Assembly: GCA_040954595.2 (NCBI GenBank) | Contig: CM082596.2 | Span: 6,088,791 to 6,152,790, forward strand | Length of the DNA: 64,000 nt | Direction: 5' to 3' | DNA from: Balanoglossus misakiensis | Lineage: Eukaryota > Animalia > Hemichordata | Shown here: positions 1 to 64,000 of the stretch, one piece after another | Numbering within the stretch: position 1 is the first letter of the stretch | Layout of the letters: the number at the start of each line of letters is the position of its first letter | Made by a program: the position numbers and the translations under genes | Notes under the pieces: model-generated | Seen by the model: only the letters and a program-made list of their open reading frames with translations | Told to the model about the DNA's origin: nothing | Databases searched by the model: none

Positions 1-612
1 GAGTGACTGATTGACTGGAGGACAGACTGTCTCTCCGTGCGCATTGTGATTGGTGTATGTCACCATGGTTACAAAGCTACCACAAGGGAAACCCATCAAC
101 GGCACAACAAATGTTGCCGCGGAGAAAGTTACAATCGACGCGGCGATTTGTTGCCCAGATCAAAGCATGCAATGCACGCAAATGATCATATTGCTTGATA
201 TTTTATTTGACTGGCGTTGTGATGGAGAAAAAAACAACACAACAGGTGGCACGAGTTAGGCCGTGCAACGCGTGTTCATCATTTTGGCTCTGTCAAGTAA
301 TTAATCTGTGCCATTCCGCAGCGGGTTGTTATACCACTGCATTAACCAATTGCATGTATGTAGGCAGAAGGCTGAGCCTGGAGACATTTCAAGTTACACA
401 CGGGGCAGCAATGCCATTGATTGCGACAACCACCATGCACGAGCGTGCCTATCAGGAAATATGAATCTATCGGAAACATATACAATGCGAGGGAAAGACA
501 GTGTGGTATGACTAATAAGTATATGTCGGAGGTTATAGCCTAATGCTGTACTAATGATATTATATTTTAAGATTTCTCTATCAGGTCCAGATTTCATGTT
601 GAAGAACGTGTG

Positions 613-915
613 TTATAACACACCATGCAGCGAACCCTCGATCGTGATTCGTCAATACGGCGTCACGTGACCATCGTCATTTCGAACTGTTGCCTAGAGC
701 ATCAGTTCGATCGGTTTGGTGTGTTATAAAACACATGATGACTGACATATTCGGGCAACAGTGTATTTTTAATGACCTCGGGACTGCCAGTCACACCAAA
801 ACAGTCGTTTTCCCTCGGGCTATGCCCTCGGGAAAACAAGACTGTTTTAGTTGTGACTAGCAGCACCCTCGGTCATCAAAATACACTGTTGCCCTCATTG
901 TCAGTCATCATGTGT
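613..915. repeat. Double inverted-repeat (foldback) element, probably a non-autonomous palindromic repeat
   Basis: 731-915 is an imperfect palindrome (ACACATGATGACTGACA...GGGC-TAT-GCCC...TGTCAGTCATCATGTGT) centred at 821-823. A second inverted pair, TTATAACACACCA (613-625) and TGGTGTGTTATAA (717-729), lies directly upstream. Confidence 0.8.
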
Positions 916-1785
916 ATATTATGTCCTCTTTGCTATCGCATAAGTATAGCGCCCTCTGTAGTGTATAGTCGATGAGACGAAATACATTGTACACAGTTCG
1001 GACATACGCAACATTTCGACGGGACATTTTTCCGAGTGTTGAACGCAGGTTTTAGCAACCAGGTAACAACATTCGACATCTGAACCCCTGAAAACTTTAT
1101 ACAGGTGGGTAGTAAAGTGAATCTCGGATGTTACAGTAATTAGCCGTTCTCCCATACGACTGGGATTCACCCGCGCAAGGTTGAAGGGTCACGTGGGGGT
1201 CATTTGCCAGTTTATACCCCTAGGAGAATCACACACAGATGTTAAAATACCGGCGATGCATGTCAGCATGACCAACGTGCATGTCCAAGACAAACGAAGA
1301 ATTCAAGTGTGTTTTATCATCAAATTGATGCCCACATCAGGACGATTAACTCGTTGGCAACTATGATAACCAACTTCCGTGTTCGTGTAGGAAACATCAT
1401 GGAACCAGCAACAGCACGTGTGCAAAATATATCGATATTAAACACCGCATTCGCCATATAGATCACCAGATAAACCCTGTCGAACTTCGTATGGTTGATT
1501 AGTTACTGAAGCTAGGGACTTGGCTTTCCTTACGTACACTTTCGTTTTGTTTTAAATGTGTGCAATAAAATTGGCAGCAGTCCAAACATGAAATCGCGCC
1601 TCTTGACATATATAATATACATAGTATATTATACTATTGATTAGTCATATATTAACCTTTTATTAGAGCGTCAGATCTGATATATTGTGTATTGTAAAAG
1701 GTGTGGCTGTACCCTAATCTGATTTAAATAAGAACTGAACGTTTGCATACAGTGTATACATTTCAAAATTATTGCTATTTCAGAC

Positions 1786-5611
<3,826 letters not shown>

Positions 5612-6539
5612 CGTTTTGATAAACCGCAGCTGACGTAAACTGCCGTTCACATTTTAGATCTTTACCCGGGTTCCACATTTACATGTACTATAATTTCACG
5701 TCTTAATTTTAGACAAAGTGGATTTTTTTCTACATCATAGTCATCACCTGCAGAATGAGCTGCATAAAAACACCTGAATGTAGAGGGCCAGGAAAGGAGT
5801 GTACGGTTACCTGCATCAGAAGAATTGTGTTTCACCGCATACCAAGTCTGGGAGTACAGATAATAGAAAAACAGGAATCATTTGCCAAAATTGCATGCTG
5901 ATGCAATGAATGTGTGCAGGAATTTTCTATCATGCCAGAAATAGGACATCGTCAAGTCACTTAACCTCCGGCCATGCATGTTGGTTGGCGACCTTGAAAA
6001 TTAATCAAATTAGCTTTGGGACAGTTGACATGTTTACTTTTGTTTGGGTTTCTATTACCCCTGTACAAACTAATTATTCTGGATTTGGGGAAGGGTTAAC
6101 CACTAATAAATCATACTTTCCTGACTCCGTTTTTTTGAAACTTTGACGATAATTGAAGCGGTGGAAATGTGCTTTCGAAAGAGCAATGTTTGATGATTAA
6201 AAGTCAAAGGTAAAAGACGACGGTATTTCAGGTGATCAGCTGTGATAATGTTACAATAATGGCTCTCATAGCGGAGATAAGTTCCGCTTTTCATCATCAC
6301 TATTTAATAAGCTTAAGGCGTGTGAGAGACATATGCGTGTACCTGCTTCTTGTGAGTTTCTATTTTAAAAAAAAGTTAATTCAAAAGTTAATTATGACAA
6401 TTGCCATATAAACATAGGGCACGGGTTGTTAAATCGAAGAAACGCCACTCAGTTGATGAGATGGGAAGGTTGACGGCTTTAAGCAAGAAGAAGGCATTTT
6501 TGTAAAAAAAAAGCTTTCAGTTTACAGCAAATCGCGAAG

Positions 6540-9500
6540 ATGCCACACGTGAGTAGATTTTAATTAGCTGGAAGGAACCGCCTCCAGTTGTCGCAGACGT
6601 TCAAATAGCAAAGTTATCCGATTAAAGCTGAAATTTAGTAGCGAACTCAAATTTTCTGGATCCGAGTTCTCGGTTTTCATTAAGTAAAACCCACATGCAC
6701 ACAATTTCGTTGCTTGGGTATAAACCTTGCCACTGAAATAGGAAGGGCTGTCTGTCTGTCTGACTGATTGTATTCCGCAGATAGGAAGCACTCATGATAT
6801 AGGACTGATGAAGCTCAGAGCCCGTCAACAATATGTTTTGGTATAGGCATGCATTGAACAACGGAAATGATATACATGTACATGTACTATACATTCCCCC
6901 TTGCAGACACAAAATGGCGACTGGAGGTCCACCTGTGGACTAGGTAGATTTCGGCCGCCGTGGCTCCAGCGTTTGGCAAACACAAAGAGCGTCCTGTTCT
7001 TGATTTCGTTCGCATGGATGGTCGTCGGCATGGCTACGAGCATAGTCATCGTCAGCATTTCCACCTTGCAGAGACGCTACAACCTGTCCAGCACCACGAT
7101 CGGCATCTTCACTTCTCTGAAGGACGCGGCCGAAGTCACCTCCATCGCTGTTTGCACTTACTTCGGGGGCCGGGCGGGCAGCGACAAGACCCGCTGGCTC
7201 GGCGGCGGACTCCTCATCTTCGCCGCTGGACTGTTCGTCGCCGCGGCTACCCAGTTGGCGTCGGACGAATTCGACTACCAAACAGCACGCTTCGGTGTCG
7301 ATGACAATATCACCAACACCCTGGAACTTTGCGACGGCGCTGCGGAGTACCAAACCGGCTGCGACAGAACCATTGCAACGTCGTTCATCAAACGAGGGTC
7401 TGAACCGGCCATCTTGATCATGGTAGCCTACGTTCTAATGGGGCTTGGTAACACACCACTTTTCACCTTGGCCATTGCTTACATCGACGACAATGTCCCC
7501 AAAGCAAAATTGCCAATGTACATGGGTAAGTTGGCAAGGGATGTCAACAAAACCACGGTTATACTGGACCAAAACTACGTCAGATACAGTTATGAATGTT
7601 GCCATATGCAAACGAGATAACATAAAAACTTCCAGAATGCGGTGATTATTCAAAGTATTCGACACTTTACTTGATCATCCTCTCCTGGTATCGTCGCAAG
7701 GACAAAATCATTGCTCATCAGTATTTCTTGGAAGTTTAGCACACTGACCAATAATGAAAGTATATGAACCTCCGTTTACTTGCACAGGCCGTAAACTATT
7801 ACAGCTACCTGTACATCCAACAACGGCATTTCTCGTTTACAATATGACTGTGTCTATACCCAGAAATGAATGTTGAGTGATGTGACTGACTTTCTGTTCT
7901 TTTTCCTCTTAGGCGTGGTCAACTCGACCTTCACTGTCGGTAGTATAATCGGCATGTTACTGGCTGCGTACTTCTCCAAGTTCTATGTCGACTTTTATCG
8001 CGTTGACATGGATGCGCTTGATCTGGACGAGAGAAATCCGCGGTGGGTGGGCGCTTGGTGGCTGGGGTACCTGCTGGTTGCGGTTCTGTCTTTGGCGGCG
8101 TCTTTGCTGATCTTTCTTATGCCGTCGGAGATTCCGAACGGGTCGAAACGTAAGGACCAGTTAATGATGACCAGCAAAGAGGATGCAGAAAAGGTCAAAG
8201 AAGAGCGTGAAGATTTCGTCACTGGCGTCCCTCGAGGAACTGTTTCGAACTTTAAAGGTAACAGACAGTTTCAATACTATCATCACACTATTTACATTTA
8301 CAGGTTACTAGAAATGGCGACTTATAGTCAACATATAATGGTGGACCATTTCCCAAACTCCACGAGACCTTGCGAGATCTCGCAAGGCTAGGCTGTTTAT
8401 ATGAGAGGACATTCTCACGTGACACAGGGCAGACAACACATGTGTGTACCACCTGATAAGCAGACATACATATAATTTATACTATCAAGGCGCTCTTGTG
8501 GAAAGTGCTTGTGTTGGAAAATGACCAGTATGACAACACATACAACTGATCAAACTACCAGTGTAGGGTACACTTGCTCAAATGGGAGCACAGTGTCCTT
8601 GACGCTCTTTTTTATCCCGTGGACAGAGTCGCTACGGGCCATCACTCGACTGTTCACCAACGTGCCGTTCATCAGCTTGGTCCTGGCCAGAGTGATGTAC
8701 ATGGCTATGTTTGAGGTTTCGATTTTCATTCCGAAGTACATCGAAGAACAATTCAGAACAACGGTGGCTTTTGCAAGTGCGCTTTTTGGTAAGTACGCGC
8801 TGTTATTTGTGAATCAACGTGACTGATTGTGCGAATGAAACCTCGAAATGGCATTCTAGTCACAGGCCTAACCATTCACACCTGCAATGGATATTATTCC
8901 TGTACAGCTATCACGGTCTTCCCGACCGGAATCCTAGGATTCCTTGTCAGTGGAATTATGTTACGTAGATGGAAGCCAAGACTGCCGCAATTGGCCACAT
9001 ATGCACTGGTCTCTGCAGCAGTGATGGCTTGCATTCCTCTTCTGGGGATAAACATTGGGTGCAACACAGAGAAATTCGCCGGCGTCACAGAACCGTACGC
9101 AGAAAGGCAAGTTTGAACTACATGTATAACATGTGGGAATGTCTCCTGTATCTTTGTATCATGGTTTACACATCTTTGTACACATTTGAAAGCGATTGTG
9201 GTCCTTTTGGTACTGGAAGCCCCATCCGCTTGCGAATTACCAAATTTTATGACTGTGTTATTCATTATTTTTCCCACCAGTGCGTTGGAGACCCCGGGTG
9301 CACAAACGTCCAGTGGCGTGAAGTCTGCATGCAATTCTGACTGCGCATGCTCAGCCGCCTATGCGCCGGTTTGTGGCCCTGGCAACATGACCTATTATTC
9401 GGCTTGTCATGCCGGATGCAAGACTCGTCAAGACGTTCAAGTAATGTGAAAACGATAGACCATTTTCTGAACTCCTGCGAGATCTCGCGAGGCTAGGCAG

Positions 9501-10570
9501 TTCAAGTGGGAGGGCATTACCAATTTCTGTTAAACTGTGCTTTTTCTAGTGTCATACAAAAGCTCAGTTTGCAATACATGTACTTGGGAAGCAACTGGTT
9601 GCTACGGCAACAAACCGAGTCTCGCGAGATCTCGGAATGAGCGGAAAACCATCTCTGCTAGATATTTGAGGTTTGAGAAAATTGAAATATAGAATAGACG
9701 CACGGATACCTGCAACGCGGTGAAACATATGGCAGATAAAACAACATCATTATTTTTTCCCCCGGAAGAACTTTACAGACTGCGGATGTGTCGAGGTGTT
9801 AAACGACACCGTTCAGGGCAGTGTACAGCGAGGGATGTGCGGACAGCCGTGTCCGCATCAGATAATGCTGTTCGGTTTGATGACCGCCTTGTTTGGATTC
9901 GTGTTACCGTTCGTTTGTACTGCTGAAGTGACGTTGTTATTGAGGTGAGTGGTCACAGTGAAAGCAGGATGCAGTGGTATTGGGACTAGAATCATGATAG
10001 CCCACCATACATAAATTTTTAAATCCGAAATTTATATTTACAGAATCGTGTTGCCGACCGATAAATCTTATGCACTTGGTATTCGCGTAATTGCAACAGA
10101 ATTGATCGGTATGTATTACTTTAGTTTTAACTTCTACACCGTGCCGGGCTCGGAAATGCCATGTTTCAGGCTGTAATATAGTGTAAAATGGCGTTTTGTC
10201 AAACATTGCGTTTCATATGAATATTCGTCTACAGCCGTATCATCGGAAACATGTGAACCCTCTCTGACTCATGACAACGTTTGCTCTTACCCCCCCCCCC
10301 CCCCCTCTAGCCACTCTACCGAACCCGATGTATACCGGGGCTCTCATCGACTCCGCGTGTATCTTATGGGGGAGGACGAGGTGCGACGAACGAGGGGCCT
10401 GTCTGCTGTACGACCTCGTAGACTACAAGACAAGATTCTTCGCTCTCATGTTGGGTCTGCTGGCGGCGTCGCTTGCGTCGTTCGTCGTTGTGAGGCTGTC
10501 GATCTACAGACAAGCCGGCCGCCGCTCCAAACGCGAGGAAAGTGTTGAAAAAACCTGGCAACTTGGTTGA
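6540..10570 (+). CDS. Organic anion transporting polypeptide (OATP/SLCO family). Exons 6540-6548, 6907-7525, 7913-8257, 8627-8788, 8908-9106, 9281-9440, 9769-9944, 10044-10108, 10311-10570
   Basis: OATP signature NPRWVGAWWLGYL. Other family motifs: STLQRRYNLSS, LAIAYIDDNV, FIPKYIEEQF, Kazal-like CNSDCACSAAYAPVCGPGNMTYYSACHAGC, DKSYALG, GALIDSACILW, GACLLYD. All nine exons join in frame. The subfamily cannot be assigned. Confidence 0.93.
8343..8413. repeat. Dispersed short repeat, copy 1, in an OATP intron
   Basis: GACCATTT...AACTCC...GCGAGATCTCGCAAGGCTAGGC...CATT is shared with 9456-9518. Confidence 0.6.
9456..9635. repeat. Dispersed short repeat or MITE remnant, copy 2, in an OATP intron
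   Basis: GACCATTTT...GCGAGATCTCGCGAGGCTAGGC matches 8343-8413. The palindromic core CTCGCGAGATCTCG recurs at about 9621. Confidence 0.55.
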
Positions 10571-11043
10571 AGACGGGAATCCATTCTGATTGCGCTGGGC
10601 CAAACTGGGATGATACTAGTATATACAGTGTCTAGTTTAACCTTCTCCACTCACTTCCACGTCGTTTGGTTTGTCGACATCACACAGGAGGAGGAGCTGT
10701 TTTCCGTGACACGAGAACGGGCCCCCATATTCACACGGCAGGTACTAAAGTTGTCGGTATAAACGACCCACCTGCCCCCACGTCTCTCGAGGTCTGTGCG
10801 TAAATCAGCACCCAGCACAAATGATTACAATAGTCATTCTGCTTAAGATCTTTAAAATATATATATTACGTTCTGATTTGGCTATCGCATTATTAAGACA
10901 GTTTCCGAGCGTTTTAAGAGTGTTCATCACCATTCAGTAACACTAGTCTTTAAATTAGTCGTCATCTTTCGTTTTTACACTAAGTTGCCATCGTGAGCAA
11001 ACTTCCAGTGTTTTATATACACATAAACAAAAAGGTAAATAGC

Positions 11044-11846
11044 TTAAGATGGGTCCCTAGGATCTTTTTGCTCGTTGCTATGGGCCTTTATAGGACACTA
11101 CACTCAATTTTGATCGAAACCGTTATGAACGTCCGACAAGGGGCTGGTAACTAGTTAAAAATACACACGATTGTGTGCACACCCCCTGTCTGAGTATGTT
11201 TACGGCAGCTACCGCCCGGCCATAGGCCGCCACGCTAATACGGCAATGCAGCCGTCAGCGATAGCGTGCGCGTCCTGTTACCACAGTAACTGGATCGAAC
11301 GCTAAAAATCCAATGTTTTGTACACAGAGATTTTGTACCGTTCACGAAAATCCCTAAGGCTTTTTTCACAGGCGACGTAGGCCAGCCAAATTTGACCTGC
11401 TTGTTGAGAACGCACTTCCGCATAGTGTGACGGATCGTTTTTTCGGTTTTCGTCGTGCTAAGAAGCGATACCAGTGGAAGAGTGCGTCCAAAAACACCCA
11501 AAATCGATGACTTTTTCAGGTGTGGTACGGGTATGCTGAAATCGTAGGATACAACGATAATATTCGAAAACAAAATCCGTCACGATCTTCCCTGGTTCAA
11601 GCAACTAATGAATACGTATCAAGTTCGTTTTTGAGGTCACGGAATAAAAAGCCTTAGGCTTTTGAAATTTGACCTAACTAATTTGCATATCAATGGCGTC
11701 AGGGGGCGCGCGCTCACAATCGTGCGTATTTTTAACTAGTTACCAGCCCCTTGTTAGACTCTGAAAACGGCTTAGTCCAAATCGGGGTGTAATGTCCTAT
11801 AAAGGCCCATAGCAACGGGCAAAAAGATCCTAGGGACCCATCTTAA
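11044..11846. mobile_element. Non-autonomous TIR DNA transposon (MITE, 795 bp) with TTAA target-site duplication; Kolobok-like termini
   Basis: Left end TTAA|GATGGGTCCCTAGGATCTTTTTG; right end CAAAAAGATCCTAGGGACCCATC|TTAA. Imperfect TIRs extend about 140 bp. The 5'-GA terminus fits Kolobok (RR) better than piggyBac (CC). No transposase ORF. Confidence 0.9.
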
Positions 11847-12347
11847 AGCCACATACTAGTAGGCTACATAGATATCTACCTACTATTTGCACGGATGGAG
11901 TTGGTATAAAGTTAAAATAGTTGGGGCAATTTACAATTAACCCTGTACTGGTTGTACAATGAAACAAAAACAAACGATTTTAATAGCGATGTATATGTCA
12001 AGTTTTCAGAGGATAGAAATAAAAATTATGCTCTGTGCTTAGCATCAGGAATACCTGTACTGTGTTTCACTTAAAAGTTCGGTTTTACTCATGTGAGCAG
12101 TTGCTGTAAAGAGCCGTATATTACGACGGCAAGTTGACCTCGTTGTCCGTGGGGGTCACGAAGTAGTCACGTGATAACGTTGTAGTCATGTGACAACTTT
12201 GTATATTGTGAACACGACGCCCTATCAAACCCAACGGCAACAGTGTATTTGTATTGGCCACAGTTAACATAGCAAAACCTGCAGTGTCTTGTACATCTTC
12301 CCCTCGTCAACTTCTGTAGCCCAATAACCTTATGGCCTTTATCACAG

Positions 12348-15300
12348 CTCTGAGCCAAAACATGCATCTCGACTTCGTGGAAATCGGCAAGACGTATGGT
12401 GACATTTTCACTGTCAAGATCGGGAGTAACTTGGCCGTTGTTCTGAACAGTTACGAGCTGATCGTCGAAGCTTTGGTGAAAAAGCCAACCGATTTTGCCG
12501 GAAGACCACATACATACAGTGGTAAGTTCAACACATGGTGCGCCGCGTTGTTATTGTAAACAACAACAACAACAACAACAACAAGAGCAAGGCCACCAAT
12601 AAAAACAACAACAACAACAACAACAACAACATCATCATCATCGTGAACAATGACAACAATAATCGCCATGATCGTCATCATGAATTGTCAGAGCCTTTTC
12701 AGGCATGACTTAATTTCATTCACGATTTCTTCAACGCATTGATTCTGCTGGCATTGTGTTGTTGTCATTGTTTTCTATAGGCGATGTCGTTAGCGAAGGT
12801 TCAAAGGACATAGCGTTGAGCGATTATAGTGCAACTTGGAAGCTGCACCGAAAAATTGCCCACCAGGCTATAAGGTACGTTGATCATATGTATTAAAGAA
12901 CTCATCATGTGACTTGTAGAGAGGCGAGCTGTTTAGCAACACGCGTATCTGCTGGTGTCAATGTTCATCCAACGTTCATTCCGCCCGCCTAAGTCTGTGG
13001 AAACAATCATCATTTAAACTGCACAATATCATGTATCGATTGATTGACTGATTTTTCTTTCACAGGGCCTTTGGAAGTGGTGATAAACTGGAACGCCTGA
13101 CGCACGAATCGTTTGCGCTCCTTCAGAAAATCCTGGAGGAAAGAGATGGCGAACCAATAGAGATGAAACGTCTTTTTCTTCTGACAGTGAACAACATTAT
13201 GGGCAGAATTTCTTGGGGGCATGGGTAAGACATGTGAAGTTTTTCGTCATTTTACTTAGATTGGGGAGTTTATATAAGTCTGGTGGGCATACACAAACGT
13301 ATCATGAACCTCTGTTCGTGGCTTTGCGTCAAAATGTCAAACAGTATAAGCAGGTGACGCGGCCGTTTATGCAGCCTCCTGTTAAAAGAGTACACGACTG
13401 TGTTGTTACATCACTAACACGCCACTGCACCGTTCCAATAACTCTATGGCCAGTTCCATGGGGGATTTTCCCGCTACTATCTTCTAAATTCATTGCACCA
13501 TGGAGCGCACCTATAAGTACACACACATCAACTTGAAAGAGGAAACCGCCAAAAATCACTTCTGAGGCCCGTTCTGGCTGTAGTGTTCGACGCACATTTT
13601 ATGCAACAGTGTCGACTTCTCCAATTTCAGTCACACTTTGGATGATCCAGAGTTCCAGGAAATCATAAAGCTTACAGACGAATTCATCGAAGTTGTAGGC
13701 CCCGGATTCATCGCCGACGTGCTGCCGTTTATGAAGTACATCCCGACGAAAGGAAAGCGTGACTTGGTCCAGCTGAACAAGAAGTATCTGGCTATACTCA
13801 AAACTAAATTTAGGGAACACAAAGACAGCTTTGATAAAGGTATTGGTCATACGGATTCAAAACAATCCAAACTGAACACAGTGACGTGCGGATTACTTTT
13901 ATACTAATGGAATTGCTTCGACCGCCAGTTTATTATTTCATGCGTGTCTCAGGCCATTACTCCATACGTTGCCAATCTTGTTCGCCTTCTATTCGGAGTA
14001 AATCCAATAATTGTCCCTCTGTGAATGGCCATGCTAATTGGTTCTGACTTTATTCTTACTCCAGATAATCTAAGAGACTTAACGGACCACCTGATTAATG
14101 CACAGAAGCAAGCCGTCGAGGAAGGCATCGGAGATATTGAGAAGTTGACGGATACACATTTGGTACAAACAGTGAATGATATATACGGAGGTACATGTTA
14201 AACCACATCATAACTGTGTTTGTCAGTTTGTTCGTGTATGTGTTTGCCAGTGTGTGTGAGAGAGAGAGATGGGGGAGGGAGAGAGGGGGGAAAGGAGACA
14301 TATTGACAGAGAGATAGCATAATGATCAATGGGAGTGAAGGGAAGACAAATATACCAAACGGCCCTGTTCATCCCTTCACTGAAACACGACACGAGAATG
14401 TACCAAAAGTATACAAAGCGAAATGCATACGGTTATGTTATAGCATACTTTAAATATTCAAGTAACTTAGGTGTGAATTTCAAGCTTCCGTGTCAACCTG
14501 TCTGTCATCTGTTGTCCCCCAGCTGGAGTCGACACCACCACCGAAACCATGGATTGGTCCGTCGTCTTCATGATTAGACACCCGGATGTACAGACCAGGG
14601 TTGCCATGGAGATCGACGACGTAATTGGTCGAGATCGGCAGCCGCTGCTTTCCGACCGCGCAAAGATGCCGTATTGCGACGCTGTGCTTCATGAAGTGAT
14701 GAGAATACGGCCGGTTGCTCCGTTGTCGGTGCCCCACAAGGCTCTTGTTGATTCGACCATAGGTGAGGAGATCAGAATTGTTGTCTCACTGTTTCCTGTA
14801 TACCCGCGTCTTTGTTACTGTTAGACTGTTTGTTTGTCCCCCCGGAGTGCAGTATTCATCGGTGTAGCACCGCTGTCGTCACGAGTCTGGTGTGAACATC
14901 ACGATTGGCCTGGAGCAGTTTCATCAACGTGGATTTTATCACCGTCTTCCACACCGTCTGATGTGACTGTCAGCTGCTCGCGCATCAATAGCTGTCGTGT
15001 CCACATCCTTCGTTTGTGGTGGCTGAATTCTTGTCTCGTCCAACAGGTGGCTTTAAGGTGCCTAAGGATACCTGGGTGATGGTGAACTTATGGTCTGTCC
15101 ACATGAACGAGAAGAGCTGGCAAAACCCCAACGAGTTTAGACCAGGTATGTACGCTTTGTATCCGCCGTGACTTGTGCAAATACTTTCTGAACAATGCAG
15201 TTTGTGTGACAGTTGGTGTGACAACTTGGACGCATCACTTCTCGTCGAAAATGTTGCCACCGTAATTATAATCACAACACTTTTTTCAGTGTCACTGTTA

Positions 15301-15759
15301 TGAAAATTGACTTGTAGATCCTAAGCGAAATACATGTACAAGTAATCTCATGCACAAAACAACACAGTGTAAATCGAATCACGGGCGTGCGTATTTATTC
15401 CGGAAATTTTTCCCTCTTACTTTCTTTCAGAGCGATTTCTCAACGAAGACGGCTCATTGAAAGCCAAACAAGACAACTTTATGCCATTCTCGGCAGGACG
15501 TCGGGTCTGCCTCGGCGAATCGTTGGCGAAACCCGAACTCTTTCTTCTGTTTGTCTCCCTCTATCAACGATTTACGTTTTCTCCTGTTCCCGGAAAGGAC
15601 TTGCCGAGTTTAGACGGCAATGCTAGTGCCTTAGTTTTAAGGGCGAACAAGTGTAAAGTTGTGGTCAAAAAGCGATTTAACACAGGGCTCGAAATTAAAT
15701 TTTTAATGTGGTGGTCCAAGTGGACCACCACAAATAAAAATGTGGTGGTCCAAAACTAA
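12348..15759 (+). CDS. Cytochrome P450, clan 2 (CYP17/CYP2-like); 5' anchor exon not found. Exons 12348-12521, 12781-12874, 13066-13224, 13631-13839, 14065-14190, 14523-14762, 15047-15145, 15431-15759
   Basis: DFAGRP, helix C WKLHR, I-helix AGVDTT, K-helix EVMR, FRPERF and heme motif FSAGRRVCLG. All eight exons join in frame through GT-AG introns with no internal stops. Confidence 0.92.
12559..12641. repeat. (AAC)n/(ATC)n microsatellite in a CYP intron
   Basis: Direct trinucleotide runs. Confidence 0.9.
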
Positions 15760-16721
15760 ATTTGGTGGTCACACCAATGAAACATGTAAGTCGTAACTTA
15801 AAGTCTACATGTACGCGTACGCGCGCTTGTATGCTGTAGCAGGACGCACAGTGATGTACGTGCGGTAACCTAGGCCACAAACTTAGCACGTGTCGGCGCT
15901 ATAATTTATTCACGCAGAAGCCATTAGATATAACAAAGCAAGTAGGGCTTCTGGGGTCATTTTCCTTGATGATATAACACAAGAATTCGCTACCTTGTCT
16001 GTACTAATGCGTATTGGGGGGGGGGACCACTTGCAACACGATCTCTTTCTTTATGTACTTATTCGCTACATTGTAAGATTTTTTTGTGTTGGGCCGTCTA
16101 GACTTGAAGGGAGAACTCATTCAAGTCGATGTTTATGAAAGCCTGCTTGTCTATTGCTATTTTGTTGCACGTAATTCAAATACAATTTCACGCAATTTTA
16201 TTTCGCTCTTTGCGTGCACTGCACGTAAAACATAAAATATCAAACGCGACCCCATAAACCGCGACTCTGCATGTCAAAAGAACTCTATTGACATTACAGT
16301 TATTCCATTGACGGACTTGCGTTAGCATAATGTACATAGACCCTGGAGCATACACTGCGTTTCCAATGGTGATGCCCAATAGTATTGCTAAACGTCACAG
16401 TAGTTTCAAGGCTACCCCGAAAATATAGTTCCATTGCTTATTTGTATATGGGTTACATGAAACGGGTCTTTGTTCACGTATATGGTCATGCGGGTAGCTA
16501 AGTGACAGCTGGGAGGAGCGTTAGGGATATTGCGGTCCTGAAATATACGGAAGTGAACTATCGCTAAATCATTCCTCTTACCGAACTATCTAAGCACTGA
16601 AGACGAACGAATTATAATTGGTGGTCAAAATGGACCACCAATTTTTCAAATGTGGTGGTCCAAAATGAAAATGTGGTGGTCTTTGGACGCAAGACCACCA
16701 TTAATTTCGAGCCCTGTAACA
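15678..16721. mobile_element. Non-autonomous TIR DNA transposon (about 1034 bp, hAT-like CAGGG ends) inserted in the last CYP exon
   Basis: Perfect 16-bp TIRs: CAGGGCTCGAAATTAA (15683) and TTAATTTCGAGCCCTG (ends 16716). TAACA is duplicated on both sides. Multiple subterminal TGTGGTGGTC/GACCACCA repeats occur at both ends. Confidence 0.9.
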
Positions 16722-18049
16722 CATTGGCCGATATTGAAGCAGAAACAGGTCAATAAATACTTTAAATATTCAATTTGTTTTGCTACCTTTTCCCAATCAT
16801 TCCATGATCTCTGATAATGATATGGTTTTGCTTATTAAGCTTAGTTTTCATCCAAATAAATGATACTTTCTGGATTTGAGCCGCAAGTGAGACGAATGTC
16901 TAAAGCGGAGACTTGGTGTATATTTTACTCTTTTACCAGGGCTATAGAATCATTTCTTTATAACGACTGTAAATGTGTTTGATCACAAGTGAATAAACAT
17001 CATGACTTTTTTATATCTGAGACGATTTTTTTCTTTCTTCATGATTGGCAAAAAAAACTTTGGCTTATTTTGGTATTTCTGGTCATAATTATAAATTTTA
17101 AAACATAATAAATGTCGAGAAGAATGTACTGACAAAAGGAATGGGGCTTACTTGCATATTAAACATCACGCACTGAAATAGGTCGCAATATATGTGTATA
17201 GCAATTGTTGTGCCCACAGAGACATTGGCAACTGACTATAAATTACGGAATATACAGTAAAAATTAGCATGCAAGCTGATGGTGTTGACGCAGTATACAA
17301 TTTTATAAATAATGTATTAACACACACGGAGGAGAGCAACAGTTCTCGTAAGTATACATACCACGTTTTGATTTACTTTATTTCATCTTTTTCATTTCTT
17401 AGTTGCTTTGTAAATTGCCCGATTTGATTTTATAGGGTTGTCATGGAAAATAATGAACTATGTGTTATGGTTGATTTTCTGTAATCCGCTGTAGGCCTAC
17501 CAGTGATCAGTTTGCGAAATCATAACCCGTTTACTCTGTGAGCGACCAAACATTTATCCTTGGGATTTAACGTATTTATGGGAAACATTCAGACATTTTG
17601 AAGAAAATGACAGTGCCGTGATACCTATGGTTGCTCGACCTAACTAAATCTACTCTATAGCCAAAGATGCAGTTGTTAAAAACATAGAAACGGGAAGCAC
17701 CGTGCTCTAAAATGCATAGACCACAGGCACGCTATTTTTGTGCTTCGAATCTTCCTATTTACGACAGAACCTTTTCACACGCAGCTGTAGCACTTCTATA
17801 TTCAAGTGAGCAGCAACAATAAAATTGTAGTTGGCGTAAATCAAGTTCCGTTATCTATATTTAGTTATCAGTGCGTAGGTTGGCTTTGTTCGTATAATCG
17901 CTAAACACGAACAATTGGTTTTCTGGAACCTGAGCTTTGCGGAAAATATTAAGAACAACAACTTTTTGAGTGATTTTATGCGAATGTTAACAGGTAATGT
18001 TCACTTTTGTCTTCTAGTTCATAACACATACTTCTTAGAAGAGAGAAAG

Positions 18050-21000
18050 ATGAGGAGATCGAAATCGATCTTGCCAGTGATTTCTGTGTCTTTCTTGACT
18101 CTCTGTCAAGGTGAGTCTGCTATTGGTAAATTGTGGAATATAGTGTACAGGTTTTGGTACTTTTATGTAATAAATAAGAATATTTCTATATGTATAATTT
18201 TTACCATTTTTTCTGTTTTTAATATTTTTGTAGTGGTATTATCAACACGACAGACCTATGATGCTCCGAGTGCGGAACCAATGCAGGAAATTCCCTCACC
18301 GGGCAGTTCAACTACGATACTCCCTTCAGACGTGGAGGACGCGCCAGTCGTCCGAACAACATCGACATCGACACCAAATCCACCCTTGGAAGCAGTTCCA
18401 TACCTTTTGTCCGCAGAGACCTTTACACAATCGTACCTTCGACCCGAAGTGTTGTCAATTGTCCCAACGAGAGGCCCCGAAAGTGGAGGTACTCTGGTTT
18501 ATGTCCAAGGCACCAATTTTGAGGCAGACCCAGGAAGTTTCTATGACTGCAGTTTTGGATCTGTAGTCACAGAAGGAACGTGGATTTCAACAGAACTGAT
18601 CGTGTGCGTTGCTCCAAAACACACCGTTGGTATTTTCAGTGTCGTCGTCTCTATAAACTACACTGAAATATTTCCATCGGACAATGTAAGTACATTATGT
18701 TTCATGCACATTATCGTTGAACGCACAGACTGTACCCGAAGAACATCAGCGACTCAGTGATTATTTTTTTCCAGACGGAGTACGAGTTCTATTCAGCCTG
18801 CGTAGCTGGGCAGTGCGGCAGTAACTATACTGATCCCCGTGGTGTCTGTGCGTTGGGAGCCTGCACGTGTGACTTTGCATGGTTTGGCGAAGAATGTGAC
18901 ATTGCAAAGAGGGCCCCAAAGATCACACGGATGACAGACAAGATTGTGTATGAAAGTCAGCCACTTCGCATTAATCTAACCACTGATGAGGTGGGTATAT
19001 AACTCGGCATATGTATGTGAGAGATGGGCGGAGGGAGGGATGGGGAGAGAGAGGGGGAGGAGGAAATAGAGAAAGAGAGAAGAGAGAATGATGTAGAGAA
19101 ACAGAGTGGGGAAGAGAGAGTGTGGGAATGAGACAGGGTGGCAGAGGAGAGAGGGAGAGGGGGTGCGTGATGTAGGTTTGTGTGTATATTTTTGTCACGG
19201 TGACGTGTTAGCATGTGTATTCTATATGTGATTATATACTTATACACATCCCATAAAACATTTACATGCTCTTTGACAGGGTTCCCAACCAGAGCAATGG
19301 CATCTCCTGAACAGTCCTGATGGAATGACAGTTGACCCTACAACGGGAATTCTGACATGGGACCATCCTGCAGCAAGAGATGAACCCTATACCATAACCA
19401 TCACCTGCGGTAATATTGTGGGAGACGATTCCTTCAACTGGACTCTGACCGTCTATCATTCCTACAATGTAACCCTGGACTACTTGTCTGAAACGTCACC
19501 ACTGCCGTTTGCTAAACAAGTTGTCTTAGGCGGGAGTGTGACTTTCTTCAGAGAAGCCCAAGAATCTGTCAAAGTTTCTGTCTGGTAGGTTACAGATTTT
19601 TTTTACAGTTTGGTGAAACCGCACATCTCTGATATGTAGCTAGGATTTGTTTGACGGACCAGGTTTTGGTAATGTGGAGCACTACCCAAGTTCAATGCTA
19701 ACATGATACTAAATCATTTGGAAATGTTGCAGGATTTCACATGATGACGTCATCCAAAAGCTTGACACGTGGACGCAAAGTGACAACCGCTTCAACGTTA
19801 CATATTACCCAACATTCCATGAAGCTGGGATATTCTATGTGGTAAGTTACTTGTATCGTACAAACTCTATTGTCCGGTAAGCTGTATACATCGTGTACAT
19901 TGCCATCTTTACTCGTTTCTTAAAGGAAGCAAGACATCCAGGCGATGGTGGTGATTTCCAAGGGATGACGTCATGGATGGTCAATGGTATGAGCCTCTTC
20001 CCAGAATCTGTGGAATATCGACGTTACCTTGGTGACGCCTCCTTTGAAGATGTTGCTTCGCTGAAGAATGTTGGACCACTGACTCTCACAGACATTGCAG
20101 TCGAAGTAAATATCACACGGGCTTATATATTTGGCAGTTTTAACATCACGAGGCGACAGTGGTGATACAAGAATGGTTGGCATCCAAATTAGTGCAAGCT
20201 GTCTTTACCACACTTCGACTTCATCACCCAATGAGTGGTTTTACGAGTTGTTGGTTTGGGCGTGGCACACACCCTTAAATATATAATACAATATACTTTT
20301 TTGTAACTGTTTACTCTCCAGGTTGATCTCAATGGATTGCCTTTAGACGCTGTTAACGTCTTCAAGTGTGGTGCAAGTGTTGTGGATGCTTACTTCCTAA
20401 GGACCTTTCCACAATCAGACACTGAATCCGTCTGTGTAAACATGACAGCATCTTCACCTGTGAATGGAAGCTTGGACATTCTCTTCAGAGCCGAGAATGG
20501 CACATATGTAAAACTGAAGTTCAACGTTGTATTCCAATCGAGGGAAGCTTTCTTGCGAACTGCCCCAGAAAGTTTGGAAGGCAGTGTACAGCGAGGTACC
20601 CAGCAACTGTTCGAGGTGAGATCATATCTAACTCGGTCCAAAATACAAGTCGACTACATTTCAAGGTACATGGCAACCAGTTAAAACCGGAAGCTCGGAC
20701 ATGTAATTGATTTTTGCAATCGTTTTTATTCATAGGTTGTTTTACTAAATGATGGCTTTGACGGGATTGAAGACCTGCAAGTTTCCCTCCCAGAAAATAT
20801 AACCGCCATCTCAGTGGTCTCGCTGAGTTCTGGCGGAATGGCGAACAAAGCTGCAGTAGACATCCCCGGTGGGGATTCTGCAACACTTGTTTTACTGCTA
20901 TCGCCACCACCAGACTTGACCCCCGGGGATTTGTCAGGGAGCTTCCAACTGACCGCAAAGACGACAAACGTCTCGCTGGACTATGCGTTCACCGTGCGAG

Positions 21001-24000
21001 AGGGACCGGTCTTTGATCTGGTCATAGTTGTGGAAGACGAGTACACCTATTTTGGCCAAGAGAAACCCTTGGTCCGCGACGCCGTCGTAACGCTCAGAAA
21101 CCCACAGGAAAAACTGGAGTACAGTGCCAAAACTAATTCATCAGGTAAGTGCAATTTTACGCTGTGTGTTTTGATGTAAGCAAGACATAGTCAATATTGT
21201 TTAAGTTGAAAATCATTTTGAACATTCTTATCATAGGAACAGCAGTGGTTGCCAGTATCAGGGAAGCTGTGTACACGTTGAATGTGAGTTCGCCAGACCA
21301 TGCACCATATACAACTATTATCAGAACATCGCAGATGTCCGGAAATCCGCTTGTCGTGTGCCTCATGAGGACCCCTCTCTCCTACACATGGACTGTGGCT
21401 CCTAAAACTCCAAGGAATGACTATTATATTTCGATGGAGCCGAAGTTTACAGCCGAGGTAACTGATTATGTCAACTCATGCGCTATGTTATATTTCTCAG
21501 TCATCGTACAGATGACGTCACTGATATTTGTCTGTGGCATATGAATACTTTTGTTTCCAAACGCAGGTTTCCATGCCAGTTGTAACAATCGAACCTTCAT
21601 GGATTGATCTGAGCACCTATGAAGACAGCGACACCCTTGATAATGAGATTGTGTTCAAGCTAACAAATAATGGCTTGATAGCTGCTGAAGAGGTTGCACT
21701 GGCTTTACCAACTGATCACCCAACATTGGACTTCGTAATGGTTAGTGGTGGTTAAAATGTATATAATGCCACAATATGGGGGTTCAGATCAGCGAGGAAC
21801 CAAAAATATATTGACACGCAGGTATTTCAAAACTCGTCTAGTATTAAGGAAGAAGACAATGGCGGAACGCAATACTTATAATCGTGAAACCAATGACGTG
21901 AAAGAAACTTATGCCTGCATAGACTGACTGATTGCACCTGGCATATGTATATGAAGTGTATGCATTTTTTCTCTTTATTTAACTGTAGCCACAAAACAAC
22001 TCGATTACCCGTCTGCTCAGCATGACAACGGTTACAGTGCGAGTTGAAGTTCATCAGAAGAACCGACTGCTACGGAGAGACTTGACAGATGCAGCTTGTT
22101 ACAAGGGTCGCCTTGGTTACAACTACGTCACAGACGTGCAAAAGAGCGTCAGTTTCTTGGTCTACTTTGTAAGTTCGCCCTTGGAGTGTATCCCCGATTC
22201 TCGTAAGTATAATTGTCTTAGACTTGAAACTGTTCATGGTAGAATCTCGTCCGCTCAACAACTCTGTACACACCTGTCTAACTCCACAGCAAACTTCATA
22301 AAATGACTTAACGTATGGTGACTTCTTTCAGGTCCGACAAACCCTGCAGACATTGGGGCACCTGGTAACCACATTTACATACCAATTGAATACACACCAA
22401 CTACGTACATCTACTGCGACTGTGCAGATGCCCTCACCGACACGTGCGTCAGAGAGGAACTGCCGTCACCTTTGAACTGCCTGTCTTCAGATGCCACGTG
22501 GAAAGATTCGTTGCTCTTTTACACAGACATTGTCATGCGGTGTGCGGGTGACGTCACCGGGGGAGAAGCTTTGACGTCAGATGCCGAGAAACCCGCAACA
22601 TTGGAATCGTTGTGGACAACTGCCAGGCTTGTGGTTTACCAGTTGTCCGTAGTGAAATTGGCTTCCATCCATTAATAATTGCAATGCTAACATGGAGTCC
22701 ACCACCCTAAGTATTAGCGTTGCATTGGTGTTGGTCTATACCCTTGGGATTATGGTCGCAAACATTTCTTCTATCGGTGTTACTTTTCCCAACTTTTGCA
22801 GTAGTTAAATCGTCCACCAACTAAGTAAACGATTCCCACTAAAATCTCTATTTCTCCAAAGGTGTCTATGGGATTCGGCCGGAACTTGTGGACAGAGAGA
22901 CAGCGACGCAAACCCGGACACTTCCGCGGCTCTGTTGGACGCCAGTCTGGCTTTGCAAAGCTTTCACGAGTTAACCTTAGAACTATTTGGCAGTGATCAA
23001 ATGTAAGTGCATTTTAAGATCCTTTGCGAATCTCGACGTGCGAACTTAACCACGTTTGATTCAGTACCACCACTGATTGTAACTACACTTTTTTCGCGAA
23101 CAGATTATTTTCGACTAACAACTCCTGGTATACGACATTCAAACTAGCCACTGCTGACTTGAGTGATTCCGCACAACTGTTGACTGCCGACGAGTCCGCT
23201 GCGGTCATGGATGAAGCTCCTAACATCCCCAGCGGACGAGACTTTGTCGGTCAGTTTATACAACGTTGGAACAGCACGGTGTTTTCGTGGAACAACGGAA
23301 TTTACGAAAGTGACGGCACCTCGGATCTAATATCGTACAATACGGCCAAGTATTTATCACTGGTGTTCCAGACTTATGCTGGGGAAGCTAGGATGGTATG
23401 TAGCAGACTACCTTTGAGATACAGACATGCGCGCAGTATACACGTACCTTTGGTTTTAAATCTCGCTAACGAAAGTGATTTAACTGCTAATTACCTTTCA
23501 CTTGAATCGACTTTCCATCCATGATGCGTTGCACCTCACCATTGGCAAATCTGCAATTGGTCTGTGAAATTAGCGTCTCTATGTTGATGCTTGAGCGTTC
23601 ATTTCCTCCCTTACATTTGCAAAGTCATACACACAGCTCATTTCTGAAAGAAGAAAAACGATATTACGATATCATTAATGTCTTTTCTTCCTTTGATTGG
23701 CAGGATGGGTACTATGACGCATTCAATAAATTTGACTCCGTATTCAAGAAGTATGTGGAGGCCAAAAAGATGGAGGTAAGCGGATTGAAACATTACTGAA
23801 AAAAGAGGTCGACATAACACTATGTCTTAAATTATTTCGAATTTTTGAGACAACATTTGAACCTTATTTTTCTCTCGTATAAGGTTACTTATGGCTGCGC
23901 ACGTTTGCAAGTTCAAGTTCGAGAAGATTCGGTGTTTACAGGAGGCGTCTTCCACACCAATGTTATGATTGAAAATTATGAATCCGTGGCTTTGAATGGA

Positions 24001-26863
24001 ATAGATCTGAAACTCAAGATATGGCAGTATGGGGACAATTACCAGACGGATGTTACTGAACGTTTCTCATTAAGTGAGTCATGATGCTTATTATCTGTGT
24101 AACCTTCCATGTTACAGAATAAAGGACCAATTCAGCCAATTTATATCATCCACAAGTATCAGCTATGGCATTTCCCCCGCCAACTATTTTGAACGCACAT
24201 ATGCCTTCCTACACCACTACCTGCAGTTACAGCAATACATTAACATTGCATTACAGGTGACCCAGATCTAGTTGGCATAACCTCTGTTGATAGACACAGC
24301 ACATCTGACGGGGAAATTTCAGCGTCTTTCCAGTGGTCAGTAGACGCATTGCAGTCCGCGGCAACAACTGATGATACCGTCTACGCAGTTGGTGGAAATG
24401 TCTCATACCATGTTGGTCAGACCTTTCTGACAGTACCTCTGTTACCCGATATAATCACAATCAAACCAGGCTACCAGCTGCATGTACATTACTTCTTTGC
24501 AAAAGAGGTCCCTGGCAATAGGTTTACCACTGAAGAAGATGAATACATACCATTTAATTTCGGTGTCATGGTAAACAATGGCGGATACGGAACGTTACAC
24601 AACCTCACAATGTTACCACACCAACCAGAGATAATTGATGAAGAGAACAAGTTGCTCAACTTTAAGATATTGGCTTCCATGTTAGACGGGGAACTCACAA
24701 CACCATCCCTGCAAGTTGATTTTGGCACTCTACAAAGTACGCAAACGAAGACCGCTTTGTGGTGGCTGTCGGCCAATCGAACGGGGATCTTTTCGAACTT
24801 CTCGGCAACTTTTGCAAATATCGACGCGCTGGGAAATGCAGAAGTGACGATAGCCGAAGATGTGCAGAGACACGAACTCATACACTTGGTCAAGATCGAC
24901 GCAGGCGTGGAAGGCGATGATGTGCCGGGTTTCTTGGTCAACGACGTCGGTGATGAAAATTCACAGCCCCACTACCTGTACAATTCTTTCACCGGAAACA
25001 GAGATGCAGTGGTCATCCTTGACACGCATACATCCGATGCCATAAACGAGGAGGGAGACCAGTACAAGTTCCTTGAAATTTCGACGCACCTACAAGAGCA
25101 ACGTGGATGGACGTACACTTCTTTTCAAGTACCACAATCACTAGTCCACAGTACTGTGGTTTCGGTGTCTAGAGAAGACGGCAGAGAAATCATCAGCGAC
25201 TATAACGCGTGGATGACTACATCAAATAACGCGTCATTAATTCACATTCTGGACTACTTCACCGAAGAAACGACAACAGTGCTTATTAACTACAATATCT
25301 CGCTGGTTCTCGCCAAAAGTGTACCACCAACCCTCGAAAGTCTCGTATCTGAAGCAGAGGCTGGTGGAGGTTCTTCCATACGCGTACCCACAGTAGACAT
25401 TGCTGCTCCGTCAGGAACCGTGATTTTTGCCATGAACGCCAACGGAAGTAGCGGTGGGCATGACTCGTACATTCTGAAGGGAGCCAATGGAACTGAAATG
25501 CCGTTTGTAATCGACCAGTTGACTGGAAATGTGTCTGTGAGCAGGAACCTCACCTATGACGATGCGATGAGATCGCCATACTTGGTGAAAGTTTGGACAC
25601 TTAGCGATGACGCCACACATCAAAATTACACCATAGAATTAGAAATATACATCATGGCAAACAGAGATGGACCAACATTTACTGAATCGCTATATGACAC
25701 CGAAGTCGACTATGAAGCATCAGTTGGAACTGTCATCTTTGTCGCAAAGGCAAAAGATAATGACACGGGTGACGCCGGAATTGTATCGTACCAACTTCAC
25801 AGCCCCACTGGTGGTGACGAACTTCCTGTTGGTATCGACGCCAGTTCGGGAAACATTACCACCACGCGGAATCTCTCGTATGAAGACATCCTTTCCTCGC
25901 CGTTCGTTGTCACGATATTTGCCACGGACGGAGCTGTTCCACAGAAAACCGGTACGGCCCAACTGAGAGTGTACGTCACTGATGGACCAGCCAATAAGAT
26001 GCCACCAGCCTTTAATGTGTCCACGTCTGTGTTTTCAGTTGGTGCAGACACTCCATCGGGTTCTGTTGTCATCGCAGTGCAAGCTGAGGACAGCGATGAA
26101 GGCGCGGCTGGTGAAATAACCTACTCCATCAAGGACCACGATACTGATGTCCCCTTTGATATTGACCCAACCACGGGGGACATATCCACCAACAGGAATC
26201 TCAGCTACAATGATGTCCTCTCGTCCCCTTTCCATGTTAAAGTATGGGCTGTGGATGCCGGAATTCCTCGCAAGAAGACGAGCATCGAACTGGAAATCTA
26301 TATTCGCGAAAGCCCTCCCTACGTGGACAAGCCAACCTTCGAAATGCCATATTCATATTACCAGACCGCACCATTTCATACTTTAAATGTGTCCACAGAT
26401 AGTGACTTGATTCCACTGACAACAAATATTATTCAAGCAACTAACTCTCAAAAAACGGCACCGTTAACGGCAACCACTGAACAACTTGTGCGATTGACTC
26501 CAACTATTGGCTTTGTTACACCATCAACAATAACCCAGGAACCAGCTCCCTCGCCCACATTAGGTTTCATACAGCCGACCACGATCCAAAAACTGACCAC
26601 AAGTCCGTTGTCAGGAGTTCCCACGCCAAACGTTCTGTTACTTGAGCAGTCAAACCAAGCAAGATTACTTGAGCCTTCAATCCTGCCTACGGGAATTACG
26701 ACGATGCAGACCACAGCGCCGTCATCTTCAAGAACCAAATCAACTCCTACTATTTCTGTTCAAACGTCGACAGTGTCTTTTGAAACAAAGTCACCATCGG
26801 CATCTGTGGTCATTCAGCAGCTACAGACACCAAATCCACAGATGGAAGGAAGCCCATCACAGA

Positions 26864-26946
<83 letters not shown>

Positions 26947-27528
26947 CCACCACCACCGCCGCCGCCATCACCACCACAAAATCAAGGACCAGAATCTCCT
27001 GACAATCCTGGCAAACAACAGGCACCACCACCACCGTCAGAGAATAAGGCACCAGCGATCCCTAACCAACTCCCAAAGCTACCACCACTGCCAAATGTGA
27101 AACTACCACAATTGCCTGGTAACCTCCCAAAGCTACCCTCACTGCCAAACAAAATACCACCAGCAGTTCAACAAAAGCCAATAGGAGGCCAAACAGAGGA
27201 GAAACCAACGCCGCCAATTGAAAAACTACCCATCGCTCCACCCGCCACAGACAACATTCAGCACTTGCCACAACCCACGTCTTTGACGATGCCAGTCACG
27301 CAACAGAATCAAACATCAACTGAAAGAAATACCACAACTACCACCACCACCAACACCACGACCGTGTACACCACTGTAATTCCGGACAAAAGTCAATCTG
27401 TCGAAAAAGCCCAACAGTTGGCACTTACTGCTCTCACTATAGCCGCTGCCTTTGCCGTTACAATTGCTAATGTTATGTCTGTAGTCTTCGTCGTTTGGAT
27501 TTGTCGGTATAGAGAGGAATATTACTAG
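18050..27528 (+). CDS. Giant type-I cell-surface protein of about 2300 aa in 17 exons: signal peptide, IPT/TIG, EGF-like, putative Ig, long beta-rich module, 3 cadherin-like repeats, Ser/Pro/Thr stalk, TM, short tail
   Basis: Exons 18050-18110, 18234-18685, 18775-18990, 19280-19584, 19733-19841, 19926-20105, 20322-20615, 20736-21144, 21237-21457, 21567-21740, 21989-22202, 22332-about 22626 (donor uncertain), 22862-23002, 23104-23395, 23704-23775, 23884-24073, 24257-27528. Motifs: PTRGPESGGTLVYVQGTNF (TIG), CTCDFAWFGEEC (EGF), PDGMTVDPTTGILTW (putative Ig), AKDNDTGDAGIVSY and AEDSDEGAAGEITY (cadherin), hydrophobic C-terminal helix. Confidence 0.85.
26866..26946 (+). repeat. Coding (TCA)27 poly-serine microsatellite
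   Basis: Pure TCA run, in frame in the last exon, followed by poly-Pro. Confidence 0.95.
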
Positions 27529-27929
27529 AGGTCAAACCTGAAGTATAGTACTGTAGTCAGTCTGGTTTTCCAGAATAAAACAAACAAAAAGACGCAAAAA
27601 GGTGTTATACATGTGATTTTCTTGTTCGTTTGTATTTGAAACTTTCCATAATAACTCGAATTTTCTATTTTTTTCAATGGAAACTTCTGTAAGCAGATAA
27701 AGATATGTCTATGCTTCCTCTTTGATATTATTCCTGTCTCAAATAAATTAAAAAGAAACATGTGTGGACTTTTTTCTTGTTATGAGTTAATGGTTACGCA
27801 GTTCCGTACAGACCGAGGTTGTAGCGCGGATAATTCTAATCTAGCTAGGGGGTCTGACTATAAGCTGGGTCATGAAGAGGTCAACGTTGTCTATTTTGCG
27901 CATGCTCTTTACATGATAGGAATTTCAAA

Positions 27930-30900
27930 ATGGCGGCGGCAGTGGTAAGTAAAACTAAACCGAGAATTTATATGAAAATTACTGAGTTGACGATGATTTT
28001 ATTGCTCATCGGAAGGGTTGAGTTCGTTCTTTACATCTTAGCCACTGTCTTGACGGGTTGTGTGATCGACCGAGGCTAAATACGGCGCCATGGCGCAGTT
28101 TATCGACCCTGTCGACCTATGTCAATTGCTCAAACTGTACCGATTGTCATGTCAACATAAACATCTGATGGTTTGCGACAAGGTACTGGCACACCCACAT
28201 AGCTTGCTGATAGATGGTGTGTGTTCTTTCATATTGCAGGCAACTCCTGTGAAACCGAGGTCATTGCCACCTCTGACTTCTGGTAGTGATCCAGGTAGGT
28301 GTTTATAGCATTGGCTATTCAGATGGACGCATCTGTGGTACATGTACACAGTGAGACTTGTGTTGTTAACAGAAAGACCTCTATTGGGGTCTCTCTTGTC
28401 AACAGAGAAACATGTGCATGATCAATGACATGCTCCAAGCAATTCCTTAAAGGTGGCCATTACTTTTGTCTGGTATTCAAGACTGCCATTATTGCAGTCA
28501 TGTTTGTCAGGGCGAAGTCATTCCTATTCTTCTTGACAATGAACCATTAGCACGTTGTTGAGCAAAATGCTACAGTTATAGGGTTTCTTTCTCTCTCTGC
28601 GCAGATGCTCTCCCGACATCCGCAAAGAGTGGCAAGCGAAAGAAAAAGAAGAAGCCGATCACAGACAGTAAGTGTCTCTTAGAAATATCATGCAAACATG
28701 GCAACACATTTTGAAGAGTTTGTATATTATTTGGCTATTCTTGCACCTATGTTTTCTGTGATGCATCTCATAGTGATACTTATTCTGCAATAACACCAGC
28801 CTCTGTTCATTCACTGTCTACTCGCAGCTGTTGAAACCAGTGATTCCCCGGCCACTGCAAGCACCAGTCGGCAGAACGCGCTGGAGGAGTTAGAGGCCGA
28901 GGACAAGCTGATGTCCCTCTCGGGGAGCAGCGAGAACATCCTGACTGAGACGCCGAGAAAGAGGAAAAAGAAGGCCTCGAGTAAACTTCGTCACGGCTAC
29001 GATTTTGAAAGTGGGGCTGAAGGTAAGATTGTAGTCTGCATGTACAAATCTTAGACATGAATATGTCCATTGTAATGTACTGCAGACTGTGTTGGGATGT
29101 TATGTTCAAAATTGACATGGTATTCAGGTATTGAACCAGTTTAAGTCTATTGTACGTGTACATCCTGCCTGCATCTTGTACAATATGTAAAAGGACCTGA
29201 CAAGACACAGCTGACATAATGACCACATAATAAACAAACTTTTGTATAAACATTCAATTGATTTCCATAACTGTGTTCTCATATCAGCTTTTCTGATGTT
29301 TGTCGTGTACAATTTACAGCTGAACTGCGTGGAGGCGATGAAAATCATATCAATAATTTGAAGTCTTCACCGAGTGCGGCCAGGAGAAGACGAGCAAAAG
29401 GTAATAAATGGTGTTCCAGATATTTTGTAGTTGCCTGAATGCCGGAAGTTTAGGCCTCCTGAAAATCAAACCAGTTTCCATGGAAACTGATAATGCACAA
29501 GTGATGTTCAATGGTCTGAACTGAAGATGTCGCTTTGCACAGGCAAACAGAGTCACTAATAACTTCTCATACTTTGTACATCCAGAGACGACCTCCAGCG
29601 GTGCCAAGAGGGTCCCTCGATCGGTGAGTGAGGAAATTCTCCAACAAGAACAGAACGGGAGTGTGGAGTCGGCCAGAGAGACCACGCCCAGGAAGAAAGC
29701 CAAGCCGAAAACAAAAGGTGGGTCAGTCGCACTTGAAATCTAACTTGGGTAACAATTCCCTCTGTATTACCCTACAGCCTGATGCAAAACCATGCTGACC
29801 AGATCATCACGCATGTAGCCGTAATAGGAAGTTATGCATGTGTGTAAGTTGACATGGCTCATTTTCATTGCAAAACTCAAATCTATTTTTGTACAGAGGA
29901 GAGTCCAGACGGTGGTGATGATGGAGGGGAGACATCAAGAACACCAAGATCAAAACCACCCTCGGGAAGAAAACCCAAAAAGCGAAAACAGCAAAGGTAT
30001 GAAGAACGTTGAATTGTACAAGTTTCTTCTCCAGTGTTAACTCTTGCATCATTGAGGAAGTTGGTGAGAAATGCCTGCTGTTCGTGCAGACATGCATACA
30101 GGGAACATCAGCAACATTTTTTCGATTTGTAGAGGGCACACTATTCCAAGATGTCCACTTATTGAGTGATGATGCATTCAGGATTGTGATTTCACTTCTT
30201 GATTTATGAAAAAGGAAATTTCTTGTTTCAGAATCGCCATGTCTGCAGATGAAGACTACCAAGCAGATGGAGAAGGTGAGACTGAAAACAAAAATGGTGT
30301 ATACACCTTTTGTCTTACTGACATGAACATCACATGGTTTTGACATCCTGTCATGTTTGTACTTACGTGAAATATTCCTACTGTGTCTTTTACTACACTA
30401 CTTCTAAATGTGAATATTGACTAACATCTGCAACATAAACAAATAAAACATTATTCATTTTATGGTTATAAATATAGAAATAGTTGTATTTCAAACAAGT
30501 TGGTTTATTTTACAATCAGAATTGATAATCATCAAATAATATTTTATCCCATGTTTTGATATTAGTTTCGGTGGATTTTATGGTTCATGATGAAGATCTC
30601 GTCACAGGAGATAAGGAAAGGTCGAATGATATTCCAATGCAGTCACATATGACCACATTACCCAGCCAGCCGACCAATCGTTTATTCATGGAAAGAAAAA
30701 GTAAGTCTAATATGCTTCTGTTGCAGATTTACTGTTGGTGAAGTTGAACGTTATGTTGTTTCCTTTTAGGTTTTCCTTGATAAGAGTTATCAAAATTCAG
30801 AATGTATGGATCACTGTGCTACTGGATAAAATTAAAGCTGTGTCAACAAAGTACTGTATTGTTTGTAATCTCATCATAGAAATTGAAAACCTCTATGTTG

Positions 30901-32811
30901 AGTTTACCTTAACTGTACTTGTTGCTTTATTATTACAGGCGGTTTTAAAAGTGAACAGAAGTCGCGTCTTGCCAAAGTGAAAGAAACTGAAGAAGAACAC
31001 CATGAGATCCCAATCAAAACAATGACATCACCAGAATTAGCAATGGTACGTTTCACAAAATTTTCCCCTCAGTACACATTAAGTGATTCAACAGAAAGTC
31101 AACATCCAAACCCAACCCGTCTTTTCAGAAAGTTAGTTTTGGAATACAGATTTAATGCAGAGGGTGATGGTCGGTGGGAATTTCAAATATTGCTGAATCT
31201 GGCCTTCATGTGTTTCTGAAATAATCTATCAACAACCAGTAACATCTTGTTTTGTTTTGCTTTTGTCTGCACAGTCAGTACACCGTGGGTTCATGACCCT
31301 ATCCTTATTTTGCCATGGTATTTTGGCGGGCTTTGCGCTCTGGCAGTGTGTGGTGGTTTATTCGTTGTCTTCAGACGGCGACGAAAATTTCTTGACAAAC
31401 TACTACAAACTATCGCTACCAGCTATGTCCATGTACTATTTCCTCTTGGCTGTGTGTACAGTCTCAGCATTTGACAGGTGAGTTGCTGCTGTATTTGTTT
31501 TGAGACTACTGTTTTGAATCTTGAAATATTTCGTTTATTGTAATTTTGTTATAATATTTTTGATTTCAATTTTTGCTTGTTTTTTGCACAGATATGATCT
31601 TGCCAGACCGAATAGAAAGTTCTTCAAGGGGCTTCTCACATTCCAGTCAGGAGCTATATCCATTCTAGGTAATCCAGAAAATGAATTCAAAGTTTTTTTC
31701 TAACTTTTTCACTTTGTCAGATCTTTAAGACTGCCTTTATCTGGTTTTGCTGTCAACCACTGTATGAATCGATATCAAGTTTGGAATCATAATTTTGTTT
31801 GTCTTCTTTTTCTCGTAGTGTATTTGATTACACTGATTTTCTCAGTGAGTATTGCGGGGTTAGATGACAGGATAGGCCTGTATGGCAAAACAGATCCACC
31901 GCTATGGTAAGTACTCATGCACACTGTCAACATTCACCCATGTTTTGTTTGAAATAGCACAGATGCCGGAATCATTGGCGAGAACCATACATCATTAATA
32001 CATCACAGGGGTTTGGTGGGTGTTTTTTTTGCACAATTTGATTTCAAAGTTTTCATCACTACATGTACGATTGTGTTCTTATAATATTATGTCTCTTTTC
32101 CTGCAGTGAACCTGACTGTCCAGACGAGTCTCTTTGGTAAGTTGCTACATGTACCGGTACATTAGATTCTGCATCACATACATGCATTCAAATATTACAT
32201 GTATGTTCACACATGTATACATATGTACATGTGACACACAATGATATTGGGTGAATGATTAATGCATTAAACATTCTCGCTTCTTTTTGTCAGGCAAGAT
32301 GACGGGGCAGCGTACAGGTTGTACGTGTGGAGAATACTGAATTTAATGCGGGTTATTGGCGCCATATTGGGATGGATCATCCTGTCTCTCACCCCAACAA
32401 CGGACTACACACAAGGTATCAATTCAAATGGGGGTTTGCTGCTTCTTATAGTGTACCAGGCTATGCTTGTAGCAAAGGCTGTCTGTCCAGAAATCTTCAA
32501 TCGATTTTAAATACATGTACATGTACATGTACATGTCATAGACGCTTGCAGTTCCAGGGGCCACATATATGAATCATACTTTACACTTTATGACAGCTGC
32601 AATAATTGGACAATCTGAACAACTAGGGGTGGTAGACCTCGATCAATTTTACATCCCTGTTTTTGAGTACTGAAGTCAGCACAATTAATCTCAGACTGGC
32701 ATACTGTAAATGCCTGTTTTTGTTTCGATTTCAGACCATCTGAAGAAAACCGACGAGCCTCTGTGGGACGAAGGTGAAAACGAAGTCAACCAGCGTCAGC
32801 ATGGTGTCTGA
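27930..32811 (+). CDS. TMEM237: Transmembrane protein 237 (ciliary transition-zone protein), 16 exons
   Basis: N-terminal PRSLPP...KKKKP, then QPTNRLFME, VHRGFMTLSLFCHGILAGFALWQ, YYFLLAVCTVSAFDR and WRILNLMRVIGAILGWIILS match TMEM237. Exons 27930-27944, 28240-28294, 28605-28667, 28828-29022, 29320-29400, 29586-29717, 29897-29996, 30232-30275, 30566-30700, 30939-31045, 31275-31477, 31592-31668, 31819-31906, 32107-32136, 32294-32415, 32735-32811 join in frame. Confidence 0.9.
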
Positions 32812-33711
32812 GCCTTGAAACAGGCGAGACCTCTGTACCATCACTACTGCAGACTTCAAGTGGCACGAAAAATGCCAATGTGTGATTACCATTCCAGTTA
32901 CTCCAATCAACAACTATTTGATGCAGTACGCTGGCGGTAACATTAGACCATACCCTTGAAACATTTGAGTTCAGGAGTAAAATCTCATCATGGCTTCTGT
33001 GTACATACATGTATCAGTCTGGAAATTTATTTTAAACAAAATAAATGTATATAAAGTGTGACACACCAAATAAAAAAGAATAAATTATCAAAAGTGACTG
33101 AATTTAAAGGCAAGGATTTTTAGAAAAAAATATTTTGTGCCAATCAACTCAAAAAAAGAATATTTAACAACGACCATAATAATATGTCTATTAGAAGAAA
33201 GCTTGACAAGTAGATTAATAGAGAATAGAACAGGCTAGAAGGAACCTTTGTAATATATTTTTAGTGATACATGTACATAATATTCCATTGAAAATTAATG
33301 TACTTCATTTCCCCGTATTAAAAAAATATATCCGTCCTCCTTGTACTTAAACTTGATGGAGTCAAATGATTATGTAGTATCGAAAATTTAGTTGTTATTT
33401 TTCCATCACCCCACTTAAAGAGATCACACTTTTACAGATATGTAGCCTGTAATTTGGCATCTTATTTTTTTCGATAAGAGTACTGTGAAACTTGTGTAAA
33501 ATACAGAGAACTACAGTTTTAATTGATCCATGCTTGCTTTTGACTTTCAATTATCATTTGATCATACTTCAGTTATAAGAACATTATTTTCTTATATGGA
33601 GGTTGACTTTTTTGATTTGTGATTTTTTGTACCAGTACGTTAAATGGCATATTTATTAAAATTTGTAAATAATTCTTTATAAGGTTCAAGTGTGTTTGTG
33701 TGGGGGTGAAC

Positions 33712-33835
33712 GATAGACAGATACATACATACATACATACAGACAGACAGACAGACAGACGGACGGACAGACGGACATACAGACAGACATATACATACTT
33801 GTACACTAGATGAAAGCTAAACTGGACTTCAGATG
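33712..33835. repeat. (ACAT)n(ACAG)n(ACGG)n-containing interspersed repeat, HINE/Helentron-like 3' end
   Basis: Compound tetranucleotide run with the same architecture as 56950-57054. Confidence 0.55.
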
Positions 33836-33850
33836 GTCAATAAACTAGCG

Positions 33851-34863
33851 TCATGTAAAAATCTGCTTGGGTGTGAACACTTCATAATCCGTGATAGTAA
33901 AGTGATAGTTGCCCATCAGAAAATTATCCATTTTCTCTCTTGCAGCATAGGAATGTGGGAAGTTAGAATAGGAATGTGAACCCTGGTTACAGTCTGTACA
34001 AATACAGATATCTGCCCCTGCACCAAATATTGGACCATACCTGAAGGAAAAACCAGCCAACAAATGAATTAATGTTTAGAAAAATATGAAAAGATGTATG
34101 TATGTATGTATGTATGTATGTATGTATGTATGTATGTATGTATGTATGTATGTATGTATGTATGTATGTCTGAGGTTCTTACCAAAAATCGAGGTTCTTA
34201 CGTTTTACAGCCTACTCAGACACTTATAAGGATTAAGAATACGTTAGATGCAATAACTGAAGACCACACCCCTCTTTTGTTGAAACTCACCCTGGATGGT
34301 GGCAGACGGCAAATTTCTTGTTGACAACATCAAACTTGGTGGCAGCTTCTCCCAGTGTGTTCACCAGTGAGAACAGAAATGACCTGTCGAATACAAACAA
34401 ACAAGCCATCAAAATACAAATAACTTTACCGTAATACATGCATGTACAATTCCTAAGTAGGTATTTCATGACATTTCCAGATGTTTCACTAACAAAACAA
34501 GTTTCTGCTCTTCTGACTAAATTAAATTGATGACATCTCCTTTCTCACCTGTCGGATGCCACATATTTGCCTCTAGGGGGCGTACTGCTACTCCAGGGCA
34601 CATCAGTGAAGCCACCACACACACTACCATTGGCACCCTACAAGATAATTAATACACAAATACAGAGACATGTTAAAACGAAAGAGGAGAAGAGTGTTTA
34701 ATCCTGGATAGAGATTATGTGGACATAGGTAAAAGGGCCACGTTATGCCTTGTTGGAATCGCCTGAGACACACACACACACTCACTCTGTCTCTCTCTCT
34801 CCCCTCCTCTCTCTCACTCTCTCTCTCCCCTCCTCTCTCTCACTCTCGCTGTTCCCTCCTCAG

Positions 34864-34897
<34 letters not shown>

Positions 34898-37800
34898 CCA
34901 CTCCCTTGCTTGCTTTACTCAGAATAAAATTCATGATGGTGACATTGATACAGCACAAGATGAGAAAAGTGTGATACACTTGGAATGACAACCGCGGTAT
35001 ACTTTGTGATTTCATTTCCAAACCTAATACATGTACATGAATTTACGAACTCATCAGGAACCCATAGCGAGCACAGAATGGGAATCACAAAAATTCGTCA
35101 GATATCACACCAGATCCTGACCATCTTACCAATATCAAGACAAACGTAGGTGAGTGGCCATCGCAACATCTGTGAAAATCCATACAACTGAACCCGTCTC
35201 TTGAAGCCTTGTACAACAATTTCCATTCCTGTTTGCTGTTCTTGCCATACCTGCCAAGAAAAGAAAGTGTTATCTTCAAGGTTTTTGGTTGACGCAATGT
35301 TGAATAAGGATAGAACGTCTCGCATGGCCTGTGCTGTTATCAGCTTCTAACTGATGCATATTCGTGGAAAAAAGTACTAACACAGTACACACTCTTGATT
35401 CAAACTTTAAAAAAAATCAAGGTACCTTCTAGGGGCTTGCTGCTTTTAAGAACACAGTCTAGCCAATAATGATTTATTTGTGGCAAAAAATGAAGATAAT
35501 TTCAAATTTATTCAAATGTAAAGTATGACTTTATTCAATAATGTCTCTTACCAGTTATTGAGAAGCTGTTGATATTGGAATAAGTCATCCCTGAGGATCT
35601 CTGAGCCTTGGAAAAATCTCTTGCATACTCTGGGCCGAAGTTTTTTGTCCACGTTTCTGTCAAATTTATCAGGTACAGCTGCAAAGCGATACCTGAGCAA
35701 ATAACGAAGACAGAAAACTAAGTTAAAACATGAAAGTTTGCATAAAGCAAACAAACCATTATTATGTGTTAAGTGTGTTTTAGTAATATGGGTCATAAAA
35801 ACAAGTGAGAAATGGTGAATATTTTTTAAAGTCATATAGCGCCACCACACAGCCATTTAAACAATGTCTTTTGTTTTTACCATGAAGTAATAATTTGCAC
35901 ACAAATAATAACATAGGTGGAAAAAGAAGCAAACAAGTGTCTGGGCTTTAACACACACCTCTCCAGCGAAAGCTCCATGGGCACCGCCCCTGTAGGCTCC
36001 ACCTCCTCTGCAAATACAGTGCTGTCAATCAGCAACAGTTTGACATGATTGATGACCCCGGACAGATGCTGCATCCAATCAGAACATGACGGAAAAGAAA
36101 AGAACCAATTAGACAAGCACATTTTATCACACACATATAAAGGGAAGGGGTCGTCGTGCCGCATGGGTGTCCCCCTTGATGAGAATATATATATCAACTA
36201 TATTAACAATATTAACTCCTAATTCAACAAGCACCCTCTGTCGACCATTTCTCACCTGACACATCTTTCGTCTTTCTTCGTCACTCCACAGATACGTTGG
36301 TTTCATGATCCCAGCTTTGTACTTGGCCCAGTGCAGGACACAGCGCCACACATCTTCTTCACACAGAGCAAACTAGAAACAAGAAAAGTCTTGTTTGTAT
36401 TTCGGTCTCTAATGTCTATGATTTCACAAAACTCATTTTTTGAATCATTTGACCATGAGGTTGAGATAGAATCCCTAATCTCAAATTGCAAATTCATTTG
36501 CTTTTTAACCACGCATGACTTGTAAGACCTAGACAATGAAATTCTATGGCTCGGACAACATGATTTTCAAAATAGGATAGGTAGGTCTTGTGTGATTGTT
36601 ACAAATATTACTGACAGGTGGCCAAATGTTAAATTCAGATGAGCATTTTGACTTGAGACAGGCCACATCAGACATTACTGGGAATTCAAACCAATATTTA
36701 GAAAACTGACCTACCTCATCGCTCTTCAGCAACCTGAGTAAGGCCTCTCTGGACAGGTTAAGAAATTCTTTCGTTTGCACACAATCCTCTGCATTGGATT
36801 CGATAAACGTGGCACACTTCTCTACCAAACTAGTCTTCCGTGAATCTGTGACAGGAATGAGAAATCAAAAATACTCGTCACCACTTTAATACAGTAAATT
36901 CTAAACCAATTCCAGGACAAGGCAACTGTAAATAAAAAAAATTGTAGGGACAGAGTCACTGTCTTTTTTGTCATTATGTTGGCAAATTTATTTAAGGAAT
37001 GACATTTTTCTGACTTTAACTGAAACATCCACAAAGTAAAGTGGTATCAGTTATACCACTTAGAATGTGATGAAAAATAATTGCACTGAAGATACATTAA
37101 TATTGCAAACAGGTGACATGTTCATATTAATATTTGCAGTTTGTCTCGACATGCAATATAAATTAGCCAACTTGAACCCAGAATGCAATGCAACATCCTG
37201 TTGGGCCCTCAAGGACAAAGATGGATGTCAGGTGGTGAGAAAATAAGTGGTTTAAAAATGCCCAGACTAAGTCTCTACCAAGGATCATTAAACGTAATGA
37301 TTTTGTCACAATTTCATTACTGTGGGTAATCTCATCAATCATGTCTCTGTGCAGTATCACACATGCTTCCGTAAGCTGACAAGTGATTGTCTGTGACACA
37401 CGTCAAAGTAAGAAAATATTACTGATAGGGAGTGTGCACCAGGACCGTTGTGTGTGCATAGGCACTGGAATCTGTGTGTGTGACACATGTAAGATCGTTG
37501 AATGAACATTTGAAGTTTTTGCCACAATTAGAAAAAAACAAAAACAATCTGACTTCAGATCATCCCTTGGGACCTGTTCCGAATATCAAAGCTGTGAGTC
37601 TGGTAGTTTCTGGGAAGTCAATTGTTGACAGATCAAAGGGCAGATGTTTGGACGGATGGACAAAGGACAGATAACAACAGACAACGAGATAAGCTCAACA
37701 TCGCAGACAGTAGGGCTGAAAACAAAGGACACCTGTTCTGCGATGATAACTCTCAATAAAATCTATTACTTTTTAAAATTCAACATCAGCGGTTATTAAC

Positions 37801-40800
37801 AAGTACATGTACTCTTATTGCTTACAAGTGAGAAATTTATTTTAATTTTATCGTTTTAATTTCAGTTGGCATAAAGTTACGTATCATGGACTTGTCATTG
37901 ACTCAACTAGGAAGCGTTGTATCTGACAAACCTGCCCATCTCACAATACCCGAGCTGTCATAATCGTTTTTGACAAAAGTGGCTCATTAGCAATGACCTA
38001 CTATCACACATTTGACAGAATCTCCACCGAGGCATGAAATAAATAGTCGGGAGTAACGCGACTAAATTATGCATGCAATATCGACAATGATCCGTGGAGC
38101 GTGAAATCGTATTGTCATGTCCATGTGTATGTATTCTTCGGGGGGACTGTGTTGCCTGAAGGTACAATCACGTGCACTGATTTCGAGGAAACAAAAGACG
38201 GAGCCTTGTCATCAAGGCTTTGTAACTTGTCTCTTTATCAGAGGTATTAAAATTGCACACACAAAAAGATTTTCATGATGGGTTGGGGTGAGATTTCAAT
38301 TTATGGACTGTTCAAACGAGACAACAGAATCGAATTTATCATGACAAGATTTTTTTGAGTATCCATCATTCAATAAACTGTTATACACAAAAAGATCTTG
38401 GATAGTTGTGTCTCTTGTATATTAATGTTTCCACCTGAAATGAGACTAACTGGTACAAATTTAAAGCATGAAATGAAAACCAAAGCACGTCCATTTGCAC
38501 ATGTATATTTTTAACACTGATATGCCTACACACGTGTGCTTTAAACATATGGTCTGGATGTGTGCGTTATGTCAACATTACAAGTTCAACAAACATTAAC
38601 CAGTGCATCAATAACATGAAATGTGCCAACCATGGTCTATTATGTATCAGGGAACACCAATGCAGTTTTTAAAATAATAAAAAGCTGGGAAGCTGGAAAA
38701 TATCCCACTGATGTCAGCCACAGACAGACATTCACCAAAAGCATCCAGCTCCATCCATCGTTTTTCCCAAATAAACAGGTCTGGGCCATCCTCTACATAG
38801 AAACCAAACGGGTCAAAACACACACCCGCGAAGAGGGGTGGAAGCTAGGATCCCAGGGCTTTAAAACACCACAGAACTTTGCCCTCAGTATAAGACACAT
38901 CGTCAGAAACCAACATTACCATGGCAACAGCGAGACAGATAAAAATGTCAGACATAAAAGAATATGATATCCTTTGTGCCTTCTTGCAAGACTTCACTCC
39001 GAGGGACGAGATTAAATTACCTTGCATGCAAACATGAGGACGACAAGTCAAATCGGGGGTATTATTATTATCAAGTCTGCAGATACAACACACAGTGGGG
39101 GATAATAGACATATATCCATTTCCTCAGCAAAATATAAATACTACAGACGACAGTGGGCACAGATGATCGGGTTTTTCAGAGGGACGTCACTTTTCAATA
39201 CACACCTATCTTGGTGAGTGTTTTTTTTTTTAATTCTGACAAAACGTGAGTGACATATGCCTTTAGTGAGGCTCAGAGGCAACATGGATATCTTGGCCTT
39301 TCTGCTCTGAGTGGTACGGTGTCAGCATCGAGGGACCTCGTGATGTTCGCGAATTTGCCCTTATCGCGAGCCCGCATCAGCGTGCGGGATTGTCCATCCG
39401 TTTTCCCCACAAGACAGGGAATGTTTCAATTAACGCTCAGCTCAGAGAGAGAGAGAGAATATGCCTGTGTATATCGACAGGGCCCGGTGCAGCTTTAACG
39501 CGCCGATAAAAGCAAAATCGTCCTCCTTTTGTTGGGGGGGGGGGCTGCGGTAATGATTCCCGTTGATTGACAAATCAGTTTAACCAGTTTTAAAAAGTTG
39601 CGCTCTCGGGGGCACGCGGAGAAGACTCGGGGATAATTTGCAGCCGCTCCGTGCGTATGAATCACCCTGCTATTGATTGCACCTGTCACGTTGATAAAAA
39701 GGCCAGCTACACGGTCATTCTGTCTGACAGGCTGTGTCTGATGCACCGTGTCTAGACGATACATGTTCTTTAGAAGTAACGTCGGACAAAAAAAAGGAAA
39801 AAACACGAGAGTGCAGCAATCTGAGCCTTGGGCAATCCACTTTCATGCAATTCAACGCTTCACACAGTCCATGTTTTTGATTCAATGGGCAAAGTGGAGA
39901 AGAGACATAGCAAAAACACTCTATTCTATCAAACATATAAAAAAAATCACCACCAGGCTTCCCAGTAAATCTGAACTCTGTTGCTTTGAAAACTGCATTT
40001 TAATTTTTAATCATCCCTTTGCATCCGATGCGGATTAAAAATTTATAATCCCATCTAATCAATTTCAACATTGACTCTGGGTATTAAAGTAACCATAGCA
40101 ACTGCTAAATTGTCTGAAATCCCGAAAAAATTTAGACGTTTACAAAGACGCCCACAAAGAAGCATCAGTAGAATGATGAAGGCACGTCAAATCGTCTCAA
40201 TAGCATTAAATAATGTCTCTGAAATCCTGCATTTAGTATTCAGTAATATTCAAGAATGATAACATTTTCCATAAATAGGTCCTTCTTTTGTGTGGGTCTT
40301 ATCTCACAGAAATGTGTAGCTGTAGGAAATTGACCATTGGAACATCGAATTTACACACCACCATCTTACTACCTGTGAAGGATGTCTTTGTGAGAGCTTT
40401 TCAAAATGGTCTTCAAATCTTTTCTCTATCACCACCCAGGTGTTCAAATAATTGCAGCTTTGCCATTTCAGGCATGCATTCAAATGATATTGGTATCTCC
40501 TGAACATTTTAAAGAAAATATTGCAAAAGAAATGAAATCAAAAATTGTGTGACAGCGCCAAATGGACTGACGCCCTCTAGTGACAGTATGAAACAAGGGC
40601 GACACAGTCAAGCCAGCGTTCATTGTACCCGAACTTGTCAAGACAGGCTGACAATCTATTGGAAAGAAATGTAGTCTAACTTTTTAAATCAGAAAAAAAA
40701 TATTTTACATGGTTTATCAACACCAAGTGACATAGTGTTATTTGACGCTAGCAAATTTAAGTTTCCCAGACAATATGGCATTAGGAGTTTTGGCAAATAT

Positions 40801-43800
40801 TAGAATCACATTTTCCCTGTAATTCTCAAAGCAATCCCGAAAGAGACTGATTTGTATGTGTTACCGGCAGTGGTCGTAGTGCTTGTCCATGATTTTCTCA
40901 ACGTCTCTCATGATCACATAAAAATATTTGAGAAAAAGCACAGATTGCACTATAAAAAATTTAAATTGGTCAAAACTGCTCTGTACATAGACCCTGATCC
41001 ATTATGCATTATTTCCAAGTCCAACGGCAGCACAGTGGGTTGTCTCTGACCTTGGAAAAGAAATAAAAACCAAGGTTGCTCCTTTTCACGTCTTTAACCC
41101 GGTTACTGTCTCTCCCAACAGTGCTTTTAAACGAATATCAGGGCCGTATTGAGATTCAGTTTTACAATATTTCCTCCACACACACAGACTGTGGTTTATA
41201 GTTGATATTAGAGGGTTCAAGTTGCTAGGCGGACCAGCAAGTCAACCCAAAACGGTCCATTTTCCTTGGACTTCAGCCTTGAAAGCAAATATTCCCTCAG
41301 GTAGACACCCATGTGCTGTTACCAAGTTGGCCAGTCAATATATGTATACTGTCTCCCCCCTTTTCCTCTCCACACCCCTGTCTCCAGAAATGGGGGGGGG
41401 GGGGGGGGAAATCCAGGACTGATACAAGCCTAATCACATATCAAGAGCCATCCAATACACTATAGGTAGGACAGAAGGTCCGTTCACAGGTAGTCTAATT
41501 AATGGTCACCTTGGCATGTTTTCAGTGAAAGTAGTCCCTTAACACACTGCATGGGTGGTAACAAAATTCATCCACAAACAAACTGAAGTGCCAGTGCAAC
41601 TAGTAGCTAGAGACTTCACTATTCCAAAAGTAAGTAATTCGAAACACAAAAACACAGGTATGTGAGGAATGTTTTCCTAAAACATGTCTTGTGCGACACT
41701 GCGGCCTGAACAGAACGTTTACATGTTTGTTTACTCAAACGAATGGAAACATGCGATCACTTTATAAACATGAATGAAAATTCAGTAACGTGGCTAGTGA
41801 GAGTTTAATTTCCACGAACTAGACTTTCGTATCGGTGCCCACTATGCCATGGTAACATGTACATGTTAAGTGCAACTTGCGGTACCTAAATTCTGCAAAA
41901 CATCTGGGAACTGTAACAGACTCAACCCCACACACGACCAAGATACTTCAGGGGGGAAAGGTCCTCTGGGATGTTCAGGTATGTGAAAATCACAGTAAAT
42001 ATTATTGCAACGCGGGCAGGTTTCTAACCGTTCTGCTTTGGGTGTGGATTTTAATTAAGGCACCGACCACTGTGTGTGACTACAAAGGCATGACCGCAAA
42101 CACAGCACCACACAGGTTTTCATCAGCAGAACAAACAAAGACAAAACAAGTAAACTTCTCAAAAGGTTTACGTGACTCAAAGGTGCAGTTCCTTCAGTCT
42201 GTGATTATTGACACGAAATCTAGATTTAAAAGGTAGTTTTTATTCTGTAAGCATTTCAACAGAAGTTGTCTGTGACCGTAGACCCTCTCGATCGCTCCGA
42301 GGGTCTCAGTGTGCTGTGAGTGGACTATTTCAGACTTCTCAGGATGTAGCCAACTTTAAAAGGTTCAAAGACATTGTACAACACAGTGTTGTGCAGAACA
42401 GCCGGTGAATGAATTGATACACTGGGGGAAGTAGGCAGATGTATTTTTTTGTCCAGCTAATGTGCCAATCTACATCTTTAGTTTTCTTACCCCATACACA
42501 CGAAAATTATTGACTCGAGTCACTGGTTTTGTTAGGCCACAGTTACTCCACGCAGGGAACGACTGTGGTCAGGCCAATATGCCCATTATACAAATTAAGT
42601 AAGTTAATTCATTCAAAGCTTGCCTTATTTGTCATAATTGGGTTTTAAGGTAAAATCTACTTCAGCTTTCACTGTACCAAAAGAAGAACCAAAATACGAC
42701 ACAATTGTAGTCCTTTTATTCGTTATTTTTTACAAGAAAGTATGCTTATTAACAGAGTACACGCTAGAGTCCAAACTCTGACTTTCACGTTTCATCCCTT
42801 TGTACTTTATCAATTTTTTTTGGCTTTCAGGTCTTTTTTTTCTTGTCGAGTGAACAGAACGACGAGACAACCAAGAGACAAAGTTTGTAGCCATGGTGAC
42901 AGAGCCAGGCCGTTTGAAGATGAGGCGTATGGACAACTGCTTCAATTTCTCGACATCAGAGAAAATAAAAATCACTTTGTGCGAATGCTGTTGCAATTGA
43001 ATTACGCCTATGAGGCGCACACGAACTGACAGAAAAAATAAAATTTTACTTTTCCTCGTTTGGAAATCGGCTGACAATCTCAGCCAGCCGTAGGGCAGGG
43101 CACTCTCGCTGCTGGATTTTATACAAGCGGCGACTCGCAGAATTATGACAGCCTCTCCTCGTGTCAGTGATCCGCGGAATGACATCACCAATTAACGAGG
43201 GTTAATTTGACGAGATGCGGGCAGGTGCGCACTGACATTTCTTGTCATAATTCCTTTCAAAGACTTGTCAATGGAGTTTAAGGTATTCCATTAATCATAT
43301 TCAACGGACTCAAATTAGATTCTTCTGTGTGTTTAGACAGGGACAATCAGCGATGGAGCCAACGCGGCGAAGTGGTCCGTCGGTCGTATTCTCCGAGGTA
43401 CGCAACGCTGCAAGTTTCCTTGTTCGCGCATCATAATAGTTGCGCCAACAAATATGCATAAAAGTATCAATATTTTAGCGGTTGTATATACGAGGTGCCT
43501 CAATTCAGCTGTCCAAAGCTTGAACTGTGTCTGAATGTCACACACACACACACGCTGTCATTAGCTCTTCATCTCAACGTTCTGTTACTTGAGTCATCGA
43601 GTCTTTCAACGTCGGATGACGCCTGTCCCAATTCATTGAAAACGCCGCGAGCAAACCCTGTGTCAGTTTCAATGGACAGGAGAGCCAACTCCTGGTACTC
43701 TTATACTGTGCGACTGATGCCTAAGCTTGTGGCATTTCACGCTAGTCTATAATCACAGTTTTATGTCATGGTTTAGAGCAAGTTAACTTCTCTGTGAAAA

Positions 43801-46800
43801 CCACATCGTTAACTGAAGCAGTGATATCTTTGCTTGAGCTCCATTGAACATAAATACCACATGATTTATTCAAAGCATATGCAAAGTAGTTCAGGGAACG
43901 AAATTTTATCGCTCTTTGAAATTGCAACTTCTGTACTTCCATACTTGAAATTTTTATCTAGTTTTTTTAATAAAATGAATAAGATGTCTTCAGCACGCAT
44001 TCACACATAACTGAACATCACCACTGTTGGTGACTTCAATTTGCCATTTGCTAAAACTACTGTTAATCTTTGTGAAATACTTTAAATTAACACAAATATT
44101 TCATGGGGCACTTAAATACACAATTTCATATGCAGGACAAAAAACTCAGACTCGTTGCAAGGTTTCCCTGCTTGTGGAAGCTCTCGCACAGCCAGATGAC
44201 GAAAACACGAATCGCGACGCAGTTTCCCGCGAGGCAAGCTGTTACTCAGATTCACGTACGAGACAAGATAGAATATTGTTCTTTTAACTCGTCATGTCAA
44301 AGCGGTAACAAAGATATCTCCTTCACTTATCAGTGAGTAATGTGCAGTAAAAACACTGAGTATAAACCTCTCAGCTCTGGTCTGCCCCAGCCGATGCAAT
44401 TCCGTTCATTTTTTTCCGTCCGCGCCGAGATTCTGATCTTAAAAACCGACGACTTTACGCACTGCATTTACAGCGACGCGGCAATTATCTCCCATTATCC
44501 AGATAATCTGCGAACTTGCAGCAATCGACGGCCTAAGTAAGTGACAGTTGCCATGGCAATGACACTGCCAATCCAATCAGAGTGACTCATCGCCCCCCAA
44601 ACAGGCAAAACGATCAACACCAACAAGTTCCAGCTGACGAGATTACATCCGGTTTTTTACATTCGATAAGGGTGTAACTTTGTTTTGCATGACAAAAAAA
44701 AAAACCATGCCTAGTGGCGTTTCTTTTTTTCACTTCCTCTTGTGAGCCGAATGCGATTATTAGCAAATATTTATGATCAAACTTTATTTCAAATCGAAAG
44801 CAGGGTCCTTTGAACAAATCACATTACAAGTCTACCATGGTTTCTCTCAGGAATACAACTGCAGATCTTAACTCGCAGAAAAAAAAAAGAAGAAATCTCT
44901 CAGGGATAACTTCTCACAACCACTGGACACAATTTCCTTTTCTTTCAGTATTCCTAAACGCGTTGACATCATAATCGAACTTTCGCTTCAAGGTGCGAAA
45001 TCTGACCCACTGGAAATCGCCACTCAGGGTTTTCAAACACCAAATAAATCAACTGAAAATCTACTTGGTTTTCAGTCGAGAAACTCTTTCAGGGACTGAA
45101 CGCACAGCAGGAAATGGCATATGATAAATGTTGAAATGACCCGAAACAGGCCAAAACGACCATAAACCGGCTGAAATGAGCCATTTCATCGAGTAAACGA
45201 CCGAAAACAATCACCTTGGGTATTCAGGGGTTAAATAAAATCCCAAATTCTAGAGAAACGTGCCGAAAATGCAGCAGAAACTAGCCAGACAGTTGACCAT
45301 TGCAAATATCCTATGTATGGCATCAACGAGTTACACACCTGAAATACATGTAGTGTTACAATGAATTCTGCCTCCGAAGTGTTTGTTTGCAATTACGATT
45401 TGTTGATATGTTTGTGTAATGGTATTGGTCACCCCATTCCCTTGGCCGAGCCTGGACCACAGTTCACTAGAGAGCAGACTGAAAGCTCTCCTTGTTTGTT
45501 GAACGTTACAATGCCATGAACTGACTCTGGTAGTTGTACATTGTATGCATGAAGTGAGTGTTTTCTGGTGGTGTCTTGAAAGTCGACTTTATACTGCGTG
45601 TGGTGGTAATTGATTTCGGGCGATAATTGATTTCAGGCTACCAGTTGTAGTTCTCCATCGCGGCACTTCACACAGCCACCGCAACAGTTAACTTGTGGTC
45701 GCAGTTAGCCAATAAGTGCTTCCTGAGAAAAAAAAGGGCTGACTTAAACTAACACTTTTGCGGAACAAAGATCAACCGGGCTACAAGAACATTCCGATAC
45801 TCGTCATGGCAACCCCAGTATCAAAACACCACGGACTATAAAGTTCTTTCACCCAGCAGACAGTACGACAAACCAACCAGTGCACTATTTCTGAAACCTG
45901 GCATTAACTTTAATGCAGAACTGCAGACAAGAGCATGTGTGGGTTCGTGTACATTAGCACATGCATACAATGTCTGTATGTGTGCAGCATGCATGCAAGT
46001 GGTTGACAATGATGCCACAAAATTTCTCAAAGAGTTGTTTGCGAAACGCTGACCAAGACATCACCGCATGTAATCAATATCATCTCTTGCACACATCATG
46101 TACCTAAAATCTCTCTACCTATACAATCATCGATGACTTGCTCAGTTTCTGTTGTGAACAAACGCACTTCATTACTGAAAATGTTAAACCCCTGTTACAG
46201 TGCGTAAACCCAGACTCCAATTCTTGTGAACGATCCGAAAGCTGGCATTAAGGGATTAGCAGCGACAAACAGGATTTCCTCCAGCAACTTTACAAACTTC
46301 TCCGCATAATTCCTTTACAAATGAACCCCCTTTCTCTCAAAAGTTTCGAGGATGTCAATGAAAAAATTCACACACACACCAAACACAAGGGCGGGGTGTT
46401 AGAAAACCTGGTCACTTCTCAAAGAGGCAACCGTGAACTAATATTTTTTTTTCTCTTTTTTTTTCTTCAATCGGAAGCGAACCGCAATCAGAGTTGGAGG
46501 GGGGGGGGATGAAGTCCAGGAATTAACAAGTTGCTTGTTGGCTAAGAAAACTGTGCAGTGTGTCTCCCCCTCGGTTCATTTGGCACGGACAATCGCCTCC
46601 CCACGGCTCTGTGCTCGGCGACAAAAGCCGAATGCTTCAATTGGCCCCTGCAGCAGCACCGTTTGTGCGCGGCAAGAAAAGGTGTTTTTTTTATGTGGAT
46701 GCTCTGAATACGACAATCATCAGCCTGGATGGACGTGAATGGCTTAGAGAGAGGCCGTCGCATTCACTCGCGTTGTTGTTTCGCCTGCGGGCGGAAGAAA

Positions 46801-49800
46801 AAAAAAGTGCCGGGCAAAGCCACTGCCGACATACCTGACTTGAATAGGTATCGACGGTTTGAGGGGGAGTGCAGTTGCCATGTGGAATACAAGAAGTGGG
46901 AGGGAGGGAGAGAGAGAGAGAGCTGTCATAGAGGACAGAGAGAGAGTGAGGAGGGGTAAGGGAGGGTTGGTGGATATAGAGAAGGAGGTGGAGGGAGAAA
47001 GTGAGAGAAAGAGGGGGGAAGACAGAGACAGAGTGAGAGAGAGACAAAATGAGTGACAAACAGACTGACAGACATAGACAGACAGACAGAATGGGAGATA
47101 GAGACACACAGACAGACAGAAAGACCACGCGAGTTCTAGAGAGAGAAAAAGAAGGGAGAAAGAGAGGGAGACAATCAGAGTGACAGAGACATATGGACAG
47201 AGATATAGTGAGAGTGATTGAGAGAGTAAGAGATAGCAACAGACACCCGTTCTCTTTAGAACTGTTGCTATTAAACTAAGTTGGCATCCACAAAAATCTC
47301 ACTTAACCTTTACTGGCTGCTCCGAATTCCGGAGTTTAAAGCCTAATTTGGAGATTTTCCCGGATATCTTCCGGCATTGAATCCGCCGAGGAGATTCACG
47401 ACGGCGTCGCAAAAAGTCGAGATACTGCTCCAATCCAGCGACTTCCGATCGTTTCAGTGCAGGATTTACGGCGGTCCTTGTTTTTATTCATCGACGATGT
47501 TCAAAATGTGCCTTATATATTCTGCAGGCTATTGTGCAATACCTCGGCACAATTGTGCATAATCACCGAAACGATCTTAATCGCATGAAATCAGCAGCAA
47601 TCTTAGCCTGGATTCTATTGCCTGTTTTCAGGAGTTTCTCAGGCACATCAGTACAATTCTAATCTCAGCGATATCACCAAACCAAAGGTTATAAGCACAC
47701 ATACAACTAAATTAGCCTCACTTTCCTATAACACCAATTAATTCCCACTGCTCAATACAGCAAGGGTTAAGGTCCTGTTTCCCCCCAGCTTTCGAAACCA
47801 CAGTAATTCTATTAAAGTCAAGACCCACAGCAGAGATTCCTAAAACTTTGTTTTCTTTTTGCCATCTTGTCAATCAAGAATAGTCACCTGTAAATGTGAA
47901 GTGGGTTTAAACACTGTATACTGTCTGGATCACTGCTGAAATGATAGGACTCAACCAAACTCGATAGAAGACTGAGGAACTCATCAAGAAAAATAGTACA
48001 CTTCATCTGAAAGTTCGTCTTTGTCACGTTTTTCCACAATGAATCACTAAATGCTAAATATGTGGTAACATTCATACAAGAAAATGATACACTCAACATT
48101 AACTTCCTCTTCATTGAAAGTCATTAATAAATTACCTCTAATTGATTTAAAGGCAGTGTATTCTTTATCAGCTTTATGGATTAGGCTAAATGGATTAACT
48201 TGATAAATACTTCAACAGAAAACAAGGGGCTAATACTTTAAAACGTCCAATGTCAACAAGAACTTACACATGAACCAGGGAATGAGGTTTGGGCCCATGA
48301 ACTCAACATACACTGACTGAGGTCCAATCTCATCACTCATGAAGAAAAAATCTCAACACTCAACACAAACTGACCAAACTACTGACCGCGTACATACGTA
48401 TCAGATTCCCACCGTCGCCGCACAAAAACCCGAGCACTGCACTGACATTTGCCGATTAGATTAAATCTAAATCACGCCAATTTAAATGCTGATTAAATTT
48501 GCTAAAAGTAAATACGGCTCACAATGAAGACTACAATGAATGAGTTTCTGACAACGCGCCGACAATTTCCATCTATAAACTGAACATACACAAAAAAAGA
48601 GTAAGTCCACAACACAGAACTGTTTCAGATCTCTTTATATTTAAACCGTCCGACACGATTTAAAAATCTGTCTTCATCGAGAAAACCTTATTAGTTTTCA
48701 TTGCTACCTCAATGATCCACTCTTCCTCAAGTTCATTGATAGTGATATATGCAATGAACTCAAACTTGGCCAAAACAAGAAATTTTTAGAAGTGAAGGCA
48801 TTTCCTTTTTCTAAATTGGACGCACAAATGAGAAAGGTACACAAGAGAAGCACGTCCAGCTGGGGACCGTTTTAATCGATCCATATATTTCATCAAGTGC
48901 TTGTGTCACATCTGATTGACTACGTTAATCAGGGAGTTAGGGAAGATGTGTTTGGATAAAAACATGGTGCTGGAGGGTTTGTGGTACTAGGCAAAGTTTA
49001 CTGCCTAAATACGGTACATTGACTTTAGTTGGCTGGTTGGTTGGTGGTTGGCTATTTTGTTGGTTGGTTGACTAGTTTGCTTGTTGGTTAGTTGGTTGAT
49101 CAGTTGGTTGGCTGTTTGGTTGGTCAGTTGGCTTTTAGGTTGGTTGACTGGCTGGCTGGCTAGTATGTTTGTTGGTTGGTTGGCTATAAAGTTGGTTGGT
49201 TGGCTGGTTTGCTTGTTGGTTAGTTGGTTAGTTGGTGGATCTGTTGGTTGGTTGTTGGCTGTTTGGTTGGTTTGTTGATTGATCGGTTGGTTGGTTGGCT
49301 GTTTGGTTGGTCGATCTGACGGTTGGTTGGTTAGTGGTTGGCTGTTTGTTTTGGTAGCTTGTGAGGTACACAATGGACAAATGGTATATCATTCAAAATT
49401 GCTAAAATCAATTTTCAGTATTGTCCGCACTGAACTCAACACCATGCAATACTAAATTGTTGTCAATGCTCACACTGTGATTGTTAATTCATCCAAGAAC
49501 ATTTATTTCACTAAAACCTGCACACTTGCAGTATTTCTTGCATGAATTGACGGAATTTTAGATTTTATGCAATCAGCACATTAGGCCAAGTGTTGTGTCG
49601 TAGACCGTGGAATGAAATTCTCACTTGAATTAGGATATTGATTGAAACACTTTTCAAATCGTTTTATCAAGGTGCTAATTAACGCCAATTGTGTAATATG
49701 ATTTTGTAATAGGTGTTAAAAGCCGGTTATTCCAGGCTTGGCTTGTACGGATGATGGAAAGTTCAATGGATCCGGGATGGATAAATGGGAATGATGAATG

Positions 49801-52800
49801 AATGGACGGATGGATGAGTTGATGGAAAGGTGGATTGGTCTATCTGCTGTGTCGATGAAGCATTCACGTATTGAAGTGCTCGGCACACACACACATGAAA
49901 GCATACATGTAGCTTCATGTAACACACATATCCGTTGCATTTTATGGGCTAATTTTTATAGCGTTTTCGTGTACATGTGTTGGCAATGACAACATCGTAG
50001 TTCAAACAGGAAAAAACCCAAGAGGACTTCTTCGATTCCATTAGCCCCGGGATCAAATCGCTAATCGCTACCAATTAAAACCGCTTGAACTACTTCGAGA
50101 CAGACCCGGAGATGTTGGAGTATTATCACGTTACGAGCGACTTACAAAGGAGGTTGTATCAGTCTCTGGTGAATTATCGCACTTCATCGCAGACGCTTGC
50201 AATGCAACCACACTGGGCACTTCACAATGTCGTAAGCCCCAAAATCTCGATCGGATTCACCTCTGAAAGCTAAAACATCTTGAAGTGAAACAATGGGTCT
50301 TTAAGCAGGGACGAAATGTCACAAACTGAGTATCTTGCACAGTGGAATACTTATGCCGAAATAGACACGGTTGCCGTGACAGGGGAACCATGGCAACATT
50401 TACCTGGGTACTGCCCTTAAGAACAACACCATAAGTTTGAAAAATTAAACTTCAGTTTCTCAAAGTACTCAGCTTGTTAAATCCTATATCTGAGTAACAA
50501 ATGCATGTTGTGGTCAGTGAAATTTTTAGTTAGATTTACCGTAAATTAACAACAACGAAATTATCCAAAATTCCTATGAAATGGAAAGAAAACACACACA
50601 CACACCCTGATGTGTCATAACCTAAACAACCATCAACGCATTATCACTACACAATAATGAAAACCCAGAAAATATGCATATGTCCCACTGAGCATATACA
50701 AACCTAACTACTGAAATTGAAAACCATGTGTGAACATCTGTTGTCCTTCAAATTGGATTGTGTGACTCTGCTGTGCGGGGGTTCACATTAGGTGACAAAG
50801 TTTGGGTCCAGTCTAAAGATTAGAGTTGGTATAAAGTGATAGTGTGAATGTCCATCATCCCAGAGCTTTTCATGGTGCTTGTTTCGGACATGGAGATGTC
50901 ATGTACTGCTCACAGACAGGCACTTACTGTATTCCAATTCAAATGTGTCAGTGTAGACTCAGCACAAATCTAGCCTCAGAGAAGATTACATGCACCTGTC
51001 CAGCTAAGGCTAAAGTCCTAGATTGGATGTACAGACCGTACAAAACCACTGAAACCTGTCCTTATACAGACATCTCTCTAATCAGGACACCTCTCTATTA
51101 TAGACCGACATTTTGAGACAAAAGTGACAATTTAAATAGAATGTTACCTGTGCATTAAGGACACCTCTAGTTTTTCTGTTCACAACAGTGTCCCTAATAG
51201 ACAGGTTTCCCTGTAATGCAAAACAACCTATGTCTCATCATTTAAGCTTACACTCAGAGCACTGGCATCCAATGGTAAAAAAAAAACCCTCACACAACAC
51301 CATTCCACATGACAAGCGTACAGGTCTACCGGTATTAAAGCTCCTTCTTGGTGATTCATACCCATCACAGATGTTCCCAAATGAGAATCTGTTTTCACGA
51401 TTAAAACTCCGCAGTAGATCTTCATGATGATTTGCCCCAACAGAGTGTTAATAGGCGTCTCACCTCTTATATTTGTTTTTCGTGATTACAAAGTCACTCA
51501 CAGCTTTCAGCCAATATTGGCTCAACCTTCAAGAGATCAAATTGCAGGAGTTCCCTCTATACTCCTACTCATTTTCATTACATACATAAACTGTGATAAT
51601 TAAGAAGTTTTTTTCCCCCCTTGCAGTGAACTAACATCTGTCATCTTCGAACACAGCACAGCCATGATGAGTTTCCTCATTCGATTGATGATTCACTTGG
51701 AGGATATTTTCCAGTATAAAAAAACGACAAAAAATGGAACTTTTTTAGCGACCGATAAGCATCAAATCTGATTCAGATTCTTTGAAGACAGTGTGCCAGT
51801 GAATCTCACAAGTATGCAAATGTATCTGCTAGAACTGTACATTCAGATTATAAGTTGAAATATGACAGACAATTACGATAAACTTTGAAATAGTGCAGTA
51901 CATATTGTTGGAGCTGACTCAGAAGCGAAACATAATTAAATTATTTTAAAATCTGTGCAGGAATACTGTCAGACGCTTTCCAATGGTCGGAACAAAATGA
52001 ACAGTGGTCCTCTTTAGTGTCTCTGAAATGAAATTATTATTCCCATTACAAACATTACACACATATTACCAAATTCGAACCTTGTGATGCCCAAATCTTG
52101 TGAGTCAAAATACGATTATTCTAAATGAATGTTTTATCACCGAAGAGAAAAAAAAAAAATCTCGCGAAGCTGCCAGACTGCCAATCACAGCACCGGGAGA
52201 TGTCAGGGGCTGATCGGCGAGGGGTTGTAACCCGTGTTTCCCTCGCCATAATTAGATATTCTCCCCACAGGGAACAGAGCAAATTTGCTAACATTGACAG
52301 AAGGGGCACTGTCTTTTGTGCGACGGTCTCCATCTCCATCCCCCCACTTCACCATCAGTCTGGATGTGAGTGACATCGCCCCGTTCGTTGACCTTTGACC
52401 TTCGGGAGCACGGGAGACTGGTAATTGGCAGGGGCGCGCATTAAACAGCGACAGCCTCGCGGATAGCCCGCTAATATTCACACCATTAGCTCCTTGTTGG
52501 CAAATTAACCCTGTCACACCCAATGTCATTTTTCCCTAACTGATCATGTATCAACTTTTTTATTTCACTGCCAGGCTCCCACGTCAACGCGCATTGTCGG
52601 AAAAATTTTGACTCGGCGAGACACGTCACTCCTCCTTACAAATGTGTGAATATCGCAGAAAATCAGTTTACTTATTATATTGCTCAAACTCAGCTCTGTA
52701 TGGACAGATATTACTTTGAGTAGATATGAATCGAGCTACACTTTCTGTCAATTTAGACCTCAACGTCTTCTCAGGAAAGCACATTTGAAAGTCACTCAGA

Positions 52801-55800
52801 ATTCGAGGAGTGATTGTGCAGTAATCATTTCAAAGATGTTTTTTTTCATAATAATTGTCACTGATGAGAGCAGTCGCTAGCCTAAGTGATTTTCCAAGCT
52901 TTTCCAAGAGTAAATTTCATATTTTCCCCTCTAGTGTTTTCCAGGAATGGTTTACATTCCAGGATGTTCCATATAGGTGAGAACACTGCAGGACAGATTC
53001 ACGTCATACGTGTTTATAAAATGAATTAGAGTTCATACATGTGTGTACTTTTCAGCTGGAATGTCAACCCATTTTACCATCAGAAGCCAAAAACATGTTC
53101 ACAGATCACCAGTAGCAATATTTAATTTATGTTTAAAATTTTGAAGGGAGAATGGTAAAACAATCTCTCAGTTAAGTGATTCCACTCAAATACATGGGGC
53201 TATTTGGATGACTGATGTTTTTCAGGAAAATTTCCCTGCAACATGAAATGCAGGACGGACATCTTCTGCAGACAGACAAGGAAAACTATTCACAATCATG
53301 TAATACACCCCAGAACACGATCATTTGAGCCCCTCCAGCAAATACTCATTTTAACACCAATATTCACAACCACTGATACACTTCTCTTCAGGTGGTGCCC
53401 TCTAGAGGCACATATCTGCCAATCACATCCCTTGTTACTTGTACGCTTGCAGTGGCAGTCACAGACCAACACCCCTGCAATTTTACTACAAGCATTTTAA
53501 TTGGACATAAAAACAACAGGGGGTCTCGCCACAACAATTTAGTTTTAACAGTGATGCACCATATTATCATACTGAGATTTGTGTGACTAAATATTAATAC
53601 AATGAACGCTATTAATCTAAACCCATCTACTGTCTGGTTCAATACCAAGGTCGGGTCTGACGTAGGGTGAGGATGAGGGGTAGGGTGGGTGGTTATAGAC
53701 AAAGGGTAGATGAGAAATGTGAGTATGTGGATAGGGAGATTGTCAGAAGAATAAAATTTAAAAAAAAGCTTAGAAGACCAAACTTTCAGCTCACTATATA
53801 GTTAGTTCTCCTGGGTGATGTCAGTGATGTGTTTGCATGGACTCAAAGTTGCGAGGAATAGAACTGATCGTATTTCAGTTAAACAGGGGCTTGGAAAAGA
53901 GAACTCAGTCATCAAGGTTGTGCTTGTAGGTCAATCGCAAAGAAAAAAAGAAATAGATAACAGCCACAGCTGACTTGCCAGCAAATCAAAAAGTTCATTG
54001 AACGACTTCATTGTGCGCCAGACACTCATACCCGTATCATCAAATGCCGGGATTTCCACCAACAATGGAAACATCGATGACTGCGCCAACTCCAAGGCCG
54101 CTCCGGCATTGAAGGCATCTCCGCGGCCTTGGCGAGGATTAATTGTTGCGATTTTGTGAAGAGAGGATACGGATAGACTTGACCTTGGAGGGGAGGGGGG
54201 AGGGGAAACCAAAGGAGGCCGTCGGGAACTCTTCCCAGCCAATCAAGACATTGTTAACACACGCCGAGGGACCTTCAGATACATCCACCTCATGCTGGTG
54301 TCATGGCGACACAATGCCGGTATCCCCCGTTGCCGGGTTTTCAGTCGGAGATAATTGAAACTGTGTGGGATTCGGAGATCCACACACCCAACGTCGACAT
54401 GTTGTCTGCCATGGTTTTCATTGATAAGTTCAAACTTGCATGTATCATGCGATCATTATGCTTTTGACGTCAACGAGGAGATCTAGATGAAACATCATTG
54501 ACCTTTAGAAGGACAAAGTTGCCCAACATTTTGGTAATTTTACTTTTTTGGATGGATAATTTATGTTGTCTTGCTCTCCTGGGTCAAATGGTTTAAGTAA
54601 CAAACACAGCCTCATTTGACAGAGTTTGATAAACTATGGGAGTACTATCATTATCATTAAAACACCCTAAAACTTAACATTCCAGATTAGCTTATCCGAT
54701 GACCGGAACATTTATTACTGTTCCGATATTGTTATTTTTTAGGATTTGTGTATGAACCGTCCCCTAAGTGGAATAACCAGTGAACTTTCATGCAACAATC
54801 TGATCACAGCATGGCAGCTCAATGATAAAACATTTACTGTGTAAAATTCCTAATATGCTCCTGGTCGATCATGCAGCCAGCGATAGTTTATTTGTGGGAC
54901 AGCTAGTAGGCACACAACATGGTAGGCAAACACTGGGAATATACACCGAGTTGGGTCGAAACACTCCAGGCTGTCAGTGCGACACAGGAGTGTATAATTA
55001 CAACAAGCATCGGGTGACCGGCTGTGGGCAAATCTGTCGATTGTTTGCACATCTGAACAAAGTGGACCATTAATATCTTTATGTTTATCCTACTGTAGTG
55101 TGAAAATGAGTGGCCACGCGGGGGTTTGGTTACCATGGAATTTTGTCTGTTTTATAATTTTTGTGGAATTGGGCAGGCAGGGAAGGGCGGTTGTAGTATG
55201 GCATCTGAATATCAAGGAAAAAATGAATTTGTTTTTTGGGGGGGCAATTTTGAAGCAATACAACAACTATGCCTGGTGATGTTTCGTCATGATTTGCAAT
55301 TCAGAGAGGAACGTGAGAGATAACTTCCTCCCTTCCTGCCAAAAAAGGAAATGATGAAACGAGAGGGAGGGGCGGAACAATTATAAGCGGTCAATTCGGA
55401 CCCGGACTCCCTGCCGTGACATCAAACCCATTGACACTTGACCACTACACCACCGTGTCATCACATTTCCTCTAAATGCGGACATCGCTTTTTTTCTTGT
55501 TGAAAAAATCCAAGAACACACAGGTTCGGCTCTGTGTATTGAATTTCATCGATCCGCAACTATCCTGTCTCGCCCGCGGGGGGAAGAAAACGGTTCAATG
55601 CGGGTCAACGGGTTCAACAACCGCGATCTACGCACAATCGCTCTCGAAATCACGTCCACGAAACCACTGCGCCCACACCAGCACTGGTTCAAACAAATCT
55701 CCACGTACAGACAATGCTCTCGGGGTCCCACATTTACCACGCGATGTACCGGACTCGACGATTAACACACAGACCACTATTAACCAACCCACTAAAACTT

Positions 55801-56510
55801 CAAGCCATAATTTGCCATAAATCCCTCAGTCACCATGCAACCTTACTCTGTCTATGCTTCAAACAACCCGGGACAATCAGACAAACTGACCGACTGGCTG
55901 GCTGGCTTAGACCTCCGGACACTCATTAATTCATTGGCCGGATCAGCAACACATAATACGGCTAATTAGCCGAGATCCCATACAAAACAAATACTGGGGT
56001 TTTTTTTGGTGCCATGTAGATTTACTGTAAGTCATGTGTGAGACCAGATCTGTTGTAGTGGGACAATACACCGTTATGCAAGACCTGCTAATCAGCCTGT
56101 CAGTTAGGTAAACTTTTTCCCTTAATGAGTTTGACAAGACAAACTTGCTTTCATCAGGGACAGGGATTGTGGGCATCCAGAATGGTAATCTAACATTCAT
56201 TGGTATAAACAAACTGTCATCTTTGGGTGAAGTTTACGGGTGCTTGTCCACTCTGATATTTCTGGTTTACACAGTGACGACCACAAAGTTTTGACAAACA
56301 AAGAGGTTTTAAACTATGCTACCAATTGGTCATGCTTATCAAAACCTGTCTGCTCTTGTCATCATCACTGTGGTGGTGGTGGTGGTGGTGGTGGTGATGG
56401 TGGTGGTGGTGGTCGTCGTCATCATCATCATCCTCATCATCATCTTCTTCATTATCGTCATCTTCATCTTCATCATCGTCATCTTCATCTTCATCATCGT
56501 CATCTTCATC

Positions 56511-56553
<43 letters not shown>

Positions 56554-56881
56554 CCACCACCACCACTCACCATGTGATGATCACATGACCTCTATTGGCC
56601 AATGGTTGCGCATCCTGCCAACCACACTAGCCAATTACCACATAACAGAACAGCTGTCGCTAAAAAAAACGCTGATTACAGGGCTCGTCAAAGACACCAC
56701 AGCCTTTACCTGTAGATTCTGCGGGCCCCGACATCTGCATGGCAACGTTGAGGAAGTGGCAAGCATTGGGCACAGACAGGGCACTGACTACAAACTCCTC
56801 GCACACCTGCTGGAGATGATCGATGCTGAGTGACTGGGCGATGGCAAGCGTCTCAAAAACAGTCTCATCTTGCAGCTCAAT
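33851..56881 (-). CDS. BTB-BACK-TLDc domain protein, 5'-partial (BTB-coding exons not found in the window). Exons, high to low: 56710-56881, 36715-36845, 36256-36372, 35959-36068, 35552-35692, 35130-35250, 34549-34637, 34291-34383, 33851-34040
   Basis: End of BTB and start of BACK: VFETLAIAQSLSIDHLQQVCEEFV, NACHFL, CATFIESNAEDCVQTKEFLNLSREALLRLLKSDE, EEDVWRCVLHWAK. TLDc: WKLLYKASRDGFSCMDFHRCCDG, CGGFTDVPW, SFLFSL, GPIFGAG, ITDYEVF. Exon phases agree, including across the 19.9 kb intron. Confidence 0.88.
34094..34168. repeat. (ATGT)n microsatellite
   Basis: Pure tetranucleotide run in an intron. Confidence 0.95.
34769..34894. repeat. (CA)n/(CT)n low-complexity tract
   Basis: Direct dinucleotide runs. 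Confidence 0.9.
44547..44589. promoter_or_regulatory. Candidate cis-regulatory cluster: RFX X-box, tandem CCAAT, AP-1
   Basis: GTTGCCATGGCAAT (44547-44560), CCAATCCAAT (44568-44577) and TGACTCA (44583-44589) within 45 bp. Motif match only. Confidence 0.35.
46897..47237. repeat. GA-rich polypurine low-complexity tract
   Basis: About 340 bp of GAGA/GACA repeats. Confidence 0.9.
47303..47770. mobile_element. Probable piggyBac-like MITE (about 460 bp)
   Basis: TTAA|CCTTTACTG ... CAGCAAGGG|TTAA: TTAA on both sides with short imperfect CC-starting TIRs. Confidence 0.55.
49028..49350. repeat. Degenerate (GTTG/GCTG)n microsatellite
   Basis: About 320 bp of tetranucleotide variants. Confidence 0.92.
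51047..51215. mobile_element. Degenerate Tc1/mariner-type MITE
   Basis: Termini CACTGAAACCTGTC ... GACAGGTTTCCCTG|TA, with internal repeated GGACACCTCT motifs. Confidence 0.6.
56369..56566. repeat. (TGG)n/(TCA)n/(TCT)n compound trinucleotide microsatellite, intronic
   Basis: Direct repeats; source of the spurious poly-His and poly-Asp ORFs. Confidence 0.93.
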
Positions 56882-56949
56882 CTGTGTAAAAACAAGATGG
56901 GACAGAAAAAAAAATATCGAGGTTATACACGCAGCAGTTTTTAAGTTTT

Positions 56950-57054
56950 TGATGTGGACAGACATACATACATCCATCCATACATACATACAGACACAAC
57001 TGATCCCATAAGGTCCCATGGTATACATATACCTATAAACCAAATGGGACCTAA
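56950..57054 (+). mobile_element. HINE/Helentron-like non-autonomous element, 3' end
   Basis: (ACAT)n microsatellite followed by the stem-loop AGGTCCCAT...ATGGGACCT (57011-57052). Confidence 0.5.
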
Positions 57055-60000
57055 TCACACACCCATTGTAGCTGGGTCAAATGCAATGATAAAGACAACT
57101 CCTTCAGAGCAAAACACTAATACTGCTTCAACTTTTTTTTCCTTCAGTTTACTCTCACATCCATTCAATAGACCCTTCCCCAGTAATCCCAGAGTGCACT
57201 TCAACGGCCATTTCAAAACAGAATATGCTGTGCAAACACTGAAAAAAGTAGATATTAATTTGCCAAAACATTGCTGTACATAGTTGTGCAGTTTGTAAAC
57301 CCTGATGTGTGATGTATCGACGGTGGAAATGTGAACTATGAGATGTTCAGGGTAAAAAAAATCTGCAGAATCTGAACGCTACAACGTGAGAATCTGATGA
57401 CTGGGTTCGTCATTCTGGCATTTCGTTACATTGATGAATAAGTCAGGGGGGTCTGGTGAAACGCAATTGTAACTGGAATAATACAGGGCTTAGTAAAAAG
57501 CTTTGGTGGTCCCCTTCATTATTTCTCACAGTGCAGTCTATCAATGTTTCAAAAAGAAAAAATGCGAGCAAGTTTCCCTCCCGTGGTTTTTGAGGCTTCA
57601 TCTGGGAGCTGTGCATTGAGCACTTAAAACAACCTGACCGGTATATTTCAGAAGATATTTTTAACTTTTCTCATCAAATGAGAATACAGAGGGTCCATTG
57701 GTGATCTCAAAAATAAGGTAGCTTTGTGATTGTATTTTAACTGAAGACAGGCACAGTTCCTTGTGCGGCATGTATGACAGCAGTGCCGAGATCTACCGGC
57801 CAGTAGGACCACAGCAGACAATAGAACTAATGTGATCAACCCATCATCGCATGACTCAAACCACCATGCAGCGTAACTACGTTGCACAAAGCCATGACTC
57901 AACGATACAAAGCTTGCACGCAATTTAAAAAAAAGAGAGAGACCCAAGTCATTAACAGTGATTTTCCCTGTGAATTTGACTTCAATGGAGTTCCGTTTGA
58001 AGGCTTCCTGGGTTGTCCGTATTTTGTCTTTAATTTCCCATCCTGACGGGAAATAATTTCCAACTTCAGGTGTTGGCTACACACAAGTCATTTGAGATTG
58101 TGTCAATAATTCAGGCAAGCAGAGCCTGAAACAGTGATAAACTAATAAACTCTAATCGGTCCCACCTGGGGCGTGCTAATCAAGCCTCATTTCTCGCACT
58201 CAGTGAAAAAGTACACAAATTCTGACACAGCTTGACTTTTGAGTCAATATTTTCACAGTATTTACTTACAATTGTGTTGCGACACTTGTGAGTTAAACAC
58301 TGGATAACAGAATGCAGCTATTTTTTTTTTCTTTCAAGAGACTGACCATAGTATTTTTTTTGTTAAGTTACTGTTTGGACAGACATAAGAGCAAACAGGG
58401 ATCCAATTATGACTTTTCAAAGAAAACCGGGCCGCCATCTGGCTTGGTTCAATCCGGCACCCGATATTAATTAGCATCATAAAAAATTCATTTCTGTTTC
58501 CAGTAATTGGGAGGGGGGCCTCATTTGTGGTCCATTAGGGCCGCCACTCACCGTGACTGACAGCCGGGTTCCCCCCATTGTGCGCGCTCATTCGCATAAA
58601 ATGATTGGCGGGCGCCGCGGCTCGGGTGTTGTCATTTTCCATGTGGTAAGATTGATCCGTTCGCCTGCCATTGTTCCCGGCCACGCTTTGCCTCGCGTTT
58701 AAACCCGAGCACCCCTTGACTTGCGCACCTATACAGTTTTCTGGGGGTCGATCGACTTCTAGGAACGGTCGGTGACGCGTCGAGTCGAGTCGCACTTCTC
58801 TGAAACGCGACCCGATCTCCATTATTGCTCGAAACTCTCTCAATATTGTCCGAGGCGGATCCTCTTTCACTCCAATCACGATAAATGCACTCTTGAAAAG
58901 GTGGCTATATTACATAAAACCCCAACTGCAAATGGTGTGTCAAGCTCATGAAACCCTAAACCCAGACGCAGCGAGAGTTAATTTCGACCGAAGATTGAGA
59001 CGCTCGCGTCTTGTCTCACCTTTCAGTAATTTTCACCATACATCACTATGGTGTTCACGGGTACTCTGACTTCTAAAAAAAATAACATTAATAGCGTAAG
59101 GCCCCCTTTAATAGCTACATTTTACACATGAATTTTAAGTGACAACCTTTTGAAACCCGACCTTGTGAAGTTAATTTTCGGTGTTTAGACAGACGACAGA
59201 TCAACTCCCTACTCATAAAACTCCATCAATACTCTTTTTTGTGACGCATCAGTATTACGCCGAATCATCCCATTGACAAACGGCGCGAAAGTGTAATAAT
59301 TGAGAAAGTGCGAGATTCCTTACTTGAAATACACACCATACACTGTCAACCGGGGGACAATCGAGTTGAATTTTTTCTAGCTACTTGTGGCAAAACTTGC
59401 CAGAGAAATCCTCCATCTCATCGGAATTGACCTGGCATTACTTTTCAAAGATATGCTTTTAGGCTCCTTGAATCTAAAACTGACCACCTGACAGCTCTGT
59501 GTTACATGTAAACATTGATCTTCGACTTGACATACTTTTAGGTACAGAGAACTTGGTGGAGATCATCACCTTTTTTATTCAGTGAAACTGTCAGACCCTA
59601 CATGGTATAAAATCTGGGCTTCGAGCTCCCCTATAAAGTTTGAAGGATGGATAGGTAGAAAAACAACAGAATTTAAAAATAAACTCAGCCAGAAAACTTC
59701 TCTCTCGTAGCACAAAAGCAGTAATCACAGTACTGATAAGATTTGTGTCTTAGAAGAGGAACCAATTAGTGAACCAGGCCAATTTTTTGACGTAATCCAT
59801 CAATTCGAGTGTGAACGAAGAAGATTTCATGCAAGGCGGACTTAAGACAATGCCAAGACGGAAGACACTTTAACCAAGACAATAGCCGGGCATAATGCCT
59901 CCTTAGTGGACTGATGACGACTCCCCCCAAATGATGCCTCTGTTTGTTCGTGATACTTAAGAACTTTCAGAGGACTCCAAAGTTCTCCTCCCATTGGTGG

Positions 60001-63000
60001 TGCTGAATACAATACATTGTACAGACCCCTCCCTCTCCTCCAAGTCTGATGGGGTGTTTTTATTGCGACATGTATAACAACATGACACCAAAATAACATA
60101 AAAATCCAGAATTATTTTTTTAAAATCAGAATGGTGACAGAACTATCACTGGCAATGTTAATCGTGCAATTAATAAAAACACCCAATTTTTTTGATTTTT
60201 CTTATTACTTTGTTGGCTACTTTTAAACAATTATCATTGAAACAGTGTTGTACATGTACATTTGTATATATAGTATTGTCTGCTTCGTAAAAGCCTTTCA
60301 CTGGCTTCTAAGAATCCCAGGTGAAACTGTAGTGACTCATTCAGCTGTACTTTATTTGGAGATGATGCCTGACATGACTATTGTGATAAACCTGCGACTG
60401 ACAAAATGTCAATTTTGGCGGCTTTTCAGAGCCCTGACGACACGGATTAGGTCAAGCCTATTAACCTCTTTTAAGAGATCCACTGTTCGCATCCTCAGTG
60501 TCAATATCACGTACGGGTGAAACCAAAAAGAAATGTTCACACAAAGCTACCATCATCCCTGCACAGTGTATATTTTGGGCCGTGGTGTACTTGTGGTCGG
60601 AAACAGAACTTGAATGTTGAAGTTCATTAACAAAAATATCACAAACCCTGGCTGGCTGTGTGACAGCTGAGCAGGAAAGGACCTCAGGCAAAATGACTGA
60701 GATTCTAATTTAATCTTTCCAAGGGACATGGCCACATGGAGGCTATAACATAGACACTTCCAACAAGGGGAAATAAAACACAATATCACGAAGGTTAGCT
60801 TAAAAGAGCAGTTATATTATTGGTGGAAGACACTGACTGGATCTTTTTTATCAGCTATCTTGACCTACTGAACAATCTCACATCATAATGTATACAGTAT
60901 ATACAGGATAAAGTAACTGTACATTTTGCCACCAAATCTATTGTCTCTGAGTACATGTATATTTGATGAACTATTAGGACAATAACAAATTCTCCTGATT
61001 TTAAAGGGGCAATTTTCAATCCCTGGGTTAGTTTCTTGTGACACTGAATGTTTTATCTTTCTTTTTCGCTGGAATAATATCAACTTGATAATTAATCTGG
61101 TTGCTTTTAGACAAAGCTGACGAGGAACAAGATTGTGGTTAATATCTGTACGTGTCGCGCAGTCTATTTCAGGAAATCCTAATCTTCCATGCATTGATTT
61201 CTGTCTGGGGCTCTTGTATTAAACACACAAAGCTTTATTCTTTCATGACAATTAGCCAAAGAATATGAAAACTAATATATTCAGGGGATATTAATTAATC
61301 CACAATGTATCTGCACAGAGGAGGTTTGATTGACAGAAGCTTCAATGAGCTGAATTTATGCAGACAAATAACCGGAATACTTTGTCTCTGAAAACAAAAG
61401 GCGATTCAAAACTGACGTTCTGACTTTGACATTATGCTGGGCGGATATATAGATGTGTGGATCAATCGATCGATCGATGGACACTGATAAATGGATAGAT
61501 GGGAATGTTTGGATAAAAGGGTGACAACAACCAGTTTTGGACAAAATGAAGATTCCATATGTTTATACCATATGGAATCTACTTCCGACAGATCACTGGC
61601 GAGTGAGTCAACCTGCTGATGGTTTGCTTGCCAACAGTTATTCTTTTTAAACAGTTGCAGTTTTACTGAGGTGACAGAAAAGAAAATGGCCTCATCTGAT
61701 TTAGATGCGAGTGACAAATTTTCCATCCACTGTAGCCGTCATTGTTGTACTGTCTTGGTGGTTACATTGACGCTGTCATGTAGCACTTAAACGTAACGTC
61801 TCTTGAATCTCACTTTCTATGTGGTCTTTTTTGTCAAACAAAAAAAAGGAGAAGATGCTACAGAAACAGAAAAAAAGACGACTTCAGAATGTGACTGTTT
61901 TAATAATAATCACCACGCGTCTGATTCCGTAGGTCTGGTCGCAAACACAAATTGCGAGTGGTCTCTTTTGTCGGTGGAGATTTCGGATCAGGCGATCAGT
62001 CGGGGCTATAGCGGGACCTGTACTTCGCCGCGCCGCTGACGAGGGGTGCTTCAACAGTCAATCTTCATTTGGCAAACAACGGGGCTGTCAAGTCGTCTTC
62101 CCAGCTCCGGGAATGTTGGATTCACGAGAGGGGAAAGGAAAAGGGGGGGGGGGATTTGGGAAGCGAGCTTGTCAGCGACCGAGTCAATCACGGATGTGTC
62201 ATCATCAGCAACTCAGCTCTTTGACCGTGTCACTCGCATTGTTGCCGGCGACAATGGCTGGTGCATGTCGTACCAGCTTACCAACAAAGGCAACCTTTTC
62301 AGAATCGTGAACTCTGGAAAGCCCTTGAGCTGTCAATCAAAATCTTTGCCAGTGTATCATCTCTTGTCTGACGTTTCAAAGCAGCTCCATCACGTGGTGG
62401 GGATAATGGGATTTTTTTTCTCCTCTCAAAAGAGAGACATTTTCCTCTTTTTTTTATGACGGAAAAGGAAATTTGAAAATTTTATTTCAGCGCATACCTA
62501 CTCAAGCCTTGTCTGATACTGAATACGCGAGGATGCAAAAATGATCCTTTTTTTTCGAAGTATTCATAACATGCTTTGTGCTCTCCATTACAAATGACAA
62601 ACTGAAAAGTGTCAAAATCCAATCAAGAGATACCCTAGCAACCCTATCAGTTTGGTAAAGAGGTCATGCTTTTAGGGTTGCCATAGAAACCAAAATTTTT
62701 GAACAAATCATTTTGCCATGGGGACAGAAAATGGGCGATATGCAAAATAGATACAACAGCAGCATCTTGACTTTCAACTGGAAAACCATAAATGCCTCAA
62801 AAGCAACATTTAATTTTCGCAGACAGGGTTTTTATGGACAAATAAAAATCCAAAATGAGCACCTCCACATCACGTTTCATTTTACAATCACAGACAAAAT
62901 ATTATTTATTCATGACTTCCTAAACTCGAACGTTATCCACTCTTTTACAGTCACATCTACAAACACAGCATATTAAACCAATTACTTCTGGTCTGTGTGT

Positions 63001-63290
63001 ATGATTGGTCACGAGGTATTTGATTAAAAGTTGTGAACTGCAACCTAATTGGTCAATTGTTCCCCTGGTGGCCAATCAACAAAGATTTACCAAAGTATGA
63101 AGCCAATCAACAAACAATAATCCTTGACATACAACACTCATAATCGCAATGGTGGTGCCTAGATTATCAGAGTATTGGGTACATATTATAAAATATATAT
63201 CTATTACAAAAATACCAAATATTGAATACATGGTTTAGAATGTCACATCAAGACAAAAATTAGGATTGGCAGCCAAAACGAGAAACAAAA

Positions 63291-63497
63291 ACAGGCTGGT
63301 GTTATCCAAAACTGTCATAAATGTTTGGTAATATCTGCAAAATTACAAAATCTCTGCTCAGTCTGGTATTTCAGTCGTCACGGTTACACAGAAGACAGGC
63401 TGGTGTTATGCAAAACTGTTAAATGTTTGGTAATATTGACAAAGATTACAAAATCACCGCTCAGTTTGGCATTTTGGTCGTCACGGCTACGTAGAAA
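63291..63497. repeat. Diverged tandem duplication, 2 x about 104 bp
   Basis: The unit ACAGGCTGGTGTTAT.CAAAACTGT...ATGTTTGGTAATAT...ATTACAAAATC...GTCGTCACGG starts at 63291 and again at 63395. Confidence 0.85.
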
Positions 63498-64000
63498 AGT
63501 GACGTGCAGCAGAGAAAGGACTCCAGATTGTCTGAAGTAGGGGGGAACCCGCAGCGAGCAAAATTGAGAGGTCTTTTCTGACGGAGACAAGGGCGGGGAG
63601 AGAAAAAAACACATTTGGGCGCATTCAGAAAACATTCTCCGGGGTTAACAGATGTAAGGAGAGAGAGAGAAAAAAAGGTGTTGATAAAGACCGGTGCGGT
63701 GTCCTAGCTCGCCGGCCAAATGGAAATTCTCAGTAGGCAGAGAGAAAAAACTGGATGCCATTACCATGACAATAGCATCCTCAATTTGCTGGTAATTGCA
63801 CCGTGCTTTTACTGCTCATTCGTCCCCCATTCAGCAGTGTGTTTCCAGCGCCGGTTTCGACAGAATGCTGGGAATTTCAATTTCTCTGCTTAAAACATCA
63901 TCAATTTCAGCGCGCGACTGGGATGGAGTGGGGGAGGGGGGGGGGGCCTCGCTTTTCTCCCTGTAACTCCGGCGATGTTTTACTCGCTGTCTGGACAATT

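Follow-up and report, generated by a model that had tools for sequence, protein, structure and literature searches.

An acorn worm surface protein gene containing a module shared with putative bacterial payload carriers

Introduction

Teneurins are the textbook case of animal surface proteins derived from bacterial conflict systems, and few such families have been traced. In PMC13018210, bacterial teneurin-like proteins are described as a Sec-exported toxin platform with variable payloads, inferred to have been transferred near the origin of animals, whose own homologues sit on the cell surface and carry EGF domains. A second described system comprises the Sec- or T2SS-exported Rhs/Hint polymorphic toxins, which carry a signal peptide, an Ig-like N-terminal region, an Rhs core or Hint domain and a variable tip, according to PMC3482391. 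Giant bacterial proteins with CARDB, putative-Ig and Calx-beta repeats (for example WP_044523664.1, on plasmid alpha of Nostoc PCC 7120) form a third group, named for their accessory repeats only and not for the core described here.

We analysed a window of 64,000 nucleotides from the acorn worm Balanoglossus misakiensis (contig CM082596.2), in which one gene contains that core as a module. The module family is best read as a parallel to teneurins that is unrelated to them. Both have a transthyretin-like domain, and the match to fly teneurin (Z 9.7, rmsd 2.7, 85 residues aligned) is confined to that domain. Teneurins retain the YD shell, NHL propeller and C-terminal tip (PMC13018210) and have, according to published abstracts, type II membrane topology, whereas the animal module proteins are predicted to be type I and keep a scaffold lying round the payload, with no YD/Rhs repeat. 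In Pfam scans of 15 window exon translations and of 10 relatives, none had a match to an RHS or YD family, and no NHL propeller is present in the model of the Ptychodera orthologue.

Results

Gene structure and domain architecture

A hand-built model of the gene encodes a protein of 2,298–2,303 aa and has no internal stops. The end of exon 12 is ambiguous by five residues, with a Ptychodera-like GC donor at 22627 and a Mytilus-like GT donor at 22642; choosing the latter makes all 16 introns GT-AG, with sizes of 84 to 308 nt. A Ptychodera flava protein with 53% identity across aa 358–1515 supports the splicing proposed. Domains of the N-half were assigned from an AlphaFold model of this orthologue and from VIA matches with Z of 10–12.

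18050..27529, + strand: whole gene, 17 exons, predicted type I membrane protein
18050-18110, 18234-18685, 18775-18990, 19280-19584, 19733-19841, 19926-20105, + strand: exons 1 to 6
20322-20615, 20736-21144, 21237-21457, 21567-21740, 21989-22202, 22332-22626 or 22641, + strand: exons 7 to 12
22862-23002, 23104-23395, 23704-23775, 23884-24073, 24257-27529, + strand: exons 13 to 17
18050..18110, + strand: signal-peptide-like exon, hydropathy peak at aa 5-25
18440..18685, + strand: IPT/TIG domain (PF01833, E 1.2e-13)
18775..18930, + strand: Teneurin-type EGF domain (PF23106, E 1e-6)
19280..19584, + strand: putative Ig (He_PIG-like) domain (PF05345, E 2.8e-4, below the curated cut-off)
19733..21376, + strand: module N-half, two predicted Ig-like domains (the second ASH/PapD-like) and a transthyretin-like domain with EDEYTYF
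21377..21457, + strand: first strands (SYTWTV hairpin) of a split beta-sandwich that the C-half is predicted to complete (VIA on the model)
21567..22057, + strand: Ig-like domain (VSMPVVTIEP), running up to the payload site
22064..22078, + strand: basic site 1, RLLRR, a minimal furin-type site (from sequence)
22079..23892, + strand: payload region, with cysteine hairpin, linker, cysteine-rich helices and helical bundle (FIQRWNST)
23893..25310, + strand: module C-half, from GCARLQVQV to beyond FLVND; many bacteria encode it as a gene of its own with a signal peptide
25320..26310, + strand: cadherin repeats, two scored by Pfam and a third from a repeated LS/TY.D motif
26330..27410, + strand: S/T/P-rich mucin-like stalk (S+T+P = 49%)
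27415..27529, + strand: single C-terminal transmembrane helix (hydropathy up to 2.4), 7-residue tail and stop

An earlier note on this DNA had described a bacterial giant-surface-protein-like module inside an animal cadherin-like gene. All 11 of its motifs occur in the order it gave (aa 256–1439 of the spliced model), and the signal-like N-terminus, introns, cadherin repeats, mucin-like stalk and C-terminal hydrophobic helix it listed are all in the gene model. The nesting it proposed has to be turned round. What defines the family and is conserved in it is the module; the cadherin repeats are accessory parts, numbering 0–9 in relatives. PF00028 scores two stretches in the window gene (E 5e-28), which gives it the two or more repeats of the cadherin superfamily; two to three lie near the membrane, and the catenin-binding cytoplasmic domain of classical cadherins is absent. 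The majority of full-length animal copies likewise finish with a stalk and a hydrophobic anchor.

Bacterial contamination was ruled out, since the adjoining genes are of animal type (P450, TMEM237, OATP, Roc-COR) and the GC/GC3 of the module (0.47/0.50) is the same as that of the remainder of the gene.

Two haplotypes are present in the DNA run, with about 412 listed differences. Among the 12 indels and three joints shown (16 more indels are not shown), exonic cases keep the frame (+3, -3, -2/-1, net +33), and intronic indels often break the multiple of three. In a non-random set of 40 of the roughly 412 places, 19 of the 30 codons listed as differing are non-synonymous, so constraint on the gene is not strong. 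Read by hand, both haplotype differences within RLLRR are synonymous. The apparent haplotype identity of exon 12 was discarded as evidence, because contig depth suggests collapsed single differences there.

Range of the module family

Kinship of the module with bacterial proteins is practically certain. The closest bacterial match among those listed has 27% identity over about 1,200 aa (E 6e-101), and the last-exon part alone matches 2,144 clusters at E<=1e-3 and 501 at 1e-30. In a GTDB search, at least 540 of 600 stretches, among the matches listed, belonged to the family; the best 80 came from seven named phyla, and complete Calothrix genomes were among those carrying the module. The family profile covers window aa 357–1527 unbroken, so that N-half, payload site and C-half are colinear, and 281 of the 447 sequences collected span the whole module. 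The bacterial alignment of P0234 begins at the He_PIG-like exon. The strong matches that the earlier note had anticipated in CARDB/putative-Ig giants are thus true homologues with the full colinear module.

The clusters come from many bacterial phyla. Outside bacteria, the patchy distribution that had been expected was found: members occur in sponges, brachiopods, annelids, molluscs, shrimps and hemichordates, with large paralog sets among sponge-like, Mytilus and Haliotis sequences, and no named vertebrate, insect or nematode match was found. Pfam scans of window exons and relatives assigned none of the usual pan-metazoan domains to the core, again as proposed, and neither Pfam nor NCBIfam has a model for it. 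Literature searches did not find the family described; its apparent absence from model animals and the lack of a Pfam model for its core would explain why it was overlooked. An atlas comparison returned three unnamed clusters at 0.92–0.95, two with bacterial records, with recognition below the mark, and gave no match for P0002. A PDB sequence search with P0001 returned nothing at E<=1, and the family profile found only weak transthyretin-like matches. Some unnamed ENA proteins group with Dysidea, and one of their loci has introns; a viral origin for them was rejected after viral contig scans and phage tblastn gave no match.

The payload site in bacteria and animals

The payload is the most variable part of the module, ranging from 83 to 519 aa, and minimal cyanobacterial copies have no helical payload. 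Bacteria often divide the gene exactly at this point, the C-half then being a separate gene with its own signal peptide; stand-alone C-halves with a methionine and a hydrophobic leader number 24 of 387. Upstream DNA was available for eight split loci (L079, L088, L089, L091, L105, L106, L107 and L108). An Rhs shell lies at or beside the payload site in four of them, fused in L088 and L107 and adjacent in L089 and L108, and L106 has a helical payload similar to the animal one joined to a Hint domain. Rhs or Hint hardware, a processing or delivery part of polymorphic toxins, is therefore present at the payload point in 5/8 split loci. The other three have an HExxH-like tail (L079), a helical tail (L091) and an unassigned payload (L105). 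Downstream of Rhs lie an ankyrin gene in L089 and an unnamed 255-aa ORF in L107, with no evident immunity gene in L088. The single pair of Methylomonas strains compared has nearly identical Rhs tips and no clear immunity gene.

The likeness of split loci to polymorphic toxins (PMC3482391) includes an association with transglutaminase and may extend to an occasional downstream immunity-like gene. The module family differs in that its separate C-half is predicted to complete the split domain of the carrier, and in that most members are fused with an internal helical payload, in contrast to a C-terminal toxin. Because the module matches a family that carries Rhs shells in some bacteria, it is likely to be an ancient bacterial cargo-display scaffold, and a payload-carrier role in bacteria is probable on these genomic patterns. 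The giant bacterial relatives are not adhesins alone: the module is built round a swappable payload site, which in some genomes holds Rhs or Hint toxin hardware.

A purely structural alternative is unlikely, although part of the bacterial record favours it. The module would then be an adhesin or matrix scaffold in both kingdoms, the Rhs and Hint fusions occasional recruitments, and furin cleavage routine maturation or shedding. In bacteria the copies are mostly giant fused proteins whose further repeats are of CARDB, cadherin-like, Calx-beta or dockerin type; PEP-CTERM proteins lie downstream in 7 of the 22 copies scanned (picked from 39), a setting more suggestive of matrix than of toxin functions; and the model folds match pilin, S-layer and ASH domains (VIA). 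The majority of bacterial copies have no known toxin: their payload regions lack a Pfam match in 40 of 42 cases, the other two having TSP3 repeats only. Against such a scaffold weigh the constant position at which the gene divides and gains a further signal peptide, the toxin-system hardware at that position and the wide range of payload lengths.

In animals, dereplicated sequences have furin-type sites flanking the payload in 15/30 and 19/30 copies, versus 0/78 and 2/78 in bacteria, against a background of one in 1,351 windows. The window and Ptychodera copies both lack site 2 and site 1 of the window gene is minimal, so the two-site animal form is absent. The window payload is non-hydrophobic (0.57–0.70), and the gene keeps 100 of 131 conserved positions; other animals keep 113–131, except Ptychodera (100/131) and one Saccoglossus repeat (103/131). 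With site 2 missing, a non-hydrophobic payload and 31 conserved positions lost, the window gene is a derived paralog. The idea of a pore-forming payload lost ground, since the hydrophobic-payload signal weakened after dereplication and cysteine removal (animals 10 versus 6 of 30); no pore-former fold match stood out.

Predicted fold

The domain parsing that the earlier note had called for gave, for the Ptychodera orthologue (AlphaFold, pTM 0.45), a string of beta-sandwiches of which one is split round the variable payload. VIA rows 25, 36, 41 and 49 align model residues ~367..926 as one domain (rmsd 2.5–3.0). In this prediction the C-half supplies the rest of a beta-sandwich that starts in the N-half, and the two parts would therefore remain joined, be they products of two genes in bacteria or pieces of a furin-cut chain in animals. 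The payload helices form a single bundle together with the helices that follow. They have no Foldseek match at E<=1e-3 and a best VIA Z of 6.6, to unrelated bundles, which does not imply a new fold. Whole-model Foldseek gave generic multi-Ig matches only (TM<=0.16).

Origin of the animal copies

The 20 eukaryote rows form one side of a branch in a quick, unrooted tree, with SH-aLRT of 96 and 97, and the branch takes in one probably non-animal eukaryote. A single, ancient origin that is not lineage-specific follows from this. The horizontal acquisition proposed in the earlier note would be ancient, but not an event specific to the acorn-worm lineage: it would predate bilaterians and possibly animals.

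Since the tree is unrooted and does not resolve the bacterial sister group of the eukaryote branch, the direction of transfer rests on breadth and introns. The window module has 13 introns and the sponge-like L083 has none; L084 has four, at positions without introns in the window, and the last intron position of the window is common to bivalve-like ORFs. Intron positions that differ among lineages fit an intron-free ancestor. L084 fills 21% of columns, has a long branch and shows its highest identities to bacterial-side rows. From these comparisons, one ancient transfer from bacteria into the ancestor of animals is likely.

Passage of an old eukaryotic protein to bacteria, or several independent transfers, is distinctly less probable, at odds with the one eukaryote branch, with bacterial copies in at least seven phyla and in more architectures (split, minimal, Rhs-fused), and with deep eukaryote lineages that share no introns. 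It gains from the lack of a root, from the probably non-animal eukaryote, from the patchy bacterial range (in one phylum, 4 of the 150 genomes sampled) and from the shrimp copies, which group with sponge-like copies, a shrimp plus bilaterian clade being rejected (p-AU 0.006).

Discussion

Taken as a whole, the interpretation in the earlier note is partly supported. We lean slightly towards a reading in which a bacterial payload-display scaffold was taken up once by an animal ancestor and the window copy is a disarmed surface protein. The scaffold of beta-sandwich domains is predicted to clamp a swappable payload. Bacteria would export the N-half/C-half pair, as signal peptides and a type II secretion operon at one locus suggest, for payload display or delivery. 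In typical animal copies, two cuts would release or expose a helical piece stapled by disulfides. The window copy would be cut once, at RLLRR, and its payload would stay bound; held away from the cell by the cadherin-and-mucin stalk, its Ig-like surface may bind partners or matrix. Such a disarmed adhesion or surface-coat role is itself somewhat more likely than not.

A bolder joint claim is doubtful: that a bacterial machine for toxin display, made of two parts, had been acquired by the time animals arose and was rewired for furin activation as a second teneurin-like event, sponges, molluscs, shrimps and acorn worms releasing a hypervariable cysteine-stapled effector peptide while disarmed paralogs turned to adhesion. 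It is also unlikely that animal copies, perhaps including the window copy, are still effector carriers, furin releasing from them a helical peptide, stapled by cysteines, to attack microbial membranes or to signal, in innate defence or self-recognition. Furin-type sites that arose on both sides of the payload in animals only, payload variability with large paralog sets, the Hint-joined helical payload of L106 and the high amino-acid difference between window haplotypes would suit such carriers; the window gene itself, with no site 2 and a non-hydrophobic payload, does not, nor do model payload helices that bundle with their neighbours and have no outstanding pore-former match. An alpha-2-macroglobulin- or complement-like trap, in which a cut in the variable loop would set off a conformational change and so catch a protease or microbe, is very improbable: thioester proteins (A2M, TEP1, C3) share a multi-beta-sandwich body, an inserted helical domain and a protease-sensitive linker and appear among the generic Foldseek matches, and a helical domain in a split beta-sandwich with furin-flanked cysteine-rich helices might recall CUB/TED and anaphylatoxin by analogy, but the module has no whole-fold match (TM-scores 0.06–0.11), no A2M Pfam family on any core, no GCGEQ thioester motif in the model protein and a helical part unlike the TED barrel.

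If one ancient uptake of a payload-display scaffold is correct, the module family would be an independent case beside teneurins. On the bacterial side, the family suggests a mode of export that has not been described, in which a split carrier and an Rhs/Hint payload have transglutaminase and rhodanese neighbours. The family would then bear on the extracellular toolkit of early animals and may bear on the immunity of sponges, farmed molluscs and shrimps.

Structure and surroundings of the window gene

The window gene carries a core module of about 1,200 aa. Our hand-made model from splice signals has 17 exons and zero internal stops, and the product is 2,303 aa long if all introns are GT-AG and 2,298 aa if exon 12 ends at a GC donor. 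All 11 motifs listed in an earlier note on this DNA are present in the spliced model, in the order claimed there. Near its two ends the product has Pfam matches to TIG, EGF, cadherin repeats and, weakly, He_PIG, and Pfam finds no family over most of the module core, in keeping with the note's view that the module lacks ordinary metazoan domains. The cadherin repeats, stalk and membrane anchor it described are likewise found, the C-terminus being a stalk and a single hydrophobic helix ahead of a tail of 7 residues. Ptychodera flava has the closest protein, with 53% identity across aa 358-1515. Features of the region are as follows.

Features of the window
1732-5608: single-exon Roc-COR protein of 1,042 aa, with several hydrophobic segments within the Roc domain and a TIR-like exon following it
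6871-15680 and 27930-32830: OATP transporter, cytochrome P450 and TMEM237, ordinary neighbours
15623-15790 and 16600-16720: inverted repeat ends of about 100 nt, alike on opposite strands by eye, just past the P450 gene; the pair (15623-16720) encloses about 1.1 kb and resembles a non-autonomous DNA transposon
18050-27529, + strand: window gene

The adjoining genes are animal-type, and base composition is even along the window gene. Between the two haplotypes, about 5% of positions over 18000-26800 differ. Amino-acid changes are numerous, exon 2 has an insertion of 33 nt that is in frame, and the exonic indels listed keep the frame. The module is real and no artefact, and it goes beyond the earlier account.

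Distribution of the module family

The last-exon part of the window gene alone matches 2,144 clusters at 50% identity, and at least 540 of 600 GTDB pattern matches are module relatives. The best 80 GTDB relatives belong to Verrucomicrobiota (47), Cyanobacteriota (16), Planctomycetota (7), Pseudomonadota (4), Bacteroidota (2) and two other phyla (1 each), with 2 unplaced. Of 447 collected sequences, 281 have the full module (about 1,180 aa) in colinear form. These searches bear out the bacterial homologues predicted earlier.

Named hemichordates with the module are Ptychodera and Saccoglossus, the latter with the region in four tandem copies, one of them partial. Other named animals are Owenia, Lingula, many bivalves, Haliotis, Gigantopelta, Halocaridina, Macrobrachium and the sponge Dysidea. 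In Dysidea avara, an adhesion GPCR with Calx-beta, Ig, GAIN and 7TM parts (protein P0202) has the module as its N-terminal ectodomain. Many unnamed ENA proteins cluster with Dysidea; we call these sponge-like, as a label and not as proof. No cnidarian, echinoderm, chordate, insect or nematode is named among the matches listed (120, 120 and 150 rows; 30 proteins named), and Macrobrachium is missing from one list though it has the family, so absence of a name there does not show real absence. At the start of sponge-like and shrimp copies (P0165 aa 1-330 and relatives), about 330 aa make up a conserved domain that is rich in cysteine and has no Pfam match.

Predicted anatomy of the module

The Ptychodera protein was modeled with AlphaFold from 57 aligned rows (pLDDT 81, pTM 0.45). 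The model is a chain of beta-sandwiches with a helical middle. Domain parsing, suggested in the earlier note, gave an Ig domain, an ASH/PapD-like domain and a transthyretin-like domain (VIA-align, Z 10-12), together with a split beta-sandwich. In four VIA-align rows, residues about 367..926 align as a single compact domain (Z 9.4-10.3, rmsd 2.5-3.0), and the YTW hairpin and the strands past the CARLQV motif are on this basis predicted to form one domain, with all in between nested inside it. Within the nested part an Ig domain comes first, then a basic site and a cysteine hairpin, followed by a glycine-rich linker, cysteine-rich helices and finally a helical bundle. A fold search with the helical payload gave no clear match. 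The insert spans 83-519 aa in bacteria, and some cyanobacteria have it cut down to hairpin and linker.

Bacterial genes split at the payload

The bacterial module gene is often in two pieces, broken at the payload point. The C-half stands alone in 24 of the 387 proteins that hold it, with a leader peptide immediately before the CA[RK]V motif. Split loci came from plasmid matches (4 of 5 records examined; one is the fused form and two are one species), five genomes behind the loci and a sample of 150 genomes of one phylum, four of which have the family, all four split. Upstream DNA was available for eight (L079, L088, L089, L091, L105, L106, L107 and L108).

Gene arrangement at split loci
L088 (Methylomonas) and L107: N-half, then hairpin and linker, leading directly into an Rhs core that carries a tip at its C-terminus
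L089 (Eleftheria): N-half, Rhs gene, ankyrin gene, C-half, type II secretion operon
L108: Rhs end immediately upstream of the C-half
L106: N-half ending in a helical payload and Hint
L079: HExxH-like tail (by eye; no Pfam name)
L091: cysteine-rich helices at the end

Transglutaminase genes adjoin three of these eight loci. PMC3482391 treats Rhs and Hint combined with Sec export as hallmarks of polymorphic toxin systems. Fused bacterial copies, the majority, contain no named toxin that we could find and often adjoin PEP-CTERM genes, and two Methylomonas strains (one strain pair) share the same Rhs tip; all three points caution against over-reading a toxin role.

A set of genes recurs at L089:5827-33426 (an Eleftheria plasmid), L088:1-16860, L105, L107 and L108: N-half carrier, Rhs protein, immunity-like gene, C-half, and rhodanese and transglutaminase genes. 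In L089 a full type II secretion operon is also present. The set appears to be a separate, previously undescribed system for toxin export.

Furin-type sites in animal copies

In animal-type rows, furin-type sites flank the cysteine-rich part on both sides. At site 1, R-x-K/R-R occurs in 55/151 animal-type and 0/200 bacterial-type rows, and 138/151 animal-type rows are dibasic. At site 2, which was sought over a wider stretch, it occurs in 103/151 animal-type versus 4/200 bacterial-type rows. The background is 1 in 1,351 windows. After clustering at 70% identity, the animal counts are 15/30 (site 1), 26/30 (dibasic) and 19/30 (site 2), and the bacterial counts 0/78, 13/78 and 2/78. The predicted cleavage would imitate the two-gene state of bacteria. 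The animal piece between the sites is mildly hydrophobic, a signal that is weak once controls are applied.

The window copy has only a minimal site 1 (RLLRR) and no site 2. Its payload is non-hydrophobic, with one hairpin cysteine lost, and it retains 100 of 131 positions common to animals and bacteria. It shares a long branch with its Ptychodera partner. We infer that it may be a disarmed paralog displayed on cadherin repeats and a mucin stalk.

Origin of the animal copies

Animal rows form a single branch in a 262-row C-half tree (support 1.0) and in a 90-row tree of the module minus payload, in which one unnamed row, guessed to be bacterial, falls among sponge-like rows and many protein rows on the bacterial side are unnamed. 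A spliced gene came out of a metagenome scan as L084 and again as L085 and L086; at L084:95-3832 it encodes the C-half, FN3, disintegrin, cysteine-rich repeats, a stalk, a membrane helix and an NPTY tail. Its host is probably a unicellular eukaryote; we take these features to be reminiscent of choanoflagellates, a tentative assignment. L084 lies outside the animal rows yet joins them against bacteria (SH-aLRT 96 and 97; 52 rows, with L084 covering only 21% of columns). Phylogeny, another check named in the earlier note, thus sets eukaryote rows apart from bacteria in an unrooted tree.

The module has 13 introns in the window and none in sponge-like L083. Four L084 introns lie where the window has none, and the last intron position of the window module recurs in bivalve-like ORFs. 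Lineage-specific introns and the eukaryote branch are consistent with a single acquisition of a gene free of introns, no later than when animals arose. Transfer from bacteria to animals is only inferred, because the tree is unrooted and resolves no sister group among bacteria.

Shrimp copies (P0019, P0175, P0004 and P0070, from Halocaridina and Macrobrachium) share the sponge-type order of domains and cluster with sponge-like sequences, and a clade of shrimp and bilaterians is rejected (p-AU 0.006, 36 rows). Old paralogy could account for them, as could a second transfer, possibly from animal to animal. PMC13389597 lists zero chimeras for either genus.

Relation to known systems

Full-text searches of openly available papers showed no description of the family. 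The transfer screen of PMC4729200 retained only genes without non-deuterostome animal matches; by that criterion the family would lie outside it. Bacterial teneurin-like proteins are presented as toxin platforms in PMC13018210. The history of the module family works like that of teneurins, but the family itself is not a teneurin. It is an undescribed family in which animal surface proteins are tied to a split payload carrier of bacteria.
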